Source: Chitinophagaceae bacterium | Lineage (GTDB): Bacteria; Bacteroidota; Bacteroidia; Chitinophagales; Chitinophagaceae | Direction of reading: 5' to 3' | Length of the DNA: 64,000 nt | Assembly: GCA_051954695.1 (NCBI GenBank) | Contig: JBQCHL010000025.1 | Location: 30,852 to 94,851 of the forward strand | In this document: in pieces, positions 1 through 64,000 of the stretch | Numbering within the stretch: position 1 is the stretch's first letter | How the letters are laid out: each line of letters starts with the position of its first letter | The notes under the pieces: model-generated | What the model saw: only the letters and a program-made list of their open reading frames with translations | Database searches by the model: none | Told to the model about the DNA's origin: nothing | Translations under genes and position numbers: made by a program

Positions 1-1176
1 TACTCCCGGCCGGTTTTGCGGCTTTCTGATTTTAAGGGGAAAGCGCTGCTTATTAGTGTCTGGGCACATAATTGTCTTCCTTGTATAAAAGCGTTTCCTC
101 TTCTGGACAGTATGCAGGAAAAATTTAAAGACCGTTTGCAGATAATTCTGCTTAATCATGAGACAGCAGATTCAACAAGAAGGTTTTTCTTGCGAAAGAA
201 GAAATTGCCTCAGCCAAAAGTCGTTCCCATGATAACGGGTGAAACTGTATTGTCAAAAAAACTGAATACGTTAGGTGAACTTTGGCTTGACTCTGCAAGA
301 GTTTTCCACTTTGGATCTGAAATTGCAAATATCACAGAAGAAAATATAAACAAGTTTCTTGCAGGCATCCCGCTTACATTCAAAAAGCGTGTTAAGCTGG
401 CGGAGTTTGATACTTCCATTCCATTGATAACAGAAGGCGGTGGGCGGTGGATAGACAGTATCGGCTCTTATGCTTATTTTTTTCATCATCCGTTTGAGAT
501 CCCTCAGTTGAACAAAACAGAGCCGGATATAGGTACCCCCGCTAATGAACTTCGATTTACAAATATTTCTGTTATGGAACTGTATCGTCTGGCCTTCAGT
601 GAAAAGCACAAATATAATTTCACACAGGCTACTATAGAAGTACGTGTAAAGGATTCCAGTTTGTTTTTTCCTCCGAAAGGAGATAGCGAAAGCCGGGTAA
701 ACTGGTATAATGAGCATCTTTATACCTACGATTCGCGGGTGCCTTTGCCATTTGCAAACAGGATTTATCAGTTGATGCAGCAAAGCCTGCCTTTTCAGTT
801 TGGACCAAAAGCTGAAGTACAGTTACTGGAAAGAAATTGTTGGGTGCTGGAAGCATTAGACAGCACGAAATTTATTTCAAAAAAAGGGTCTCCTTACAAA
901 AAAGCCGGCTTAAGGATTGATGAATCGGATTCGGTTTCACAATTCCGGCACTGGCCATCCATGAGTATTTTCACGACTATTAAAACTTATTGTCAAGAAT
1001 TCTCATCTCAACCTTTGATTAACGGCTTACATTACTCTGGTCCGATGAATTTCTCTATGCATTTGGGGATAGTAGTTTCTGGGAAAATGGAAAGATTTCA
1101 GGAGGCATTGAAAGAGAATGGCCTGATACTCCGGCAGCAAAAAATGAAAATGCCTGTGCTGGTAATACAGGATTAA
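1..1176 (+). CDS. Thioredoxin-fold (TlpA/redoxin, CLPC) protein with DUF3738-like C-terminal region; 5'-truncated by window edge
   Basis: Frame open from base 1 (YSRPVLRLSDFKGKALLISVWAHNCLPC); WAxxCxxC motif; colinear with paralog 12219-13511; C-terminus ALKENGL..K.K.PVLVI resembles DUF3738/TIGR03435 end. Confidence 0.8.
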   Translation, partial: YSRPVLRLSDFKGKALLISVWAHNCLPCIKAFPLLDSMQEKFKDRLQIILLNHETADSTRRFFLRKKKLPQPKVVPMITGETVLSKKLNTLGELWLDSARVFHFGSEIANITEENINKFLAGIPLTFKKRVKLAEFDTSIPLITEGGGRWIDSIGSYAYFFHHPFEIPQLNKTEPDIGTPANELRFTNISVMELYRLAFSEKHKYNFTQATIEVRVKDSSLFFPPKGDSESRVNWYNEHLYTYDSRVPLPFANRIYQLMQQSLPFQFGPKAEVQLLERNCWVLEALDSTKFISKKGSPYKKAGLRIDESDSVSQFRHWPSMSIFTTIKTYCQEFSSQPLINGLHYSGPMNFSMHLGIVVSGKMERFQEALKENGLILRQQKMKMPVLVIQD

Positions 1177-1182
1177 TGGCAA

Positions 1183-1219
1183 GACTAGAGTGACGGCTAT
1201 CATTAGGGTCACTCTAGTC
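1183..1219. terminator. 12-bp inverted repeat between convergent genes (probable bidirectional terminator)
   Basis: GACTAGAGTGAC (1183-1194) / GTCACTCTAGTC (1208-1219); overlaps peptide stop codon; no strong U-tract. Confidence 0.55.
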
Positions 1220-1537
1220 ATAAGTCCAGGGAGTTTCATGCGTTCCGATCCGATCACTATGCCAATCGTCATTTATTACACCAGTACCAGGATCGGTTTG
1301 ATTCTTTAAGCTCCAAATAGGATATCCACGGCGGCAGTCTGGCCCATCTATAACATGACAGGTGCCACTCGTAAAATCATTTCGCCCCCCATAATCCAGG
1401 TAGGCTCCTGTTCCCGTTAATGCATTGTATTCAAACCAATACAGGAACTCAGTTGAGTCCACCTTTTTCTGGCTTGTAAAAGCGCTTAGGGATATAGCCA
1501 TAATCAAGGCTACTATTCCCCAAAAATACTTTCTCAT
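1214..1537 (-). CDS. Small secreted two-Cys peptide/protein 1 (DUF6520-like), signal peptide + CX7C
   Basis: MRKY + hydrophobic stretch + SLSAFT; C-HVIDGPD-C; about half identical to paralog 13568-13876 by manual alignment. Confidence 0.8.
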   Translation of the reverse strand: MRKYFWGIVALIMAISLSAFTSQKKVDSTEFLYWFEYNALTGTGAYLDYGGRNDFTSGTCHVIDGPDCRRGYPIWSLKNQTDPGTGVINDDWHSDRIGTHETPWTYD

Positions 1538-1563
1538 ACATTTGATTTTATTTGATTAAATGC

Positions 1564-1634
1564 TGCCTGCTTTTTTATACAGGGTTCGGCTGATCCTGTG
1601 CTTACTAATCCCGGTCTACAAGTAGCATTGCAAT
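1564..1634 (-). ncRNA. Candidate structured cis-regulatory RNA, copy 1 (pseudoknot/switch-like)
   Basis: Minus-strand AUUGCAAU..ACAGG-AUCAGCCGAAC-CCUGU-AUAAAAAA-GCAGGCA ending 27 nt before peptide ATG; near-identical core at 13906-13942. Confidence 0.55.
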
Positions 1635-1671
1635 AACAGACTGTACTCTAAAATTGTATTAGATACTTCGC

Positions 1672-1705
1672 AAAAAGGTTCGAGGAATAAAAAATACGTT
1701 TGCAA
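1672..1705 (-). promoter_or_regulatory. Motif shared with region upstream of MauE (putative common promoter/operator)
   Basis: AAAAAGGTTCG..AAAAAATACGTTTGCAA vs AAAAAGGTTCG..AAAAAATAAGTTCGCGA at 14436-14470. Confidence 0.3.
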
Positions 1706-1979
1706 GAAGGTTGTTTAAACAGAGATAGCCAGTCAGGGAGCCTTCTTTTTTCTTCACACGAACGTTCTATTGATCGATGTCAGCTATATTCTGTAAATAG
1801 ATTCTTTTAATGGAAGGCCTTCAATATCGATTCGCGCCTCAAACGCTATATTAGTTTGCAGGAAATACTGACCCTGCTTAGGCAACTCATTTTACCATAA
1901 ATAATTTAATTACAATGTATTACATTAAAATAAGGAAATATAAATAAGAAAAATGTTTTTACATACGTAGTTAACTACA

Positions 1980-1987
1980 TATATTTG
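1980..1987 (+). promoter_or_regulatory. Bacteroidota -7 promoter box for GNAT gene
   Basis: TATATTTG matches TAnnTTTG 15 nt before ATG 2003. Confidence 0.4.
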
Positions 1988-2002
1988 GAGTAAATAGTCT
2001 CT

Positions 2003-2515
2003 ATGAGTCTTCCGATCATCATTAAACCACTCAACAATACCCATTGCCAGGAGATCATCGATCTCATTCTGCCCATTCAGCAAATCGAGTTCAGCGTGCC
2101 TGTAAACCTGGAAAGTCAACCGGACCTGCTCGACATTGAAACAAATTATGATGCTACCGGCGGCAAATTCTGGGGAGCATTCAATGGTGAAGAACTGGTG
2201 GGCACCATCGCTTTGATCGGCATTGGCCATCAGGCTGGTGCTATCCGGAAAATGTTTGTAAAAAAGGAATGGCGGGGCAAAGAGTTGGGTATTGCCGGCT
2301 ATTTGCTGGAAACGCTTATCAGCTACTGCAAAGCCAATAATATAACCGATCTTCTTCTTGGTACAGTAGATCTGTTAAAAGCCGCTCACCGGTTTTATGA
2401 AAAGAAAGGATTTGATCGTATTGACCAGGAAGACCTTCCCTCCTATTTTCCAAGAATGAAGGCAGATAATATGTTTTATCATTTACACCTTCATCCTTCT
2501 GAAGGACTGATTTAA
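2003..2515 (+). CDS. GNAT family N-acetyltransferase
   Basis: IRKMFVKKEWRGKELGIA acetyl-CoA motif A; AHRFYEKKGF motif B. Confidence 0.9.
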   Translation: MSLPIIIKPLNNTHCQEIIDLILPIQQIEFSVPVNLESQPDLLDIETNYDATGGKFWGAFNGEELVGTIALIGIGHQAGAIRKMFVKKEWRGKELGIAGYLLETLISYCKANNITDLLLGTVDLLKAAHRFYEKKGFDRIDQEDLPSYFPRMKADNMFYHLHLHPSEGLI

Positions 2516-2574
2516 AGATGAGATTCATCGTTTAACATTAACATCAGATAATTAATTTTAGCAAAAACCACGAT

Positions 2575-3063
2575 ATGGGTGTAATTGAAGAAGTTGGTAT
2601 TCTGGCTCTCGCAACAAGGCTTCAGCGACTGAGCGATATGATGCGAAAGGATGGATTGCAGATCTATAAAGATCATGGAATAGCATTTGAACCTAAATGG
2701 TTCCCTGTTATTTATACGCTTCATCATAAACCTTTGCTGGGCGTGGTGGAGATAGCAACAGAGATTGGTTATACTCATCCATCGACCATTAGTTTACTGA
2801 AAGAACTGGAAAAGGAAAAACTCATCCGTTCAAAAAAAGATAAGACCGATGAGAGAAAACGGCTGATACAATTGACGGGCAAAGGACAGGATTTAATTGA
2901 TCAAATGAAACCGGTCTGGGAACTGATAAGTAAGGCTATTGCCGAACTAACGGATACAAAGAATAACCTGATGCAGGCGGTTATTGAAGTGGAGGAGCAA
3001 TTGAAACAGAAAAGTATGGCTGCCCGGGCAGCGGGTATATATCTGGACATTCAAAAGAAGTAA
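2575..3063 (+). CDS. MarR family transcriptional regulator
   Basis: wHTH EIATEIGYTHPSTISLLKELEKEKLI and D.R...I.LT.KG wing. Confidence 0.9.
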   Translation: MGVIEEVGILALATRLQRLSDMMRKDGLQIYKDHGIAFEPKWFPVIYTLHHKPLLGVVEIATEIGYTHPSTISLLKELEKEKLIRSKKDKTDERKRLIQLTGKGQDLIDQMKPVWELISKAIAELTDTKNNLMQAVIEVEEQLKQKSMAARAAGIYLDIQKK

Positions 3064-3080
3064 CCTGTTTATTATTTAAG

Positions 3081-3130
3081 CAATTAACCTGAGCCAGTTT
3101 TAATCTGTTCAATTAACTCCAGCCACTTTC
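3081..3130. repeat. Imperfect direct repeat, 29-bp period, between convergent genes
   Basis: CAATTAAC-CTG-AGCCA-G-TTT (3081) and CAATTAAC-TCC-AGCCA-C-TTT (3110). Confidence 0.5.
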
Positions 3131-3134
3131 TATG

Positions 3135-3839
3135 TTATTTTAAAACGAATGCCGCATTTACTAATGTGGTAATCTTTATCTTCTCAAACTCAATCTTAGG
3201 AAGGCCCTGCTTGCCTTGTGCAATAGTGCTTATTCCCCTTATGCGTATGCCTGCAGCAACGCCCTGAAGCTGACTTTGAATGCCGGCTTCTTTTTCAGTG
3301 ATATGGATGGCATTGCCTACTGTCTGGCCAATTGATCGGGTCAGAGCAACAGCTTTTCTTTTCGCTGCTTCAATGGCTTTGGAATAACAATCGCTTTTGA
3401 TACCCTCTATATCTGTATGATCTACGCGATCCACAGAAACATTTGAAATATCAAGGTTTTCCAATTCTATAAATACACTACTGGCTAATGCAGCGGTCGA
3501 TACTTCCAGTATATATTCTTTCGATTTAAGAATATCCCTTTTCTTCAGGAAATAAACGCGGTAATTACTCAACATATCGCTCGCTTGCAGATATTTTTCA
3601 GTGTTGATACCCAGCGATTGAAGAGCCATAACCATTTTGGTCTCTGTTTCTTCCAGAGGCACCCTGTCTTTGGTATCTTTCTCGGAGAGTAGTATCCGGA
3701 TAAATATCTGGTTTGGAGTAACAAGGGAATCAGCAGTTCCTTGCACTTCGATAAAAGGTTGATCGATAAAATTTTTCGTTTGGGAATAGCCGGATAGCCC
3801 AACCAGGATCAGGATGATTACAGTAATGATCTTCTTCAT
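3135..3839 (-). CDS. SIMPL domain (DUF541/YggE-like) exported protein
   Basis: Signal peptide; IEVQGTAD..VTPN; AIEAAKRKAVALTRSIG..VG.AI.I.E pattern. Confidence 0.85.
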   Translation of the reverse strand: MKKIITVIILILVGLSGYSQTKNFIDQPFIEVQGTADSLVTPNQIFIRILLSEKDTKDRVPLEETETKMVMALQSLGINTEKYLQASDMLSNYRVYFLKKRDILKSKEYILEVSTAALASSVFIELENLDISNVSVDRVDHTDIEGIKSDCYSKAIEAAKRKAVALTRSIGQTVGNAIHITEKEAGIQSQLQGVAAGIRIRGISTIAQGKQGLPKIEFEKIKITTLVNAAFVLK

Positions 3840-4116
3840 ACTTCTATTTTAGAAACAGATGCGCAACCGTTATTTATTACATATCCGGCTTTATACGCAA
3901 TATTGCAAAGAGCTCATAGCTGGGCCAAAAAACATTTTATACCGGTGTAAACACCATGGGCACATTTACAAAAACATTTAAATTCATTGTACAGAATGTA
4001 AAAGCACAATTATCGAAGTCATTAGAAAACGAGAAAATTATCTCATAGCCTGGTTAATCGTTTACGAAAAATGCATTAAATTTAAATAACATCCTTCACC
4101 TCAACCTTATCCAACT

Positions 4117-5058
4117 ATGATACCAGATATCTTTCTCAATAACAATAAACGTGTCGACTGGCAGTCGCAGCCCGCAAAACCCAAGGACCCTATTCTTCCC
4201 GGCAGCACTCATCATATATCCCGGCACAAAACCTTTACAGCAGAGCATAAAAACTACCAGCAAAAATTTATCGATTTCAGTTACAGGATATTCCGCTTCA
4301 TTCGTACAGGCAAGCTTACTATTAAAGAAAAGAACCGCCCGGGAAGTATTAGACTTGAGGCTATGTTATCAGGACAAATAACCCAGCAGGTTCAGGAAGG
4401 TGAGCAATGGGTATTGCGTGCAGGAGAATACAAGCTAAATGATCAGCCCGACCTGATCGCCTTATTTAAAAAAGATAGTGCCTGCAGTTATTTCATGGCT
4501 CATTACTCCAAAGAATTACTGGAGAATTTAGGAATTCCGCATCTTGTTCAGGCAACAACGCCAAAACCACTCAGTGAGGAAATGAAAAACCTGATACATA
4601 ATATCCTCCGTCATCCATACAAGGATTCTATCAGGCAATTGTATTATGACAAATGCATCCAGGAATTGTTGCTGCTTCATCTCACCCACCAGGGGCGGCC
4701 ACTGCCTGATCAGCTTAATGATGAAGATATTGCCGCGATCTATTCGGCAGATCATTTATTGCAGCGTGACCTGCACTGGCCGGGCGACCAGTATACACTG
4801 GCCAAACAAGCCGGTATAAGCGAACGGAAATTGAAAACCGGGTTTAAACATTTATTCGGCATGGCCGTTTTTGAACGGCTTACCTGGCATCGAATGCAAT
4901 ATGCTCAGCTATTGCTGAAAACAAGTGATCGCTCAATAGAAGAAATCGCACTGGAAGTGGGTTATGCTACCCGCAACAGTTTTATCACAGCTTTCCGCCA
5001 GCAATTCAACCTTCCTCCACGGAAATGGCGGAATAAGCATTTATCCGACCTAACATAG
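4117..5058 (+). CDS. AraC family regulator (PchR/YbtA-like C-terminal domain)
   Basis: LAKQAGISERKLKTGFKHLFG and SIEEIALEVGY..RNSFITAFRQQF double HTH. Confidence 0.85.
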   Translation: MIPDIFLNNNKRVDWQSQPAKPKDPILPGSTHHISRHKTFTAEHKNYQQKFIDFSYRIFRFIRTGKLTIKEKNRPGSIRLEAMLSGQITQQVQEGEQWVLRAGEYKLNDQPDLIALFKKDSACSYFMAHYSKELLENLGIPHLVQATTPKPLSEEMKNLIHNILRHPYKDSIRQLYYDKCIQELLLLHLTHQGRPLPDQLNDEDIAAIYSADHLLQRDLHWPGDQYTLAKQAGISERKLKTGFKHLFGMAVFERLTWHRMQYAQLLLKTSDRSIEEIALEVGYATRNSFITAFRQQFNLPPRKWRNKHLSDLT

Positions 5059-5118
5059 ACCCTGTTCCTCATAGGGCTGGCATTGCAGAAGACTGAGTTG
5101 ACCTCAGTAGTATTTTAC

Positions 5119-5409
5119 TTATTTGGAAAGATTGTTTTTCTGCTTATCATCAGCAGCCAACTGGTTCAGAATGATATTGGTTACAATCTGTGGGTCTATA
5201 TCTACCCGTTTAGCAAATGACCTGATCTGTTTGATAGTTAACTCTTCAGGCTTGTACAACTTACGTACATACCTGCTATGATTAAGCCCAAGTAGCCTGG
5301 CTATGTATGTAGGATAAAGTTTTTCAATATCCTTCATACGCTCAACTGAACCATCCAAAAACATAGACCTCACTGGTGCAAGCTTGGGATCTTTTTCTTC
5401 CTGAGACAT
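5119..5409 (-). CDS. Small hypothetical protein, possible Xre-like HTH
   Basis: 96 aa, helical, TYIARLLGLNHSRYVRKL..PEELTIKQI pattern; divergent from ECF sigma. Confidence 0.6.
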   Translation of the reverse strand: MSQEEKDPKLAPVRSMFLDGSVERMKDIEKLYPTYIARLLGLNHSRYVRKLYKPEELTIKQIRSFAKRVDIDPQIVTNIILNQLAADDKQKNNLSK

Positions 5410-5580
5410 AGTAGTTTCTATAGAAAGAAAAGGTAAAAGCCTGGCCTCGAATCGTCTGTGAAAACTAACATTAAGTATGCAAAAACTTACTAAATGTATT
5501 TTTTCATTAGTTTTACCTGCCCTGAAGTCAATACCAGCTTTCTCATGTTATCCGGTCTATGCCAATGTTAATTATCAAAC

Positions 5581-6132
5581 TTGTCGCTCCAAAAACCTCA
5601 TACAAACCTGGGCCAGGGTTCTAAACCTGGAGAAGAAGTGGCTTATGATCATCTGTTTCGCGAGTATTTCCCTGCGCTTTGTTATTTCGCACGAAGGTTC
5701 TTAAAACAGAGGTATGATCCGGAAGACCTGGTCATGGACTGCTTTGCCAAGCTTTGGGAAAAAAGGGTCTCTTTGCAGCATCCTGAAACCGTTAAGACCT
5801 TTCTATATACAACGGTACGCAATGCCTGCATAGATCTGCTGCGAAAAAAGAATATTCCTGTCATTCCTGTTGCGTCACACGAAGAATCTCTACATGATGA
5901 GGAAGCCAACTTCATTAGCTTTCTGATAGAAGCAGAAGTATTCCGCGAAATATTCTCAGCAGCCGAGCACCTGCCTCAGCAAATAAAAAAAGTGTTCCAG
6001 CTCTATTTTGTGGAAGGAAAAAATGAGCGGGAGATCAGCGAGGAACTCAAGACCTCTTATCATACCGTGCGAAACCAACGACAGCGAGCAGTGGCGCTCT
6101 TAAAAGAAAAACTACAGATCCCTAAAAAATAA
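5581..6132 (+). CDS. ECF RNA polymerase sigma-70 factor
   Basis: LFREYFPALCYFA, EDLVMDCFAKLW, FLYTTVRNACIDLLR (region 2); LP...KKVFQL...EG....EISEEL (region 4); TTG start, in-frame stop just upstream. Confidence 0.92.
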   Translation: MSLQKPHTNLGQGSKPGEEVAYDHLFREYFPALCYFARRFLKQRYDPEDLVMDCFAKLWEKRVSLQHPETVKTFLYTTVRNACIDLLRKKNIPVIPVASHEESLHDEEANFISFLIEAEVFREIFSAAEHLPQQIKKVFQLYFVEGKNEREISEELKTSYHTVRNQRQRAVALLKEKLQIPKK

Positions 6133-6203
6133 AAATCAAACGGCTAGTCAACATTTACACTCCTCCCGTATTTTAATACAAGGCAATTAGCTACCTTACC
6201 AAC

Positions 6204-7400
6204 ATGGAAAAAGGAAACGAACCAGATAATATTAAAAAGGCTTACCGGACAGCCTATTTGATTGCTGGGTTTCTTAAGGAATCACTGACAGAACCAGAGA
6301 AGCAGGAATTAAATGCCTGGGTCAATGAAAACGAGCATAACAAAAAGCTTTTTGCTGAACTGACCAACCAGGAAAAGCTGCAGGAAAAGCTGAAAGAATA
6401 TAATCAGGCAGGTACAGAGCAATACCTGGAGGAAAGCAAACAGGAGTTGAGCTTCAATAATCGCAGGAAAGTAAGACGGTTATGGGCATATGGTGTAGCT
6501 GCTTCCTTTATCGCATTTGTAATCATAATCTGGGTAGCAAAACCATTCACTGAAAAGCAAGGGCCTATTGTCCGCGAGGAAACAGATACACTTATCCATC
6601 AAAGCGGGCAATTGGAAAAGGAAAAGGTGGTACTGGATATGGGAAAGGGGAAGAAAATCGTGCTTGGTGAAACTAAAACTGATTCGGTCATTGATAAAGG
6701 ACTACTTATCAAAGAAGGAAAAGAGCTGGTTTATCAAACCGAATACAGCGAAAATGAGTTTCATACACTGACTGTACCACATAAAAGTTTTTATCATTTA
6801 CGATTACCCGACGGAACAAAAGTGTATTTGAATGCGTCATCATCTATCCGTTTCCCAACCCATTTTCCTGAAAAAGAAAGACGGGTATATATAAGCGGTG
6901 AAGCCTATTTTGAAGTAGCGCATAATTCTGCTCAGCCATTCCGCGTGGAAGCTGCCATTAAAGATAGAGTTCCCATGGTCGTGGAAGCTGTTGGTACTGC
7001 TTTTAATGTTAATACCTACACGGATGAGCCTTTCCCTTCAGCCACACTGGTAGAAGGAAAAATAAATGTATCATTGTCTGATAAAGAAATGGTGCGGCTT
7101 GTTCCCAACCAGCAGGCGCGTGTAACCAGTAAAGGGCTTAAAGTAGGGGAGGGAAAAGTAGATGTGATCACAGCCTGGACAAAAAATGAATTCAATTTTG
7201 ATGATACACCTTTAAGCGAAGTGCTGCGGCAACTTGCCCGCTGGTATAATGTAGAAATTATCCAAAACGTGCCCGACCAGTCGTTTAAAGCTGGCCCCTT
7301 TTCACGAAATCAACCCCTGGAATACTGGTTGAAGATCCTTTCCAAAACAGAAGAATTCACTTACCGCATCGACGGACGTCGAGTTACCATTACTAAGTAG
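6204..7400 (+). CDS. fecR: FecR family anti-sigma/sensor protein
   Basis: Single TM; LRLPDGTKVYLNASSSIRFP, RRVYISGEAYFEVAHN, VGTAFNV, LSEVLRQLARWYNV. Confidence 0.92.
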   Translation: MEKGNEPDNIKKAYRTAYLIAGFLKESLTEPEKQELNAWVNENEHNKKLFAELTNQEKLQEKLKEYNQAGTEQYLEESKQELSFNNRRKVRRLWAYGVAASFIAFVIIIWVAKPFTEKQGPIVREETDTLIHQSGQLEKEKVVLDMGKGKKIVLGETKTDSVIDKGLLIKEGKELVYQTEYSENEFHTLTVPHKSFYHLRLPDGTKVYLNASSSIRFPTHFPEKERRVYISGEAYFEVAHNSAQPFRVEAAIKDRVPMVVEAVGTAFNVNTYTDEPFPSATLVEGKINVSLSDKEMVRLVPNQQARVTSKGLKVGEGKVDVITAWTKNEFNFDDTPLSEVLRQLARWYNVEIIQNVPDQSFKAGPFSRNQPLEYWLKILSKTEEFTYRIDGRRVTITK

Positions 7401-7414
7401 GAACGAAACAAATC

Positions 7415-7470
7415 AAGGTCAGAAACGGCCATTCATTGCAGGCGATCATCCGCCCTGCCTGGCCAGCCTT
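7415..7470 (+). other. Extended imperfect stem-loop in FecR-SusC intergenic region
   Basis: AAGG..GGCCA..GCAGGCG-ATCATC-CGCCCTGC-C-TGGCC..CCTT nested complementarity; no U-tract. Confidence 0.45.
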
Positions 7471-7521
7471 TGCCCTTTTCTCGGACCGAATCGTATTGTG
7501 TAACTCAAACTGTTCCAAACT

Positions 7522-10500
7522 ATGCAACTGCTTAAGTATGGTCGCGGCCTTATTCTCCGCTGCGGCTTCCTGATCATTTTGTCTATCCCGTTTAATCTTC
7601 GGGGTTTTACTCAAACAGTCTCTCTCTCTTTTGAAAATGCTGCGTTAGAAAAAGTATTGAAAGAACTGGAAAAACAGGTGCCTCAACGATTTGTTTATAC
7701 ACGGGCAATGATGGACGAATCAAAACCGGTTTCTGTTCATTTAAACAAAGTAACATTAGATTCTGCGCTGCAGAAATGTTTCGACAATCAACCTTTAGTT
7801 TATTCGAAAGACCAGCGTTTTATTATTTTAAAAAGGATTTTATCTCCTTCTGAAAAACAAGCACCTGCCATTGTACTAACAGGCAGGATAACCGATGAGA
7901 ACACCCAACCCGCACAAGGCGTAACAGTAAGATCAAAACTAAGCGGACAATCCTCTTCTTCCAATAAAAACGGGGAATTCAGCTTACCGGTTGAACCATC
8001 AGGCGATGTACTGTATATAAGTGGGGCTGAAATACAATCACAGGAGATCCCATTGCAAGGCCAACGCTATATCGCGATAAGCGTAACCCACAAAATCGGA
8101 AGCCTTGATGAAACTGTTGTTATTGGCTATGGTAAAACCACCCGCCGGATGAACACCGGAAGCGTTGGTAAAATCAACCAGGCTACTATTGCGCAACAAC
8201 CGGTCGGCAATGCATTGAATGCATTGCAGGGCCGTGTAGCCGGGCTTGAAATAACACAAACCAACGGTCTTCCGGGTTCTTCGGTGAGAGTACAGGTACG
8301 TGGCAGGAATTCTATTGCACAGGGCTCTCAGCCTCTGTTTATTATTGATGGCGTTCCGCTTGCAGCAGGTAAGGAAGTGCTGAATCAACTGATCTCTGCT
8401 TATGGCAACCCAGACACTCCCCTGGAAGTCTCGGGCGGAGGGGGCATTAGCCCGCTTATAAGCCTGAATCCAGCAGATATTGAAAGTATCGAAGTGTTGA
8501 AAGACGCTGATGCTACTGCTATCTATGGAAGCCGCGGTGCCAATGGGGTAATTCTCATTACAACCCGCAAAGGGCAGAGCGGAAAACTACAAACCAATTT
8601 CTCTATGAAAAGCGGCTGGAGCCGTATTACGCGGAGTATGGATTTCCTGAATACTCCTCAATACCTTGCTATGCGGCATGAAGGGTTTGCACAGGATAAT
8701 GCCATTCCCACCGTTGCAACTGCCCCTGATCTGTTGTTGTGGGATACCACAAGGTATACTGATTTTAAAAAGCTGTTGATTGGTGGTACAGCCCTTTTCA
8801 ATGATGTGCAGACTTCACTATCGGGCGGTAATAACTTAACACAATTCCTGTTTGGAATGGCCTATCACAGGGAAACCACTGTATTCCCCGGAGATAAGTC
8901 CCTGCAACGGGCCTCTGCAAATCTGAACCTGCAGCATCGCTCTGCAGATAGCCGGTTCACCGCTAATATGTCTGTCAACTACGCGTTCACTAAAAACAAT
9001 AATGCGGTTCAGGATCTCACTTCAAGCATTAGCCTACCTCCTAATACGCCCCCGCTTCTCAATGCGGATGGCAAACTCAACTGGCAGGAGGGCGGTGCAG
9101 TATTTAACAACCCTCTTTCTTACACAGCATCGGAGTATAATGCGAACACTGATAATCTGATCAGTCATCTTCAGTTAGGGTATAAAATTTTACCGGGCTT
9201 TTCCCTTAGAGTGAATGCCGGCTATAACCTTACTGTTGCCAAAGAAGAACGTATAATACCGATTGTTGCTCAAAACCCTACTAATAATCCACGGGGCGTA
9301 TCAAGCTTTGCCAGCCGTATGCTTAGAAGCTGGATTATAGAGCCACAAATGGAATACAGCAATCAATTTGCCTGGGGAAGGATTACAGCGCTCGTTGGAG
9401 GCACTTTACAATTAAGCAGTAATGATCAGGCTTCACAACAAGCTTCTGGATTTACCAGTGATGCCTTGCTTCGGTCAATTAATCAGGCTACCATGCTTAG
9501 CGCAAATAATAGCTATACACAATATCGTTACTCAGCAATATTCGGTCGTATTCAATACAACTGGCAGGATGAATACCTCCTAAGCTTTACTGGCAGGCGA
9601 GATGGTTCTTCCCGCTTTGGGCCGGACAATCGGTTTGCACAATTCGGTTCAGTTGGTGCTGCATGGATTTTTTCCAACACATTTAAAAACAAACTTCCCA
9701 TGCTTAGTTTTGGGAAGCTTCGTGCCAGCTATGGTAGCACAGGTAATGACCAAATAACCGATTATCAATACTTACCAACCTGGAGCGGCGCTTTCAATCC
9801 TTATCAGGGTGTTGCAGGGTTAATACCTACACGCTTATTTAATCCTAACCATCGTTGGGAGGTAAACCGGAAACTGGAAGCAGCGATCGAGCTTGGCCTG
9901 TTTAAAGACCGGTTGTTTATCTCGGCTGCGTATTTCCGTAACCGGAGTAGCAATCAACTGGTAGAATATCCATTGCCCAGCCAGACAGGGTTTTTCAGCG
10001 TTACAGAAAACCTTCAGGCTTTGGTACAAAACACAGGAGTTGAAATTGAATTACGCTCTACCAATATAAGTGCCGGAGATTTTAGCTGGCAGACCTATGG
10101 TAATATCACTATTCCCCGTAATAAGCTGGTTTCCTTTCCGGGCTTTGCCTATTCAAGCTATGCACGCAACTATGCGGTCGGTGAGCCGTTGAACCTGATC
10201 AAACGCTACCGATATCTTGGCGTTGATCCTTCAACTGGTCTTTATGAATTTGAAGATGTAAATAAAGATGGAGTGTTTTCTTCAAAAGATGATTTCCAGG
10301 TATTGGGTAAGCTGGATCCTGATTTTTACGGTGGCCTGGGAAATGATTTTCAGTATAAAGGGTTTTCCTGTACGATATTCTTTGAATTCCGCCATCAAAT
10401 TGGGATTAATTACTTATCAGACCTGGCTTCCAAAATACCCGGCCGCAATTTAAATCAACCGGTGAGCGTATTGGAGCGGTGGCAGCAACCTGGTGATATT

Positions 10501-10803
10501 GCGCCTACACAAAGATTTACTGCGATCAATGCAGCGCCTGTGGCTATAGCAGCCTCCCGAATTGCTACTTCGAACGCTATGTATAGTGACGCCTCTTTCC
10601 TGCGCCTGAAAAACATTGCAGTTTCCTATACGCTGCCAGCGAGCTGGCAAAAAAAGATAGGCTGCAGTAATGCACGTATCTATACCCTTGCTCAAAATGT
10701 GTTGACCATCACCGGCTATCGCGGTGCTGATCCCGAAACACAGCGCATTTATAAACTTCCTCCATTGAAAACACTGGTGATCGGTGTGGACTTAACCTTT
10801 TAA
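7522..10803 (+). CDS. SusC/RagA family TonB-dependent outer-membrane transporter with N-terminal signalling (STN-like) domain
   Basis: LDETVVIGYG, ALQGRVAG, IRGRNS-like plug, DIESIEVLKDADATAIYGSRGANGVILITT, DGSSRFG, C-terminal F. Confidence 0.95.
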   Translation: MQLLKYGRGLILRCGFLIILSIPFNLRGFTQTVSLSFENAALEKVLKELEKQVPQRFVYTRAMMDESKPVSVHLNKVTLDSALQKCFDNQPLVYSKDQRFIILKRILSPSEKQAPAIVLTGRITDENTQPAQGVTVRSKLSGQSSSSNKNGEFSLPVEPSGDVLYISGAEIQSQEIPLQGQRYIAISVTHKIGSLDETVVIGYGKTTRRMNTGSVGKINQATIAQQPVGNALNALQGRVAGLEITQTNGLPGSSVRVQVRGRNSIAQGSQPLFIIDGVPLAAGKEVLNQLISAYGNPDTPLEVSGGGGISPLISLNPADIESIEVLKDADATAIYGSRGANGVILITTRKGQSGKLQTNFSMKSGWSRITRSMDFLNTPQYLAMRHEGFAQDNAIPTVATAPDLLLWDTTRYTDFKKLLIGGTALFNDVQTSLSGGNNLTQFLFGMAYHRETTVFPGDKSLQRASANLNLQHRSADSRFTANMSVNYAFTKNNNAVQDLTSSISLPPNTPPLLNADGKLNWQEGGAVFNNPLSYTASEYNANTDNLISHLQLGYKILPGFSLRVNAGYNLTVAKEERIIPIVAQNPTNNPRGVSSFASRMLRSWIIEPQMEYSNQFAWGRITALVGGTLQLSSNDQASQQASGFTSDALLRSINQATMLSANNSYTQYRYSAIFGRIQYNWQDEYLLSFTGRRDGSSRFGPDNRFAQFGSVGAAWIFSNTFKNKLPMLSFGKLRASYGSTGNDQITDYQYLPTWSGAFNPYQGVAGLIPTRLFNPNHRWEVNRKLEAAIELGLFKDRLFISAAYFRNRSSNQLVEYPLPSQTGFFSVTENLQALVQNTGVEIELRSTNISAGDFSWQTYGNITIPRNKLVSFPGFAYSSYARNYAVGEPLNLIKRYRYLGVDPSTGLYEFEDVNKDGVFSSKDDFQVLGKLDPDFYGGLGNDFQYKGFSCTIFFEFRHQIGINYLSDLASKIPGRNLNQPVSVLERWQQPGDIAPTQRFTAINAAPVAIAASRIATSNAMYSDASFLRLKNIAVSYTLPASWQKKIGCSNARIYTLAQNVLTITGYRGADPETQRIYKLPPLKTLVIGVDLTF

Positions 10804-10814
10804 AATTTACTATT

Positions 10815-12197
10815 ATGTTTATCTTTTTATACAGATCATATTCTGCATTGTTATTATGTTCTCTACTCCTGTTTTCTTCCTGTCAGAAGTTTACTGAAGT
10901 ACCTGCACCTCAAAATCAGATTTTGAGTGATGCTGTGTTCTCCAGTGATGCAACAGCCAATTCTGCAGTAGCCGGATTATACAGTCAGTTCATGCGTCCC
11001 CATATGTATTTTGCAAATTGCGGTCTATCAATTTATCCTGCATTAAGTGCTGATGAATTATACAATACAGCCCCGAGTGTAGATTTCGACGCAGTCAGGA
11101 TTAATGATATTTCATCCGGCCAGATCGATGTATTGTCATGGTTGTGGAATCCGGGATTCGAGGCTATTTATCAATGTAATGCTTTGTTGGAAGGGTTTAG
11201 TAAGCCCAATGGACTTACGCCTTCTGTTCAGCAGCAACTACGTGGTGAAGCCTTATTTGTAAGAGCATTTTCATATTTCTACCTGGTTAATCTTTTTGGC
11301 GACCTGCCCCTGCCATTGTCAACCGACTACCACATGAATGCAGTATTGCCCAGAACATCAGTTACCAAAGTATACAAACAGATAATAGATGATCTGCAGA
11401 CTGCGGTGGAAAGCCTACCGGTACAACAGATCAATTCAACCAGGACCCGGCCAAACAAGTGGGCTGCACAGACACTTTTGGCAAGGGTCTATTTATACCT
11501 CGGCCGTTGGGGGGATGCAGTTACTACAGCTTCTTCCATTATTAATAATAATGATTTTGTTTTAGGAACAAATCTTGAATCAGTATTCCTGGCAGGGAGT
11601 AAGGAAACTATTTGGCAGTTATCTCCTTCCGGAACCACAGCCTATACATCATTAGGGGTTCAGTTCATTCCCTCCAATGCGAGCATAAATCCTTCTTTCA
11701 GTACAACAGAAGACTTATGGCAATCATTTGAAACAGGTGATAAACGGGCTAATGCCTGGTTAAAAACAGTGGTAATAGGTGGAGAAACCTATCACTATCC
11801 TTTTAAATATAAACAAAGAGCAGGAACGGCCAGTACGGAATATCATATTGTATTCCGTCTCGCAGAGCCATATCTTATCCGTGCAGAAGCATTAGCCATG
11901 CTGCAACAACCTGAACCGGCATTGGATGATCTGAATAGGATACATACGCGCGCTGGATTAGCTCCCCTGGTTGCCCTTACTGATGAATCCTTATTACGCG
12001 CTATAGAAAAAGAGCGTTTTGTTGAATTATTTACCGAATGGGGACATCGTTGGTTTGATCTTAAACGAACAGGTCGTTCCGATGCTGTTCTTGGACCATT
12101 GAAAGGTACAAGCTGGCAGTCAACTGATGTATTATACCCTGTACCGCTGGACGAGTTGCAACGGAATGTATACCTACAGCAAAACCCTGGCTATTAA
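10815..12197 (+). CDS. SusD/RagB family nutrient-binding lipoprotein
   Basis: Lipobox FSSC; GEALFVRAFSYFYLVNLFGDLP; RLAEPYLIRAEA; ERFVELFTEWGHRWFDLKR; QNPGY end. Confidence 0.95.
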   Translation: MFIFLYRSYSALLLCSLLLFSSCQKFTEVPAPQNQILSDAVFSSDATANSAVAGLYSQFMRPHMYFANCGLSIYPALSADELYNTAPSVDFDAVRINDISSGQIDVLSWLWNPGFEAIYQCNALLEGFSKPNGLTPSVQQQLRGEALFVRAFSYFYLVNLFGDLPLPLSTDYHMNAVLPRTSVTKVYKQIIDDLQTAVESLPVQQINSTRTRPNKWAAQTLLARVYLYLGRWGDAVTTASSIINNNDFVLGTNLESVFLAGSKETIWQLSPSGTTAYTSLGVQFIPSNASINPSFSTTEDLWQSFETGDKRANAWLKTVVIGGETYHYPFKYKQRAGTASTEYHIVFRLAEPYLIRAEALAMLQQPEPALDDLNRIHTRAGLAPLVALTDESLLRAIEKERFVELFTEWGHRWFDLKRTGRSDAVLGPLKGTSWQSTDVLYPVPLDELQRNVYLQQNPGY

Positions 12198-12218
12198 ATC
12201 ATTTTTTAAACCACAGAT

Positions 12219-13511
12219 ATGTATTTAGTGTTTAAACGTGCAGTTCTTTTATTGATTGCTTCAATTGGGTTTATAACCGCAAAATCTCAAAGTATTTCTG
12301 TTGGCGAAACCTGGCCAAATATCCAGTTTAAAGAAGTATTAAACTACCATAAGCCGACTTTGGAGTTTTCAGATTTCCCTGGAAAAGTCTTCATAATTGA
12401 TTTATGGGCCCATGGCTGCAAGCCATGCGTAGAAGCTTTTCCTCACCTTGATAGTTTGCAGGCACAATTTAAAGACCAGTTACAGATTATTATGATCAAC
12501 CCTGAAGGAAAGGATTCAACAATCAGGTATTTTAAAAGAAAGAATAAAATACATGTGCCTAAAAATATCCCGATGGTTACTGGAGAAAAGGCATTATTTG
12601 ATCGATTGAAGACTTTGGGCTATCTCTGGCTGGATTCCTCATGGACGCTCCGGTATGCTGGAGGAAATGATCATACTACAGCAGTTAATATCCAAAAATT
12701 TTTGTCCAATATTCCTTTAACTTTTAAACAGAATCGCATAGTTGAGGACCTAAATATTGACGTGCCTCTAATTTCCGAAGGGGAGGGTCGTTGGCTGGAT
12801 AGTGTAAATTTTTATTCATACCTGTTTCATCATGATTTTCACATGCCCTACCTACGCAGTTTTATACCCGGAAAAAATGGCCCTCCCAACAGGCTTTGTC
12901 TGCCGAACATACGGGTATTAAGTTTATACCGTGCCGCCTTTAATAATGGTTCACTTGAAACTTACACTTCGATGCCTATAGATATTCATGTAAAAGATTC
13001 AAGCTTGTTTTTTCCGCCTACCGGCGAAAAGTTTGATGAAAACTGGGCAATAAATCATCAGTATACCTATGATGTCAAAGTACCGATGTCCAGGGCCAGT
13101 GATATTTATCCGATCATGCAACGCGATCTGGCCCTTCACTTCGGTCTCAAAGCTGAAGTCAAGCTACTTGAAAAAGACTGTTGGGTGTTGGAACCCTTAG
13201 ACCGCCGGTTGTTTGTTTCTACAAGCGGAAAAGCATCTCCCACAACCGGAAAGCCGCAAGTCGATTCTATTAATCGTTTCAGTCATTGGCCATCAGATCG
13301 GCTTTGGTTTACACTAAAACAATACTTCACGCTTTTCTCAGCCCTTCCATTAGTTAACCGGCTATCTTATTCGGGACCAGTGAATTTTGAGATTCATCAG
13401 AATGTTTTGATCTCTGGCAATATGGATTTGTTCAAAGAAGCACTAAAAAAGAATGGTATATCTATTAGGAAGACTAAAGCAAAGATTCCTGTTCTTGTAA
13501 TTACGGATTAA
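12219..13511 (+). CDS. Exported thioredoxin-fold (TlpA/redoxin, CKPC) protein with DUF3738-like C-terminal region
   Basis: Signal peptide; DLWAHGCKPC; colinear paralog of 1-1176. Confidence 0.85.
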   Translation: MYLVFKRAVLLLIASIGFITAKSQSISVGETWPNIQFKEVLNYHKPTLEFSDFPGKVFIIDLWAHGCKPCVEAFPHLDSLQAQFKDQLQIIMINPEGKDSTIRYFKRKNKIHVPKNIPMVTGEKALFDRLKTLGYLWLDSSWTLRYAGGNDHTTAVNIQKFLSNIPLTFKQNRIVEDLNIDVPLISEGEGRWLDSVNFYSYLFHHDFHMPYLRSFIPGKNGPPNRLCLPNIRVLSLYRAAFNNGSLETYTSMPIDIHVKDSSLFFPPTGEKFDENWAINHQYTYDVKVPMSRASDIYPIMQRDLALHFGLKAEVKLLEKDCWVLEPLDRRLFVSTSGKASPTTGKPQVDSINRFSHWPSDRLWFTLKQYFTLFSALPLVNRLSYSGPVNFEIHQNVLISGNMDLFKEALKKNGISIRKTKAKIPVLVITD

Positions 13512-13515
13512 TTAA

Positions 13516-13545
13516 GAACGGCCATCGATTTAACGATGGCCGTTC
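13516..13545. terminator. Bidirectional terminator-like hairpin between convergent genes
   Basis: GAACGGCCATCG / CGATGGCCGTTC 12-bp stem, 6-nt loop, followed by ATTTT. Confidence 0.7.
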
Positions 13546-13567
13546 ATTTTCAAAGCGATCTGACCAT

Positions 13568-13876
13568 TCAAGGTTTTCTGATCTGGTCATCATGGAAATT
13601 GTCATCAATCACCCCTTGTTCCGGATCGCCATTCACCAAATCCTCCAAAGAATATCCTCGACGGCAATCATCTCCCTCCATTTGATTACAGATGGCTGTA
13701 ACAAATAGGCTCCGCTCCCCATAATCCAAATAGGTACCTGCCCCTGATGATATATTATACTCAAACCAATACAACGGTGCAGACTTTACAGCTTTGTCAG
13801 ATGATTTAGCACTTGTAAACGCACTCAAAGACACCGCTGCAATCACAGCGAATAATCCCAATAAATACTTTCTCAT
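13568..13876 (-). CDS. Small secreted two-Cys peptide/protein 2 (DUF6520-like), signal peptide + CX7C
   Basis: MRKY..SLSAFT; LYWFEYN; YLDYG; C-NQMEGDD-CRRGY; paralog of 1214-1537. Confidence 0.8.
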   Translation of the reverse strand: MRKYLLGLFAVIAAVSLSAFTSAKSSDKAVKSAPLYWFEYNISSGAGTYLDYGERSLFVTAICNQMEGDDCRRGYSLEDLVNGDPEQGVIDDNFHDDQIRKP

Positions 13877-13905
13877 AACTTCTGATTTTAAAATGAAAAA
13901 ACATT

Positions 13906-13981
13906 TGCCTACTTTTTTATACAGGTATTCGGCTATTCCTGCCGGCCAGGTTTGCGCTTGCCTGACCAGGTTCTATTGCAA
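13906..13981 (-). ncRNA. Candidate structured cis-regulatory RNA, copy 2 (overlaps MauE 3' end)
   Basis: UUGCAAUA, 9-bp hairpin CUGGUCAGG/CCUGGCCGG, GCAGG-AAUAGCCGAAUA-CCUGU-AUAAAAAA-GUAGGCA ending 30 nt before peptide ATG. Confidence 0.55.
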
Positions 13982-14408
13982 CAGTTCTTTTATATTTTCT
14001 TTCCATATACCAACCAAAAAACGCCAGAAAGGTCATTATGATATTCAACACAAGATGCTGCTGCCAGCTAAGCACTTCTATTACACCGCCACAGCCACAA
14101 GGCAGTTTCTTCGCAAATAGTAACATACCACCGATATAACCTGTAAAACAAAAAAGCAGGATGCCGGAGAACAATAATGCCTTCTCACGAAACCAGAGAA
14201 TCAACAAACCAACAGCCAGTAACAACTCAATTGCTGGTATACCCCAGGCCAGTTGCCCGCTGAATGGCCGCAACCAGGGCGAAGACCTTAATGCTATATG
14301 GAACCGGTGCAATTGCATTGCTTTACTCAATGCTGTATAAACGAACAACGCAATAAGTACAGCAGCAATAATGGAAACAAGGAGGTGAATAGAGTATTTT
14401 CGCTTCAT
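13917..14408 (-). CDS. MauE/DoxX family redox-associated membrane protein
   Basis: Several TM helices; LFVYTALSK, ELLLAVGLL, LPCGCGG (CxC) and SWQQHL..N motifs; alternative start 14423. Confidence 0.88.
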   Translation of the reverse strand: MKRKYSIHLLVSIIAAVLIALFVYTALSKAMQLHRFHIALRSSPWLRPFSGQLAWGIPAIELLLAVGLLILWFREKALLFSGILLFCFTGYIGGMLLFAKKLPCGCGGVIEVLSWQQHLVLNIIMTFLAFFGWYMERKYKRTVAIEPGQASANLAGRNSRIPV

Positions 14409-14454
14409 AGAATAAAGGTTCACCTGCGATCCAAGAAAAAGGTTCGCCTATAAA

Positions 14455-14514
14455 AAAAATAAGTTCGCGAACAGGCCACTTTCTTTTAAGTGTACCATCC
14501 GCGAACTTATTTTT
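14455..14514 (-). terminator. Rho-independent terminator downstream of SDR gene
   Basis: Perfect 15-bp IR AAAAATAAGTTCGCG / CGCGAACTTATTTTT with 30-nt spacer; 8-T run on minus strand. Confidence 0.65.
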
Positions 14515-14569
14515 CTTTCCTACGAATGAATTTTACGCTGAAGTTTTGTATACCCAGCCAAAGAAAAGA

Positions 14570-15403
14570 TCATACCGCAAGCCCTGCCGCCGAAACCAAA
14601 TCCCTCACCCCCTCCATTCTTCTTTCTACCGGCCTCGTTCTCACTGCAGCCAAATCACTCACATTCTGCCCAAGGAATAAAAACAATGGTGGATCTTCCT
14701 GTTCTCCTACCAACAACAACGCCATCGCTGCTTTCTCCAGTTCCACCACACTGCCACCTCCCTGCAGCGGCAGGTTCTGTATTTCCTTAATGGGCCTGTA
14801 ATCCGCAATCTTTCTTTTTGGAACAACCAGCAAACCCGGAGCTGTAAAACCTGAACGGAAGTAGGCTGGTACCACCACCGTTACATCTATTCCGAAAGGG
14901 CGTACTTCTGCCGCCAGCGATTCCGAAAAACCCAACACAGCCAATTCCGTAGCACGGTAAATGCCAAACCCTTCCTTTGCCCCGGTAAATCCTCCAATAG
15001 ATGATACATTGAAAATATGGCCACTTCCCTGCTCACGCAGAAAAGGCAATGCTCCACGGATCACATTCAATGTTCCAAACACATTCACATCAAAATTCCG
15101 GCGGGTCTCCGCATCCGACAACTCTTCTATACTTCCGGCAAGGCCGTATTTGGCACTATTAACAATCACATCAATTCCCCCAAAATGACGGACCGTATCA
15201 TATAACGCTCGCGCCACACTGTCTTCATCCAGCAAGTCAACCATCAACGGAAGAAAATCCGGTGACACCCCTCCTACTGATCTCTTCAACTCATCCAGGT
15301 CCCTCGAAGTGCCGGCAACTTTATACCCTTCCTGTATCAACCGCCTCATCAGCGTCAACCCTAACCCTTTTGAGGCCTCCGTAATAAACCAGATCTTTTT
15401 CAT
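14570..15403 (-). CDS. SDR family oxidoreductase with degenerate catalytic motifs (possibly inactive)
   Basis: SDR fold recognisable but TGxxxGxG->TEASKGLG, NNAG->NSAK, YxxxK->YRATE; start 15403 favoured because the -7 box lies at 15426-15433. Confidence 0.8.
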   Translation of the reverse strand: MKKIWFITEASKGLGLTLMRRLIQEGYKVAGTSRDLDELKRSVGGVSPDFLPLMVDLLDEDSVARALYDTVRHFGGIDVIVNSAKYGLAGSIEELSDAETRRNFDVNVFGTLNVIRGALPFLREQGSGHIFNVSSIGGFTGAKEGFGIYRATELAVLGFSESLAAEVRPFGIDVTVVVPAYFRSGFTAPGLLVVPKRKIADYRPIKEIQNLPLQGGGSVVELEKAAMALLLVGEQEDPPLFLFLGQNVSDLAAVRTRPVERRMEGVRDLVSAAGLAV

Positions 15404-15425
15404 ATCCCTTATTTTTTTCGTCAAA

Positions 15426-15492
15426 CAAAGCTACTCTTCGCAAAAGCCATTTTCCTTATATACATCAAACGAATGCTTACATAATTCAAACA
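15426..15492 (-). promoter_or_regulatory. SDR promoter: -7 box TAGCTTTG plus 21-bp-spaced direct repeats (putative AraC sites)
   Basis: Ungapped 67-nt alignment with 18374-18440; repeats CTTATATACATCAAA / CTTACATAATTCAAA. Confidence 0.65.
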
Positions 15493-15582
15493 GAAAATCC
15501 CTAATAAGGAAATAAAAACCTCCCAGGAGCATTCAGAGGAATTGCTGTATTTTTAGTTTGTTGACCTAAACTAATCACTCTT

Positions 15583-17190
15583 ATGCATGATTCCTTCAGT
15601 GTTTATATTCTCATGCTGCTCATTATCCTGTTCCTGGTAATGCTGGCTCAGCGCCTGAAAATTTCTTACCCTATCGTATTAGTGCTTGGTGGATTGGCAT
15701 TGAGTTTTTCTCCCTGGTTGCCGGAGATCAAGATCGATCCTGAAATGATCTTTATCATCTTCCTGCCGCCTTTGTTATATGAAGCTGCCTGGCAAACTTC
15801 CTGGAAAGAACTCTGGAAATGGCGGCGCGTTGTTTCCAGTTTTGCCTTCCTGATCGTGATCCTTACTTCCGGTGTGATCGCTATCGTATCCAGCAATCTT
15901 ATTCCAGGTTTCACCCTGGCTCTTGGTTTTCTTCTTGGCGGTATCATTTCCCCTCCTGATGCTGTGTCTGCCACCTCGATCTTAAAAGGTATAAAAGTTC
16001 CCAAACGGCTTATCTCCATTGTTGAAGGAGAGAGCCTGCTGAATGATGCTTCCAGCTTGATCGTATTCCGATTTGCCATCCAGGCTGTGGATTCGGGTGA
16101 ATTCGTTTTCCGGGATGCAGCTATCAGTTTTTTTATAGTGATCATCATGGGTATTCTCACCGGCATTGCTATTGCCCTTGTATTCTATGCAATTCACCGC
16201 TGGCTGCCTACTACCGTTAACATTAATATCCTTCTCACCTTCATTGCTCCCTATGTTATGTATATCGTTGCAGAGCAATTGCATTTCTCGGGTGTGCTGG
16301 CTGTAGTAAGCGGTGGCCTCTTTCTTTCCCATCGCAGCCACCTGATATTCGATCATCGCAGCCGTATGCGGGGAGAAAATGTTTGGTCTACCATTGGCTT
16401 TGCTTTGAATGGTATCGTGTTCATGCTGATCGGGCTGGAACTTCCAGTCATCGTCGGCCAATTGGGTGATACCAGTTTATATGATGCTATCCGCTACGGT
16501 CTTATCATTACTGTAGTATTGATCATAGTGCGGCTTCTTTCAACGCTCGGAGCTTCACTCTTCACCCGTCTTATCAGCAATGTGATCACTACTGCTGAAA
16601 GAAATCCTGGCTGGCGCGGCCCACTGGTCTTTGGGTGGGCAGGTATGCGCGGGGTGGTATCACTGGCAGCAGCATTGTCCGTTCCTATCTATATGACCAA
16701 TGGTGCTGAGTTCCCACAGCGAAATCTGATCCTGTTCATTACTTTCATCGTTATCCTTGTTACACTCGTATTCCAGGGACTCACATTACCCTGGGTCGTA
16801 AAGTGGGTGAACATAGAAGACCCTGATGATAAAACATCAAAAAGCCAGGAAACGATCATTCAGAAAAAACTGTCCATGGCCGCATTAAAAGTATTGAATG
16901 ATAAATACCCTGATATCGCAAACAAACATGAGATACTGCAAAATCTAAAAGCGAAGCATGTCAGCCATCTGAAACTATCTGAAAATAAACTGGCCGGAGT
17001 GCATGATACTTTTTTAGATGGTGATGAGTTCCGGAACGTGATGGCAGAATTGATCAGCGAGCAAAGGGCCATTCTTCAGCAACTCAACAGGAAACAGGAA
17101 GTGGATGAAGCACTTATCCGGAAATACAACGGTCTGCTCGATTTGGAAGAAGAAAATTACAGTCTTCGTTTCAACAGTGAATCAGAATAA
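15583..17190 (+). CDS. Na+/H+ antiporter, CPA1 family
   Basis: IFLPPLLYEAA, ISPPDAV, VEGESLLNDASSL, GMRGVVSLAAAL. Confidence 0.93.
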   Translation: MHDSFSVYILMLLIILFLVMLAQRLKISYPIVLVLGGLALSFSPWLPEIKIDPEMIFIIFLPPLLYEAAWQTSWKELWKWRRVVSSFAFLIVILTSGVIAIVSSNLIPGFTLALGFLLGGIISPPDAVSATSILKGIKVPKRLISIVEGESLLNDASSLIVFRFAIQAVDSGEFVFRDAAISFFIVIIMGILTGIAIALVFYAIHRWLPTTVNINILLTFIAPYVMYIVAEQLHFSGVLAVVSGGLFLSHRSHLIFDHRSRMRGENVWSTIGFALNGIVFMLIGLELPVIVGQLGDTSLYDAIRYGLIITVVLIIVRLLSTLGASLFTRLISNVITTAERNPGWRGPLVFGWAGMRGVVSLAAALSVPIYMTNGAEFPQRNLILFITFIVILVTLVFQGLTLPWVVKWVNIEDPDDKTSKSQETIIQKKLSMAALKVLNDKYPDIANKHEILQNLKAKHVSHLKLSENKLAGVHDTFLDGDEFRNVMAELISEQRAILQQLNRKQEVDEALIRKYNGLLDLEEENYSLRFNSESE

Positions 17191-17191
17191 A

Positions 17192-18109
17192 TTAAACAGA
17201 TCTGAAGACTGAAGGAGCCATGCTGGTCTGCTTCTTGAAAAAATTATTGAAGTGTGCCGGTTCTTCAAATCCCAGGCAATATGCAATCTCAGAGATATTC
17301 CAGTTGGTATGGCGAAGCAAGGCTTTAGCTTCTCCTATCAACCGTTCCGCAATATGCTCTGTAGTTGTCTTTCCCGTTGTTTCCCTGATAGCACGGTTAA
17401 GGTGATTAACATGCACAGACAGTTGTTTTGCAAAATCACTGGCTGATCGCAATGTAAACTGTTGCGATGGCGACTCTATCGGAAACTGTCTTTCCAGCAA
17501 CTCTGTAAATACTGCTGTGATCCGCGTATTCGCATTAGGATGCTGATACAATGTTTGAGAAGGTTGCATTTTAAGAGCATGGTGTATCAGCTCTGTAAGA
17601 TAATTCCTCAACAGGTCAAACTTGAATGTATAATCAGAGTTGATCTCGTCCAGCATTTTTTCATAGATCACACTGATGGCTTTATCCTGCGCTTTAGTAA
17701 GTGAATAGGCTGGCTTGCCGCCCGGTGAAAACATCGGCAGTTCAGATAGACTGCGCCGCATTCCCATATCAAAAAAAGCTTCCCTGAAAATGCAGAAGTA
17801 ACCGGTATAATCATCTGAAAGTCGCTCCAGCGTATAAGGCACTACCGGGTTAAAGAATATCAGGGTAGACCCGGAGATCTCGATACTTTTATCCGCATAA
17901 TGAAAAATGGTCCGGCCTCTTGACAGGCTTATCTTATAAAAATCACGCCTTGCATATTTCGGAGGGGAATTATGCTTTATCACTTCCTCGGTCCGGAAAA
18001 CATTAAAATGGCCTATATCCCGCTGAAGGCTATCCGGCAACCATTCACATTTCTGTTTATAAAAATCTTCTAATGTTTCCGCTTTTGTCATTAGGATAAA
18101 TTTAATCAA
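17192..18109 (-). CDS. AraC family transcriptional regulator
   Basis: RRDFYKISL N-terminus; FAKQLSVHVNHLNRAIRETTGKT; NISEIAYCLGFEEPAHFNNFFKK. Confidence 0.93.
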   Translation of the reverse strand: MIKFILMTKAETLEDFYKQKCEWLPDSLQRDIGHFNVFRTEEVIKHNSPPKYARRDFYKISLSRGRTIFHYADKSIEISGSTLIFFNPVVPYTLERLSDDYTGYFCIFREAFFDMGMRRSLSELPMFSPGGKPAYSLTKAQDKAISVIYEKMLDEINSDYTFKFDLLRNYLTELIHHALKMQPSQTLYQHPNANTRITAVFTELLERQFPIESPSQQFTLRSASDFAKQLSVHVNHLNRAIRETTGKTTTEHIAERLIGEAKALLRHTNWNISEIAYCLGFEEPAHFNNFFKKQTSMAPSVFRSV

Positions 18110-18357
18110 TAATCATTTTCCTGTTTGTAAAAGATAAACCCGCCGTGATACAACACTCCATTCCGGAAATTGCCACCAGCCGTAAAGCCGGTATCATCGA
18201 TGTATTCAATATGGGTTCCTTTAATTACGTAACTGCCTGTATAAGCACTCTTCCGTTGGCCGCGGGCTTCATCATACCGGCCGTTCGGTAATAATTCCTG
18301 GCGTATATATCCATCGCGCGTCGCCCACATTCCTGTGAAAGAAGTGTTGTCTTCCAT
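18106..18357 (-). CDS. Atu4866 domain-containing protein
   Basis: GMWATRDGYIRQELLPNGRYDEARG..SAYTG.Y...YIDDTGFTA; ATG 18357 preferred over GTG 18372. Confidence 0.88.
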   Translation of the reverse strand: MEDNTSFTGMWATRDGYIRQELLPNGRYDEARGQRKSAYTGSYVIKGTHIEYIDDTGFTAGGNFRNGVLYHGGFIFYKQENDY

Positions 18358-18373
18358 TGTTAATAATTTCACA

Positions 18374-18440
18374 CAAAGCTAAACCAGGTCTCAGGAGGAA
18401 AACTTACAGGAATCAAAGGGAAAGTTACAAAATTCAAACA
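18374..18440 (-). promoter_or_regulatory. Atu4866/AraC operon promoter: -7 box TAGCTTTG plus 21-bp-spaced direct repeats
   Basis: CTTACAGGAATCAAA (18403) / GTTACAAAATTCAAA (18424); same spacing as 15426-15492. Confidence 0.65.
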
Positions 18441-18463
18441 AGGTAGGTACTGGGCTAGATATC

Positions 18464-18561
18464 TGTCGGGGCGTAGACCAAGAACGCCACGATTTCGCAA
18501 AGGACGCTACGTTGCGCACTCGGCGTACTGTGGCGTTCTTGGCGATACTCTACGCCTGACA
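18464..18561. repeat. REP-like long inverted repeat
   Basis: CCAAGAACGCCAC (18478-18490) / GTGGCGTTCTTGG (18530-18542) plus outer TGTC..GGCGTAGA / TCTACGCC..GACA. Confidence 0.7.
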
Positions 18562-18590
18562 ATTTTAATCCGTTGGGAACAATCCTATTA

Positions 18591-19172
18591 TCAATAATAT
18601 GGACTGATCATAAGATAAACGACCACGCCAGTTACAGCCACATACAACCAAACCGGCCAGGTGATCTTCGCCAGTTTGCGGTGCCCGGGCCATTCGCCGA
18701 TCAGCGCCCTGTAAGCAGTAAACAGAATAAAAGGAAGGATAATGCCCGCCAACGGGATATGCGTAGCCAGAATGATATAATAAACCCATCTCAATGAACC
18801 AACACCCGCCGCTTCGTCATCACTCAACACACCATTATGATCAATATCACCAAACTTTGTTTCACCGGCAAACAGATGATGACAGATATAGCTTACCAGG
18901 AAGAGTATCGACAATATCATCGCTGTCATCATTATACTCTTATGTGTCAGGTATTGTTTTCTTTTAACAGCCGCTAATGCCGCTATCAGCAATATTGCCA
19001 CAAGCGAATTGATCACTGCGTTGGCCTTGGCAAAAAGATGTACATCAAAGCCCAGATCAACTTTTAGGTGAACACGGCTCAATAATACTACCGCAGCAAA
19101 AACAATAAACGAAAAAGCGATGATCAGTACAGATGCTTTCTTGTCATTCCTTTTCCAGGCCGGAGCTAACAT
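18591..19172 (-). CDS. DUF420 membrane protein (cytochrome oxidase-associated)
   Basis: NAVINS, HKSIM, FLVSYICHH, ILATHI, HRKLAKITWPVWLYVAVTGVVVY; position in cox operon. Confidence 0.9.
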   Translation of the reverse strand: MLAPAWKRNDKKASVLIIAFSFIVFAAVVLLSRVHLKVDLGFDVHLFAKANAVINSLVAILLIAALAAVKRKQYLTHKSIMMTAMILSILFLVSYICHHLFAGETKFGDIDHNGVLSDDEAAGVGSLRWVYYIILATHIPLAGIILPFILFTAYRALIGEWPGHRKLAKITWPVWLYVAVTGVVVYLMISPYY

Positions 19173-19971
19173 CTTTTTTCCTTTTTTGAATGAAGAATAT
19201 CAATAATCCCACGCCGATAATTGCTGCTATAAAAGCCACTCCCATGATCTCCAGCTTCCCAGCCAAAAAACTTTTGCGCCTGGGATCTTTTTCCATGCTG
19301 AGAAAAATAATATCACTTGATAACCGTGCAAGATCAGCACTGTCAAGCCCATGATAATAACCGCGTACATGACGGTTGGTATCTATAAGCACAAAATAAT
19401 CGGAATGTACAAAGTCAGTATCTATGCCGTGCCCATCAATAGTGCCGAGCTTCATTTCCTGGATCGCCATGTTATAGATCGTGTTCCGGTCGCCCGACAA
19501 CAACCACCATTGTTCGGGGTTGATCTGGAACCGGTCGGCCCATTGTTTCAATCTTTCTACTGAATCCCTTTCAGGATCTATGCTAAAAGAAAGGAAATGA
19601 AGAAAGTCGGGTGTTTTATCTCCTACCCGTTGAGCATTCGTAATGGATTGTTGCACCCATTTCATATTGCGGGTCATTGGAGGGCAAATGGTGGGGCAAT
19701 GGGTGAAAAAGAAATCAGCCACAACGATTTTGCCTTTGAGCTTTTCCCAGCTTATTGAATCGCCTTCCTGGTTTACAAGTGCGAAATCTGCAAGCCGGTG
19801 CCAAACCGTATCAGTCATTTCCTTTCCCCTTTCTGTGCGGGTAATAACAGAATCGGCATAATAATGCCTGGGCATGGCAATGGCGGATTCACTAAAGCCT
19901 TTGACCACGAAATAACAAACCAGCGGTAGAAGCGCCGCCAGCAGGATGGCATATAGAGCAGTTTTATTCAA
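19144..19971 (-). CDS. SCO family copper chaperone
   Basis: FFFTHCPTICP (CxxxC), FSIDPERD, VHSD His ligand; extra C-terminal TM helix. Confidence 0.92.
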   Translation of the reverse strand: MNKTALYAILLAALLPLVCYFVVKGFSESAIAMPRHYYADSVITRTERGKEMTDTVWHRLADFALVNQEGDSISWEKLKGKIVVADFFFTHCPTICPPMTRNMKWVQQSITNAQRVGDKTPDFLHFLSFSIDPERDSVERLKQWADRFQINPEQWWLLSGDRNTIYNMAIQEMKLGTIDGHGIDTDFVHSDYFVLIDTNRHVRGYYHGLDSADLARLSSDIIFLSMEKDPRRKSFLAGKLEIMGVAFIAAIIGVGLLIFFIQKRKKDVSSGLEKE

Positions 19972-20094
19972 ATCACTTCATTTTTAATTGCCGGCTACAG
20001 AAGCCGGACCGGCCTGCGCGCGAAATTATTCCATTTTAAGCCTCGCAGGCAAGAATGATACGGTAATATTTCTGTAAAACATGCTGATATAAAA

Positions 20095-20126
20095 AATCAC
20101 CGGCCTAACAATATAAGCCGGTGATT
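20095..20126 (-). terminator. Terminator after cytochrome c oxidase subunit IV
   Basis: AATCACCGGC / GCCGGTGATT stem followed by T-run on minus strand. Confidence 0.65.
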
Positions 20127-20150
20127 CAACATGATAAATAAACCTATACG

Positions 20151-20606
20151 TTATTGTTTTCCCGGCTTGGGCTCTTCCACTTTCTTTTCTTCTACGTGGT
20201 GTACTGGAGTAGTTGTTTCCTGGAAATGTTTATCATAGGTATTTCTCAGGTTCTTATAAGAATTACCATCAATGATAAAAGCTAAAATAAACCAGATAAA
20301 CAACATCAGGGGAACCACAATAGTCATGATCATATTACGGATCTCATCACCCAGGTGCATGAACACTGATACAATGTAATATGCTTTTGCAAGGGTAAGA
20401 ATACATACCACGCCTTTAAAAGCCAGTACCAGGTAAGCATTAGGATCAGGGCCTTTATGGATAGTATAGATAATAAGACCGATTGCCAACTCTATTACTG
20501 TGATCACAGAAAGCAGGATCGTTGTTCTCTTCACCCTTTTGCTGAACTCTGTATCAGACACATGGTGCTGGAAGGTTATCTCTGAAGATGCTGATTGATG
20601 TTCCAT
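20151..20606 (-). CDS. Cytochrome c oxidase subunit IV family protein
   Basis: LLSVITVIE, LTLAKAYYIVSVFMHL; operon context. Confidence 0.88.
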   Translation of the reverse strand: MEHQSASSEITFQHHVSDTEFSKRVKRTTILLSVITVIELAIGLIIYTIHKGPDPNAYLVLAFKGVVCILTLAKAYYIVSVFMHLGDEIRNMIMTIVVPLMLFIWFILAFIIDGNSYKNLRNTYDKHFQETTTPVHHVEEKKVEEPKPGKQ

Positions 20607-20646
20607 CTCGTTCAATTCGTTTATTGTAAAATAAGTTTAAAGCTGT

Positions 20647-21522
20647 TTAGATCAGGTAGAAGCAAAGGAATACGAATACCCATACCAGGTCTACAAAGTG
20701 CCAGTACAAACCAGCTTTTTCAATCATCAGGTAATGACCTCTGCGTTCGAATACTCCTTTCTGCGTCATGATCAGCATGATAATATTGATCACTACACCA
20801 GAGAATACGTGGAAACCGTGGAAACCGGTAATTCCGTAGAAATATCCACCGAAAGCAACAGGTCCGTTTTGACGCACATGCAGTTCAGCTGTATTGATCA
20901 TGCCTGTCAGTTGATCTTTTGGAAGACCCAGCAGTTGTGCTTCCGTCATGGTATTGCCATGCTGTTCATGCACGATCCTTGCCAGTGATTCAACTGTTGA
21001 ATTATTCAGCGCTGTAGTCAGTGCTTCACCATGTACCAGTTGACCCCATGGGTTTACCCTGGTGGTTTGTCCTACCCATTCAATTTTCCCATCGATCAGG
21101 GTAGCGTGAGCACCGGTGATCAGGTGATGCCATTCCCATGCCTGACAGCTAAGGAAGGCGATACCACCAACGATAGTCCAGGCCAGCCATTTTATTACTC
21201 CTTTTTTATCACCATTATGTCCTGCATGCACCGCCAGCACCATTGTTACGGAACTGATGATCAGGATAAAGGTCATTACGCTTACAAAAGCAAGAGGCAG
21301 ATTGGCATGTCCTGCTCCGGGGAATGCATTGAACACCGCGTTTGGATCAGGCCAGAAGTTTTGGCTGAAACGGATAGTGCCATAAGAGATCAGAAAAGCC
21401 CCGAAAGTGAAAGCATCACTCATCAGGAAATACCACATCATCAACTTCCCGTACTCTATGTTGAAGGGGCTCTTTCCACCGCTCCACCATTTTGTCTGCT
21501 GCGCTGTAGCTGTTGTCGCCAT
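20647..21522 (-). CDS. ctaE: Cytochrome c oxidase subunit III (second copy, with insertion)
   Basis: MWYFLMSDAFTF, ITGFHGFHV, GLYWHFVDLVWVFVF. Confidence 0.9.
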   Translation of the reverse strand: MATTATAQQTKWWSGGKSPFNIEYGKLMMWYFLMSDAFTFGAFLISYGTIRFSQNFWPDPNAVFNAFPGAGHANLPLAFVSVMTFILIISSVTMVLAVHAGHNGDKKGVIKWLAWTIVGGIAFLSCQAWEWHHLITGAHATLIDGKIEWVGQTTRVNPWGQLVHGEALTTALNNSTVESLARIVHEQHGNTMTEAQLLGLPKDQLTGMINTAELHVRQNGPVAFGGYFYGITGFHGFHVFSGVVINIIMLIMTQKGVFERRGHYLMIEKAGLYWHFVDLVWVFVFLCFYLI

Positions 21523-21567
21523 GTCAGTTATTTCTATTTATAAATTCCAATTATCAAAAGGCTTCTA

Positions 21568-22137
21568 TTAACCGATGATCAGGAAGAACACCAGCAAATA
21601 GATCCATAAAATATCTACAAAATGCCAGTACGTTGCCACTACTTCTACCGGCACTGCACTATACAATTTGATCTTTCCGAAAAACGCTTTGATAAGCATT
21701 ACCAGTAACGCAATGATACCGCCTAATACGTGCAAAGCATGCAATCCGAAAATGATGTATAAGAACTGTCCTGCACCTGCTGACCCAGTGAAATGTACTC
21801 CCTGGTCCCACAGGCCTTTAAAACCGATCCATTGCAACACCACGAAAACACATCCCAGCACAAAAGTCAATCCCATCAGCATACGGTACTGGTTCATTTC
21901 CCTCTGGCGAAAAGCTCTGAGGGCCATTTGCAACGTGAGACTGCTCACCAGTATCACAGCCGTTGACACCCAGAATATCTTCGGTATTGCGATATTGCTC
22001 CAGCCTACCAGGTTGCTTTTAACAATAAAGGCACTGGTAAGGCCTGCAAACATCATCAATATGCTGGCAATCGCCACCCACAAGGTAAACTTGTGGGGAT
22101 GTAATTTCTTTTTTGGTTGATTCATCACTGTTTCCAT
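21568..22137 (-). CDS. Cytochrome c oxidase subunit III family (first copy)
   Basis: LWVAIASILMMFAGLTSA, GLHALHV, TYWHFVDILW. Confidence 0.9.
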   Translation of the reverse strand: METVMNQPKKKLHPHKFTLWVAIASILMMFAGLTSAFIVKSNLVGWSNIAIPKIFWVSTAVILVSSLTLQMALRAFRQREMNQYRMLMGLTFVLGCVFVVLQWIGFKGLWDQGVHFTGSAGAGQFLYIIFGLHALHVLGGIIALLVMLIKAFFGKIKLYSAVPVEVVATYWHFVDILWIYLLVFFLIIG

Positions 22138-22155
22138 CTCACTTTAATTATAATA

Positions 22156-23034
22156 TTATGCTTTACTCATTAATAAGGCCAGCAATACCACTGGCAGGTA
22201 TAAATAACTTCCAAACATCACTTTCCTTGCTGAGCTTACGTCCATTTTTGCATACAGCGTAGTAGAACGCGTCAGCATAAAAATATTCGCCAATACAATC
22301 AACCCTATGCTTACCATCCCTACCACATCGCTATAATTACAGATACCGATGAAATAAGGCATCACAGTTACAGGAAACAACAGCAATGAGTAGATCACCG
22401 TTTGCAATGCTGTAAATTTTGTCGGCCCTTTTTCTGCCGGCAATAATTTAAAGCCTGCTGTGCTGTAGTCTGAGTGCGCAATCCAGGCAATGGCCCAGAA
22501 ATGCGGGAACTGCCAGAGGAATTGTATCCCAAACAATACCCAGCCCCCCAGCGACAAACGGTCATCCCCAGCCGCCCAGCCTATCAGGCAGGGCAATGCT
22601 CCAGGAACTGCTCCCATTAACACGGCCATTGAACTTACTTTTTTCATTGGCGTGTATATAAAAGCGTAAAGGAACAAACTGAATGCTGCAAGGCCAGCCG
22701 ACAACCAATTGAAATAGTAGCCAAGAATAAAAACACCCAGTGCGCCTGTAATGATGGCAAAAGCCCATCCTTCCTGTACACTCATCCTGCCTGCAGCAAC
22801 AGGACGTTTTCCTGTTCGCTTCATCATCGCATCCGTGTCTTTTTCCACTACCTGGTTGATGGCATTGGCACTTCCTGTGACCAACATCCCACCTGCAAAG
22901 AGCAATCCTATCATCACCCATTCATACTCCACCACTTTCGGCGCCAGCAGGTAACTGATCACACTGCTGAACACTACCATTATACTGAGCGAAAGCTTAA
23001 CTAACTGTAAGTAGTCTTTTATCTTATTCATCAC
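22156..23034 (-). CDS. cyoE: Protoheme IX farnesyltransferase (heme o synthase)
   Basis: ANAINQVVEKDTDAMMKRT..RP, YAFIYTPMK, LWQFPHFWAIAW. Confidence 0.95.
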   Translation of the reverse strand: MMNKIKDYLQLVKLSLSIMVVFSSVISYLLAPKVVEYEWVMIGLLFAGGMLVTGSANAINQVVEKDTDAMMKRTGKRPVAAGRMSVQEGWAFAIITGALGVFILGYYFNWLSAGLAAFSLFLYAFIYTPMKKVSSMAVLMGAVPGALPCLIGWAAGDDRLSLGGWVLFGIQFLWQFPHFWAIAWIAHSDYSTAGFKLLPAEKGPTKFTALQTVIYSLLLFPVTVMPYFIGICNYSDVVGMVSIGLIVLANIFMLTRSTTLYAKMDVSSARKVMFGSYLYLPVVLLALLMSKA

Positions 23035-23093
23035 AGCTTTCGCAATTTAAACCCTAATAAAAACCTCTCCTGATCTCTCTCACATTTTTATTT

Positions 23094-24902
23094 CTAATGC
23101 TTGCTTTCATTTGCCCCGATCGGCTCTGTCTGCGGAATGAATTCTCTTCCGTCTTTACCATAGTCATAAGGCCAACGGTGTACTTCAGGAATTTCTCCGG
23201 TCCAGTTACCGTGACCAGGCCTGATAGGAGTTGTCCATTCCAGCGTAGTAGCACCCCAGGGGTTGGCTGTGGTAACTTTTCTTCCTTTGAATATTGAATA
23301 GAAGAAGTTGAACACAAACATCAGTTGAACAGCGAAAACAATAACTGTAACAATAGTGATCATCTGATCGAGACTGCCAAACTGGTTAAAAGAAACCCAA
23401 ATGCTCTTATCCAGATAACGGCGGGGCATACCAGCCAGACCTTCGTAGTGCATTGGCCAGAAGATCAGGTAAGCACCAACCAGTGTTACCCAGAAGTGGA
23501 AATAAGCAAGGGTATTGTTCATGTAGCGGCCAAACATTTTCGGGAACCAGTGATAGATGCCGGCAAACATACCGAACATAGATGCCACACCCATTACAAT
23601 GTGGAAGTGGGCTACCACGAACATTGTATCGTGCAGGTGAATATCAATGGTTGAGTTTCCGAGGAAGATACCTGTTAAACCACCAGAGATGAATAAGCTC
23701 ACAAAACCGATCGCAAACAGCATCGCAGGCGTGAAGCGGATATTACCCCGCCAGAGTGTCGTGAGCCAGTTGAACACCTTGATGGCCGACGGCACCGCGA
23801 TCAGCAACGTTAACAGTACGAACACCGAACCAAGGAATGGATTCAAGCCGGTAACGAACATATGGTGCGCCCAAACCAGGAAGGCCAGTATACAAATGGC
23901 GAACAGGGAACCGAGCATCGCCATATAACCGAAGATCGGCTTGCGGCTGTTGATAGATAATATTTCCGACACCATACCCATTGCAGGCAACAGGATGATA
24001 TATACTTCGGGGTGACCAAGGAACCAGAACAAGTGCTGATACAAGATCGCACTACCACCCTCATTCGGCAACACTTCCCCATTCACCACGATATCACTCA
24101 GGAAGAAGCTGGTTCCAATGTTGCGGTCAAACAACAGGAGGATAGCACCTGAAAGCAATACAGGGAAAGACAATACACCCAGAACGGCAGTGAAGAACAG
24201 CGCCCAGATAGTCAGTGGCATACGGGTCATGCTCATGCCTTTGGTACGCATGTTCAGGATAGTAGAGATATAGTTCAGACCAGCCATCAGCTGAGACACG
24301 ATAAAGAGTGCCATACCGATCAACCAGAAATCTGCACCGAGTTTTGAACCATCATTTGCCTGACCCAGAGCACTCAGAGGCGGATACATCGTCCAACCAC
24401 CACTTGCAGGGCCGGTTTGCAGGAACATTGAAGCGATCATTATCACACTGGCCAGGAAGAAGAACCAGTAGGAAAGCATGTTCAGGAACGGAGAAGCCAT
24501 ATCCCTTGCACCCACTTGCAGCGGGATGAGGAAGTTGGAGAAAGTTCCTGAAAGACCTGCCGTTAATACGAAGAACACGAGTACAGTACCGTGCATGGTC
24601 ACCAGCGCATAATAAAACTCAGGCTGGATGGTGCCGCCTTTTGCCCAATGTCCGAAGAAAGTTTCGAGAATCGGGAAAGACTGACCAGGAAAACCCAATT
24701 GCAAACGGAACAATACAGAAAACAGACCACCAATGATCGCCCATATGATACCCGTTATCAAAAACTGCTTCGCAATGGTCTTGTGGTCCATGCTGAAAAC
24801 ATACTTTGAGATAAAGGACTGGTGGTGATGTCCGTGGTCACCGTTGTGATGAACATCGTGAGACACTGCTGTGTCGTGATGTATATGCAATGCTTCGCTC
24901 AT
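23094..24902 (-). CDS. ctaD: Cytochrome c oxidase subunit I (A1-type heme-copper oxidase)
   Basis: MHGT, WFLGHPEVYI, WAHHM, HDTMFVVAHFH, GMPRRY. Confidence 0.97.
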   Translation of the reverse strand: MSEALHIHHDTAVSHDVHHNGDHGHHHQSFISKYVFSMDHKTIAKQFLITGIIWAIIGGLFSVLFRLQLGFPGQSFPILETFFGHWAKGGTIQPEFYYALVTMHGTVLVFFVLTAGLSGTFSNFLIPLQVGARDMASPFLNMLSYWFFFLASVIMIASMFLQTGPASGGWTMYPPLSALGQANDGSKLGADFWLIGMALFIVSQLMAGLNYISTILNMRTKGMSMTRMPLTIWALFFTAVLGVLSFPVLLSGAILLLFDRNIGTSFFLSDIVVNGEVLPNEGGSAILYQHLFWFLGHPEVYIILLPAMGMVSEILSINSRKPIFGYMAMLGSLFAICILAFLVWAHHMFVTGLNPFLGSVFVLLTLLIAVPSAIKVFNWLTTLWRGNIRFTPAMLFAIGFVSLFISGGLTGIFLGNSTIDIHLHDTMFVVAHFHIVMGVASMFGMFAGIYHWFPKMFGRYMNNTLAYFHFWVTLVGAYLIFWPMHYEGLAGMPRRYLDKSIWVSFNQFGSLDQMITIVTVIVFAVQLMFVFNFFYSIFKGRKVTTANPWGATTLEWTTPIRPGHGNWTGEIPEVHRWPYDYGKDGREFIPQTEPIGANESKH

Positions 24903-24947
24903 AATCTTTTATTTTATCCCGCCCTGCGGGCTATTATAGGATTCGAA

Positions 24948-26012
24948 TTAATGACCAGCCATGGCTACTGGCTGTGTGGCTGCTTTTGCTGCTGTTGAAT
25001 CTGCTGCTGCTTTTTGTGCGGCTGGATCTTTCTCAGGGAAAGCAGCAAAGTATTTTGGCTTCTTTGTCGCCATCCACTGATCAAATTCTTCCTGTGTTTC
25101 CACTACAATTTCACCGCGCATGCTCCAGTGGCCTTTACCGCACATCTGATCACAGGAAATTTCATATACAAAATTAGGATTGCCTGTTTCTTCTTTCATC
25201 TGCTTGCTGGTCTTGGTAGGCGTGAACCACATGGTGGTAGGCGTACCGGGAACAGCATCCATTTTCATCCGGAAATGCGCCAGACCTACGTCGTGGATCA
25301 CATCTTTTGCACCGATCACCATCTTTATCGGCTTATTCACTACAAGGTGCATTGGCTCACCAGCAATATAAATATCATCATGGTTTGCAGGGTCGTCCCA
25401 AAGCTGACCCAGCGGATTGTTCTTAGCGTCGTTGATCTCCTTATAATATTTCTTACCAAGAATATTGTCTTTGCCCGGGTAGCGGAACTCCCATTTGAAC
25501 TGGCTGCCGGTTACTTCCACGACCATCGCATTTTTAGGTGCTTCACCTGTGATCTTGAACCAGTAGAAGATACCGAAACCAACCAGTACAGTCAGAGTGA
25601 TTGCAGGAATTACAGTCCAAATCAATTCCAGCTTGTTGTTGTGCGGATAGTAAAACGCTTTACGGTTATCAGACTCCTGGTATTTATAAGAAAACCAGAA
25701 TAATGCGATCTGTGTTGCAAAGAAAACAATGCCAGTGAGGGCAATGGTGATGTACAACATGGTATCGATATGCACACCATGATCAGATGCTGGTGCACCC
25801 AGGATCTTTCCTTTCAGTCTTTCATTGCAATAAAACACACCGATCAGGCCCACAATCAGGAAAATCAGCAACAGAAAGGCGTTGATCTTATTGGTCTGTT
25901 TCCTGGTCTTTTCTTCCCCACGCAGCACTGCTACATATTCACTGGCTTTGGCTATCTGAAAAGTAACCAGGAAGCCCAATGCCAAAATCGCTACAATGAA
26001 AAAAGTTTGCAT
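24948..26012 (-). CDS. ctaC: Cytochrome c oxidase subunit II
   Basis: LELIWTVIP, DVIHD, CDQMCGKGHWSM CuA motif. Confidence 0.95.
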   Translation of the reverse strand: MQTFFIVAILALGFLVTFQIAKASEYVAVLRGEEKTRKQTNKINAFLLLIFLIVGLIGVFYCNERLKGKILGAPASDHGVHIDTMLYITIALTGIVFFATQIALFWFSYKYQESDNRKAFYYPHNNKLELIWTVIPAITLTVLVGFGIFYWFKITGEAPKNAMVVEVTGSQFKWEFRYPGKDNILGKKYYKEINDAKNNPLGQLWDDPANHDDIYIAGEPMHLVVNKPIKMVIGAKDVIHDVGLAHFRMKMDAVPGTPTTMWFTPTKTSKQMKEETGNPNFVYEISCDQMCGKGHWSMRGEIVVETQEEFDQWMATKKPKYFAAFPEKDPAAQKAAADSTAAKAATQPVAMAGH

Positions 26013-26081
26013 ATTCTATCGTTCAAAAGTTATTGTTCTAATTCGAGTTTAAACGTTTAAGGATTAAAAGGCTTAAACAAT

Positions 26082-27329
26082 TTAAGTATGGTGTATCAAG
26101 CTCTCTTTCACTAACGGGTGGTTTCTTGCCAGCAGTGGCGCTTTCGCCAGTGCTTTACCTGTTACAAACATGATCAGGCCGGCAAAACCTAAACCGATAC
26201 CGAAATCATACAATATCATGGGTACATATGTTTTGCCTGTTTCGGCGTCAGTCAGCGGGCTGGGGAACACCATCTGGAAGAAATCCAGCCAGTGGCCAAA
26301 CACGATCAGCAATGACATAAATGTAATGGTTGTATAATTCCTTTTTGAATCACGGCTCATCAGGATCAGGATCGGTGCTACGAAATTGATGATGAACATC
26401 AACCAGTATACTCCGCTGTATTCGCCTTGTGCCCTTGTTTTGAAATAAACTGTTTCTTCAGGAATGTTGGCATACCAGATCAGCATAAACTGGGAGAACC
26501 ACAGGTAAGTCCAGAAGATAGAGAACGCAAACATGAACTTACCAAGGTCATGCAGGTGCTCTTTATTTGTATATGGCAGGTAGCCGTTGTTTTTAAGGAA
26601 CACAACAAACAGGGTAATTAAAGCGATACCTGCTACGAATGTACTTGCAAATGTGTACCAGCTATACATGGTGCTGTACCAGTGTGCATCGATGCTCATC
26701 AGCCAAAGCCAGGGAATAGAAGACATTACTGTAAGTGCAAATACAACAATGTATATCGCTGCCCAAACTGTGTTATTGAACATGTATTTCTTTCTGCCTT
26801 CTACTGTAGGGATAGGGTTGTTGTCGAGACTGCGGGAAAGACTTCTCATTTTCCATCCCAACACAGACCAGAGAACAATAGTAAGTACAGTAACGATGGC
26901 AAAAAATCCTTTATTCAGGAAACCTGCTTTGTGCAGCAGTGTAGGGTCATGTTTTACGTGCTCAGCATCTGTCCAGTGATAGATCTCATGATTGCTGCCA
27001 AAAGCAATGGACAACAATATCGCTCCGCAGATAACGCCCAATACCGGGATACAGGCAGTGATCGCTTCTGTAACGCGACGGAAAGACATCTGCCAGCCAC
27101 CCCAGGCCAGTGTGGTAGCACAAATAAAGAACATTGCTGCATTCACAATCAGCAGGAAGTAAACGCTATTCTGCAGCAAGCTGCCCCAGAACCTTGCCTG
27201 GTCGTGCGGATTATCTTTAGAGCCATGCGTGATATACAATGTAACTAGAGATAAGATCCCAATAGCCATTAAAGCGATCGCTATGGTATTGTATCTTTTC
27301 GGCGCTACAAATTGGTCCCTGTTTGACAT
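26082..27329 (-). CDS. actF: Alternative complex III subunit ActF
   Basis: Polytopic; HWYSTMY, HLHDLGKFMFAFSIFWTYLWFSQFMLIWYANIPEET; order after actE. Confidence 0.9.
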   Translation of the reverse strand: MSNRDQFVAPKRYNTIAIALMAIGILSLVTLYITHGSKDNPHDQARFWGSLLQNSVYFLLIVNAAMFFICATTLAWGGWQMSFRRVTEAITACIPVLGVICGAILLSIAFGSNHEIYHWTDAEHVKHDPTLLHKAGFLNKGFFAIVTVLTIVLWSVLGWKMRSLSRSLDNNPIPTVEGRKKYMFNNTVWAAIYIVVFALTVMSSIPWLWLMSIDAHWYSTMYSWYTFASTFVAGIALITLFVVFLKNNGYLPYTNKEHLHDLGKFMFAFSIFWTYLWFSQFMLIWYANIPEETVYFKTRAQGEYSGVYWLMFIINFVAPILILMSRDSKRNYTTITFMSLLIVFGHWLDFFQMVFPSPLTDAETGKTYVPMILYDFGIGLGFAGLIMFVTGKALAKAPLLARNHPLVKESLIHHT

Positions 27330-27360
27330 CAGTATTCTTTTATAATTTCTTCAATAATTC

Positions 27361-28020
27361 TTATTTAACGGCTGCTTTTGTGCTGTCTGCTGCCGCTTTC
27401 GGTGCTTTTGCTGCTGTTGAATCTGTTTTTGCAGTGCTGCCAGCCGGGAATTGTTTTGATTTGATATAAGCAACCACTTCCCAGCGCTGTTTAGTGCTTA
27501 GTTGAGAAGCATAGCTGCCCATCTGGCCTTTACCATAAGTGGCAACATGGAAGATCGTTCCTTCAGATGTTGCTTTCATATCATCACCCATCAGGTTTTT
27601 AGGTGCTGCAGGGTAAGGGCCGCTACCATCTTTCCAGAGAGGACCATTACCATCCAGTTTGGAACCATGACAAATGCCGCAGTTAACGAGGTAAAGCCTT
27701 TCCGCTTCTTTCAGATCAAATGAACCAGCAGCCAGCGGGCTTTTTATGCCTGCCGAAGAAGCATAAGAACCTATAGTGTCTTTCAGCAGTTTTGAACCCA
27801 GCATATCGCCACGGGCAATAGTGCCTTCAACCGGACCACCATGGAATTGTGCACCAGGTGTTGCAGATGCATCCAGTCTTTCCTGCACAGGAGCATATGT
27901 TTCATAAGCCCTGCTATAGGTCATGTCTGGCATATAAGCACGGCCAGGATTACGGCTGCTGCAGCTTACAGCCAGTGCTGTAACTGCTGCACATCCTGTT
28001 ATGATCAAAAATTTTTTCAT
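27361..28020 (-). CDS. actE: Alternative complex III monoheme cytochrome c lipoprotein ActE
   Basis: Lipobox VSC; YMPDM; single CGICH; QMGSYA..L...QRW.V..Y. Confidence 0.9.
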   Translation of the reverse strand: MKKFLIITGCAAVTALAVSCSSRNPGRAYMPDMTYSRAYETYAPVQERLDASATPGAQFHGGPVEGTIARGDMLGSKLLKDTIGSYASSAGIKSPLAAGSFDLKEAERLYLVNCGICHGSKLDGNGPLWKDGSGPYPAAPKNLMGDDMKATSEGTIFHVATYGKGQMGSYASQLSTKQRWEVVAYIKSKQFPAGSTAKTDSTAAKAPKAAADSTKAAVK

Positions 28021-28050
28021 CCGTATATTGTTAATGTTCTTCTTGAATTA

Positions 28051-28638
28051 TTAAACTGCTTCTACTTTTTTACCATATCTAACCGTTTCCTGATCGTAGC
28101 GGCCAAGCCACCAGCCGGTTTCGCGGTATTGAACAGATACATCCTTTGCTCCCACACTGTTCAGGAATGCCAGTGCTTCCTGTTCGTTGGTTTTATCTGT
28201 GCATTCCACTGCCATTACAAACAGGTCATCTGTAGAGCGGGGATTGAAGTGATCCTTCTTGATAAAAGGAGCCAGTTGACAAAGCCAGCAGAAGGTAAGC
28301 ACCATGCCCACAGAGGCAAACAGTACAGTAAGCTCAAACGTGATGGGTATCCACGCAGGCAGGGAGAAATAAGGCTTACCACCGAAGTTTACCTGCCAGT
28401 CGATCGTTAATGCCCATGTAATAAAGCCTAAAGCGGTAGCCGTACCCATGATACCATAAATAAATCCTGCTACGTGAAGGCTGGTGTCTTTTAACCCCAT
28501 TGCTTTATCCAATCCATGGATAGGGAATGGAGTGAAAACATCATGGATCTTATAACCGGCACGGCGAACTTTTTTCACTGCAGGAAAAAGTACTGCTTCG
28601 TCATCAAAGTTGCCTACTACAAATTTTTTAACCGACAT
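28051..28638 (-). CDS. actD: Alternative complex III subunit ActD (DUF3341)
   Basis: DVFTPFPIHGLD, GGKP, FELTVLFA. Confidence 0.9.
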   Translation of the reverse strand: MSVKKFVVGNFDDEAVLFPAVKKVRRAGYKIHDVFTPFPIHGLDKAMGLKDTSLHVAGFIYGIMGTATALGFITWALTIDWQVNFGGKPYFSLPAWIPITFELTVLFASVGMVLTFCWLCQLAPFIKKDHFNPRSTDDLFVMAVECTDKTNEQEALAFLNSVGAKDVSVQYRETGWWLGRYDQETVRYGKKVEAV

Positions 28639-28677
28639 AATTATTTAATTCAAAAGTTAAAACCTTGACTGTTGTTC

Positions 28678-30132
28678 TTAATGATGGTCGTCGTGCAAAT
28701 TTTTATGTGCAAACTCTTCCACTGTTTCTTCTTCTTCCACATTCATTTTCTCTTTATAGCTTTCACCATTTTTCTTCAGGATATGCTTGATCTCCGCCAC
28801 AGCAATAACCGGGAAGAATTTGGAGAAGAGGAAGTAACAGGTAAAGAACAATCCGAACGTACCCATATAGAAACCTACTTCCCAGATGGTGGGAGCGTAG
28901 TAAGTACTCCAGGCACTTGGCAGATAGTCACGGTAAACAGAAGTCACGATGATCACAAAACGTTCGAACCACATACCGATATTCACCAGGATACTCATGA
29001 AGAAGGTCAGCAGCAGGTTACGGCGCAGTTTCTTTGACCAGAACACCTGTGGTGATAACACGTTACAACCCATCATCAGCCAGTAGCTCCATCCGTAAGG
29101 GCTGTTCAGGTTCACACGGTTTTCTTTAAACGCAAACCACTCATATCCTACGTGGCTGTACCATGCCATGAACAATTCAGTGAGATAAGCGATACCTACA
29201 ATTGAACCTGTCAATACAATTACTTTATTCATCACTTCAATGTGCTCGATCGTGATATAATCTTGCAGTCCCAGCACTTTACGGGTAACGAGCAGCAGGG
29301 TTTGCACCATTGCAAAACCGGAGAATACCGCACCTGCAACGAAGTAAGGAGGGAAGATGGTAGTGTGCCATCCCGGAACTACTGAAGTGGCGAAGTCAAA
29401 GGATACGATCGTGTGTACTGAAAGTACCAGCGGTGTACTCAAACCTGCCAGTACGAGTGACAATGCTTCGTGTCTTTGCCAGTGCTTGGTAGAACCAGTC
29501 CAACCGAAAGCAGCCACACCGTAAAACATTTTTCTCCATTTCAGTTTAGCACGGTCGCGGAGTGTAGCCAGGTCGGGCAACAGGCCGGAGTACCAGAACA
29601 ATAATGAAACGGTGAAGTATGTAGAGATCGCAAATACGTCCCAAAGAAGAGGAGAGTTGAAGTTAACCCACAAAGGACCGCGGGTGTTTGGATAAGGCAG
29701 TACGAAGAAGGCATCCCATACCCGGCCCATGTGCCAGATCGGGAACTGACCCGCACACATTACCGCGAAGATGGTCATCGCTTCTGCAGCACGGTTCACA
29801 CCGGTTCTCCAACCCTGGCGGAACAGCAACAGGATCGCAGAGATCAGGGTTCCTGCGTGACCGATACCTACCCACCATACGAAGTTGGTGATATCCCAGC
29901 CCCAACCAATTGTTTTGTTCAGGTTCCACTGCCCTGTACCGTACATCACCTCCATGGTAACGGACACTATACCGAAGATCAGCAAGCCCACGGAGATAAG
30001 AAATCCTATCCACCATAATTTGGACGGCTTGGCTTCCACCGGGCGGCAGATATCTTCTGTTACCTGATGATAATCTTTTGTTCCATCTACAATCGGCGGT
30101 CTGACCTGTGATTCGTATCTGAGTAATGACAT
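28678..30132 (-). CDS. actC: Alternative complex III quinol-binding subunit ActC (NrfD family)
   Basis: WGWDITNFVWWVGIGHAGTLISA, HMGR, SPLLWD, SVHTIVSFDF, GMWFERFVII. Confidence 0.93.
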   Translation of the reverse strand: MSLLRYESQVRPPIVDGTKDYHQVTEDICRPVEAKPSKLWWIGFLISVGLLIFGIVSVTMEVMYGTGQWNLNKTIGWGWDITNFVWWVGIGHAGTLISAILLLFRQGWRTGVNRAAEAMTIFAVMCAGQFPIWHMGRVWDAFFVLPYPNTRGPLWVNFNSPLLWDVFAISTYFTVSLLFWYSGLLPDLATLRDRAKLKWRKMFYGVAAFGWTGSTKHWQRHEALSLVLAGLSTPLVLSVHTIVSFDFATSVVPGWHTTIFPPYFVAGAVFSGFAMVQTLLLVTRKVLGLQDYITIEHIEVMNKVIVLTGSIVGIAYLTELFMAWYSHVGYEWFAFKENRVNLNSPYGWSYWLMMGCNVLSPQVFWSKKLRRNLLLTFFMSILVNIGMWFERFVIIVTSVYRDYLPSAWSTYYAPTIWEVGFYMGTFGLFFTCYFLFSKFFPVIAVAEIKHILKKNGESYKEKMNVEEEETVEEFAHKNLHDDHH

Positions 30133-30386
30133 ATTAAATCGCTTTTAGCTTTACCCTTCGCGGAGGTGAGCTTTTTATTTGTATGTTGTCAAACTTTTCT
30201 TCTATCCTGTTGTTCTAATCTCAGTCACCTTATTTCAGCAACTGCTTTCCCTTCTTTCTGCAGGTAAAACCCTGCAAGTTCCCTATTCCAATAAGTCAAG
30301 ATCTACAAGTTGAAAAGAAGTCCGGATTTTCCGGCCTGCTTTCACAGGCCGTATCCTGTTTATGTCTTTAACTTCTTTGCTTCTGA

Positions 30387-33300
30387 TTAATGATGAGCTG
30401 GTTCAGCATGTTCTCCTGCTGCTGCCGGCCTTGCCGCTTCATGTTCAGCACCGTGCTCTGCTGCTCCGTGTTCACCATGTGTTACGATCTCTTCTGTGTT
30501 CCTTACTTTAGACAGGTAAGTTACATTAGGCAGCACGTGCAGTTGCTCCAGCACCTGGAACATCCTCTTCGGATTGTCATTGCGAACCTTGTTTATCTGG
30601 CTGTCTTTATCATGTACGTTACCGAATATGATCGCGTCACCGGCGCAAGCCTGCTGGCAAGCTGTTTTTGCTTCACCATCCAGCAGCGGACGTCCTTCTT
30701 TCTTCGCTTGCAGTTTGGCAGCTTGTGTACGTTGAATACAGAAGCTACATTTTTCCATCACACCTCTTGAACGGACTGTTACATCAGGGTTCAATACCAT
30801 TCTTGTCAGCTCATCATTCATCTGGTGAACTACAGGGTCCAGTTTACCCACCAGTTTTTGGTCCTGGTTGTTGGGGAAGCTGTCTGCTCCGGTATAGTCA
30901 GCCCAGTTGAAGCGGCGAACTTTGAAAGGACAGTTGTTAGCGCAATATCTTGTACCGATACAACGGTTATAAGCCATTTGGTTAATGCCTTCGCTGCTGT
31001 GGTTCGTAGCGGCTACAGGGCAAACGTTCTCACAAGGTGCGTTATCACAATGCTGACACATCATTGGCTGGAATACCACGCCTTTCAGATCATCAGGATT
31101 GCTTTCGTCGCTTACAAAGTAGCGGTCGATACGCAACCAGTGCATATCATGGAAGCGCAATACTTCGCTTTTTCCTACCACCGGCACGTTATTCTCTGTA
31201 TGGCAGGCCACCACGCAGGCGCCACAACCATAGCAGGCATTCATATCGATGTTCATTCCCCACTTGATACCGGGCATATCATGCACTCCATAAAGCGTTG
31301 CATCTTTACGGAAGTCATTATTTGCTTTGGCATATTTATCCAGCAGGTCCTGGCGGAAATCAGTGATCTCGTTAGGATTTGCGATGAAAGAAGCGAGGGT
31401 TGTTTCCCTTACCACTTCCACGCGGCCTTCGTAAGAGTTGTGAATCTGTGTTTGGGCGATCTTTTCTTTTCTACCGGCACTTGTGATATCAGCAAATGTT
31501 GAATAAGTGATGGTAGAACCATTGAAGTTGGCAAGGTTGTAAACGTTTTTACCAACGCCTGCTGCTGTTTTACCCAAACCTTCATTTCTTCCATAACCAA
31601 CTGCGATAGCGATAGTGTTGGCATTCATACCGGGAATAACCAGGATAGGCAATTCCAGTTCTTTTTGGCCGGCTACTGCAATTTTGATAACGGGCTTGGA
31701 AGGATAGTATTCGTAATTGTTGTTCTCTCTTTCGTTGTTTTTGTTTGCCAGATCGAGACCGAGCATCTCTTTCGCCATGCTCATGGAGATCAGTGCGTAG
31801 TTGTCCCATGTAGCTTTGGAGATAGGATCAGGCAGCTCCTGCAGCCAGGGGTTGTAAGCGCCGGTACCTGTACCGATAGAAACTTTCTGGTAAAGCACTA
31901 CTTCGTATTTGCCGCTGCCTTTTTTAGCAGAAGCAATACCGGAAACTGCTGTAGAAACTGCTCCGCCATTGTAAGCACCAGCACCTGATGTAGAAGCCTG
32001 CTCAATGATACCATCCTGCAATGCTTTTTCAAATGCTTCGTCAGAGCCCAGTTTGCCGGTCCAGTAGTTGCGGAAATAAGTTTCGTAATCTGTATTGTTG
32101 CCAGCCCATTTCAGCAAAGAAGTCTGGTATGGGCGGGTTTTGAATAAAGGATAGATAGTGGGTTGCAGAAAGCTTACCACACCGCTTTTTGGTTCTGCAT
32201 CGCCCCAGCTTTCGAGATAATTGTGGTTGGGAACGATATATCCGCAGAGCTCAGTTGTTTCATCCAGTTTTTCACCAAAGGAAACGCTCAGTTTTACTTT
32301 TTTCAGTGCTGCTTTGAATTTCTCTGCATCAGGGAAATGATAAGCAGGGTTAGCACCATATACGAGCAAAGCACCTACCTGGCCAGCGTCCATTTGAGCT
32401 ACCAGATCAACCAGGTCTTTATCAATACCTGCGCGGTAGTTGGAAGTAGAAGCCCATGAAATGGTAGTGCCATAAGCACCAACTGCATTATTGATCGCGT
32501 TAACGAGGATCTGAACATTTACATCGTTGCTTCCGGAAACAACCAGTGAAGTGCCGGTGTTGGATTTAAGTGCAGTAACCACTTTAGCAATACCTGCTTT
32601 CAGTTTGGCATCTGCAATAGCAGGAGCTGCAACGGAACCGTCCAGTCCTGCAAGAATAGCCTGTGCAACCAATCCTGTTTCAGAAGGACGGTGAGTGAAA
32701 CGCTCATCCGCACTGGCGCCGGTAGTGCTCAGGTGGCCTTCAAACTGGAAGTGTTTGCTCATTTCAGGTTTCTTCTCATCGATCTTTCTTCCTTTACCAT
32801 ACCCTACTGCATTTTCAACAGGGTTGAGCCAGCTACCGAGGAAATCGGCATCAAGGCTTACGATCACTTTGGCTGCGCCAAAATCGTAGGAAGGAATTTT
32901 TCTTCCGAAACCACTCGCTTCATTGGCGAGCAGCATGCCGCTGTAAGAAACAGCATCAGCCTGTATATGACGGCTACCGGGATATTTTGCTAAGAATTCA
33001 GTGATGATCTGTTTGGTAGTAGGAGATACAACAGTGCTGGTAAGGAGCACGATGCCAGAAGCACCAGCCAATCCTTCAGCAATTGCTTTATCAACAAACT
33101 CGTATGTAGTCTCTTCAAACTTCTCGCCTACTTTTCTTTTGGGATGGGTAGTGCGATACATATCATACAGGTCCAGTACGGAAGCCTGTGCGCGTGCAGA
33201 AGTGCCGCCGCGGGTGAATGAAGCGAGTGTATTTCCTTCAATCTTAATAGGACGGCCATCTCTTACTTTAGCCACAACAGGGATCACATCTCCATCCTGC

Positions 33301-33593
33301 ACATAAGTGGTGGCGTAGTACTTGGCGTCGCCGGGAATGATGTTCTCGGGTTTGTTGGCGAAGGGAATTGCTTTTCTTACGGGCACTTTACAGCTGGCGG
33401 CCAGTGTGGCAGCAGCCGTGCTGAAACCCAGGTATTTCAGAAAATCCCTGCGGGGAGCTTTGGCATCTGCCAATCCCTTGTCATCAAAACCTTCAAAAGG
33501 CAGCTCTTCCTGAAATTCATCCTGCACTTTCTTCTGAAAATTTTCCGGGTCATTGACCTGTCCGAAACCTTGCCAGTACTTATTTTGGCTCAT
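30387..33593 (-). CDS. actB: Alternative complex III subunit ActB (molybdopterin-oxidoreductase-like + Fe-S)
   Basis: Internal RRDFLK Tat-variant signal then ASC; CYGCGAC, CQHCDNAPC..VC, CIGTRYCANNCP, CSFC Fe-S motifs. Confidence 0.93.
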   Translation of the reverse strand: MSQNKYWQGFGQVNDPENFQKKVQDEFQEELPFEGFDDKGLADAKAPRRDFLKYLGFSTAAATLAASCKVPVRKAIPFANKPENIIPGDAKYYATTYVQDGDVIPVVAKVRDGRPIKIEGNTLASFTRGGTSARAQASVLDLYDMYRTTHPKRKVGEKFEETTYEFVDKAIAEGLAGASGIVLLTSTVVSPTTKQIITEFLAKYPGSRHIQADAVSYSGMLLANEASGFGRKIPSYDFGAAKVIVSLDADFLGSWLNPVENAVGYGKGRKIDEKKPEMSKHFQFEGHLSTTGASADERFTHRPSETGLVAQAILAGLDGSVAAPAIADAKLKAGIAKVVTALKSNTGTSLVVSGSNDVNVQILVNAINNAVGAYGTTISWASTSNYRAGIDKDLVDLVAQMDAGQVGALLVYGANPAYHFPDAEKFKAALKKVKLSVSFGEKLDETTELCGYIVPNHNYLESWGDAEPKSGVVSFLQPTIYPLFKTRPYQTSLLKWAGNNTDYETYFRNYWTGKLGSDEAFEKALQDGIIEQASTSGAGAYNGGAVSTAVSGIASAKKGSGKYEVVLYQKVSIGTGTGAYNPWLQELPDPISKATWDNYALISMSMAKEMLGLDLANKNNERENNNYEYYPSKPVIKIAVAGQKELELPILVIPGMNANTIAIAVGYGRNEGLGKTAAGVGKNVYNLANFNGSTITYSTFADITSAGRKEKIAQTQIHNSYEGRVEVVRETTLASFIANPNEITDFRQDLLDKYAKANNDFRKDATLYGVHDMPGIKWGMNIDMNACYGCGACVVACHTENNVPVVGKSEVLRFHDMHWLRIDRYFVSDESNPDDLKGVVFQPMMCQHCDNAPCENVCPVAATNHSSEGINQMAYNRCIGTRYCANNCPFKVRRFNWADYTGADSFPNNQDQKLVGKLDPVVHQMNDELTRMVLNPDVTVRSRGVMEKCSFCIQRTQAAKLQAKKEGRPLLDGEAKTACQQACAGDAIIFGNVHDKDSQINKVRNDNPKRMFQVLEQLHVLPNVTYLSKVRNTEEIVTHGEHGAAEHGAEHEAARPAAAGEHAEPAHH

Positions 33594-33675
33594 ATTTATC
33601 TGAGTTAGCAGCCGGCGTTTATTTATAGTAGCGCCGACTGTTTTGTTGAAATTTTATACTAAGCTTTTATCGCAG

Positions 33676-33735
33676 TCCTCCTTCGCTAAGCATAGGCGGA
33701 CAAGCGGCCGCCTATGCTAAAGCTTCGGCGGGTAA
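33676..33735. repeat. REP-like palindromic element between actA and actB
   Basis: AGCATAGGCGG (33689-33699) / CCGCCTATGCT (33708-33718) and GCTAAAGCTTCGGCGG unit; similar unit at 51019-51044. Confidence 0.55.
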
Positions 33736-33746
33736 ACCACCCTGGT

Positions 33747-35024
33747 TTAATAGTGACATTTCTGACATTCGAGGCCGCCGATATCTTTTACAGTCACGCT
33801 GTCCATTTTACCGTTTTTGATATCGTTGTGGAATTTCTCGTAAATGCTATAGAATTGGTTCCCCTTAGTGCTGTCGTAGTTGAACTGAACTTTTGTTTGA
33901 CGGTGACAGTTAACGCACCAGCCCATGCTCAGTTCTGATACTTGTTTCACTTCATCCATTGCAGTGATCTCGCCGTGACAAGTCTGGCATTGAACATTAC
34001 CAGCTCTTACGTGCTGTGCGTGGCTGAAGAATACGTGGTCGGGGAGATTGTGGATCTTAACCCACTCAATTGGTTTTGCTTTGGAAGGATCCCATGCAGC
34101 TGCATTTTTAGGATCGAAACCAGCGTATTTGTACAGTTTTTGAATTTCGGCAGTACCATTGATCTCGTTGCCGTCTTGGTCATACAGTTTTGGACCTTTT
34201 TCGTACGACTGAATAGCTTTATGGCAGTTCATACACACATTCACTGAAGGAATAGCAGCAGATTTGCTTTCCCAGGCATTGCCGTGGCAATACAGACAGT
34301 TGATCTGGTTGATGCCGGCGTGAACTTTATGTGAGTAGTAGATAGGTTGTTTAGGTTCGTAGTTGGTCTGGCGTTGCAGTCCGATCGCGCCTTTGGTAAC
34401 AAAATAACCACCGACGATAAAGAAGAAGATCGCAGCCATAGCGATGTAAACCTTATTGCGGTAGAAAGGAACAGGCTCTGGTCTTTCAATGCCTTCAGCA
34501 TCGTCAGACATTTTTTTCAGGTTGCTGTTCACCTGCATCAGCACCATGGCGATGATAGCGAGAATAAGGGAGATAACACCGAAGATCACGGCATTCTGAC
34601 TGCTGCTTTTGCTTACAGCCTCACCAGTTTGTCCACCGCCTTCAGGTTGTTTATTCCTGTTAGCTACTTCACTATTAATATAGGAAACGATTGCATCTAC
34701 ATCTTTAAGTGTAATATCCGGGAATCCGGTCATAACAGAGCCAAACTTCGCCTTCAGGCCAGTAGTGTATGCGTCTTTAGCCATATAACCGCCAGGATTG
34801 TTGATCCAGGCCAGCAGCTCCTTATGGTCAGCCCATGTATGTCTTTCTTCAAGACCCATCAGGGCGGGACCGGTCAGGTCCTTAAAGATATTATGGCAGC
34901 TCTGGCATTTTGCCTGGAAGAGTGCCTTACCATCCTGGGCCGAAACTTTATTAAACGCAGTAAAAACGACGAGCGAGAGTATAAAGAGTGTCAGTTTTGT
35001 GGCCGTTGGTTTACAAGGAATCAT
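33747..35024 (-). CDS. actA: Alternative complex III subunit ActA (monoheme + pentaheme cytochrome c)
   Basis: Six CxxCH: CQSCH; CLYCH, CMNCH, CQTCH, CVNCH, CQKCH. Confidence 0.93.
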   Translation of the reverse strand: MIPCKPTATKLTLFILSLVVFTAFNKVSAQDGKALFQAKCQSCHNIFKDLTGPALMGLEERHTWADHKELLAWINNPGGYMAKDAYTTGLKAKFGSVMTGFPDITLKDVDAIVSYINSEVANRNKQPEGGGQTGEAVSKSSSQNAVIFGVISLILAIIAMVLMQVNSNLKKMSDDAEGIERPEPVPFYRNKVYIAMAAIFFFIVGGYFVTKGAIGLQRQTNYEPKQPIYYSHKVHAGINQINCLYCHGNAWESKSAAIPSVNVCMNCHKAIQSYEKGPKLYDQDGNEINGTAEIQKLYKYAGFDPKNAAAWDPSKAKPIEWVKIHNLPDHVFFSHAQHVRAGNVQCQTCHGEITAMDEVKQVSELSMGWCVNCHRQTKVQFNYDSTKGNQFYSIYEKFHNDIKNGKMDSVTVKDIGGLECQKCHY

Positions 35025-35071
35025 AGACGCAATTAATCTGAAAAATGTGGATAAATAGCTCTAACCGGCTG

Positions 35072-35079
35072 CAAAAATA
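35072..35079 (-). promoter_or_regulatory. -7 promoter box of act/cox operon
   Basis: TATTTTTG on minus strand 48 nt before actA ATG; TTG about 21 nt further upstream. Confidence 0.55.
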
Positions 35080-35407
35080 AGCTACGAACGTTATAAAAGA
35101 CAATCCGTTTTAAAAAAATTTTAACCCGCTACCAGCCTGCATTTCAGCGGATTTATAAGGATTTTCTTTATTGGGTTAAAAATGTTTGTCATGATTTGGT
35201 CACTGTCCACGCTTTGCCGTCAATTTAGAAAATTATACCCAAATTTCTACTCTTTGTGGGGGCAATTGCGTCCTTAGCTACCAGGTCCGGAGAGAACTTG
35301 TTTTGCTCCGAAGATAAGGAAACTCCGCTTCCATTGATTACTAACACTCCCATCAAAAAGATACTATTATATTGTATAGCTTACTATACTTTCGCGCCAG
35401 TTTTATT

Positions 35408-36289
35408 ATGTTCAACCGCCTACAACAAAAATGGAAGGTCAATGGCCTGCAGGTAGCCCTTATCCTCTGCACTTTTGCTATCGGGGGCAGCCTTACAGGC
35501 TATGTGGGCAGGAAATTGATGAATTTGTTTGACATTGGACCGGAATGGCTCTGGATAGTGGTATATATTATATTAGTCACTTTACTCTGGCCGCTGGCGG
35601 TATTGCTTGTAAGCATTCCTTTCGGACAGTTCAGGTTTTTTGTCAGTTATTTGAAAAAAATGGGAAAGAGAATGGGAATAGTTAATCGGGAATCAGAAGC
35701 CGGAACCCCGGCACCGGTTAGGCGGATCGCGATCTTTGCATCAGGAGCCGGATCTAACGCACAAAAAATAATTGATCATTTCAGGGGAAATAGCCGGGTG
35801 AAAATTGAGCTGATCGTTTGCAATAAACCAGAAGCAGGAGTATTGAAAATCGCCGAAAAAGAGGGAATTCAGGCATTATTAATAGAAAAAGAGCAGTTTT
35901 TTAGGGGAAACGCCTATGTTCCGGCCCTAAAAGAGAAAAATATAGCTCTCATAGTATTGGCTGGTTTTTTATGGAAAATCCCTGCAGCATTGATCCAGGC
36001 TTATCCGGGTAAAATTGTAAATATCCACCCTGCTTTACTGCCAAAATATGGTGGAAAAGGCATGTATGGGCAGTTTGTGCATGCCGCGGTGATTGCGGCT
36101 GGTGAAAAGGAAAGTGGGATCACTATTCATTATGTGGATGAGCATTATGACCATGGAGATATTATTTTCCAGGCTGTTTGCCCGGTATTTTCTGAGGATA
36201 CGCCGGAATTACTGGCTAAAAGGATACATGAATTGGAGCATAAGCATTTTCCGGTGGTAGTGGAAGAGTTGTTAGTGCGTATGGTGTGA
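35408..36289 (+). CDS. purN: Phosphoribosylglycinamide formyltransferase with N-terminal DUF6787-like membrane domain
   Basis: IAIFASGAGSN, IVLAGFL, NIHPALLPKYGG, SGITIHYVDEHYDHG; preceded in frame by ~95-aa two-TM domain. Confidence 0.9.
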   Translation: MFNRLQQKWKVNGLQVALILCTFAIGGSLTGYVGRKLMNLFDIGPEWLWIVVYIILVTLLWPLAVLLVSIPFGQFRFFVSYLKKMGKRMGIVNRESEAGTPAPVRRIAIFASGAGSNAQKIIDHFRGNSRVKIELIVCNKPEAGVLKIAEKEGIQALLIEKEQFFRGNAYVPALKEKNIALIVLAGFLWKIPAALIQAYPGKIVNIHPALLPKYGGKGMYGQFVHAAVIAAGEKESGITIHYVDEHYDHGDIIFQAVCPVFSEDTPELLAKRIHELEHKHFPVVVEELLVRMV

Positions 36290-36340
36290 ATTGGCCGTTT
36301 TGCTTTTTCCCCTTAAATTCAATTATTATAATTTTCTTAT

Positions 36341-37615
36341 ATGAAACACCTGCTTTGCCTTGCTCTCTTCGCAACCCTCACCCTTTCCAGTTTTGCCCAG
36401 TTAAAAGAAGCCGCTCCTGAAACAGCTGGCGCTTCGTCCGAACGACTGAAACGGATCGATCAGCTTCTACAGGAGTATATCGACAAAAAATGGGTCGGCG
36501 GTGCTACTGCCATCGTCGTAAAAGATGGAAAGATCATTTATTATAAAGCTTTCGGCCTTTCTGATCTCGATAATAAAACGGCGATGAAAAAAGACGCCAT
36601 CTTCCGCATCGCTTCCCAAACAAAAGCGATCACCAGTGTGGCCATCATGATGCTTTATGAAGAAGGCAAGCTCCTGCTCGACGACCCTGTTTCCCGCTAT
36701 ATTCCCAGCTTTGCCAACCAGAAAGTGCTCGACAAATTCAACGAGGCAGACTCCAGCTACACAACGGTACCAGCTAAAAGGCCCGTTACCATCCGAGATC
36801 TGCTTACCCACACCTCCGGCATCGGCTATGCCCAGATCGGCAGCAAAGAAGCGACCGCCATCTATGCTAAAAATGGTATTTGGGGTGGTATCGGCGTAGA
36901 AAATGGTATGATCCTGGGCGATAAAATAAAAGTACTGGGCACCCTTCCTCTGCTGCACCAGCCCGGTGAACAATGGACCTATGGCTTGAACACCGATATA
37001 CTGGGCTATGTAGTGGAAGTTCTCAGCGGCATGAGCCTCGACGCATTTTTCAAAACCCGGATCTTTGAACCACTGGGTATGAAGGACACTTATTTCTATT
37101 TGCCCAAAGAGAAATACAGCCGGCTGGTAACACTAAATACAGAAGATAAAAGCCGCCAGGTGGTGACCATGAAAGAGTCGCTGAACATTAGCGGCAAAAT
37201 CAACATAAATTATCCTGCAGCCCCCGGCACTTATTATTCCGGCGGCGGAGGCCTTTCTTCCACAGCTCTCGACTATGCTATTTTTATGCAAATGCTGGTA
37301 AACAATGGCGAATACAATGGCAAACGCATTCTCAGCCCCTTTGCTATACGAATGATGACCACCAGCCAGTTCGACAAGCTAAACTGGCCCGACACAAAAA
37401 TGGGACTCGGCTTTAGCCTCTACACCGATAAAAGCGTTGCCCGCTCACCCCTATCCCCCGGCTCATTCGAATGGGGAGGCATGTTTAGCTCCACCTACTG
37501 GATAGACCCCAAAGAAAAACTGGTAGCCCAGCTTTTTCTGAATCAATACCCTAATTCGCACGGAGAAATACATGATAAATTTAAAGTGGCCGTCTACCAA
37601 ACCTTAGAGCGCTAA
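36341..37615 (+). CDS. Serine hydrolase, beta-lactamase class C/peptidase S12 family
   Basis: FRIASQTK (SxxK), LLTHTSG, PGEQWTYG, WGG motif; signal peptide. Confidence 0.92.
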   Translation: MKHLLCLALFATLTLSSFAQLKEAAPETAGASSERLKRIDQLLQEYIDKKWVGGATAIVVKDGKIIYYKAFGLSDLDNKTAMKKDAIFRIASQTKAITSVAIMMLYEEGKLLLDDPVSRYIPSFANQKVLDKFNEADSSYTTVPAKRPVTIRDLLTHTSGIGYAQIGSKEATAIYAKNGIWGGIGVENGMILGDKIKVLGTLPLLHQPGEQWTYGLNTDILGYVVEVLSGMSLDAFFKTRIFEPLGMKDTYFYLPKEKYSRLVTLNTEDKSRQVVTMKESLNISGKININYPAAPGTYYSGGGGLSSTALDYAIFMQMLVNNGEYNGKRILSPFAIRMMTTSQFDKLNWPDTKMGLGFSLYTDKSVARSPLSPGSFEWGGMFSSTYWIDPKEKLVAQLFLNQYPNSHGEIHDKFKVAVYQTLER

Positions 37616-37655
37616 TAGTGCGAATGGGTTTGAATACAGTGAACACATATTTGAT

Positions 37656-37736
37656 AGCCGCGAATGGCGCGAATAGACCCGACTGCCTGAATAAACTTTA
37701 CTGACCAGGAGGATATTATTCGCGCCATTCGCGGCT
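37656..37736. repeat. Perfect 20-bp inverted repeat (REP-like), 41-nt spacer
   Basis: AGCCGCGAATGGCGCGAATA / TATTCGCGCCATTCGCGGCT. Confidence 0.8.
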
Positions 37737-37828
37737 TATCCAGGTCATTTTCACTTAAGGGTTTATTAGTGTTATTAGCGTTTATTTTGCAGTTTGTTTC
37801 GTTACTTGTGCCAACTTAATCGCTTTAC

Positions 37829-38596
37829 TTGAGGAGAATTTTACCATTACTAAGCTTTTTTATTGCCTCTTTCCTGTTTTATGCTGCACCGGCGGCTGCA
37901 CAGTACAAGATCAAAGGCACGGTGTACGATAGTACGCGCACCTATGCTATACCCTCCGTTTCGGTGCTTACTTCCTCAGGCAGGGGTACTGTTACTAATA
38001 ATATGGGCGATTATGAGATTGAAGTAGCCGAGAGTGACTCTATTTGGTTTAGTTATCTGAATAAACCTACTGTTAAGTTTCCTGTTTTGAAGATTACGTC
38101 TCCGCATAGTTTTGATATTTCCCTTCAGATAAATGTGCCGGTGTTGAAAGAAGTAAGGATTCGGCAACGCAATTACAGGCAGGATTCTATACAGAACCGG
38201 GAAGACTACGCAAAGATTTTCAATTATGAGAAGCCGGGTATTAAAGTAAATTCGCCGGGACAGTTTACGGGTACGCCTGTGGCTGCAGGCTTTGACCTTG
38301 ATGCGCTGATCGATATTTTCAATTTTAAGAAAAAGAGGAGCATGGCTTCTTTCCAGCGGAGACTTATTCAGCAGGAACAGGATAAATATGTGGATCACCG
38401 GTTTAGTAAAGCACTGGTAAGAAGATTGACAGGCCTGGATTCTACTGAACTGGATAAGTTCATGGTAATCTATCGCCCGCCTTATGAATTCACTGCATTG
38501 CTGGGCGATTATGATTTCCAGAAATACATTAAAGATTCTTTTGAACGGTATAAAAAAGGATTGCCTCCGTTACCTTTCTTTAAAGAAGAAGAGTAA
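37829..38596 (+). CDS. Exported protein with carboxypeptidase-regulatory-like N-terminal domain
   Basis: Signal peptide; IKGTVYDS..., GTVTNNMGDYEI, DSIWFSYL, LKEVRI; TTG start. Confidence 0.75.
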   Translation: MRRILPLLSFFIASFLFYAAPAAAQYKIKGTVYDSTRTYAIPSVSVLTSSGRGTVTNNMGDYEIEVAESDSIWFSYLNKPTVKFPVLKITSPHSFDISLQINVPVLKEVRIRQRNYRQDSIQNREDYAKIFNYEKPGIKVNSPGQFTGTPVAAGFDLDALIDIFNFKKKRSMASFQRRLIQQEQDKYVDHRFSKALVRRLTGLDSTELDKFMVIYRPPYEFTALLGDYDFQKYIKDSFERYKKGLPPLPFFKEEE

Positions 38597-38613
38597 ATCA
38601 TAAAAGATCGTTT

Positions 38614-39171
38614 ATGGAAGAAACCAATCAACTGAACTTAGGCATAGGCACCCGGTTGCAACATACACATTTTGGCCCTGGTGTGATCGTAGGCATTAAG
38701 TATGCCACTTACATTATTTCCTTTATCAATCACGGCGTCAGGGAGATTGATAAAACAGATCCCAAATTAGATGAGATCATTCCTGAAAACATTACCCTTG
38801 AAATAGAAACGCATTCGGAAGTAGAGCGTTCGTTATTAAAAATATTAAGGCTTTGGGGTGGCGTTACTGAAAATGTGCCGCTGGGTGATAAATGGACCGG
38901 GGGCGTGATGTTGCTGCAACCTTCCGATAAAAGCTTAAAACCAAAGGAGATCCCGGTAGAAGATTTTTTCCATAAGATCGTTATGCTACGCGACAGGCTG
39001 CGGGTGTTGGAACAAAATATAAACAGTAATAAGAAACTGAGCGATGAGGAAAAAGTGAATATTCAGCAATATATCACACGCTGTTATGGCTCTCTTACTA
39101 CATTCAATGTGTTATTCAGAAATAAAGAAGATTGGTTTGTGGGAGAGAAGGGTTCTTCTAAAGATGAGTAA
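38614..39171 (+). CDS. Conserved hypothetical protein (N-terminal Tudor/SH3-like motif)
   Basis: Long ORF; GTRLQHTHFGPGVI; FFHKIVMLRDRLRVLEQNIN helix. Confidence 0.75.
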   Translation: MEETNQLNLGIGTRLQHTHFGPGVIVGIKYATYIISFINHGVREIDKTDPKLDEIIPENITLEIETHSEVERSLLKILRLWGGVTENVPLGDKWTGGVMLLQPSDKSLKPKEIPVEDFFHKIVMLRDRLRVLEQNINSNKKLSDEEKVNIQQYITRCYGSLTTFNVLFRNKEDWFVGEKGSSKDE

Positions 39172-39230
39172 ACTCCGATAATCGTGATACCCCCACTTCT
39201 GCATTGCTGGTATTTTCTTATCTTAATCTC

Positions 39231-40802
39231 ATGAAATGGCTATTCTTTTTCTGCCTGCTCTCCATCCAGGCATCTGCACAAAACACCTGTGACATCCTTA
39301 TTGAAAACGGAAAAATCATCGATGGCTCTGGCAACAACTGGTATTACGGAAGTGTAGCCATCAGCAATGGCAAGATCGTGGGTATAGGCCGCGAACTGGA
39401 TTACAAAGGAAAGAAGACCATTGATGCTAAAGGCCTGATCATCGCTCCTGGCTTTATTGATGTGCATACTCACCTGGAAGGCGATGAAGATAAAGATCCG
39501 CGCGCTACCAGCTTTATCCTCGACGGAGTAACCACCTGCATTACCGGCAACTGTGGCAGCTCCAATACCGATATTGCCAAATACCTGCACTGGATCGATT
39601 CCCTGAAACTGTCTATCAATGTTGCCAGCCTTGCTGGTCATAACGATATCCGTAAAAAAGTAATGGGCCGCGCCAACCGTGATGCTACCGCTTCTGAAAT
39701 GCTGCAAATGGAACAGTTAATGGATAAGGCCATGCGCGATGGAGCTGTCGGCCTCTCCACAGGATTGATCTATATCCCCGGCACTTACACCAAAACGCCA
39801 GAGATCGTAAACCTGGCCAAGATCGCTGCCAAATATGATGGCGTATACGCTACCCATATGCGTGATGAAGGAGATAGTGTGACCCAGGCTATTGAAGAAG
39901 CACTTACTATTGGCCGCGAAGCAAAGATTCCTGTAGAAATTTCCCATTTTAAACTCAGCGGCCAGCAAAACTGGGGAAGAAGCAAGGAAACTGTCGGCAT
40001 GATAGAAGCCGCCCGTAAAGCAGGCATTGAAGTAACGATCGATCAATATCCCTACACTGCCAGCAGCACCTCTATCAGCACTCTTATACCTGATGATGTG
40101 CTGGCTGATGGACAGGACTCCATCAGAGCCCGGCTTCAACGCCCGGAAATACGTAAATATGTAACGAAGTCGATGCTGGAACGGTTGAAAAAAAGAAAGC
40201 TCAAGCACTTCAGCTATGCAGTGGTAGCCTATTACCAACCCGACACTTCTTATAACGGTAAAAGCATTGAGCAGATCAATCTTATGAAAGACCGTAAACA
40301 CAAAGCAAAAGTTGAAACTGAAACCGTGATGGACATTATGATGAATGGAGGTGCCAGCGCCGTGTTTCATGGCATGGGCGAGGAAGATGTAAAACGTATC
40401 ATGCAATATCCATTCAACATGTTTGCCAGTGATGCTACTATCCGTGTACTGAATGCAGGTATGCCCCACCCTCGTGGTTATGGTACCAATGCACGCGTGC
40501 TCGCTAAGTATGTAAGAGAAGAAAAAGTATTGACATTGGAAGAAGCTATACGCCGCATGACTTCTCTGCCAGCCCAGAAGTTCCAGTTGAAGGACCGAGG
40601 ACTTTTAAGAGAAGGTTTTGCTGCAGACATTGTCGTGTTCAATGATCAGGATGTGCAGGATATGTCCACTTTTGAAAAGCCACACGCTTATTCAAAAGGA
40701 TTCCGGTATGTGATCGTAAATGGAGTAGTGACGGTAGAGGAAGAAAAACATACTGGAGCCCGGGCCGGGAAAAGTTTATACGGAGCCGGAAAGAAGCAAT
40801 AA
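39231..40802 (+). CDS. N-acyl-D-amino-acid deacylase (D-aminoacylase, amidohydrolase family)
   Basis: APGFIDVHTH, GNCG, STGLIYIPG, YATHMRDE, ISHFK, PHPRGYG. Confidence 0.92.
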   Translation: MKWLFFFCLLSIQASAQNTCDILIENGKIIDGSGNNWYYGSVAISNGKIVGIGRELDYKGKKTIDAKGLIIAPGFIDVHTHLEGDEDKDPRATSFILDGVTTCITGNCGSSNTDIAKYLHWIDSLKLSINVASLAGHNDIRKKVMGRANRDATASEMLQMEQLMDKAMRDGAVGLSTGLIYIPGTYTKTPEIVNLAKIAAKYDGVYATHMRDEGDSVTQAIEEALTIGREAKIPVEISHFKLSGQQNWGRSKETVGMIEAARKAGIEVTIDQYPYTASSTSISTLIPDDVLADGQDSIRARLQRPEIRKYVTKSMLERLKKRKLKHFSYAVVAYYQPDTSYNGKSIEQINLMKDRKHKAKVETETVMDIMMNGGASAVFHGMGEEDVKRIMQYPFNMFASDATIRVLNAGMPHPRGYGTNARVLAKYVREEKVLTLEEAIRRMTSLPAQKFQLKDRGLLREGFAADIVVFNDQDVQDMSTFEKPHAYSKGFRYVIVNGVVTVEEEKHTGARAGKSLYGAGKKQ

Positions 40803-40807
40803 TAAAA

Positions 40808-40828
40808 AAAGCAGGCCAGGCCTGCTTT
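40808..40828. terminator. Bidirectional terminator
   Basis: AAAGCAGGC-CAG-GCCTGCTTT between convergent genes. Confidence 0.65.
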
Positions 40829-40941
40829 GTAAACGGTTAGGATGATGGGACAACTTCTTAATAATATAGGTACAGGATAAGTAAGCTACCGGCGAAATTA
40901 GCAGGCTCATTCACTTATGCCAATACTCCCAAAGGGGGACA

Positions 40942-41544
40942 TCAACCTTCACTACTGTTCAATAAATATACAAGGTGGGGGAAACTGCTGATACCGTTTT
41001 TCTGCAGCATGCGACGGCGATGTGTTTTAACAGTCTCTACCGTAATACCCAGTTTATTGGCAATCTGCTTGGAAGAAAATCCTCTTGCTACAAGCAAAGC
41101 GATCTCTCTTTCTCTTTCTGTTAATTCCAGCCGGGGTATAAACTGCTCTTCTTTACGGAGAAGTTTATGAAACGCCATTTGCACAGCCACCAGCAGTTGC
41201 ATATCTGTATATGGCTTCACCACATACATTACGGGTTCTGCTGCAAATGCTGCTTCCAGCGTTTTACTATCAGCATACGCCGTGAGAAATACAACTTCGC
41301 ACCCGTGCATTTTTTTCAATTGCCTGGCGAGTTCAATGCCATTGACCTCTCCTTTTATATGAATATCACAGATCACTACCTGCGGCACTACTGCTGCCTG
41401 GCTGCAGAGCAATAATGCAGATGCCGCATCCCTGGCAGTGCCGGCCAGATGATAATCTTCGTCTTCCAGCAATTCAACAATACTTTCTGCAGTGATCAGC
41501 TCATCTTCCACTACCAGTATGCTTGTGTTTTCTTTCCGGCTCAT
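40942..41544 (-). CDS. Response regulator, REC + LuxR HTH
   Basis: ILVVEDE, CDIHI phospho-Asp, KP; LTEREREIALLVARGFSSKQIA. Confidence 0.92.
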   Translation of the reverse strand: MSRKENTSILVVEDELITAESIVELLEDEDYHLAGTARDAASALLLCSQAAVVPQVVICDIHIKGEVNGIELARQLKKMHGCEVVFLTAYADSKTLEAAFAAEPVMYVVKPYTDMQLLVAVQMAFHKLLRKEEQFIPRLELTEREREIALLVARGFSSKQIANKLGITVETVKTHRRRMLQKNGISSFPHLVYLLNSSEG

Positions 41545-43676
41545 TACACGCTTATTTCAATCGTATAGGCGGTGCCGGCATTTTGCTGCACCGTCATCGT
41601 TCCGTTCAATTGTTTTACCAAAGTTTGCACCAGTTTCATTCCAAATGAACCTGTTTTTTCTTCACCCAGGCCCTTTCCATTATCAGCCACCTGCAACTCA
41701 AGCAATTTTGCTTGTTTTTGTTGAAGGCTGATCGTAACGGAAGGTTCATTGATGCCGCTAAAAGCATGTTTAAAGGCATTTGTTACCAGCTCATTTACGA
41801 TAAGGCCTATTGGCATCACCACGTCAATATCCAGGCTGGCCTCAGGCAGGCGCACATCTGTTTGAATATTTTGTTTACCATAACCAAAGCTACCAGCAAG
41901 GGATTGCGAAAGGTTCTCGAGATAATCTTTTACATCAATAGACGCAAGGTCTTTATCCATATAAAGCCGCTGATGGATCATGGCCATTGCATTGATACGG
42001 CTTCGGCCTTCTTCCATCGCAAGCTTTGCTTTTTCATCTTCTGTGCGGTTTGATTGCAGCGACAGAAGTCCCGACACCACCTGCAAATTATTCTTAACAC
42101 GGTGGTGCAGTTCCCTCACCAGGGTTTCAATACGCTGGTTCTTTTCATCCAGCAGCTTTGCTGCTTTTTTCTTCTGATTATAACTGCGGATATATAATCC
42201 TAATGCCAGCAACACCAGGAGAAGCCCACCTGCCATCAGCCAGATGGTTTTATTCCGCTCCGCGAGTCTTACTGCATTCAGCTCTTTCTCTTTTTTCTCC
42301 AGCAGCAATTGACTTTCTCTTTTTTCGATCTCGTATTGCGACTGGGCTTTTACCATATTGATCGCCTCCCCTTCAGTGAGCAGTGTGTCTTTTATACTGA
42401 TATACTTTGCCTGGTAGGCGGCTGCTTTTTCAAAATCGCCGGTCTCCTGGTAATGTTCTCCCAGTGTGCGGTAAATGGTTTGCTGCAACTCTGAACCATC
42501 ATTCCGCACCATGTTCAACGAACGGATAAGATACTCTTCAGCTTCATTATACCGTTTTAATTTTCGAAGCACCACACCGATGCTGTTTGTGGTGGATGCG
42601 ATATCATTTACGGATTTGGATTCTTTACGCATAACCAATGATTTTTGCAGGTGGTCCAGGGCCTTCTGATATTCCTCCCGGTCCAGGTAATAATTGCCAA
42701 GGTTGGTATACACCATGGCAATACCGGGTTTATCATTGGTTTCTTCAAAAAACGAAAGTGAGCGTTTATAAAAATATTCTATGGAATCGTAGCGGTGCAG
42801 GCGTGCCGAAGCAATGGCAAGATTGCTGTAGGCAAGAGCTATAGAAGTTTTATTGTTCACTTTTTCACTCAGCGAAGCCGCCAGGCGATAGTATTGCAGC
42901 GCCTGGTCTAACTGCGAAGTGGTAGTGTATACATTAGCGAGGTTGTTGTACGACTGCACCAATCCCCTTTCATCTTTCAGTTTCTCCTTGATCCGGATGC
43001 TTTCCAGGTGAAGCCTGATCGCTTCATCATAGCTGGCCGATTCGTTCAGCGTATTGGCCTTGTTCATATAAAGATTGGCCAACGATGGTTCCTGATTATA
43101 TTTTTTTGCTACCTCAATCCCCTCATCAAAATCCTGCAAGGAGGCTTTAAAATCAGAAAGGCGGCGGTTAATGACGCCGAGCCGGTTCAACACTTCGGAT
43201 GTCTCTCTTTCCAATCCGCCATCTTTCAGTAAGTCAAGGCTGCGTGTAAACAATGTCCTTGCTTCTTCAAAACGCCCCACCTGTTGCAGGTTGCGGCCCA
43301 TATTGCTGCAAGCCAGGGCAACTCCCTGTTTGTAATTGATTTTTTCGGCCAATGCAAAAGAAGTGGAATCAACAGAAAGCGCCAGCAGGTATTTATTCTG
43401 GCGGCTGTATAAGCCAGATAGCTGCAGGTATGCGTCCACCTGTCCTTTCGCGTTGTCATTTTGCTGGTAAATTGCCAATGATTGCTGTGCATCAGCTAAA
43501 GCCTGTGGCGTTTGCGCAGAAGCATAAGATCGGCTGCGCAGCACGAGCAAGCGTGCCTTTTCATTTTCATCTGTGGCAGCACCGATCAGTTTACTCAAAC
43601 TGTCTGTGCGTGAAGATTGAGTATATGCAGTCATTCCTGCCAGGAGCAGGCTTAGAGCCCAAAAAATTTCTTTCAT
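41544..43676 (-). CDS. TPR-repeat sensor histidine kinase (HisKA_2/HWE type)
   Basis: TPR repeats, TM, ELHHRVKNNLQ, NELVTNAFKHAF, DNGKG; TAATG stop/start overlap with regulator. Confidence 0.92.
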   Translation of the reverse strand: MKEIFWALSLLLAGMTAYTQSSRTDSLSKLIGAATDENEKARLLVLRSRSYASAQTPQALADAQQSLAIYQQNDNAKGQVDAYLQLSGLYSRQNKYLLALSVDSTSFALAEKINYKQGVALACSNMGRNLQQVGRFEEARTLFTRSLDLLKDGGLERETSEVLNRLGVINRRLSDFKASLQDFDEGIEVAKKYNQEPSLANLYMNKANTLNESASYDEAIRLHLESIRIKEKLKDERGLVQSYNNLANVYTTTSQLDQALQYYRLAASLSEKVNNKTSIALAYSNLAIASARLHRYDSIEYFYKRSLSFFEETNDKPGIAMVYTNLGNYYLDREEYQKALDHLQKSLVMRKESKSVNDIASTTNSIGVVLRKLKRYNEAEEYLIRSLNMVRNDGSELQQTIYRTLGEHYQETGDFEKAAAYQAKYISIKDTLLTEGEAINMVKAQSQYEIEKRESQLLLEKKEKELNAVRLAERNKTIWLMAGGLLLVLLALGLYIRSYNQKKKAAKLLDEKNQRIETLVRELHHRVKNNLQVVSGLLSLQSNRTEDEKAKLAMEEGRSRINAMAMIHQRLYMDKDLASIDVKDYLENLSQSLAGSFGYGKQNIQTDVRLPEASLDIDVVMPIGLIVNELVTNAFKHAFSGINEPSVTISLQQKQAKLLELQVADNGKGLGEEKTGSFGMKLVQTLVKQLNGTMTVQQNAGTAYTIEISV

Positions 43677-43756
43677 ATAAGGTGGCGGTGTGGTAACTGC
43701 AATATAGAAACTCTTTAGGAAGATCGCCCGGGTTAATTCACCTATTTATGCCCCTC

Positions 43757-45775
43757 TCAGTATTCAAGCAATTGCTGGATCGCTTTATGCAACCTCGCTT
43801 TTGCCATAAAGTTCTTTTCAAGTTCAATACTGAACGGGATAGGAGTGTCTAATGACGCACAGCGCATTACCGGTGCGTCGAGCCATTCAAAGCAATGCTC
43901 CCCTATCCAGGCGGCCACTTCACCGCCGATGCCGCCGGTCAATGTGTCTTCATGTAAAACGAGTACCCTGCCGGTGCGTTGAACGGCCGCTCGTATGGCT
44001 TCATGATCCAGGGGCAGTAAACTGCGCAGATCGAGGATATCGATTGAGATTTCCGGATGCTCCGCCGCATAATCCTCAGCCCAGTGCACTCCGCTGCCAT
44101 ACGTGATGATAGCTATCTCCTCGCCACTACGGACATGGCGTGCTTTGCCGATCTCTATTTCATAATATTCTTCCGGCACCGGGCCGGCTATGCTACGGTA
44201 GAGTGCTTTATGCTCAAAATATATTACAGGATTGGGGTCGTTGATGGCCGCTATCAGTAAGCCCTTTGCATCTATTGGCGTGGAAGGATACACCACTTTC
44301 AGGCCGGGAGTATGTACAAACCAGGCTTCATTGCTTTGCGAATGGAATGGACCAGCACCTACGCCGCCACCGGCTGGCATACGGATCACCACATCGGCGT
44401 TTTGCCCCCAGCGATAATGGACCTTCGCCAGGTTATTAATGATCTGGTTGAAACCAACGGTTACAAAATCGGCAAACTGCATTTCCATCATGCTCTTGTA
44501 GCCTTCGAGGCTGAGGCCCAGTGCTGAACCTACAATGGCACTTTCACAAAGTGGCGTATTACGCACCCTTTCTTTGCCAAACTCCGTTACAAATCCTTCG
44601 GTTATTTTAAATGCACCACCATATTCAGCAATATCCTGCCCCATCAATACGAGGTTGGAATGCTGCTGCATACTTTGGTGCAATCCTTCTTTTACCGCAT
44701 CAATAAAGCGGAGCTCCCGCTGTGAGGGAATCTGGTAAGAAAGCGCTGTATTGTCGATCACATCCGACTCGCTGACAAACAAGCCTGTTACTGTTTTCTT
44801 TGCATATACATCATCCAGTTCGGTTTCAGTGTCAGCAATAACAGGTAATGTATCAAACCCTTTCTCCAGCTCTGATTCTATTTGTTGCTTGAGTTCCGTT
44901 TTAATATTCTCAATATCATCAACTGATAAAACGCCTTGCTCTGTTAAATAGGTTTCATAGTTTTTTACAGGGTCTTTTTGTTCCCACAACTCAAACAAAC
45001 GCTGGGGAACATATTTAGTACCACTCGCTTCTTCATGTCCGCGCATACGGAAGGTGACCGCTTCAATCAAAAAAGGTTTTTGGTGCTTGATGCAGTAATC
45101 ACGCACACCGGCGATGGTATCATATACTGTAAGCAGGTTATTGCCGTCTATTTGCACACCTTCCACTCCATAGCCTTTCGCTTTATCCACCAGGCTAATG
45201 CAGCGGTATTGTTCTGAAGTTGGCGTGCTAAGGCCGTAACCATTGTTTTCAATTAAAAAGATAACCGGCAGGTCCCATACAGCCGCTACGTTCAATGCTT
45301 CATGAAAATCACCTTCACTGGTGCCACCATCGCCGGAGAAGGCAAGTGAAACTTTTTCTTCATGCCGCAATTTGCTGGCCAGCGACACGCCATCAGCAAT
45401 CGCCAGTTGAGGGCCCAGATGGGAGATCATACCACAGATATGATGTTCGCGGCTTCCGAAATGAAAACTTCTTTCACGCCCTTTGCTGTAGCCTTCCTGT
45501 GCACCTTGCCATTGCTGAAACAATTTATATAAAGGCATCTGACGGGTAGTGAACACCCCCAGGTTGCGGTGCAATGGCATGATCCATTCATCTGGCTGCA
45601 AAGCCAGTGTTGCTCCTACGGCAATTGCTTCCTGCCCAATGCCACTAAACCACTTGGAGATCTTACCCTGCCGCAGTAATATCAACATCTTCTCTTCTAT
45701 CATACGCGGATAGAGGATGCTGCGGTAAAAATGTATAAGCTGCTCGTTTGAAAGATATTTCCGGTCGAAGGTCAT
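43757..45775 (-). CDS. Fused alpha/beta E1 of 2-oxoacid (probably branched-chain) dehydrogenase
   Basis: GDGGTSEGDFHEALN..ENN TPP motif, RMRGHEE, NTPLCE, GPFHSQ, FEHKALY. Confidence 0.92.
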   Translation of the reverse strand: MTFDRKYLSNEQLIHFYRSILYPRMIEEKMLILLRQGKISKWFSGIGQEAIAVGATLALQPDEWIMPLHRNLGVFTTRQMPLYKLFQQWQGAQEGYSKGRERSFHFGSREHHICGMISHLGPQLAIADGVSLASKLRHEEKVSLAFSGDGGTSEGDFHEALNVAAVWDLPVIFLIENNGYGLSTPTSEQYRCISLVDKAKGYGVEGVQIDGNNLLTVYDTIAGVRDYCIKHQKPFLIEAVTFRMRGHEEASGTKYVPQRLFELWEQKDPVKNYETYLTEQGVLSVDDIENIKTELKQQIESELEKGFDTLPVIADTETELDDVYAKKTVTGLFVSESDVIDNTALSYQIPSQRELRFIDAVKEGLHQSMQQHSNLVLMGQDIAEYGGAFKITEGFVTEFGKERVRNTPLCESAIVGSALGLSLEGYKSMMEMQFADFVTVGFNQIINNLAKVHYRWGQNADVVIRMPAGGGVGAGPFHSQSNEAWFVHTPGLKVVYPSTPIDAKGLLIAAINDPNPVIYFEHKALYRSIAGPVPEEYYEIEIGKARHVRSGEEIAIITYGSGVHWAEDYAAEHPEISIDILDLRSLLPLDHEAIRAAVQRTGRVLVLHEDTLTGGIGGEVAAWIGEHCFEWLDAPVMRCASLDTPIPFSIELEKNFMAKARLHKAIQQLLEY

Positions 45776-45970
45776 TGTTATAATCTGTTTGCGGTTTACC
45801 GTTTGTAATTGGCGGTTATTTCCTCTATAACAGCGTTATTGCGGCTGAATCGTTAACCTGTACCAAAACTATTGATAATTTCCTGACGAAACATGACCAA
45901 TCATCAACGATAAACCTGTTATTCCCGAAACTTCTTACCGATTTGGTATTAATTTTATTTTACTTTGGGC

Positions 45971-47047
45971 ATGTTATTGACCTCAACCCGTTTTATCCGG
46001 GCACATTATTACCTGATCACAGCCCTGTCAATTTTATCCGGTGCCCTGGGCGCTTATGCCCAGCCATCCCGAAACGACATACCACACGACAGCACTTACT
46101 ATAAAACGTATCCTGACCTGATCACCGCCGGAGTATATCTTTCCAAGAAATACACCAGCTTCGTAATGGAAGGACCAGAAGGCATAAAAGCCCTGCGCTA
46201 TAAGCCAAATACCCCCATGACAATGGGCCTGAGCGCCTCTTATGGAGTCCTGACCCTGAATGTCGGATTTACCGCGCCATTTTTTCAGCCAAATATTGCA
46301 GAAACAGGTAAAAGCAAAGTTCTCGATCTTCAAACGCATATTTATGCACGCGACTGGGTGATCGATCTGTATGGTCAGTTCTATAAAGGCTATCATGCCA
46401 CGCCAAAAGGGTATGGTTCCACCAATCCTTCTGCTTACTATATAAGGCCTGATATGCGGGTAAACCTGCTGGGTGCATCTGTTTACCGTTTACTTAATGG
46501 GGAACAATTTTCCTACCGGGCCTCTATTCTTCAAAATGAATGGCAGAAAAAATCAGCCGGTTCGCTTTTAGTGGGTTTTGAAGCATATACAGGAAGAGCA
46601 AAGGGTGACAGCGCGCTTGTGCCCAGCCAGCTTAGTTCCGTTTTCCGGCAAAAGGATATAACCAAAATGCGGTTTACAGAGTTCGGTCCGGGAATCGGTT
46701 ACGCTTACACTTATGTGTATGAAGAAAATTATTTTATTACCGGCAGCCTTACAGCTATGGGCGATGTCAGCTTTGTAAAGGAAACCAGCGAACACGGCAG
46801 CGCAAGACGGACTACCATAAGCCCCAATGTAATGGTAAGAATTGTGGCGGGTTATAATAGTGACGACTGGATGCTGAACCTGGCCTGGCTCAACAGCAGC
46901 ACCAACCTGGCGGGAAAATCATCCAACGATCAATATCTTATCAAGATCGGCAGTTTCCGGATCGCACTGGCCAAGCGGATTACTCCAGGGAAAAAACTGA
47001 AGAAACAGTTGAAAAAGATTGATGATTTTCAGATGCCGCAGTTATAA
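45971..47047 (+). CDS. DUF4421-like outer-membrane beta-barrel protein
   Basis: Y.PN....G, LDLQ..Y, Y..YKGY, QKKSAGS motifs; alternative TTG start 45965. Confidence 0.75.
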   Translation: MLLTSTRFIRAHYYLITALSILSGALGAYAQPSRNDIPHDSTYYKTYPDLITAGVYLSKKYTSFVMEGPEGIKALRYKPNTPMTMGLSASYGVLTLNVGFTAPFFQPNIAETGKSKVLDLQTHIYARDWVIDLYGQFYKGYHATPKGYGSTNPSAYYIRPDMRVNLLGASVYRLLNGEQFSYRASILQNEWQKKSAGSLLVGFEAYTGRAKGDSALVPSQLSSVFRQKDITKMRFTEFGPGIGYAYTYVYEENYFITGSLTAMGDVSFVKETSEHGSARRTTISPNVMVRIVAGYNSDDWMLNLAWLNSSTNLAGKSSNDQYLIKIGSFRIALAKRITPGKKLKKQLKKIDDFQMPQL

Positions 47048-48322
47048 TCAAACCACTATCAGCTCATAAAATTCTTCAGGGTTCAGATACTTCTGCGCAA
47101 GCGCCTGCAGTTCCTCTGCCGTTACCGTTTTAATAGCATTGATTGAATTGTAGAAATAGTTTTCATCCAGATCATTCAGGATAATATTCTTCCAACGGGC
47201 CATTATCTGGAAAGGACCATCCAGATCACCGAGAATACTTCCCATCATATAATTACGGACGAGCAGCAGCTCTTCATCATCCACAAGTTCTTCCCTGAGA
47301 TCTTTCATCTCCTTATACACTTCTTTAATTGCTGCTTCACTTACTTCACGCCCTGCTTCCGTGCTCACCATCCAGGCAGACTGGCTGATATGGTTTTGCA
47401 GATAACTGTGAATACCGTAAGTATATCCTTTATCCTCCCGGATATTGACCATTAACCTTGAACCAAAGAATCCGCCAAACAATGCATTTAACACCTGGGC
47501 TTTCAGAAAATCCGGATGATGGCGGTTAGGGAAAGGCCTTGCCAAACGGATCGAACCCTGTACTCCCTGTTCATCATTAATAATGCGATATTTCTTTTCG
47601 GTGGCGGGTTGGGCCGGAATATCCACCTGAGGCACTTTGCCATTAGGCAGATCCCCGAAATAGCGGTTCAGCAGCTCTTCAAGGTTGGCCGGCAGCCGTC
47701 CTGAAGCAAAAATGACCAGCTTACCCTGCTGATAATATTTTTTATAAAAAGATTTTACCTGTTCCTGTTGTAAAGCATCAAAATCTTCGGCAGTTGAATA
47801 TTTGCCATAAGGGTGTTTATCGCCATAGAGATAAACATCAATAAGGCGGCCTGCCACAAAATCACTTTTTTTGAGATTCACTTTCAGCCGCTGCTTCATG
47901 TTCTGGCGGTAAATATCCAGTTCCTCCTGCGGCATGGTGGCATCAGTCAGCAATTCCCGCACCACAGGCAATAGTTCATTAATATGCCGGGTCAGTGTAT
48001 GAAGGGAAAGCGTTGCGGTTTCATTATAGCAGGCCCTGTTGAGATAAGAGCCGTAATAATCGAAATGCTCATTGATCTGAAAAGCCGTTTTGGAAGAAGT
48101 ACCATTTTTCAAAAGAAAATTGGTTGAAGCCGCTACAAGATTTTGTTCTTCATAAGTATTTCCTGCGCGGAAAACCCACTCAATTGCCATTACTTCTTCA
48201 GCACCGGCATGCACTGTATATACTTCTACCCCATTTTTAAGGGTAAGTTTTTGATAAGGCTTGAGTTGAAGGTTAAAATCTACGGCGTCAACAATGGGAG
48301 GAGCTATATTTCTATTCAGCAT
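47048..48322 (-). CDS. M16 (pitrilysin) family, non-catalytic subunit
   Basis: M16 fold, LFGGFFGSRLMVNIREDKGYTYG; lacks HxxEH. Confidence 0.9.
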   Translation of the reverse strand: MLNRNIAPPIVDAVDFNLQLKPYQKLTLKNGVEVYTVHAGAEEVMAIEWVFRAGNTYEEQNLVAASTNFLLKNGTSSKTAFQINEHFDYYGSYLNRACYNETATLSLHTLTRHINELLPVVRELLTDATMPQEELDIYRQNMKQRLKVNLKKSDFVAGRLIDVYLYGDKHPYGKYSTAEDFDALQQEQVKSFYKKYYQQGKLVIFASGRLPANLEELLNRYFGDLPNGKVPQVDIPAQPATEKKYRIINDEQGVQGSIRLARPFPNRHHPDFLKAQVLNALFGGFFGSRLMVNIREDKGYTYGIHSYLQNHISQSAWMVSTEAGREVSEAAIKEVYKEMKDLREELVDDEELLLVRNYMMGSILGDLDGPFQIMARWKNIILNDLDENYFYNSINAIKTVTAEELQALAQKYLNPEEFYELIVV

Positions 48323-48376
48323 TTTTAATCAAATAAACCTTTTAATGAGAGTTGTTTTGAGCGGTCTTTTCAGAAA

Positions 48377-49615
48377 TCAGTTTTCGGATAAATAATAGAT
48401 CGTATTACTGTTTTCTGCTTTAAAAATAGCTTGGCTTTCAGCTTTTATATCTGCTGTGGTGACGGCTGCATAAAGACCCAGTTCTGTATTCATCATATTG
48501 GCATCACCCAACAGTTCATAATAAGCCAGGCTGTTTGCACGGTTCATCACGCTCATATCTTCAAAAGCCATCATGCTTTCTGTTTTGTTCTTCACTTTTT
48601 CCAATTCTATTTCCATCACCGGCTCTTGCTGCAGTTGATGAAGAATATCATCCACGGCCTTTTCAGCATCTTCGATCTTCACACCTTTTACCAGTTTGCC
48701 CTCAATGGTAAGCAGGCCGGCATCGGTGCTGCCGAAATGATGGCAGTCGATATTGCTGAACAGCTTTTTTTCTTTTACCAGTATCTGGTGAAGACGGGAA
48801 GAAGCACCTCCGCCCAGTATATCACTTAGCAGGTCAATGGCATGATAGCGTTTATCCAGGCGGGCAGGTATATGCCAGCATTTATAAAACGCATCAACCG
48901 GCACTTTGGCTTTTATTTCCAGCTTGCGGGGAGCAGTTTGCACAGGTTCTGCAGGAAGATTGCGTTCATATTTTTCACCGGAAGGAATATCACCAAACCA
49001 TTTCTGGGCCAGTTCTTTTACCTTTTCAGTGGTTACATTACCGGCAACAACCAGGATGGCATTTACAGGTCGGTAATACTTAAAGAAAAATGCTTTTACA
49101 TCTTCCAGGTTTGCATTTTCGATATGTGAAAGCTCTTTACCGATCGTCATCCAGCGATATGGATGCGTGGTATAAGCCAGTTCACGCATTTTATGCCATA
49201 CATCACCATAAGGCTTGGTGAGATAATGTTCTTTAAATTCTTCCGACACCACTTTGCGTTGCACATCCAGGCTTTTTTCGCCAAAAGCAAGGGAAAGCAT
49301 ACGATCGCTTTCCAGCCAGAAAGCAGTTTCCAGGTTTTCGGCCGGCAACTGGATATAGTAATTGGTAAGATCATTGGTAGTGTAGGCATTATTCTCACCG
49401 CCAGCCATCTGCAAAGGCTCGTCGTAGCTGGGAACATTGATGGAACCGCCAAACATCAGGTGTTCAAACAGGTGGGCAAAGCCGGTCCTGTTGGGGTCTT
49501 CATCCCGGGCGCCGACATCATACATTATATTCATTACGGCCAGGGGGGTGGATTGATCCTGGTGAACAATAACCCTTAGACCGTTAGATAGGGTAAATTT
49601 TTCGAAGTGAATCAT
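48377..49615 (-). CDS. M16 (pitrilysin) family metallopeptidase, catalytic subunit
   Basis: GFAHLFEHLMF (HxxEH), NAYTTNDLTNY. Confidence 0.93.
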   Translation of the reverse strand: MIHFEKFTLSNGLRVIVHQDQSTPLAVMNIMYDVGARDEDPNRTGFAHLFEHLMFGGSINVPSYDEPLQMAGGENNAYTTNDLTNYYIQLPAENLETAFWLESDRMLSLAFGEKSLDVQRKVVSEEFKEHYLTKPYGDVWHKMRELAYTTHPYRWMTIGKELSHIENANLEDVKAFFFKYYRPVNAILVVAGNVTTEKVKELAQKWFGDIPSGEKYERNLPAEPVQTAPRKLEIKAKVPVDAFYKCWHIPARLDKRYHAIDLLSDILGGGASSRLHQILVKEKKLFSNIDCHHFGSTDAGLLTIEGKLVKGVKIEDAEKAVDDILHQLQQEPVMEIELEKVKNKTESMMAFEDMSVMNRANSLAYYELLGDANMMNTELGLYAAVTTADIKAESQAIFKAENSNTIYYLSEN

Positions 49616-49633
49616 GATAGAGTATTAGAACAG

Positions 49634-49641
49634 CAAAAGTA
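49634..49641 (-). promoter_or_regulatory. -7 promoter box for M16 pair
   Basis: TACTTTTG on minus strand 19 nt before ATG. Confidence 0.45.
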
Positions 49642-49663
49642 GAGGAATGTTTGTTTCGCTTAC

Positions 49664-50866
49664 TTAAAGGATGCTTCTAATCTTCATCTCTAACTGAATC
49701 AAGTCATTATCTCTTCTTATCAGCATTTTCACCTTTTCCCCCGCTGCCTGTAGCGCTATTTTGTACTGGGCAAAATTTTGAGTGAGATTATTATTGATGC
49801 CGACAACCTGGTCGCCTTCTTTCAGGCCGGCCTGTTCGCCAGGTGAGCCAGCGGCCACATCACCTATTAGAATTTTCCCATCTGTGAGATAAAGTTCTAT
49901 GCCCGAATAAGAATAATCAAAAGGCTCGCGGAAATGAGAATTGGGTACCAGGTGTATATCTCTTTTAGCATAATTAAAGATGACATTGAAACGCCGGAAA
50001 ATATCGTTGCCAATAAGGCCTCCCAAATAAGGATAGGAAGTAACATTATAGGTGTCTTCAAATATATAGGTGGGAATATTGCGGAACCGGTATGGTCCAA
50101 ACTTCAGTTCCTTCACTACCGTCATATGCATGTTCACTTTCCCGCCTATGCCCTCCCCTTCTTTGGGATAAAGCTTTCTTTTTTTGTGAAGCAGCACACT
50201 ATCATCTATAAAATCCTGCGAAAGCATCAGGCAAACACCTGCGCCGATATCGTGCAGGAACCGGGCATTATAGGTGTATTCATCCTTTACCCTCGCCGTT
50301 TGCACCGGCAATGAGTTTAGAATAGGCCTGATCAGGAAACCTCCTTTGGGATAACGGATAGACCCCCTGGTGCAGATTTCCATCTTCAGGCTGTCATAAT
50401 CCAGCTTAACGATATAGCGGCTAAGCAATGAATAACCAATAATCCCGTCGACCCGCTCACCATACACACTGCTGAGTACGGAATAATCATTTACATGGAA
50501 ATTAAGGCTGTCGACCACCAGCCCAGGAAACCGCAGCTTGCGGTTATACAAAAAACCTACTTTCTTAATACCTGCGATACCGCGGATGGTTTTATCAGAA
50601 GCTTCAGGTTTCAGTTTGAAATAAGCAACGGTAGCTGAGTCGAGGGAAATGCCACTGCTGCCGCTGTCAAGAATAAACTGTAATGTATCGGGAAAATTAT
50701 CAAGCTGCGCCTTGAGAATCACCACACCGCCGGTTACCTGGAAAAAAGGGAACTTGCTCAGCAGCCTGGAAGGGGGTTCCACAAATTCTTCCTGGGCCTG
50801 GGAGCGATAGGTGATCAGCAGCAACAGCAAAGTTGCCACCGTAGTTAATTGAGTCGCTTTTTTCAT
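49664..50866 (-). CDS. Exported aspartyl protease family protein (two retropepsin-like lobes + PDZ)
   Basis: FILDSGSSG and LHDIGAG; GIIG/GLIG; SPGEQAGLKEGDQVVGIN PDZ. Confidence 0.85.
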   Translation of the reverse strand: MKKATQLTTVATLLLLLITYRSQAQEEFVEPPSRLLSKFPFFQVTGGVVILKAQLDNFPDTLQFILDSGSSGISLDSATVAYFKLKPEASDKTIRGIAGIKKVGFLYNRKLRFPGLVVDSLNFHVNDYSVLSSVYGERVDGIIGYSLLSRYIVKLDYDSLKMEICTRGSIRYPKGGFLIRPILNSLPVQTARVKDEYTYNARFLHDIGAGVCLMLSQDFIDDSVLLHKKRKLYPKEGEGIGGKVNMHMTVVKELKFGPYRFRNIPTYIFEDTYNVTSYPYLGGLIGNDIFRRFNVIFNYAKRDIHLVPNSHFREPFDYSYSGIELYLTDGKILIGDVAAGSPGEQAGLKEGDQVVGINNNLTQNFAQYKIALQAAGEKVKMLIRRDNDLIQLEMKIRSIL

Positions 50867-51005
50867 ATGACTAGGTTAGTCGTCCTCAGCAGTTTTGGTT
50901 TACCTAAGCTCGATGCAGCAGTCCTTTATTCTACATAATCACAGTTAAATTACTTCTTTCAATGCCATAAAAAAAACCGTTCAGCCTTTTTCTTGTTATT
51001 GATTG

Positions 51006-51013
51006 TATTTTTG
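51006..51013 (+). promoter_or_regulatory. -7 promoter box for mqnC
   Basis: TATTTTTG 50 nt before ATG 51063. Confidence 0.5.
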
Positions 51014-51018
51014 CGGCG

Positions 51019-51044
51019 GCCGCCTTCGCCAAGGCTTCGCCGGC
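51019..51044. repeat. Short REP-like unit in mqnC leader
   Basis: GCCGCCTTCGCCAAGGCTTCGCCGGC resembles GCCGCCTATGCTAAAGCTTCGGCGG at ~33707. Confidence 0.45.
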
Positions 51045-51062
51045 CACTGTAAAACCCTAATC

Positions 51063-52187
51063 ATGGAATTAGCTGATTTGTTAGCAAGGGCGCTCAATTT
51101 TGAGTTCCTGACTGTAGAAGAAGGCGTTCATCTTTATCATCATGCCCCGCTCACTGACCTGATGTTCGTAGCCGATGAGTTGCGCAAAAAACAGGTGCCT
51201 CATGGAAAAGTGACATGGCAGATAGACCGCAATGTGAACACCACCAATGTCTGTATCGCCAATTGTAAGTTCTGCAATTTCTTCCGCATTCCCGGCCATC
51301 CCGAAGCCTATATCACCGATATGCCGGTGTACCGCAAAAAAATTGAGGAGACCCTGAAATATGGCGGCGACCAGCTTTTATTGCAGGGCGGCCATCACCC
51401 GGAATTAGGGCTGCAGTTTTATGTAGACACTTTCCGTCAGATCAAACAGGAATTCCCTACCATTAAGTTACATGCGCTCGGGCCTCCCGAGATCGCCCAT
51501 ATCACCAAACTGGAAAAAAGTACCCACCGTGAAGTATTGCAGGCATTAAAAAACGCAGGCATGGACTCGTTGCCCGGCGCCGGTGCTGAAATACTGATCG
51601 ACCGGGTTCGCCGCCTCATCTCCAAAGGAAAATGCGGAGCACAGGAATGGTTGGATATTATGCATGAAGCACATAAACTGAATATCACTACATCGGCCAC
51701 TATGATGTTTGGCCATGTTGAAACCATTGAAGAACGTTTTGAGCACCTGGTAAGCATCCGTGAAGTGCAAAGCCACAAGCCTGCTGAAGCAAAAGGCTTT
51801 CTGGCATTCATTCCCTGGACTTTCCAGGATGTGGACACGCTGCTCACCCGGATCCGCGGAGTACATAATCTTACCACGCCGGAAGAATATATCCGGATGA
51901 TCGCGCTGAGCAGGATCATGCTGCCCAATGTGAAAAACATACAGGCTTCCTGGCTCACCGTAGGAAAACAAACAGCTTCTATTTGCCTGCACGCCGGCGC
52001 AAATGATTTTGGTTCCATCATGATCGAAGAAAATGTAGTGAGCGCAGCCGGCGCCCCTCACCGTTTCACTTACCGCACTATACAGGAGGCGATCCGCGAA
52101 GCTGGTTTTGAGCCACAATTAAGAAATCAACAGTATGAGTGGAGGGATATACCGGCGACAATCGAAGAACAGGTGATCAATTACTAG
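51063..52187 (+). CDS. mqnC: Cyclic dehypoxanthinyl futalosine synthase (radical SAM)
   Basis: RNVNTTNVCIANCKFC, LLQGGHHP, PGAGAEIL, TSATMMFGH, AFIPWTFQ, NIQASW, GANDFGS.MIEENVV. Confidence 0.9.
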   Translation: MELADLLARALNFEFLTVEEGVHLYHHAPLTDLMFVADELRKKQVPHGKVTWQIDRNVNTTNVCIANCKFCNFFRIPGHPEAYITDMPVYRKKIEETLKYGGDQLLLQGGHHPELGLQFYVDTFRQIKQEFPTIKLHALGPPEIAHITKLEKSTHREVLQALKNAGMDSLPGAGAEILIDRVRRLISKGKCGAQEWLDIMHEAHKLNITTSATMMFGHVETIEERFEHLVSIREVQSHKPAEAKGFLAFIPWTFQDVDTLLTRIRGVHNLTTPEEYIRMIALSRIMLPNVKNIQASWLTVGKQTASICLHAGANDFGSIMIEENVVSAAGAPHRFTYRTIQEAIREAGFEPQLRNQQYEWRDIPATIEEQVINY

Positions 52188-52216
52188 CCGAATACGTAAA
52201 AAATAAGAACTCTCAC

Positions 52217-52525
52217 ATGAAAGCCAAAAGTACATTTAACTGGTTCCGTAAGATCGCCCTGGCAGAAGGGGTTTCATTCCTGGTCCTGTTGTTTATTGCC
52301 ATGCCATTAAAATATATGGCTGATATGCCAACGGCAGTTCGTATCGTTGGCGGTTTGCATGGATTGTTGTTTATCGGGTTTATAGTGATGGCTTTTGAAG
52401 TAAAAAAAGAAACCGGTAAAGACTGGGCATGGATAGGTAAAGCATTCCTGGCATCTATTATTCCGTTCGGAACTTTTGTGATGGACAGGCAATGGAAAAA
52501 AGAAGAGGCAGCCCTTGTTGGATAA
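52217..52525 (+). CDS. DUF3817 membrane protein
   Basis: FRKIALAEGVSFLVLLFIAMPLKY, GGLHGLLF, ASIIPFGTF. Confidence 0.88.
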   Translation: MKAKSTFNWFRKIALAEGVSFLVLLFIAMPLKYMADMPTAVRIVGGLHGLLFIGFIVMAFEVKKETGKDWAWIGKAFLASIIPFGTFVMDRQWKKEEAALVG

Positions 52526-52572
52526 TGTAATATCATAAAAAGCGCAATGATGATGTGCTCTATAAAATAAAA

Positions 52573-52592
52573 GGGCCGGCTCTCGCCGGCCC
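52573..52592 (-). terminator. Terminator for OM beta-barrel gene
   Basis: GGGCCGGC-TCTC-GCCGGCCC with TTTTATTTT on minus strand. Confidence 0.7.
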
Positions 52593-52670
52593 CCAACAAT
52601 GAGGCACTATTGCGCTACCTGCTCCGTAGCCAGTGCCCATCTCAGCCTTCAATATCATTATAGGCAGAGC

Positions 52671-55046
52671 TTACAATCTGTTTTTCTCATCACTGTTATT
52701 CTGATCAATCCTTTTTTTCGTAAATGCTTTTCCTGCGCGGAACGTATACGCAAGCGATAAACTGAAAGTGCGCGTTGGCCGTTTCTGATAAAAATCGATC
52801 CTTGTATTATTGAACTGTGTCAATTCTTTTTCACGGAACGTGTTGAAAATATCACTTACATAAAACCGCAGCCGACCCCTGTCTTTCCAAAGCTTTCGGG
52901 TAATGCCGATATCTATATAAAAGATATCAGACTGCCGGTTGTTGGCACGGATATATGGAGAAGTATATTCCATGAACATATCAAAATCCGCTACTTTCTT
53001 CCAGGTGATCATCTGAACCGTTTGAAAAGAAAAAGACTTTTGTGACAGACGAATAGTATCCAGGTCATTTGAAAAACGATACGCCATGAAACTATTGCGG
53101 CTGTTCCAGTTTTTAGTAATATTGAATGAAGCCTCTAGTGAAAGCCCGTATTCTGTGCTGTTAGGGTAGTTTTTTGATTTGTATTCAATGATATTATCAT
53201 CGATGGTACTGGCAGTTTGCGCGATATAATTGCTGGTAGATTGAAAATAAGCCGTTGCTGTATAATTCTGCCGGTATGTATATCCTCCACGAACACTGTG
53301 TGTGTATTGCGGCACCAGGTTGGGGTTGCCGGTAAGCACCGTAAAGTCATGTACCTGCAGCCGGTAAGGGTTCAGATCATTATACCCCGGCCTTCTCACC
53401 CTTCTTGAGTAATTCAGACTAAGACTATTTCCTTTTTCTTCATTAAAACTATGTGTAATAAATAAGGAAGGAAACCAGCCAAAATATTCCCGGTTGATCG
53501 TCTGGTCCAGTGTAATCGAATACCCCTCCGCCCAGGTTTTTTCTCCGCGCAAACCCGCTTTGACACTTGTTTTATGAAATACTTTTTCAAAGGAACCATA
53601 AAACATCAGCAGGGCTTCAGTATACTGGAATTCATTGCTGGCTGCCGGATCTTTCGTCCAATCATTATCTCTGAACCGTTCGGTCAGTACAGTGTTGCCC
53701 CGATCAGTATACACATATTTAACTCCTGATTTAATAGCAGATTGGTTTCTTAATGCCTTTGTATAATCTGCCTGTATGCTCGACAGGCCGGTATTGCTGG
53801 GTGTATTCGTCCGGTAAAACTGATCTCGGAGCGGATCACTGTAAGTTGAATTCAGTTCATTGACCTCTTTCTTGGTACTTGTAGTATAATCTGCAATAAT
53901 GCGCAGCAATGAACCCATTGTATCCATCTTCCATCCATAGTTCAATGTATAGCTCGCCTGCCAGGGTTTTCTTCTCCAATCGGAGATAGCATTGCCCGTG
54001 ATCTTTTCAGCAGGCATTGTGTATTCCAATCCTGAATGAAAGCTTTGAATCAGTTTATTTGCTACGCCTATCATTTGAAAGTTTATGGAATGATTAGCTG
54101 AAAAATCATAGACCAGGCCTGTCCTGAATTGGTGGCGGGTGTTGTTGTTATACCGCCTTGTATCGTTATAGATATTGCTTTTGTCGGGATAAAGCACATT
54201 TGTCCACCCCTTGTAAGCATTTTGATCATTATTGAAATTATACCCTCCAACCAAATACAATCGCTTTAGTTTATAATCAAGTGAAGCGCCAAGAGCCGAA
54301 TAGGGGTCACTGTTCTGTTGCTTGTATTGAGCTGATAGTGTGCCCGTCAGTCCATCCCGTCTTGATCTTTTAAGAATGATATGTACAATCCCTCCTGATG
54401 ATGCAGCTTCGAATTCTGCCGGCGGGTTGGGGATCACTTCTATTTTACTGATATCTTCTGAACGGAGTGAGCGGAGAAAATCGGCCAGCTCAGCAGAGCT
54501 CATTCTTTGCACCACATCATTGATCATAACAGTAACGGTTTGCCCGCCAGTGATACGGATACTTCCGTCAGGACTTACCCATAAACCCGGTGAACGTTGC
54601 AGCACATCCAAACCGGAATTACCATTAGCGAGATAAGTGTTCTCTACATTCACAATATACCGGTCGGAGCGGCGTGTTACCAATGGTTTCCTTGATGACA
54701 CTACCACCTCTCCTAAAGTATTCTCTCTATCTAAAAGTATCAGTTTCGCTAAAGACGTTGCATCAGGATAAGTAAATTTTTTACTGAATGGTTGATAGCC
54801 GATCAGCGATAACTGGATCGTATAAGTAGTGCCTTCGGAAAAATTTGCTTTCAATTGAAACCCGCCTGATTCGTTGGTGACTGCACCGGCAATAAAGCTG
54901 CTGTCTTTCAACAGTGCTACGGAAACAAGGCCTAATGGCTTATCATTTACCGTAGCCACATGACCAGATATAACCTGGCTGCAAGCATAGCGGACAGACG
55001 CAGTAAAAATGATAAGGAGTAAGGTGGCTGTTTTCATATACAGCAT
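52671..55046 (-). CDS. Outer-membrane beta-barrel / TonB-dependent receptor-like protein
   Basis: Carboxypeptidase-regulatory N-domain, LQRSPGL plug, IEVIPNPPAEFEAA..GGIV.I, GNPNLVP, DIFNT. Confidence 0.88.
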   Translation of the reverse strand: MLYMKTATLLLIIFTASVRYACSQVISGHVATVNDKPLGLVSVALLKDSSFIAGAVTNESGGFQLKANFSEGTTYTIQLSLIGYQPFSKKFTYPDATSLAKLILLDRENTLGEVVVSSRKPLVTRRSDRYIVNVENTYLANGNSGLDVLQRSPGLWVSPDGSIRITGGQTVTVMINDVVQRMSSAELADFLRSLRSEDISKIEVIPNPPAEFEAASSGGIVHIILKRSRRDGLTGTLSAQYKQQNSDPYSALGASLDYKLKRLYLVGGYNFNNDQNAYKGWTNVLYPDKSNIYNDTRRYNNNTRHQFRTGLVYDFSANHSINFQMIGVANKLIQSFHSGLEYTMPAEKITGNAISDWRRKPWQASYTLNYGWKMDTMGSLLRIIADYTTSTKKEVNELNSTYSDPLRDQFYRTNTPSNTGLSSIQADYTKALRNQSAIKSGVKYVYTDRGNTVLTERFRDNDWTKDPAASNEFQYTEALLMFYGSFEKVFHKTSVKAGLRGEKTWAEGYSITLDQTINREYFGWFPSLFITHSFNEEKGNSLSLNYSRRVRRPGYNDLNPYRLQVHDFTVLTGNPNLVPQYTHSVRGGYTYRQNYTATAYFQSTSNYIAQTASTIDDNIIEYKSKNYPNSTEYGLSLEASFNITKNWNSRNSFMAYRFSNDLDTIRLSQKSFSFQTVQMITWKKVADFDMFMEYTSPYIRANNRQSDIFYIDIGITRKLWKDRGRLRFYVSDIFNTFREKELTQFNNTRIDFYQKRPTRTFSLSLAYTFRAGKAFTKKRIDQNNSDEKNRL

Positions 55047-55079
55047 AAAAATATCCCTACCATATATTTTGGCGGACGG

Positions 55080-55117
55080 GAACGAGCAGTTTGCGGGAAT
55101 GGATGAGCCGGTTGCGG
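55080..55117 (-). promoter_or_regulatory. Putative LytTR binding site (direct repeats 21 bp apart)
   Basis: GAACGAGCAGTTTGCGG (55080) / GGATGAGCCGGTTGCGG (55101), 13/17 identical, upstream of receptor. Confidence 0.5.
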
Positions 55118-55155
55118 CCCCCGCGAAGGCGGCAAAGAGGTGCTTATTGGCAAAA

Positions 55156-55908
55156 TTATTTGCCGGATTGCAGCTTTTTTAAAAGCATTTCCTTTTTGGA
55201 GCGGGATACATCTACTTCAACCCCATCGCTCATCAGCAAAGTACCCCCTTCACCGCGGGTGTACTTTTTTATCTCGTTGAGGTTTACAAGACATGAATGG
55301 TGAACGCGGAGAAATGGGTATTCTTCCAGCATCTCTTCTATTTCTTTAAGCGTACGGGAAATGATCAGCTTTTGTTTGTCTTTTAAAACAAGCGTCGTGT
55401 AATTACTACTGGCCATGCAATAGAGAATGGAATCAACGGCTATCACCTGCAGGCCTTCCATAGTCGGTAAAGCGATCCGGTTGGTGGGAGCTGAGGGCTG
55501 CCGCAATTTTTCGAGTAATATATCCAGTTGGCCCGGCAGTGATGATGAGGATAATAGCTCTGTTGCTTTTTTTACGGCCGATTTCAGTTCCTGCGGATCA
55601 ATCGGCTTCAACAAGTAATCGAGTGCGCTGAAGCGTATCGCTTTAATGGCATATTGATCATAGCTCGTAGTGAAAATGACCTGAAATGGTACAGGGGCCA
55701 GGCTTTCCAGCAGCTCAAAACCGTTCTTATGTGGCATTTCAACATCGAGGAAAACAAGCTGTGGCTTAATAGAACTGATTGCCCCTTCAGCCTCTTTTGC
55801 CGAATGACAGGTTGCTTCTACATTCACTTCAGGACAATGCTTTTTCAACAAGGTCAGTAGTGCCTTGCAGGCATAAGGCTCATCATCCACTACAATCGTT
55901 CTAATCAT
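55156..55908 (-). CDS. LytTR family response regulator
   Basis: IVVDDE, FLDVEMP, DYLLKP; FLRVHHSCLVNL LytTR motif. Confidence 0.95.
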   Translation of the reverse strand: MIRTIVVDDEPYACKALLTLLKKHCPEVNVEATCHSAKEAEGAISSIKPQLVFLDVEMPHKNGFELLESLAPVPFQVIFTTSYDQYAIKAIRFSALDYLLKPIDPQELKSAVKKATELLSSSSLPGQLDILLEKLRQPSAPTNRIALPTMEGLQVIAVDSILYCMASSNYTTLVLKDKQKLIISRTLKEIEEMLEEYPFLRVHHSCLVNLNEIKKYTRGEGGTLLMSDGVEVDVSRSKKEMLLKKLQSGK

Positions 55909-55914
55909 TTGCTG

Positions 55915-57741
55915 TTAGAGATTTATTTTCAAAACTACTTCTGTTCCCGCTGTTAAACCGTTCTTATCTTTTACATCATGGATAGTAAAATACGAGCTGG
56001 AAAATTTTCCTTTATTGAATAATGCCAATCTTGAAGCAGATAGTTTCTGACCCATGGATTCTACCGTCTTTGTTTTAAGTTTTGCGGCTTTTTCCATTCC
56101 TATCCCATTATCCTTTATAGAAATGACCAATTGGGTTTCTTTCCTGGTCAACTGAAGTTCAAGCCTGCCTTTTCCCTCTTTGTGCAGCAGTCCATGCCAT
56201 ATCGCATTTTCACAAAATGGTTGCAGAATAAAGCAGGGAACATTAACTATGGAAGGCTGAAGGCCCGGGCTGATACTGATCGTATACTCAAAAGCATCTT
56301 TAAACCGTAGTTGCTCCATATCCAGGTAAAGGCGGATCATATCCAGTTCCTCTTCCAGTGTGATGGATTCCTTACCGGCATTCACCAGCACCATTCGCAT
56401 CAGCCGGGAAAAGCGGGTAAGGTAATCAGATGCTTTATCTGTTTCATTGTCCAATATGAAATGATTGATAGCACTCAGGCAGTTGAAAATAAAATGAGGG
56501 TTCATCTGTGCCCGCAGGGCCTGCATTTCCAGTTCAGACGCCCTTTGCCTCAATCTTAATTTTTCATTATTGTGACGAAGTATCAGTAATACAATAATGA
56601 ACAGGGCGATCAGTCCCACAATCGCCATGGTGCGTTGGGCCAGTTTCTTATCTGCTTCCAAAGATTGCAGAGCGGCTGCCTGCTCTGCCTGTTGCGTTTT
56701 TTGACGGAAAGCAAAAAGCTGGCCTTTATACACATCCGATGAAGCAGCGTCATTCAAAGCCGCGTTCATTTTATGATAATACAATGCCTTGCGGATATCC
56801 CCGGTCGATTCATACAGTGATGATAAAAGCCCTGAAGCACTTTGGCGGTATTTGAACACTCCTTTTTCTTCAGCAACTTTAAAAGCCTGCATTGCCCAGG
56901 TCAATGCGGTTTTTGTATTGCCTTTTGCCTGTGCCACTTTTCCCAACCCGATCATTGCTCCAACATTTATATTGAAATCACCCGATCTTTCCGATTCGTG
57001 TTGAAGTGAATCCAGGTAAAAGAAAGCACTGTCTGGCTGATGTTTCAGCAGGAAGGCTTCGCCGATCCGCAAACGGACGATCCTGCTTGTTGGATTTCCA
57101 ATAAATGACTGGCGGTAAAAATAATCGGCAGAGTCGAGTTGTCCTTTGGCAACGTATAGTTCACCAATGCTGTGATTCAGCTCCCTGAACGGATAATTGC
57201 CAATGTATGGGTTTTCAGCCTTGGCTTTGGCATAATAAAATTGGGCCGTTTCATAATCTCCAATATTCTTATATAGTTTGCCGATTTGTACAAACGACAG
57301 AATTCTATTCTGTTTATCATTATTCCTATTCCTGGCCAGGGATTCTTGTATGGCTTTAAAGGCATTTTCATAGTCCCCAATATCGTCATAGATATTACTG
57401 AGTATCCTCAATGCACCAATAATATTGTCATCATCATCCTTAATAAATTGTTGGATGGCGAGTTTTACAGTGTCAGCCGCCTGGTGAAAATTGCCGGCAT
57501 ACCAGATAGCCTGACCAGCGCCGTACAGACCGCGGGCAACAAGCTGTTGATTGTCCAATTTCTTGGCTATATCAATTGCATCCAAAAATTCTTTTTTTGC
57601 TTCAGCAGGCCGGAACTGATAGAGTTGGTCATAACCACGGTTAATAAATTCATTGCATTTCCGGGTAGTAGGCAGCAGTTGAGCGTTTAGCTTTCCCCAG
57701 CATATAAAAACAAATGTGAGCAGCAATGCTTTTTTGAGCAT
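55915..57741 (-). CDS. TPR-containing LytS-type sensor histidine kinase
   Basis: ALRAQMNPHFIFNCL, LQPFCENAIWHG, DNGIG; alternative TTG start 57750. Confidence 0.93.
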   Translation of the reverse strand: MLKKALLLTFVFICWGKLNAQLLPTTRKCNEFINRGYDQLYQFRPAEAKKEFLDAIDIAKKLDNQQLVARGLYGAGQAIWYAGNFHQAADTVKLAIQQFIKDDDDNIIGALRILSNIYDDIGDYENAFKAIQESLARNRNNDKQNRILSFVQIGKLYKNIGDYETAQFYYAKAKAENPYIGNYPFRELNHSIGELYVAKGQLDSADYFYRQSFIGNPTSRIVRLRIGEAFLLKHQPDSAFFYLDSLQHESERSGDFNINVGAMIGLGKVAQAKGNTKTALTWAMQAFKVAEEKGVFKYRQSASGLLSSLYESTGDIRKALYYHKMNAALNDAASSDVYKGQLFAFRQKTQQAEQAAALQSLEADKKLAQRTMAIVGLIALFIIVLLILRHNNEKLRLRQRASELEMQALRAQMNPHFIFNCLSAINHFILDNETDKASDYLTRFSRLMRMVLVNAGKESITLEEELDMIRLYLDMEQLRFKDAFEYTISISPGLQPSIVNVPCFILQPFCENAIWHGLLHKEGKGRLELQLTRKETQLVISIKDNGIGMEKAAKLKTKTVESMGQKLSASRLALFNKGKFSSSYFTIHDVKDKNGLTAGTEVVLKINL

Positions 57742-57778
57742 GAGCAACAATTAATACCTAAAAATAAGGTAAGTGACC

Positions 57779-57814
57779 CATTCGTGCTCATTCGCTCCCA
57801 TTCGCGCGCATTCG
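57779..57814. repeat. Four CATTCG units phased at exactly 10 bp
   Basis: CATTCG at 57779, 57789, 57799, 57809. Confidence 0.75.
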
Positions 57815-57816
57815 TA

Positions 57817-58170
57817 TTATTTCCCCATGATGCGCTTTCTGTGCTGCGTACCCCAGGTATGTAAAGCCTTGATCACTGGCTGGAGGGACTCGCCATAATC
57901 TGTTAAAGAATATTCAACTGTAACCGGTATTGAATCATAAACCGTCCGCTTTACAAGCTGATTTGCTTCAAGGTCGCGGAGTTCTTTAGAAAGCATGCGA
58001 TCAGTTATTTCCGGGATCTCTTTGGCCATCTGACCAAACCGTTTATCACCCAGGCTGAGCGCAACAATGATCGGCAGCTTCCATTTTCCGTTAATTACTT
58101 CCAGAGCATCACGGACCGGTCTTATCATCCCATTACATTTTTCCGCGTCAAGGTCTTTTCGCTTAATCAT
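57817..58170 (-). CDS. HxlR/DUF24 family winged-helix regulator
   Basis: ALEVINGKWKLPII, ITDRMLSKELRDLE, VEYSLTDYG. Confidence 0.93.
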   Translation of the reverse strand: MIKRKDLDAEKCNGMIRPVRDALEVINGKWKLPIIVALSLGDKRFGQMAKEIPEITDRMLSKELRDLEANQLVKRTVYDSIPVTVEYSLTDYGESLQPVIKALHTWGTQHRKRIMGK

Positions 58171-58190
58171 AAATCATTATTAAACAGATC

Positions 58191-58243
58191 ACTATACTCT
58201 TGTATAGTACTACTCAAAGGTATAGTACTTACAAAAGTATAGT
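58191..58243. promoter_or_regulatory. Three tandem palindromic operators ACTATAC-N4-GTATAGT (putative HxlR sites)
   Basis: GTATAGT at 58202, 58220, 58237 with left half-sites ACTATAC, ACTACTC, ACTTAC; -7 box TAATTTTG at 58253-58260. Confidence 0.6.
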
Positions 58244-58318
58244 AAAGGTAAATAATTTTGTTATCTCAAAACAGATTTTACCACACATCGCTTTGTTAAA
58301 GCCAATAATTAATCAATC

Positions 58319-58918
58319 ATGAAAACTATTTTAAAAGTGACCTCCAGTGCAAGAGGTACTTATTCCAACAGCAATCAACTGGCAAATGAAATTGTTGCCA
58401 GGCTTCAGCAAAATAACCCTGGAGCAACAGTTATAGAGCGGAATCTTGTATCACAAAAATATCCCCACCTTGAGGAATCCCACCTGGCTGCTTTTTTTGC
58501 GCCACCGGAAAATGATACACCACAAACCAAAGCAGCGGCCAGTCATTCGGATGAAGCCATCACAGAACTGGAAAAGGCAGACAGTATCGTTATCGGTGTT
58601 CCGATCTATAATTTCAATATTCCGTCTGCATTGAAAGCATGGATTGACCATATCGTACGTGCAAGGAAAACATTTTCTTATGCAAGCGGTTCGCCGGAAG
58701 GTTTATTGAAAGGAAAAAAAGTATACCTCGCCATTGCTTCAGGAGGAGTTTATTCTGATGGTCCTATGAAGTCGCTTGATTTTGCAGAGCCTTATCTGAA
58801 AGCTGTTTTAAGTTTTATCGGGCTTTCAGATATTACGGTATTCAGGGTAGAAGGGGTGAATATACCCGGAGTTCAGGAAACAGCATTGGAAAAAGGATTG
58901 GCAAGCGTGGCAGTTTGA
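58319..58918 (+). CDS. azoR: FMN-dependent NADH-azoreductase
   Basis: SSARGTYSNS, VPIYNFNIPSALKAWIDH, TFSY....PEGL, SGGVY. Confidence 0.92.
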   Translation: MKTILKVTSSARGTYSNSNQLANEIVARLQQNNPGATVIERNLVSQKYPHLEESHLAAFFAPPENDTPQTKAAASHSDEAITELEKADSIVIGVPIYNFNIPSALKAWIDHIVRARKTFSYASGSPEGLLKGKKVYLAIASGGVYSDGPMKSLDFAEPYLKAVLSFIGLSDITVFRVEGVNIPGVQETALEKGLASVAV

Positions 58919-58950
58919 TCATTCATCCCAACCTACCTGAATAAAAACAA

Positions 58951-58989
58951 GAACGCAACGTATACGCCAGGCGCGCAACGTTGCGTTCT
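58951..58989. repeat. Inverted repeat (REP-like/terminator) between convergent genes
   Basis: AGAACGCAACG / CGTTGCGTTCT; resembles core of 18478-18542. Confidence 0.6.
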
Positions 58990-59002
58990 CTTTACTTAAA
59001 GA

Positions 59003-59590
59003 TCACTCGATTGTTTCGCCCTGCTCATCGTCTTCCCTGTCCTTTTCATAAATCAGCACCCGTACTTTCCATTCCAGCATTTCATACTGCAAGGAAATTT
59101 CCAGTTTCATTCTTTGGATAATGCGGTCTGCTTTTTCAAAGGTCAGCACAACGCTCGTAAATTTCTTTTCCTCCACCGGGTTATCATACTTCCCGGTAAG
59201 ATAAAAAGTGTCGCCATAGTCCATTTTCACAGAAAGATTATTCAGTGCATTATAAATGGCCCTGAATTTCTTCTTGGCGATTTCAAAATCCTCTGTAGTC
59301 AGCATCAGCGCCTGCCAACTGAACACGTTATTGTCTTTGGAAGAATAACGTGTGATGCTGGATGATTCAGCACCGCTTACTTCAAATTTGCATGCATAGT
59401 TAATGCTCTGCGGATTTTCTTCAACTACTCCACCTTGCAGACTGGCAAAGTGATGCGGATAATCGCGGATCACTTTCTTCATGTCTGAACTTAATGGATT
59501 AGCACCTGGAAAACGAACTTGGGAACTGGCGGGAAAGACGAGGGCAATAGAAAGCCCTGTAAAAAATAGGGATTTTACGATTCTTTTCAC
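59003..59590 (-). CDS. Hypothetical exported protein
   Basis: 195-aa ORF with signal peptide (PASSQ). Confidence 0.7.
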   Translation of the reverse strand: MKRIVKSLFFTGLSIALVFPASSQVRFPGANPLSSDMKKVIRDYPHHFASLQGGVVEENPQSINYACKFEVSGAESSSITRYSSKDNNVFSWQALMLTTEDFEIAKKKFRAIYNALNNLSVKMDYGDTFYLTGKYDNPVEEKKFTSVVLTFEKADRIIQRMKLEISLQYEMLEWKVRVLIYEKDREDDEQGETIE

Positions 59591-59700
59591 AAGTAATGGA
59601 TTATTAAGGTTAATAAGTGCGCAAATATTATAAAATATCAGTTTGATTATATACTTTCAGCAAAGTTTTTTCGTTAACCGAGTTATAAAACAAGTCCTAT

Positions 59701-59856
59701 ATGAAAAACAAGAGCATCATTCACTCTCATGAAGAGGCAAAAATTTATAAACGATATTATAAGCCTTCCTTCAATGTTCTGCTTCTTCTCAAATCTGTTT
59801 TAGCTGTTTTTATTTCAGGAGCATCACCAGCAGCAAGCAGTATCAGAAGAAGATAA
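59701..59856 (+). CDS. Candidate 51-aa small ORF (below ORF-track cutoff)
   Basis: ATG..TAA: MKNKSIIHSHEEAKIYKRYYKPSFNVLLLLKSVLAVFISGASPAASSIRRR, followed by plus-strand terminator. Confidence 0.35.
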   Translation: MKNKSIIHSHEEAKIYKRYYKPSFNVLLLLKSVLAVFISGASPAASSIRRR

Positions 59857-59888
59857 ATCTCGTTACTTACTAACCCCCTTAAATAGTC

Positions 59889-59917
59889 AAGTCCTTCCGG
59901 TTTCGGAAGGACTTTTT
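59889..59917 (+). terminator. Rho-independent terminator (U-tract on plus strand)
   Basis: AAGTCCTTCCG-GTTT-CGGAAGGACTT-TTT. Confidence 0.75.
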
Positions 59918-59962
59918 CCTTTGTACTAATTATGACCGATGGGTTAATTGTTGATGATAAGA

Positions 59963-62845
59963 TCAATCCATCCGGATCTTTTCCATACTTCTGTTCATCA
60001 TTCTGTTGTTCATACCTGGCATAGGCATGGCTTGTGTGCTCTGCCCTCCCATCCTGTTCAGGTTGAACAAAAAGCTGACCATGAAATAACGGCGCAACAC
60101 CATGCTACGGGTATCTTCCACATAGTTGTCGGCTGCATTACGGAGCACACTCTGGTTCTGGTTAAGGATATCGTTCACAGAAAACCGGAGCTCACCATTC
60201 TTCTTTTTGAATATTTGTTTGCGCAAACTGGCATTCCATAAGGGAATGCTTTGGTTATAACCGTCTGCACGGCCAGTGTTGATCATGTAGGAGAAATCGC
60301 TGGCAAGGATAAAACTAAACGGCAGGTTGTAAGACGCGTCCAATGAATAGTTTTGCGTCAGGTAACCTTCATTCAGGGTTTTATCTACAGTATATTTTAC
60401 ATCATTATAAGTAAGATTGGCCCTTAGTCCTATATCATATTTTTCTTTGTTAAGGTTAACACCAACCCCCTGTGTGATCATGAATGTGCGGGTATAATTC
60501 TTTTGTCTTCTTACCATGCTCACATCCTGCGTGTAAGACATATTGTTGGTGAAATTGAGGCTTGATCCTTTCCATTTCGGGTTTTTGAACGGCAACCCTA
60601 ATGTAATGAATGAACTTCCCCGGTAATAACCATTCAGGTTAAGATATTCTGTGATCTGCTGCGGACCATTTACCGTAATGCTGTTCACGATCTTGTTCTG
60701 TGTAGTAGAAAAGCTCAGATTAGCCGCCAGTAACTTAAAGGTCAGGATATTGAAACTGTTATAACCAATGGTAAAATTATGATTGAACTCCTGCTTCAGG
60801 AAGGGGTTACCGATCTTGATATTCAATGTGTCTGTGGCATCCGGCACATTCTGCAACTGGGAAAGCGAAGGCTGGTTGGTTCGGCCGTTATAATTGAAGC
60901 GGAGGTTTTTACTCTTTGTTGGCGTGAAATTGAAACTGGCCACCGGGAACAGGTTGGTATAGTTCGCTTTGTTCATTGAGTCCTTACCTGTCATTGCCTG
61001 GTAGCTTTTACTTTCCAGCGATGAGCGTTCTACACCCAAGCCTACCTGGTAATTATATTTTTTATTCTGCACCCGGAAGTTGAACCCTACCCGATGCGCC
61101 AGGAAAGTATTTTTAAAATTGTTGGTGAGCAAGAGATTGGGTACTTCATATTTACCGGATACAGGATCAAAGTTATATCCCTGGCGGTCTGATGTGTTGA
61201 CGTTATGCGAATACCGGTAATTTACTTCCAGCAATTTATTCAGCCCGAACGGCTCGGTATAAGAGGTACTGAATACATTATTATTGGTATTCGTTTTCTG
61301 CATCGTCCGCTGGTTTTGGTTAACGGACTTGTAAGCAACACCATTTTCTAGAAAGAAATCATTATTGGAAATGGTATATCCATTGCTTTCGCTATTACCA
61401 AATGTATTATTCCAGCCAAGGGTGACCGTTCTTCCCGTTTTGCCGAATTTATGGCGGTATAAAAGATTATTGTTCCAGTTCAACCCATCCCGCTTATTGC
61501 TGTTATCAGTTTTGCCGGCAACGGCAAGATATTCCTGCCCGCCTTGCTGCGTAATGGAAGAAGTGGTGTCAAAAGAATAGCTTTCAGAATGTTGTTGGGT
61601 GATCGACGGTGTGTACAGGATAGAGTTCATCGAGTCTATCTGGTATTCAAACCGCAGATTGAAGCGATGGTTCCTGTTTTTACTTAATGAGCTTGATTCT
61701 TTATCGCGGATAGCGATGGAGTCCTCATAGGTTGTTCTGCGCAGGCTGCTTTGTTGCTGGTTATTGTCAGAATTGGAATAGAAATAACTACCGGTCACTT
61801 TGATCTTGCTGCCCCACTGGTCAGAATAGTTCAGGCCGGCGGAAAGGGATTTGATAATACCCGTGCTACCACCGCCGCCAAAACCTCCACCGCGGATCTG
61901 CATGCCGCCCATGCCGCCACCCATCATCATCATTCCTCCTCCACCGCCGCCGCCAAACCCGCCGAAACCTCCCATGGAGCTGATGATATCAGAAAAAGAA
62001 AAGCCCTGTTTATTGATATTATTGGTATTGAATAGAAGGGAAAGGCGTTGATTGCCATTGAATTTATTGATACTGAGATTGCCTTCATACCGGTCATTAC
62101 TGCCATAAGCAGCAGTAGCGCGGCCGAAATAACCTTTATTACGGTCCTTTTTGAGTTTGATGTTTAAGGTCTTTGTACGGCTTCCATCATCTATCTTGGT
62201 AAACTTTGCCTGATCGCTCATATCATCAAACACCTGCACGCTTTCGATCATATCGGCTGTAATGTTCTTTGTGGCCAGCTTGGGGTCATTGCCAAAAAAC
62301 TCTTTACCGTCCACATACACTTTCTGTACCTGCTCACCCTGCGATTTTACGTTTCCTTCCTTATCCACTTCCATGCCTGGCAGTTTTTTGATCAGGTCTT
62401 CTGCAGTAGCATTTGGTTGCGTTTTGAAACCACTGGCATTAAACTGAACGGTATCATTCTTTACTACGATAGGCGCTTCGTTGGTGACCACTACCCCTTC
62501 CAGGGTTTTGAAATCCTTGGCAGGATTGATCTCTCCTACATTCACCTGCTTTTTGTCGTCTGTAATGGAAACGTTCTTCTTTATTTCCATATACACCTGG
62601 TGGGTGATAATTAGCCGGTAATTACCGATGGCCAGGCCTTTTATTTCAAAAAGCCCCTGCTTGTTTGTTAATGTAAAAGTGACCAGGGAAGAGTCCTTTG
62701 CCTGAACCAGCGAAACGGTGGCGTCGCTGATGGGTTGCTTACTGGCTGTATCTACCAATTTGCCGGTAATACTGCCGTCTGCTTTTTGAGCATAACTACT
62801 ATAGAACACAAAGGATAAGGCTAAAAGCGCTAAAATTTTTCTCAT
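59963..62845 (-). CDS. Outer-membrane beta-barrel protein with carboxypeptidase-regulatory N-domain
   Basis: [31 protein letters not shown], Gly/Met-rich linker, GNP.LKQEF, DILNQN. Confidence 0.88.
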
Positions 62846-62962
62846 AAATTGATTAAACGGTGGTGTACGAAGTTAGACGTAATGGCCTGGATTTCCCTGC
62901 GCAGTAAATAGAGGAAGGGGGTCAAAACCGGATGAATGGCGAGAATGTATCGACAGATAGGC

Positions 62963-63116
62963 CCTTTTCAATTGTCACCCCGGCCCAGGTTTAAGAAAAT
63001 TAACAGGTATAGTACACTAAGAGCCGGGGTCTCCCCAACGGTGAGGAAACCCCGGCTCTTATATTCTTTAAACTAATACGCTTACTGAACCAGGACCGGG
63101 GTGACAATTGAAAAGG
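62963..63116. mobile_element. MITE-like nested inverted-repeat element (~154 bp)
   Basis: 21-bp perfect terminal IR (31 bp with 3 mismatches) CCTTTTCAATTGTCACCCCGG; inner 12-bp IR AAGAGCCGGGGT/ACCCCGGCTCTT; no TSD seen. Confidence 0.45.
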
Positions 63117-63158
63117 AACTACTGGCCTCCGGCCTGCGTAAAGATTCGGCCAATGAGC

Positions 63159-64000
63159 CTAGCTAAACAAATACTCTACATCCTCCTTGCTCAGGCTCTT
63201 CACAAATGATGCGTCATCAGCAATCAGATCTTTTGCCAGCGCACGTTTCTTATCCTGCAACTGCAATATCTTATCCTCAATCGTATCACGGCAGATCATT
63301 CTGTAAGCAAAGATGTTTTTCGTTTGCCCGATCCGGTGGGTCCGGTCGATTGCTTGCTGCTCCACGGCAGGGTTCCACCAGGGGTCTACGATGTATACAT
63401 AATCTGCCGCGGTCAGGTTCAAACCCACACCACCCGCTTTCAGGGAGATCAGGAACACCCTCACGCTTTCATCATTCTGAAAACTTTGGATAGCTTTTTC
63501 CCTGTCTGGTGCAGACGTGCTTCCATCAAAGTATTCATACTTCACGCCAAGCTCATCCAGCTTGGCTTTGATCAGCGCCAGCATACCCAGGAACTGGGAA
63601 AACACCAGTGCTTTGTGGTTACTGATATTTTCTGTGATCTCGCGGCCCAGCTCTTCAAGTTTGATAGAGTGGTTATCAAATTTCTCTTCTTCATTTAAGA
63701 TAGCCGGCGAGTCGCAGATCTGACGAAGCTTCATCAGGCCCTGCAGGATGGTTAGTTGTGAACGCTGTATTCCCTGTTCTTGTATGGTGCCCAGGATACG
63801 ATCGCGGAAATCATTGCGGTAGGCATCATAGATCTTGCGTTGTTCATCTTCCATTTCGCACCAAAGGATCATTTCCTGTTTTTCGGGAAGATCTTTCGCC
63901 ACCTGCTCCTTTGTTCTTCTTAATATAAATGGATACAGGATCTTTTTCAGATGCTCTTTGCGGTCCTGCTCACCAAACTTATCAATGGGTATGGCAAATT
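63159..64000 (-). CDS. SNF2 family helicase, C-terminal part (5'-truncated by window end)
   Basis: PFILRRTK, LMKLRQICDSP, LVFSQF, LISLKAGGVGLNL, DPWWNPAVEQQAIDRTHRIGQ; frame open to window end. Confidence 0.95.
   Translation of the reverse strand, partial: FAIPIDKFGEQDRKEHLKKILYPFILRRTKEQVAKDLPEKQEMILWCEMEDEQRKIYDAYRNDFRDRILGTIQEQGIQRSQLTILQGLMKLRQICDSPAILNEEEKFDNHSIKLEELGREITENISNHKALVFSQFLGMLALIKAKLDELGVKYEYFDGSTSAPDREKAIQSFQNDESVRVFLISLKAGGVGLNLTAADYVYIVDPWWNPAVEQQAIDRTHRIGQTKNIFAYRMICRDTIEDKILQLQDKKRALAKDLIADDASFVKSLSKEDVEYLFS

Follow-up and report, generated by a model that had tools for sequence, protein, structure and literature searches.

Gene content and layout

The window is the whole 64,000-nt stretch of DNA that was analysed. 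An ORF and Pfam scan confirmed the gene content reported earlier for 1–14423, with every gene at its reported position. A full module spans 4117–14423. On the forward strand it holds an AraC-family regulator (4117–5058; HTH_18, 75.8 bits), an ECF sigma factor (5581–6132; Sigma70_r2, 55.8 bits, with Sigma70 r4_2 and Sigma70_ECF), a FecR-type anti-sigma factor (6204–7400; FecR 42.9 bits, FecR_C 65.4 bits), a SusC/RagA TonB-dependent transducer (7522–10803; STN 34.2 bits against a cut-off of 28.4, CarbopepD_reg_2, Plug and barrel; TIGR04056, 706 bits) and a SusD-like lipoprotein identified by a Pfam match (10815–12197). The last gene of the SusCD operon, trx2 (12219–13511), encodes a secreted TlpA/ResA-like thioredoxin of 430 aa with the active site WAHGCKPC and a C-terminal domain of ∼280 aa. 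Two genes on the reverse strand run convergent to this series. These are pep2 (13568–13876), encoding a 102-aa exported mini-protein with a signal peptide and a C-x7-C loop, a putative divergent DUF6520 protein, and a MauE gene (13917–14423; PF07291, 91.6 bits against a cut-off of 27) with the motif LPCGCGG.

The segment 1–1537 is a partial duplicate of this module. It contains a thioredoxin and a peptide only and is without MauE and SusCD. The thioredoxin, trx1 (1–1176, forward strand), is TlpA/ResA-like with the motif WAHNCLPC and a long C-terminal DUF3738-related domain. It is truncated by the window start; the full protein has 442 aa, starts 153 bases upstream of the window and lies downstream of the suf-Rrf2 genes. 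The peptide gene, pep1 (1214–1537, reverse strand), encodes 107 aa with a signal peptide ending in SAFT, an LYWFEYN patch and a C-x7-C loop. The two thioredoxins are 48% identical over 391 aa and the two peptides 52% identical (E = 1e-35). Together with the gene positions, these identities bear out the description in the earlier note of two paralogous modules with convergent thioredoxin/peptide pairs. The order given there for the second module, ECF sigma-FecR-SusC (STN)-SusD with an added MauE protein carrying CGC, likewise agrees with the Pfam and TIGR matches. The same genome has a third module on contig C34, consisting of a SusC with STN and a convergent peptide and MauE, without SusD and without a thioredoxin. 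The region upstream of module 1, where a second SusCD pair had been thought worth looking for, holds sufBCDSE, sufT and an Rrf2 regulator and no SusCD.

Both 12-bp hairpins said to separate the convergent thioredoxin/peptide pairs were found; neither is assigned to a strand. Hairpin 1 (1183–1219; stems 1183–1194 and 1208–1219) was read from the sequence. It overlaps the pep1 stop codon and is likely a bidirectional terminator for trx1 and pep1. Hairpin 2 (13516–13545; stems 13516–13527 and 13534–13545) was evaluated by a folding test, which gave −23.1 kcal/mol and a z-score of −6.15, with none of 200 shuffles as good.

Each window peptide gene is also preceded by a leader motif on the reverse strand that resembles the Rfam DUF805b RNA. 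The pep1 leader (1565–1599; ACAGG..AGCCGAA..CCTGTATAAAAAAGCAGGC) lies ∼27 nt before the pep1 start, and the pep2 leader (13906–13942) overlaps the MauE stop codon. Genome-wide there are three copies of the strict motif, one ahead of each of the three peptide genes. RF02914 has a gathering score of 35.6 bits, which is exceeded by the pep3 leader on C34 (45.5 bits) and by a copy from Empedobacter (41.5 bits). The pep2 leader falls under it (21.6 bits, E = 0.03), and the pep1 leader gave no Rfam match at E ≤ 1.

The ECF sigma factor, the FecR-type anti-sigma factor and the TonB-dependent transducer with its N-terminal STN domain make up a complete Fec-type set, and SusC and SusD are adjacent as in polysaccharide utilisation loci (PULs). 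A Pfam search of all ORFs of at least 95 aa in 1–15424 detected no carbohydrate-active enzyme (glycoside hydrolase, lyase, esterase or sulfatase). The view that the locus does not serve polysaccharide utilisation is thus upheld, with zero glycoside hydrolases, lyases or sulfatases in 1–14423. The other ORFs of 1–14423 are GNAT, MarR and SIMPL/DUF541 genes, the AraC gene already named and a 96-aa orphan. Among solved structures the window SusC matched RagA and BT_2264, RagA being the second-best solved relative. Two SusD types are found alongside MauE-peptide modules, and the window SusD represents one of them. It has a median identity of 39% to the system SusDs of other classes, as against at most 29% to all but one of the paralogs in its own genome.

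The AraC protein of 4117–5058 was the better match for 12 of the 14 AraC proteins found at such loci, with 24–32% identity over 225–328 aa. In other genera a homologous AraC gene lies directly upstream of MauE. Judged by sequence, the AraC gene belongs to the system. The AraC regulator and the DUF805b leader are additions to the earlier reading of the locus.

Mini-proteins, MauE and thioredoxins

Against the DUF6520 profile (PF20130; gathering cut-off 25.4 bits) pep2 scored 18.0 bits and pep1 14.2 bits. The cut-off was passed by nine of ten tested peptides in the same genomic position elsewhere (27.5–57.6 bits), and by this comparison the window peptides appear to be divergent relatives of DUF6520. 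Small signal-peptide ORFs downstream of MauE yielded 114 unique proteins, of which 111 have two or four cysteines in the mature part (two in 66, four in 45). The spacing C-x6-8-C is found in 61 of the 66 two-cysteine proteins. Across the wider family the cysteines and an aromatic patch are the sole conserved features, and the suggestion that the peptide could be a metallophore found no support. The signal peptide is of the Sec type only, and the mini-protein has no lipobox, T9SS domain or dedicated exporter.

MauE is a DsbB-like oxidase that substitutes for DsbB in E. coli and in which the CXC motif is essential (preprint 10.64898/2026.03.05.709764). In the module MauEs, K34, C109 and C111 are invariant and E66 is present in at least 90%. 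The window MauE scores above the PF07291 cut-off and has the CXC, the TM1 Lys and the TM2 Glu. The role of oxidant that the earlier note gave to MauE agrees with those experiments (10.64898/2026.03.05.709764), and we regard this CGC-motif paralog as a putative thiol oxidase of the DsbB type, reserved for the mini-protein. The copy number of MauE varies, with three matches in the window genome, 12 in a genome of the same genus and up to 13 in some genomes.

The structure model of trx2 has a pLDDT of 91 and a TlpA/ResA-like fold. At E ≤ 0.1 its N-terminal domain matched just the TlpA, ResA, DsbE and TrxA models of NCBIfam, none near its cut-off, and no MauD model was among the matches listed. 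Both thioredoxins had been described as carrying a DUF3738 domain. As a direct match this failed, neither protein matching PF12543 or TIGR03435 even at E 10, and it stood by way of homologs, 45 of 113 full-length homologs matching DUF3738 with a best E of 4.8e-8. The thioredoxin-DUF3738 family is large (246 clusters at E < 1e-30). In a sample of 21 full-length genes from the family, about 17 adjoin SusC/D and about 12 adjoin a MauE-peptide module.

Conservation across Bacteroidota

A search of 201 genomes from the same family (151 genera) with the peptide profile gave matches in 34 genomes and 32 genera. Within 1.5 kb on either side, MauE lies immediately upstream in the same orientation for nearly all matches, and the flanks also hold a convergent thioredoxin-CTD or SusD. 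Peptide homologs usually occurring without these partners would have spoken against the earlier note; instead they lie nearly always with MauE and SusCD. When loci were chosen by MauE score alone, SusC/SusD was found within 9 kb of 15 out of 20. With the MauE motif as the sole criterion, we also selected 120 loci from Flavobacteriia, Sphingobacteriia, Chitinophagia and Cytophagia, and a convergent SusC/SusD was present in all 20 that had at least 5.5 kb downstream. As the window genome has just 18 SusC matches in 4.9 Mb, adjacency of MauE and SusC by chance would be expected at a few percent per locus.

The gene following SusD was recorded at 77 loci. It was of the thioredoxin type at 22, an S9 peptidase at 14, a Met-zincin at three and an M16 peptidase at one, and about 30% of loci had neither a thioredoxin nor a peptidase. 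Thioredoxins and peptidases have disulfides and peptides as their substrates, and their presence after SusD makes a disulfide-bonded peptide or protein the probable cargo, and not a glycan. The thioredoxin had been proposed to proofread the nascent peptide. Given its place in an ECF-controlled SusCD operon, and peptidases replacing it in other lineages, it is more likely to act on imported cargo.

Mapped onto the MauE tree, SusD type shows modest clustering, with 12 changes where the null gave a mean of 16.8 (four of 500 shuffles were as low). MauE and SusD show weak co-diversification. MauE clades cross class boundaries. Related ECF-FecR-SusC-SusD-thioredoxin loci without MauE or peptide also exist, for example locus C18 in the window genome, and so this SusCD type can work without a locally encoded mini-protein. 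The genes, their paralogy and their conserved co-occurrence are direct observations, and the gene set is widespread in Bacteroidota. A published description of a peptide-MauE-SusCD system was not found in the literature.

A proposed two-unit system and its relation to known systems

We tentatively read 4117–14423, at somewhat under even chances, as a conserved two-unit Bacteroidota system in which the mini-protein is the likely cargo of SusCD and signalling runs through the ECF sigma factor. Unit 1 would comprise AraC, MauE and the mini-protein gene, with AraC presumably relocated, in this lineage, to the far side of the locus. It would produce an exported DUF6520-type mini-protein of ∼80 aa, the single C-x7-C pair of which would be closed to a disulfide by its dedicated MauE, acting as a DsbB-like membrane thiol oxidase. 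Unit 2 (ECF sigma, FecR, SusC with STN, SusD and thioredoxin-DUF3738), convergent to unit 1, would be a cell-surface-signalling transporter for a disulfide-bonded small protein or peptide, with the mini-protein itself the most likely candidate. Binding of cargo at SusCD would release the ECF sigma factor and induce the operon. The TlpA-like thioredoxin-DUF3738 protein would then open the imported cargo; other lineages would instead degrade it with a peptidase of the S9, M16 or Met-zincin kind. The partial duplicate in 1–1537 may rely on MauE and SusCD in trans. We infer that the mini-protein leaves the cell and serves as ligand of SusCD, and likewise in which direction the thioredoxin reaction runs. 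This course of events would require export across the outer membrane, followed by re-import or sensing by SusCD.

A bolder version is possible but doubtful. Here the disulfide-locked DUF6520 mini-proteins would be self-made, released ligands that are sensed and imported by their cognate SusCD and then reduced or proteolysed, either as an autoinduction or "pherotype" system or as carriers of cargo, with the pairs diversifying by duplication.

The Sec signal peptide stands alone, with no visible route over the outer membrane, and in the mau precedent the client, MauA, is periplasmic. The mini-protein might accordingly stay in the periplasm after oxidation by MauE as an accessory of the transporter or of signalling, the true SusCD cargo being a foreign peptide or protein; it could, for example, accept cargo that SusC hands over, or adjust the activity of FecR or the STN domain. 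Tight convergent linkage to SusCD fits an accessory as well as a ligand. However, the mature sequence is hypervariable and conserves the Cys loop alone, which is unusual for docking on conserved machinery, and peptidases of the same operon would be expected to degrade the mini-protein. We consider this unlikely, though it has a real chance of being correct.

Distinctly unlikely, in our estimate, is that SusCD takes up disulfide-rich peptides or proteins from the environment as nutrients, to be processed by the thioredoxin or peptidases, while MauE and the mini-protein form a co-regulated but mechanistically separate redox module. This would suit the ECF-FecR-SusCD-thioredoxin loci that lack MauE and peptide, the ∼40% of thioredoxin-DUF3738 genes without a module within 1.5 kb and the three peptidase families found after SusD. 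It leaves unexplained the near-constant adjacency of MauE-peptide and SusCD (20/20 and 15/20) and their joint multiplication, with up to 13 MauE copies.

A hypervariable mature region behind a conserved signal peptide, the sharp difference in copy number between close relatives (three versus 12 MauE matches) and MauE clades that cross class boundaries would also be expected of antagonism. The mini-protein would then be a disulfide-stabilised, bacteriocin-like toxin, with SusCD either the receptor for it or a resistant allele, and the peptidase or thioredoxin could provide immunity, protecting the producer. We rate this as quite improbable, since exporter, lysis gene and immunity-like small membrane protein are all absent, the ECF/FecR/STN design is typical of uptake and not of immunity, and the DUF6520 family spans whole classes instead of varying by strain. 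Finally, chance neighbourhood or plain synteny of close relatives is extremely improbable: the loci closest to the window (L001–L003) do share the whole arrangement through close relationship, but it recurs at 22–45% protein identity across four classes and in samples picked by a single component, which supports a conserved functional unit.

SusCD transporters define feeding in Bacteroidota, and for most pairs that lie outside polysaccharide loci no substrate is known. The two-unit system would represent a class of SusCD pairs linked with a mini-protein gene and with enzymes that process disulfides or peptides, often in several copies per genome. It offers an orphan class of SusCD transporters a definite candidate ligand that can be purified. 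The MauE oxidases, recognised only recently, would gain a client with a physiological role, and DUF6520, DUF3738 and the DUF805b RNA a first functional context. Should the mini-protein prove to be a self-made signal, it would reveal a new way for cells to communicate with one another or with their environment, in a phylum that is dominant in the environment and the gut.

Several known systems share parts of this design. In the mauE-mauD-mauA core of Paracoccus denitrificans, a CXC MauE, a TlpA/redoxin-like CxxC thioredoxin and a small exported cysteine client are encoded together, as here. In contrast to that client, the window mini-protein has one disulfide instead of six and no known cofactor, and the window thioredoxin bears a DUF3738-like domain and sits in a SusCD operon. 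The MauE motif is CxCGG in the window and commonly CxCFG. A profile search of the genome for the MauA light chain (PF02975), run without a positive control, did not find it.

The Has system combines Fec-type signalling with a secreted small protein, the hemophore HasA. Fec and Has share with the window the sigma/anti-sigma/STN-transducer triad and the linkage of a small secreted-protein gene to the transducer, whereas in the window a SusC capped by a SusD lid acts as the transducer, and the small protein has neither type I secretion nor conserved haem- or metal-binding residues. Ferredoxin uptake by the Fus system of Pectobacterium uses the receptor FusA and the M16 protease FusC, and RagAB and BT2261-4 are peptide-binding SusCD-like complexes. 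Relatives of the window locus likewise pair a TonB-dependent importer with a peptidase (M16, S9 or Met-zincin), but in the window the processing gene is a thiol-disulfide oxidoreductase and the putative cargo is encoded next door instead of being host-derived. With PULs the locus shares a SusC/SusD pair under an ECF/anti-sigma pair; unlike them, it has no carbohydrate-active enzymes and its accessory genes are redox proteins and peptidases.

The window and its relatives contain no modifying enzymes of the RiPP kind other than redox proteins, and the signal peptide is of the Sec type. Methanobactin operons encode a precursor peptide together with the MbnIRT triad of sigma factor, anti-sigma factor and TonB-dependent transporter. 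They resemble the window in linking a gene-encoded peptide product to its own FecIRA-like uptake triad, and they differ from it in having modifying enzymes (MbnBC) and an exporter and in making an 11-aa chelator, where the window encodes a folded mini-protein of 80 aa.

Gene content and copies of the module

Every gene named in the earlier note was recovered in the ORF list and by family scans. Module 2 carries, on the forward strand, an AraC regulator (4117-5058), an ECF sigma factor (5581-6132), a FecR anti-sigma factor (6204-7400), a SusC/RagA transducer with an N-terminal STN domain (7522-10803), a SusD-like protein (10815-12197) and trx2, a secreted thioredoxin protein of 430 aa (12219-13511). 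Two reverse-strand genes converge on trx2: one for MauE, a putative DsbB-like thiol oxidase with the motif LPCGCGG (13917-14423), and pep2 (13568-13876), encoding a mini-protein of 102 aa with a signal peptide and a C-x7-C pair. Between trx2 and pep2 is a 12-bp hairpin (-23.1 kcal/mol, z -6.2). The same convergent thioredoxin-hairpin-peptide order is repeated at the start of the window by trx1 (1-1176, forward strand, 48% identical to trx2) and pep1 (1214-1537, reverse strand, 52% identical to pep2), as the earlier note had said of a paralogous second copy. Its statement that polysaccharide-degrading enzymes are missing also held, as the scanned ORFs of the locus include no carbohydrate-active enzyme. 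The AraC protein is a homolog of the AraC directly preceding MauE in other loci. The leftover ORFs are GNAT, MarR and SIMPL genes and one orphan. This orphan (96 aa, 5119-5409, reverse strand) lies between the AraC and ECF sigma genes; it gave no family matches and is kept in orthologous loci with 95% and 50% identity.

The earlier note had proposed looking for a second SusCD transporter upstream of the window. None was found there. Instead, sufB, sufC, sufD, sufS, sufE, a SufT-like gene and an Rrf2 regulator (contig C25:24349-32027, locus L209) precede trx1 on the same strand. The whole trx1 gene encodes 442 aa. It may be a thiol-disulfide addition to the Fe-S assembly operon, co-regulated with the suf genes.

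A third module was found on contig C34 (C34:33475-37590, L210 2476-6591), where a SusC with an STN domain runs directly into the convergent gene for a 109-aa peptide (C-x8-C, pep3), accompanied by a second MauE. SusD and thioredoxin are both absent from this module, and a LytTR-like ORF of 126 aa takes the place of AraC upstream of MauE. A SusC without SusD is unusual. The genome has three MauE-domain genes in total, the third encoding a MauE-DoxX protein of 381 aa that carries the canonical CGCFG motif (NCGCFGDC; C7:158662-159807, L008 793-1938) and matches the NCBIfam BT_3928 family weakly. Matches to the MauE family were detected in 198 of 201 family genomes, many of them in open frames of ~320-460 aa like this one. 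The MauE-DoxX protein probably substitutes for DsbB in general and differs from the module paralogs, which have CxCGG. An ECF-FecR-SusC-SusD locus on contig C18 (C18:221256-229950; SusD 47% and SusC 43% identical to those of the window) lacks MauE and mini-protein; the two proteins encoded after it have 635 aa, with a thioredoxin-like match, and 814 aa. Copy number shifts quickly between relatives: a genome of the same genus (G127) has 12 MauE and 7 peptide matches versus 3 and 3 in the window's genome, and another genome of the family has 13 MauE matches.

Conservation of the neighbourhood

The whole arrangement is kept in three close relatives (L001-L003), which we read as synteny only. In a distant Chitinophagales locus (L005) the same parts are found at 26-38% identity. 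A peptide-family profile matched 34 of the family's 201 genomes (32 of 151 genera). Almost all have MauE directly upstream on the same strand, often with AraC upstream of MauE, and the convergent partner is either the protein with a thioredoxin domain and C-terminal domain (thioredoxin-CTD; 22-29% identical, full length) or SusD.

As a sample free of peptide-based choice we took the 20 best stand-alone MauE matches. SusC/SusD lies within 9 kb in 15 of these 20 loci and a thioredoxin in about nine, and in most a small signal-peptide ORF with cysteines follows MauE. We also scanned all reference genomes with a degenerate DNA pattern for PCxCGG-x6-W-x2-H of MauE. This yielded 120 loci in four classes (Flavobacteriia, Sphingobacteriia, Chitinophagia and Cytophagia), plus two chance hits in actinomycetes. 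Wherever at least 5.5 kb of sequence downstream of MauE was available (20 loci), convergent SusC/SusD was present. With 18 SusC matches in the 4.9 Mb of the window's genome, SusC would be expected in only a few percent of random 5.5-kb stretches. Sampling in the reverse direction, we found thioredoxin-CTD genes in 27 of 61 genomes. Of the 21 full-length copies, about 17 adjoin SusC/D and about 12 adjoin the MauE/peptide/leader module. We regard the existence of a conserved system as near certain. Clades of the MauE tree mix Sphingobacteriia and Chitinophagia (8 class-label changes over 52 rows), which suggests that the paralogs are ancient or that whole modules moved laterally.

Mini-protein, leader, MauE and thioredoxin

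Among 114 distinct small ORFs downstream of MauE, 66 have two mature cysteines, 45 have four and only two have an odd number. The spacing is C-x6-8-C in 61 of the 66 two-cysteine peptides and C-x5-6-C-x6-8-C-x14-19-C in the four-cysteine class. The sequence is hypervariable except for the signal peptide, the cysteines and an aromatic patch (LYWF). Nine of ten tested downstream peptides pass the cut-off of Pfam DUF6520; pep2 (18 bits) and pep1 (14 bits) score below it and are divergent members. A peptide profile run against the PDB detected no solved relatives. Beyond the close subfamily, the D/H-rich tail seen in pep1 and pep2 is not kept, and the metallophore idea of the earlier note was set aside. 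A RiPP was rejected for lack of modifying enzymes.

A 35-nt motif (ACAGG..AGCCGAA..CCUGUA..AGUAGGC) is located ~30 nt before each of the three peptide genes of the genome, on the reverse strand (1565-1599 for pep1, 13906-13942 for pep2, and L006 1412-1448 on contig C34 for pep3), and its strict form is seen nowhere else in that genome. This leader resembles RF02914, the cis-regulatory DUF805b family of Rfam: the pep3 leader scores 45.5 bits, passing the gathering score of 35.6, and the pep2 leader 21.6 bits. The strict pattern precedes only 21 of the 114 peptide genes. NRNSRxPV, a conserved C-terminal tail of many module MauEs, is the translation of the leader motif; thus, the MauE stop lies inside the leader element.

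MauE proteins from two phyla replace DsbB in E. coli, and their CXC motif is essential; close to the predicted quinone site, a Lys of TM1 and a Glu of TM2 are conserved (preprint 10.64898/2026.03.05.709764). The module MauEs retain the CXC, the Lys and the Glu. MauE as the predicted oxidant of the module, already proposed in the earlier note, is therefore well founded. A MauA search of the window's genome, run without a positive control, gave no match. In Flavobacterium a domain of ~350 aa is fused to MauE (L112 1287-2789); many Chitinophagaceae encode this domain separately, after MauE or the peptide. Pfam gave no match to it, and the window's genome lacks it.

A TlpA/ResA-type thioredoxin fold, with WAHGCKPC as its active site, takes up the first ~165 residues of trx2. 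An exhaustive search returned 8750 relatives, 246 of them at E<1e-30 and nearly all ~430 aa long and aligned end to end; only W63, C67 and C70 are invariant. An AlphaFold model of trx2 reached pLDDT 91 from a 113-sequence alignment, versus pLDDT 46 from close homologs alone. In a fold search, the N-domain of this predicted model superposes on the structures of DsbE, ResA, TlpA and Etrx, which are extracytoplasmic reductases. For the C-terminal domain a PDB profile search detected no solved relative, and the fold search gave thioredoxin-domain matches only. The DUF3738 assignment of the earlier note finds no match in the two window proteins themselves and holds only by transitivity, since 45 of 113 homologs do match.

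Proposed mechanism and SusCD cargo

In the mechanism we favour, the mini-protein would be locked by MauE, would then serve as both ligand and cargo of SusCD, and after import would be processed by the thioredoxin or a peptidase. The mini-protein is the sole candidate for a disulfide-bonded peptide or protein cargo that is encoded in every locus. We hold this scheme as a whole tentatively, at slightly under an even chance. Its main gap is that there is no visible route for the mini-protein across the outer membrane. A rival reading gives the mini-protein an accessory role in the periplasm. In another, SusCD imports foreign peptides. Antagonism by the mini-protein is the last rival. We found no literature linking MauE, DUF6520 or DUF3738 to SusCD, and nothing relevant on SusD with an anti-sigma factor and a thiol-disulfide oxidoreductase.

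The SusDs of the system are of two types, modestly clustered on the MauE tree. The type in the window is 39-47% identical across classes and, one paralog excepted, at most 29% identical to the paralogs of its own genome. The nearest solved relatives of SusC and SusD gave no pointer to a substrate.

We classified the gene after SusD in the 77 loci with both MauE and a convergent SusD. A thioredoxin type holds this position in 22 loci and a peptidase in others (S9 in 14, Met-zincin in three, M16 in one); 23 loci have no such gene, and in 14 it was left unclassified. Judged from this gene content, the cargo of SusCD is most likely a disulfide-bonded peptide or protein, as the place taken by glycosidases in polysaccharide utilisation loci is held here by enzymes that cut peptides or open disulfides.

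Follow-up and report, generated by a model that had tools for sequence, protein, structure and literature searches.

A DUF805b-related pseudoknotted leader RNA upstream of secreted-peptide genes in Chitinophagaceae

A short structured-RNA candidate that had been flagged in front of a peptide gene of a Chitinophagaceae bacterium is confirmed here as a real, small pseudoknotted leader RNA preceding a secreted-peptide gene. The flagged element (copy 1) lies on the minus strand of the 64,000-nt stretch of DNA that was analysed, referred to below as the window; a second copy in the window and a third elsewhere in the genome also precede secreted-peptide genes (Table 1). Our main reading, to which we assign a probability of roughly 0.55, is that copy 1 is a divergent H-type pseudoknot leader of the DUF805b class, probably decaying, that tunes its downstream gene in cis. 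RNAs of the DUF805b kind are already catalogued; what is new is the covariation of the pseudoknot, its association with MauE and DUF6520, and a subtype that has been missed.

Table 1. Positions of the three copies of the element and of adjoining genes (window coordinates unless prefixed C34)
Feature	Position	Strand	Remarks
Copy 1 palindrome remnant UUAUUGCAAU	1627..1636	minus	degenerate form of the 12-nt UUAUUGCAAUAA
Copy 1 upstream block AUUGCAAU	1634-1627	minus	followed by a 27-nt spacer before P1
Copy 1 pseudoknot core	1565..1599	minus	35 nt; read from sequence
Copy 1 P1 5' strand ACAGG	1599-1595	minus
Copy 1 L1 AUCA		minus	between P1 5' strand and P2 5' strand
Copy 1 P2 5' strand GCC	1590-1588	minus
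Copy 1 L2 GAAC		minus	between GCC and P1 3' strand
Copy 1 P1 3' strand CCUGU	1583-1579	minus
Copy 1 L3 AUAAAAAAGCA	1578-1568	minus
Copy 1 P2 3' strand GGC	1567-1565	minus	followed by A 1564 and 26 nt
Peptide gene 1 start codon AUG	1537-1535	minus	27 nt past the last P2 base
Peptide gene 1	1214..1537	minus	107 aa; signal peptide; DUF6520-like
Copy 2 upstream extension	13942..13983	minus
Copy 2 imperfect palindrome UGUUGCAAUAG	about 13983-13972	minus
Copy 2 hairpin insert CCUGGUCAGG-loop-CCUGGCCGG	13970-13942	minus	present in the MFE fold
Copy 2 core GCAGG AAUA GCC GAAUA CCUGU AUAAAAAAGUA GGC	13907..13942	minus
MauE-family membrane protein gene	13917..14423	minus	168 aa; PF07291, E 6e-26
MauE stop UAA	13919-13917	minus	in copy 2 L3, directly after P1 3' strand
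Peptide gene 2	13568..13876	minus	102 aa; signal peptide; DUF6520-like (E 0.0037, below Pfam cut-off)
Copy 3	C34:37103-37139		at a MauE gene end; 22 nt before the third peptide paralog

Copies in the genome and covariation of the fold

The segments of copy 1 are read on the minus strand just as the preliminary description had set them out. Copy 1 consists of non-coding DNA and copy 2 overlaps the end of the MauE gene, the last eight codons and stop of which (GRNSRIPV*) make up the 5' two-thirds of the copy 2 pseudoknot. The recurrence of the core at 13906-13942 with diverged flanks, as previously described, is seen at 13907-13942 on the minus strand: four substitutions and one 1-nt indel separate the core of copy 2 from that of copy 1, and the DNA further upstream is unrelated. 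Each of the three genomic cores is followed, 22-30 nt further on, by a paralogous gene for a DUF6520-like secreted peptide; peptides 1 and 2 are 52% identical, and relatives of peptide 1 match DUF6520. A core covariance model finds exactly three strong matches in the 4.9-Mb genome (E 7e-15, 2.5e-13 and 4e-11; the next is 0.03), and all three stand before the peptide paralogs, which excludes a chance repeat. Under covariance model R1, copy 2 scores 57.5 bits and copy 1, which is within the training set of this model, scores 50.2 bits (E 4e-11). The surroundings of the two window copies (window 1-1176 and 5581-13511) are also alike in that each peptide gene is convergent with a gene for a paralogous protein of about 430 aa, which carries a long C-terminal domain in addition to a TlpA/ResA-like thioredoxin domain. 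Module B is in addition situated downstream of an ECF sigma, FecR, SusC and SusD set.

The fold was examined in a comparison set of about 190 homologous copies, including 100 further fetched copies and 42 from other families of the phylum. It comprises a 5-bp P1, a 4-nt L1 and a GCC that forms P2 with a GGC further downstream; a near-invariant loop, GAA-N-A, lies between the GCC and the 3' strand of P1, and an A-rich L3, which passes back alongside P1, ends in AGUA in 180 of 181 copies. Both helices covary in three alignments, which bears out the H-type pseudoknot proposed earlier for copy 1, with P1 as ACAGG/CCUGU and P2 as GCC/GGC across an A-rich linker. In alignment A4 (139 distinct sequences), 93.9% of cells are paired and there are 39 two-sided changes; the model-based alignment A5 (101 sequences) gives 95.2% and 36, and A7, a phylum set of 43 sequences outside the set from which the structure was derived, gives 97.5% and 28. 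The covariation score was reached by none of 500 shuffles in any of the three. The covariation in homologs on which the preliminary description had made its reading depend is thus present throughout.

The variety of pairs is considerable in both helices. P1 variants in A7 include AGG/CCU, GGG/CCC, GGA/UCC, CGG/CCG, UGG/CCA and AGC/GCU. P2 is 99.3% paired in A4, with UA (ten times), AU (four times) and UA (once) as well as G-U intermediates, and among 181 copies its strands are GCC/GGC in 144, GCU/AGC in 11, ACC/GGU in six and UCC/GGA in one, with the G-U intermediates GCU/GGC in 11 and GCC/GGU in five. As P2 was left out of the search model throughout, its covariation support is not circular, and the G-U pairs in P1 and P2 fix the sense strand. 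Thermodynamic folding alone gave no significant signal (z -0.25 and -1.25), so that support for the structure rests on sequence comparison.

Relationship to DUF805b and the condition of copy 1

The family to which these copies can be linked is the DUF805b RNA of Rfam (RF02914; type Cis-reg; clan CL00115, together with DUF805; consensus AAGGcGGAAgCCGAAAAgCCUuAAaAGAGUAGGcA), with a gathering score of 35.6 bits. The motif reportedly stems from Weinberg et al. 2017, the main text of which makes no mention of DUF805, and our literature search for a functional study of DUF805b found none, the RNA being mentioned only in a benchmarking paper. The comparison with Rfam that had been suggested at the outset led to RF02914 through relatives of copy 1 and not through copy 1 itself: no Rfam family matched in the window at gathering thresholds, and copy 1 gave no match to RF02914 at E<=10. 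Copy 2 scores 21.6 bits and the MauE-linked relatives L030, L031 and L033 score 24.9 bits, both below the gathering score; copy 3, at 45.5 bits, and the copies from other families, at 37-52 bits, lie above it. With the RF02914 model itself, 68 of 121 genomes of the family score above the cut-off, with up to 21 copies. R1, which was built from MauE-linked copies, also retrieves loci scoring 37-52 bits with RF02914, and since the window copies and members above the threshold are found with one and the same model, homology to DUF805b is indicated by continuity. Judged by this continuity, copy 1 is a divergent, sub-threshold member of the DUF805b family.

In Bacteroidota the window element and DUF805b alike stand in front of protein-coding genes and in the same orientation as these, and the two resemble each other in hairpin, GCCGAA loop and AGUAGGC tail. 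A graded series connects copies 1 and 2 with the RF02914 consensus, in which the hairpin loop reads ..gCCGAAAA and the 3' tail AGAGUAGGcA. At these sites copy 2 has GCCGAAUA and AAGUAGGCA, with two differences typical of a subtype, and copy 1 has GCCGAAC, in which an A is missing, and AAGCAGGCA, in which a U has become C. The element differs from DUF805b in having GAA(C/U)A instead of GAAAA in L2, A/U instead of G as the base before AGUA, and a longer A-rich L3; it is also embedded in the 3' end of MauE, has a palindrome or a variable hairpin in front of it, and is tied to DUF6520-like genes. The Rfam model shows only a 4-bp hairpin for DUF805b, whereas the covariation described above supports a pseudoknot.

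Two loop positions separate the subtype. Among the fetched copies, an A as fourth base of L2 occurs with G before AGUA in 123 of 137 (A5 columns 26 and 43), and C/U at the first position occurs with A/U at the second in 42 of 43. These positions covary without Watson-Crick logic, and the covariation may reflect a tertiary contact, or else a lineage effect and hence a subtype marker. The C/U type is the MauE-linked Chitinophagaceae subtype, which holds the window copies and fails the Rfam threshold, so that current annotation undercounts the family. The same genome contains further DUF805b/DUF805-like leaders (C11:157901-157939, C11:158809-158847, C11:154157-154188 and C5:163743-163775), which precede genes for a lipoprotein, a TlpA-like thioredoxin, an SRPBCC-like protein and a membrane protein; the first of these leaders scores 37.6 bits with RF02914, above the cut-off.

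Copy 1 is the least typical of the approximately 190 copies. It alone of 193 copies lacks the A before the P1 3' strand, which is present in 179 of 181, and has AGCA in place of AGUA. No remnant of MauE was found upstream of copy 1 beyond about 70 nt. Its ortholog in a genome of the same genus (G686) has kept the two bases, is likewise without MauE and has a mismatch in P2 (GCC/AGC). In a second ortholog, again from the same genus (L209, G395:C74; counterpart of window 1214-1760), a deletion has taken the motif, the ATG and the signal peptide, leaving the peptide-1 ortholog of G395 as a 5'-truncated pseudogene. The loss of two near-invariant sites together with the damaged orthologs suggests that copy 1 is probably weakened or decaying, and we read its module as one that has lost MauE and come under relaxed selection.

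The strongest competitor of the main reading carries this one step further and holds that copy 1 is a dead relic of the partial duplication or deletion that removed MauE, inert for peptide gene 1. In addition to the two outlying positions and the damaged orthologs, it can draw on the failure of copy 1 to match DUF805b, on the degenerate state of the palindrome and hairpin upstream, and on the nested minimum free energy (MFE) structure of copy 1, in which a hairpin foreign to the family is preferred. However, copy 1 has kept both P1 and P2, stands at a normal distance from the ATG and is followed by an intact 107-aa ORF, and conservation remains higher in its core than in the flanks. We therefore regard an inert relic as a serious but unlikely outcome and retain the reading of copy 1 as a divergent leader that may still act on its gene.

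Gene context and possible mode of action

The core model matches 278 of 401 genomes of the family; these represent 127 of 151 genera, and a single genome has as many as 10 copies. The element always has the orientation of the gene downstream of it, typically 20-30 nt upstream of the ATG within the family and about 12-30 nt outside it. In line with the expectation of the preliminary description that the motif would recur in front of homologous peptide genes, it was found 20-30 nt before the ATG in 19 of 21 loci of other genomes that encode relatives of the peptide. Within the family almost all downstream genes encode small proteins of the MKKYLLG...SAFT type, and Pfam DUF6520, on which a literature search returned nothing, matches 23 of 59 sampled downstream proteins. 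Outside the family the downstream genes are mixed (beta-carbonic anhydrase, DUF308, TM2, RidA, SnoaL, bacteriocin-like peptides and other small proteins), and so heterogeneous a set offers no hint of a ligand.

MauE lies directly upstream in 43 of the 50 loci with long flanks in the MauE-linked Chitinophagaceae group, and the MauE ORF enters the motif in 35 of 48 long-flank loci, with its stop right behind P1 in 23 and elsewhere or in another frame in 12. In one locus (L007) the MauE frame crosses the pseudoknot and the spacer entirely and joins the peptide gene in frame, with no stop over 359 nt, a possible MauE-peptide fusion ORF. A single leader in another locus (L119; 151-195 and 233-277) contains two pseudoknots separated by about 38 nt, and modules of the MauE/peptide type are repeated 0.5-1.7 kb apart in L164 (970-1012 and 1501-1543), G009, G313, G314, G318 and G347. 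A locus with a MauE gene, pseudoknot and DUF6520-like gene typical of Chitinophagaceae is also carried by a sequence labelled as a Citrobacter freundii MAG (L013; QFQQ01000019.1), a label that is probably a binning or labelling error.

Our best guess is that the element is a post-transcriptional leader that acts on translation or mRNA stability. The folded pseudoknot would act in cis, after transcription, on the gene 12-30 nt downstream: with its invariant loops recognised by a ligand or protein, it would adjust translation initiation and perhaps also the survival of the mRNA. Bacteroidota largely do without Shine-Dalgarno-based initiation, which makes a pseudoknot 12-30 nt before the start codon a plausible handle for tuning the translation of individual genes. 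In the Chitinophagaceae subtype, fused to the 3' end of MauE, the last MauE codons and the stop are no more than RNA read as protein, and ribosomes terminating inside the element would have to unfold it, coupling the two genes. A ribosome that has stopped at the UAA behind P1 occupies the remainder of the element, so that folding and MauE termination would be mutually exclusive, which again suggests coupling. The search for an expression platform (a terminator, an alternative pairing, or complementarity between L3 and the start region) found none, including no terminator between motif and ATG. Pairing of the L3 A-tract with the U-rich region before the AUG was considered and rejected, with averages of -1.35 kcal/mol for own pairs and -1.37 kcal/mol for cross pairs.

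The same facts could be accommodated by a leader that senses nothing. A constitutive compact fold, at or near a 5' end or at an RNase boundary after MauE, might protect the peptide mRNA from 5'-end-dependent decay or aid ribosome loading in place of a Shine-Dalgarno sequence, so that the peptide would be made in large excess over MauE. This is compatible with the lack of an expression platform or alternative pairing, the diversity of the downstream genes, the short and fairly fixed distance to the ATG, and the position at the MauE-peptide junction in the 35 loci mentioned above. It also agrees with three loci (L196, L199 and L201) in which the motif is preceded, at a distance of 12-15 nt, by sigma-54-like promoters (TGGCAC/T-N5-TTGA) and would come to lie at the 5' end of the mRNA predicted from them; these promoters precede a shared family of exported proteins of about 220-250 aa. 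A mere stabiliser would, however, have no need of unpaired GAA-N-A and AGUA that are nearly invariant across the phylum beside stems that vary. Constant unpaired loops with varying stems are what a specific tertiary fold or a binding pocket typically shows, and in our judgement invariant unpaired bases next to stems that vary freely point to a specific ligand or protein partner more than to a plain stabiliser. We consider a purely structural leader improbable, if somewhat less so than the more specific proposal that follows.

According to that proposal, the DUF805b pseudoknots form a genuine class of riboswitches, with a fold like that of preQ1-I and a small-molecule or ion ligand, and control small exported and membrane proteins across the phylum; we hold it to be speculative. 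The SAM-II/SAM-V, guanidine-III and fluoride riboswitches are compact pseudoknots with invariant loops and covarying stems that act in cis near a start codon. The element resembles them in its compact pseudoknot, invariant loop nucleotides and covarying stems, but its gene context gives no hint of those ligands, and none of the corresponding Rfam models matched copy 1 at E<=10. Were the DUF805b RNAs riboswitches, the MauE-embedded subtype, in which A...G is replaced by C/U...A/U, could be a specificity variant coupling MauE termination to the peptide.

The findings are of interest for several reasons. DUF805b is an orphan but an abundant one, present in most Chitinophagaceae genera and in other families of Bacteroidota. 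Its dominant partner here, DUF6520-like secreted peptides that usually stand behind MauE, offers a concrete regulon to assay, and the layout is unusual in that an RNA fold dictates the C-terminal codons and the stop codon of a protein.

Less probable readings and neighbouring elements

A mutually exclusive hairpin had been proposed in the preliminary description, in which the 3' GCAGG displaces the 5' ACAGG from CCUGU, and the element could accordingly be a two-state switch in which the 3' G(C/U)AGG and the 5' strand compete. The alternative pairing is possible in 93.6% of cells and is found in the nested MFE structures of copies 1 and 2. The comparison does not uphold it: there is no two-sided change, 471 of 500 shuffles reach the covariation score, and every compensated change in P1 or P2 breaks the alternative helix. 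The hairpin is strongest in copy 1 because of the U-to-C change unique to that copy. We think such a switch quite unlikely.

The constraint on the element had also been placed at the nucleotide level, a view supported by the compensatory changes in P1 and P2 and by the retention of the core in the non-coding copy 1. On the comparative evidence it is at the RNA level, and at neither the protein nor the DNA level, that the element is shown to be under constraint. A promoter, an operator or another DNA-level site serving the peptide gene would fit the location of the element directly upstream of genes, the spacing of its GCCGAA and GUAGGC blocks about two helical turns apart, and a perfect 12-nt palindrome that directly abuts P1 in 41 of 151 loci compared with 2.4% of shuffles. 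Against this, the bases of P1 and P2 change freely as long as complementarity is kept, the G-U intermediates are strand-specific, and the TAnnTTTG box of Bacteroidota was not found at a fixed distance from the motif, all of which makes a DNA site very improbable.

Least probable of all, in our estimation hardly tenable, is that the conservation reflects the C-terminal peptide of MauE or, counted jointly with it, that the element is a preQ1-I riboswitch. MauE tails do read R-x-S-R-x-P-V, but coding constraint was rejected, as the arginine codons show no variation, frames and stop positions vary between loci, GCUGAA variants put a TGA in frame, conservation extends past the stop and copy 1 is non-coding.

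The likeness to preQ1-I is one of fold, as the preliminary description had put it: preQ1-I topology without the pocket residues. Both are H-type pseudoknots (here of about 34-37 nt) with a 5-bp P1, an A-rich L3 (AUAAAAAA) and a short P2 in which loop nucleotides pair with the 3' tail, and each lies immediately before the regulated ORF; the AUAAAAAA tail, the topology and the 5-bp P1 recall the B. subtilis preQ1-I aptamer in particular. RF00522 was moreover the only riboswitch model to register with copy 1, at 14.4 bits (E 2.5) against a cut-off of 39. In preQ1-I the specificity cytosine stands immediately 5' of the P1 3' strand (UC or AC), and a conserved U at the start of L1 contacts the ligand (PMC11625349). 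The element has A instead of the specificity C, never C in any copy, and copy 1 has lost the base altogether; the first column of L1 in 101 copies holds A in 27, C in 32, G in 42 and U in none. P2 is GCC/GGC, and no genes for queuosine synthesis or transport were found among the downstream genes. The score and the absence of the specificity C and the L1 U led us to reject identity with preQ1-I, and the likeness may be convergent.

The region upstream of P1 contains further symmetrical sequences. The abutting 12-nt palindrome, which stands ahead of many MauE-linked copies, is mostly UUAUUGCAAUAA, with the symmetric variants UUAUCGCGAUAA, UUAUCAUGAUAA, UUGUUGCAACAA and UUAUAGCUAUAA (L005-L058 and others). 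Its centre is also palindromic, which a simple RNA hairpin does not require, and the MauE amino acids that it encodes vary; an RNA dimerisation site and a DNA-level site are both possibilities. When TTGCA of the palindrome was considered as the -12 element of a sigma-54 promoter in the MauE-linked loci, no TGGCAC was found at the right spacing. In copy 1, the 27 nt between the palindrome remnant and P1 are the decayed counterpart of the hairpin insert of copy 2, and at the place of this insert other loci have different, variable GC-rich hairpins.

A second conserved element, AAAGUUU-n-GCUUUUU(A/G)AGAUUAUAAAAGC, occurs between the pseudoknot and the ATG in some leaders. It is not a terminator, since no U-tract follows it, and it matches no Rfam family. 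It consists of a 6-bp stem with a conserved loop and was observed in eight loci (L041, L063, L078, L102, L124, L146, L147 and L173).

Follow-up and report, generated by a model that had tools for sequence, protein, structure and literature searches.

A predicted pseudoknot resembling the DUF805b leader class at the end of a mauE-like gene in a Chitinophagaceae bacterium

Introduction

A mauE-like gene of a Chitinophagaceae bacterium ends in a block of sequence which occurs a second time within the window (the whole 64-kb stretch of DNA analysed here), where it lies between genes. This arrangement raises the question of whether the block is kept as the tail of a protein, as an RNA structure or as a DNA site, and which of the neighbouring genes it belongs to. 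A sequence-only reading had described the copy in mauE as an RNA motif made of fixed blocks with a variable hairpin between them, which could couple translation, process the transcript or stabilise a separate mRNA for the small protein encoded downstream.

Results

Organization of the element in mauE

The copy that overlaps mauE (copy 2; 13906-13984, minus strand) and the genes on its two sides are composed as follows, where R1 is a covariance model that was built from 17 instances of the motif.

13917..14423, minus strand: mauE-like gene of 168 aa, with a GTG at 14423 and an ATG at 14408; Pfam MauE covers residues 14-139 only
13973..13984, minus strand: P0, a spacer-less palindrome CUGUUGCAAUAG of 6 pairs, one of them G.U
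13942..13969, minus strand: optional insert hairpin CUGGUCAGG (13969-13961)/CCUGGCCGG (13950-13942), 9 bp with two G.U pairs
13922..13941, minus strand: P1 hairpin, CAGG (13941-13938)/CCUG (13925-13922), 4-5 bp, which fits both Rfam DUF805b and model R1
13937-13926, minus strand: P1 loop AAUAGCCGAAUA, in which G13933 C13932 C13931 are the 5' strand of the pseudoknot
13910..13921, minus strand: A-rich linker UAUAAAAAAGUA from P1 to the pseudoknot 3' strand; alignment columns 29-42 are A-rich and conserved
13906..13909, minus strand: pseudoknot 3' strand G13909 G13908 C13907, then A13906; pairs with loop G13933 C13932 C13931
13568..13876, minus strand: downstream gene, encoding a secreted protein of 102 aa (signal peptide, one C-x7-C loop, weak DUF6520 match)

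All of the motif elements that had been named for this copy were found again on the minus strand of 13906-13981, and the run GCAGG AAUAGCCGAAUA CCUGU AUAAAAAA GUAGGCA spans 13942 to 13906 (-). The UUGCAAUA block (13981-13974) is contained in P0, which is translated within the MauE tail, and the insert hairpin carries a 10-nt loop (CAAGCGCAAA). The ORF ends in VAIEPGQASANLAGRNSRIPV, the last ~23 MauE residues (TVAIEPGQASANLAGRNSRIPV) being encoded by the RNA element, and its stop codon UAA (13919-13917) lies inside the A-rich linker, in agreement with the previous placement of the stop within the motif. The ATG of the downstream gene, at 13876, follows A13906 by 29 nt and lies 30 nt from GGC; the gap of 30 nt that had been given between the motif and this second peptide gene was close, the count after A13906 being 29 nt.

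None of 100 shuffles contained a match to the 28-mer core, and model R1 scored copy 2 at 55.1 bits (E 2e-13) and copy 1 at 46.9 bits (E 5e-11; 1560-1600). Single-sequence folding energies were no better than those of shuffles on either strand (z -0.65 and +0.5), and the structural evidence is therefore comparative, not thermodynamic.

Further copies in the same genome

Copy 1 has the same parts in an intergenic setting.

About 1560-1640, minus strand: motif copy 1, intergenic, with no mauE upstream
1634-1627, minus strand: P0 of copy 1, AUUGCAAU, followed by a weak 27-nt insert
1579-1599, minus strand: P1 of copy 1, ACAGG (1599-1595)/CCUGU (1583-1579), with loop AUCAGCCGAAC
1565-1590, minus strand: pseudoknot of copy 1, GCC (1590-1588)/GGC (1567-1565)

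The block of copy 1 is interrupted by stop codons, and it lies upstream of the gene for a paralogous small protein at 1214-1537(-), with its ATG at 1537. An exact 20-mer search of the genome returned the two window copies only, and model R1 returned four matches. The third of these (L032; contig C34, 37099-37140(-)) reaches 45.5 bits with Rfam DUF805b, which is above threshold, and is laid out like copy 2, with a MauE tail, palindrome, insert hairpin and DUF6520-like gene, while the fourth (contig C11, 157897-157940(-)) is weaker, with 35.6 bits under R1.

The window also holds two paralogous modules about 12.3 kb apart, at 1-1537 and 12219-13876, each of which pairs a thioredoxin-fold (AhpC/TSA-like) protein of ~390-430 aa with a leader-bearing DUF6520-type small protein in convergent orientation. 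The mauE gene is present only in the second module, not in the first.

Relation to the Rfam family DUF805b

A search of the whole 64-kb window at gathering thresholds gave no Rfam match. Under an E-value threshold, with 151 nt searched, the best Rfam match was DUF805b (RF02914, clan CL00115) at 13906-13942(-), with 21.6 bits and E 2.9e-4, so that copy 2 lies below the gathering threshold of 35.6 bits; copy 1 (L019) had no Rfam match at E <= 1. In the cmscan alignment, the loop AGCCGAA and the tail AAAA.AGUAGGCA of copy 2 equal the DUF805b consensus, UAAAA.AGUAGGCA being identical. The same block stands in the same place where other genomes of the family encode homologues of the small protein, and copies in this position were above the DUF805b threshold at 7 of 20 loci in one set and at 10 of 20 in another, which includes L032 of the same genome; besides L032, 16 related loci pass the threshold. 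By these alignments and scores, the element of copy 2 is a divergent, sub-threshold member of the DUF805b leader class; because that core is already listed as an RNA family, the find is not in itself a new one.

The loop-tail pseudoknot presumably belongs to the published description of DUF805b, and we take the class to be named for an association with genes encoding DUF805 domains. The motif reportedly stems from a survey of 224 motifs by Weinberg and co-workers in 2017. DUF805 is not mentioned in the main text of Weinberg et al. 2017 (PMC5737381).

Covariation and two subtypes

The covariation set comprised 105 model matches with 101 distinct sequences, and the pseudoknot was absent from the search model. 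P1 is paired in 100% of cells, with compensatory changes at three of its four pairs and 15 double changes (CG to AU nine times; AU to GC, CG or UA four times; GC to CG or AU twice). In the loop-tail pairing (GCC/GGC), 98.7% of cells are paired, and two of the three pairs account for 14 double changes and 12 G.U pairs (GC to AU, UA or GU; CG to UA or UG). The observed covariation was equalled by none of 500 shuffles, and sliding the 3' partner left 2-53% paired. Because P1 and the loop-tail pairing both covary, the element is predicted to be an H-type pseudoknot. The sequence-only reading had taken the block for a genuine RNA motif and had proposed such a pseudoknot for copy 1, and both suggestions are borne out by the covariation of P1 and the loop-tail pairing among the 101 sequences.

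The highest mutual information is non-Watson-Crick (0.62) and joins two variable positions, one in GAA[N]A of the loop (U13927 in the window; column 22 of alignment A4) and one in A[N]AGUAGG of the tail (A13914; column 38). The combinations are A-G in 73 copies, C-A/U in 16 and U-U/A in 5, a tail G being found almost only with a loop A, and this covariation splits the family into an A/G and a C/U subtype. The scanned copies of the A/G subtype are above the Rfam threshold, and those of the C/U subtype score 20-28 bits; both window copies are of the C/U subtype, which explains the sub-threshold Rfam score. Across the family alignment, at least 14 positions are at least 97% conserved.

The P0 palindrome and the insert hairpin

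A stem of at least five pairs stands just 5' of P1 (or of the insert) in 82 of 129 instances, compared with 13-18 in displaced or shuffled controls, and 64 of the 129 have a spacer-less palindrome next to P1, compared with 1-2 of 128 in controls. A larger set of 213 instances has the palindrome in 97, in the form of 57 distinct sequences, the commonest of which is UUUAUUGCAAUAAA; others include UAUCGCGAUA, AUUGCGCAAU, UUAUCCGGAUAA and UGCCUGGCCAGGCA. P0 is missing in many copies, such as those of Chryseobacterium. Mismatches in the palindromes are G.U in 15 cases and A.C in 3 (p = 0.0075), and this preference argues that P0 pairs as RNA of the motif strand. Moreover, every palindrome remains self-complementary through its centre, beyond what a plain hairpin calls for; possible reasons are that the RNA dimerises, that the site is bound symmetrically or that a mutational mechanism is at work.

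The insert hairpin of copy 2 is lineage-specific. It is kept in the same-genus orthologues L004 and L228, with one U.G changed to U-A, and other lineages have other hairpins in the same place (CUGCAUUGG/CCAAUGCAG versus CUGCUUUGG/CCAAAGCAG, itself a compensatory pair); most motif copies have no insert. The variable stem between fixed blocks, which had been regarded as typical of real RNA motifs, is thus seen again across loci as different hairpins or none. P0, the optional hairpin and the sub-threshold subtype are features beyond the Rfam DUF805b model.

The C-terminal tail of MauE

Gene context was compiled for 130 oriented motif instances. A MauE-like ORF with the signature CxC[GN]G stands upstream in 60 of them and none in the other 70, and its stop codon falls anywhere between -104 and +75, counted from model position 1. 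The ORF ends ahead of the motif in 26 of the 60 instances and inside or beyond it in the other 34; the most frequent offsets are +24 (15 ORFs) and +27 (6 ORFs), and at least two reading frames are used. The recurrence of the same offset, +24, in 15 of the 60 MauE-linked instances gives a recurrent ending ..NRNSRTPV*, which is what would be expected if the block were conserved because the MauE tail (..IAI..RNSRxPV) is functional as protein. However, the ORFs that end before the motif, the 70 copies which have no MauE-like ORF, the stop codons in the intergenic copy 1 and the end of the Pfam MauE domain at residue 139 all stand against a functional tail, and per-column conservation is equal outside ORFs, with r = 0.91 between 82 copies with no overlapping ORF and 16 copies overlapped by mauE. 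Since the stops are scattered, more than half of the instances lack a MauE-like ORF and the conservation profile is the same outside ORFs, the C-terminal tail of MauE is best read as incidental translation of an RNA-constrained sequence, as had been supposed. The protein-level explanation is extremely improbable and is effectively refuted. The check that had been suggested, on whether MauE C-termini in homologous loci keep this stretch in different frames, was run and gave at least two frames, with the stop at many positions.

In L162 (a MAG labelled Bacteroidetes bacterium 43-16), two motif copies ~530 nt apart flank a MauE/DoxX-like gene, one copy standing before the mauE-like ORF and the other before a small secreted protein, so that the leader can also serve mauE. 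The literature on MauE with bacteriocin yielded nothing relevant.

Downstream genes

A complete ORF of <=140 aa stands just downstream of the motif in 107 of the 130 instances, and an ATG lies 15-27 nt past the model end (20-32 nt past GGC) in 94. The downstream proteins are mostly of the DUF6520 type, with a signal peptide followed by a hypervariable region that has one Cys pair, and DUF6520 was matched in 20 of 28 proteins (E <= 0.1) and in 31 of 85 (E <= 0.01). A minority of the downstream genes encode GG-leader bacteriocin-like peptides or outer-membrane beta-barrels. Pfam scans of the same sets of 28 (E <= 0.1) and 85 (E <= 0.01) downstream proteins found no DUF805. By its position, the leader is linked to the downstream gene, which is usually that of a DUF6520-type two-Cys secreted protein.

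The genes that follow the motif at L069, L132, L135 and L151 (also at L190 and L200) are GG-leader bacteriocin-like genes, not Sec-signal DUF6520 genes. The P1 variant AAGG/CCUU occurs at seven loci, four of which (L069, L132, L135 and L151) precede such GG-leader peptide genes. In addition, a second conserved hairpin with the approximate consensus AAAGUUUUUnUUGCUUUUUnAGAUUAUAAAAGCA lies between DUF805b and the start codon in a subset of loci (L038, L065, L110, L112, L148, L154, L155, L173, L193, L219 and L233), and three scanned loci (including L038, which is the same as L015; the L048 region aside) gave no Rfam match covering it.

Distribution

Model R1 matched 283 of 401 genomes of the family, which represent 128 of 151 genera; a single genome holds as many as 12 copies. 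Across a sample of the phylum, 29 of 151 genomes were matched. When named genomes were scanned for an exact pattern, the motif turned up in Chitinophagaceae, Saprospiraceae, Flavobacteriales (Chryseobacterium, Flavobacterium and others), Sphingobacteriales and Cytophagales. The few matches outside Bacteroidota either lack P1 and a downstream gene or resemble contaminants introduced by binning. The contigs of L199 (a MAG labelled Acinetobacter pittii) and L202 (a MAG labelled Parcubacteria) both carry a Bacteroidota-type DUF805b pseudoknot, which in L199 is accompanied by the UUUAUUGCAAUAAA palindrome and a DUF6520-like gene; the two contigs are probably binning contaminants in those MAGs.

Discussion

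The window copies share with DUF805b the P1 hairpin with its ..AGCCGAA.. loop, the A-rich linker and the AGUAGGCA tail, as well as the restriction to Bacteroidota and a start codon ~20 nt downstream on the same strand, and DUF805b is classed as cis-regulatory. They differ from it in several respects. Their scores do not exceed 21.6 bits against the threshold of 35.6, at the variable positions of GAA[N]A and A[N]AGUAGG, for which the Rfam consensus gives A and G, they carry C or U and A or U, respectively, and their P0 palindrome and insert hairpin fall outside the 35-nt Rfam model. Moreover, one window copy is overlapped by the mauE ORF, and the downstream genes here are of the DUF6520 type, with a DUF805 match in 0 of 113 proteins scanned.

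It seems rather probable that the element is a DUF805b-class leader of the downstream gene, which acts in cis on the downstream cistron, and that the MauE tail is incidental to it; a regulatory or translational activity of the pseudoknot leader is what we infer. A generic cis-acting leader would account for the constant spacing from the AUG, for the strict co-orientation and for the range of genes for exported proteins that follow the motif. No expression platform is visible, neither a terminator nor a conserved alternative pairing, and this points in the same direction. The folded pseudoknot might act in cis on the expression of the downstream cistron, and translation initiation would be the likeliest point of action because the element lies at the 5' border of the stretch that the 30S subunit would bind on a Bacteroidota mRNA without a Shine-Dalgarno sequence. 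A bound factor may take part, and the pseudoknot may, in addition or instead, act on the stability of the mRNA and protect its 5' side.

At the present locus, a ribosome that ends mauE at UAA 13919-13917 would have to unwind P0, the insert hairpin and P1, and probably the pseudoknot as well, so that translation of mauE and the folded state would be mutually exclusive here. This unfolding would be a local consequence, which may modulate the downstream gene at this locus. In this respect the element resembles translational coupling elements, in which an upstream stop lies inside a structure that the terminating ribosome must unfold. However, the overlap with the upstream ORF is not conserved, and since most copies are not overlapped by mauE, the coupling to mauE translation that had been considered cannot be the general function.

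Also considered were a switch pairing GUAGG/CCUGU and a -1 frameshift at A AAA AAG after P1. The former is possible in the window and is rejected because it is broken in the P1 variants AAGG/CCUU and CGGG/CCCG, and the latter is rejected because the mauE stop precedes the heptamer.

Other activities might be assigned to the same fold. An orphan riboswitch, in which a preQ1-I-like pseudoknot binds a small molecule and switches the translation of exported proteins, would be in keeping with the H-type topology, the 5-bp P1, the A-rich L3 and the 3-bp P2, with the strong conservation of at least 14 positions, and with the non-Watson-Crick loop/tail covariation, as in a possible binding pocket. The likeness to preQ1-I (RF00522) extends to the pairing of the loop strand with the 3' tail over 3-4 bp, and the CCUnUAUAAAAAA stretch is, we assume, common to the B. 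subtilis preQ1-I aptamer and the DUF805b-type element. However, the Rfam PreQ1 model gives only 10.9 bits (E 7.1) against a gathering threshold of 39 bits, the invariant ligand-pairing C and a link to queuosine genes are both missing, and membership in preQ1-I is therefore rejected as a likeness of fold only. The downstream genes encode hypervariable secreted, bacteriocin-like and outer-membrane proteins and form no metabolic or transport regulon, and such unrelated kinds of genes are easier to reconcile with a leader of general use than with a switch for one metabolite. With no conserved expression platform or alternative fold seen either, the metabolite riboswitch with a preQ1-I-like fold is unlikely and weakly supported.

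Recognition by a partner is another reading, which we also regard as doubtful, in which an RNA-binding protein or an RNase would act at the element to give a stable processed 5' end or co-regulation in trans, uncoupling the peptide mRNA from mauE. The many copies per genome, up to 12, before functionally similar exported proteins and the conserved single-stranded GAA.A and AGUA, which adjoin helices, are consistent with such a site, and the self-complementarity of P0 up to its centre would fit a symmetric partner or RNA dimerisation; the analysis yielded no candidate protein, however, and P0 is dispensed with in many copies. The palindrome, which is perfect, and the position directly upstream of a gene would equally suit a DNA-level element, be it a promoter for an alternative sigma factor or an operator with the palindrome as the site of a dimeric regulator, and a canonical Bacteroidota -7 box (TAnnTTTG) was found within the 150 nt upstream in 3 of 70 intergenic cases. 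Such boxes are nearly absent upstream, so that the promoter is not located by them, and a scan for sigma-70 promoters and terminators gave chance-level matches only. Against a DNA site, compensatory changes preserve two interleaved pairings, and G.U is tolerated and A.C is not, a pattern that recognition of DNA would not produce. Hairpin inserts of ~30 nt push P0 and P1 apart, which a promoter of fixed spacing would not allow, and the core has no -33/-7 consensus, all of which makes this reading very unlikely.

As a more far-reaching and distinctly speculative idea, to which we would give little weight, DUF805b including its C/U subtype might be a phylum-wide, Shine-Dalgarno-independent module that docks a ribosomal or regulatory factor ~25 nt before the AUG and co-ordinates families of exported disulfide peptides (DUF6520 and GG-leader bacteriocin-like). 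P0 would then add RNA dimerisation or a symmetric protein site, and the contact between loop and tail, A.G in some copies and C/U.A/U in others, would tell two functional subtypes apart.

The main value of the cis-acting DUF805b-type leader lies in annotation. The Rfam DUF805b model misses the whole C/U subtype (20-28 bits), including both window copies, and the tails of many Chitinophagaceae MauE-like proteins (..IAINRNSRTPV) would be translated RNA structure, not a protein motif. In Chitinophagaceae, the leader marks DUF6520-type two-Cys secreted proteins, often with MauE-like partners, and may therefore serve as a handle for finding such cassettes and for probing the role of DUF805b, for which the paralogous pair of the window, one copy intergenic and one overlapped by an ORF, would be a convenient test case.
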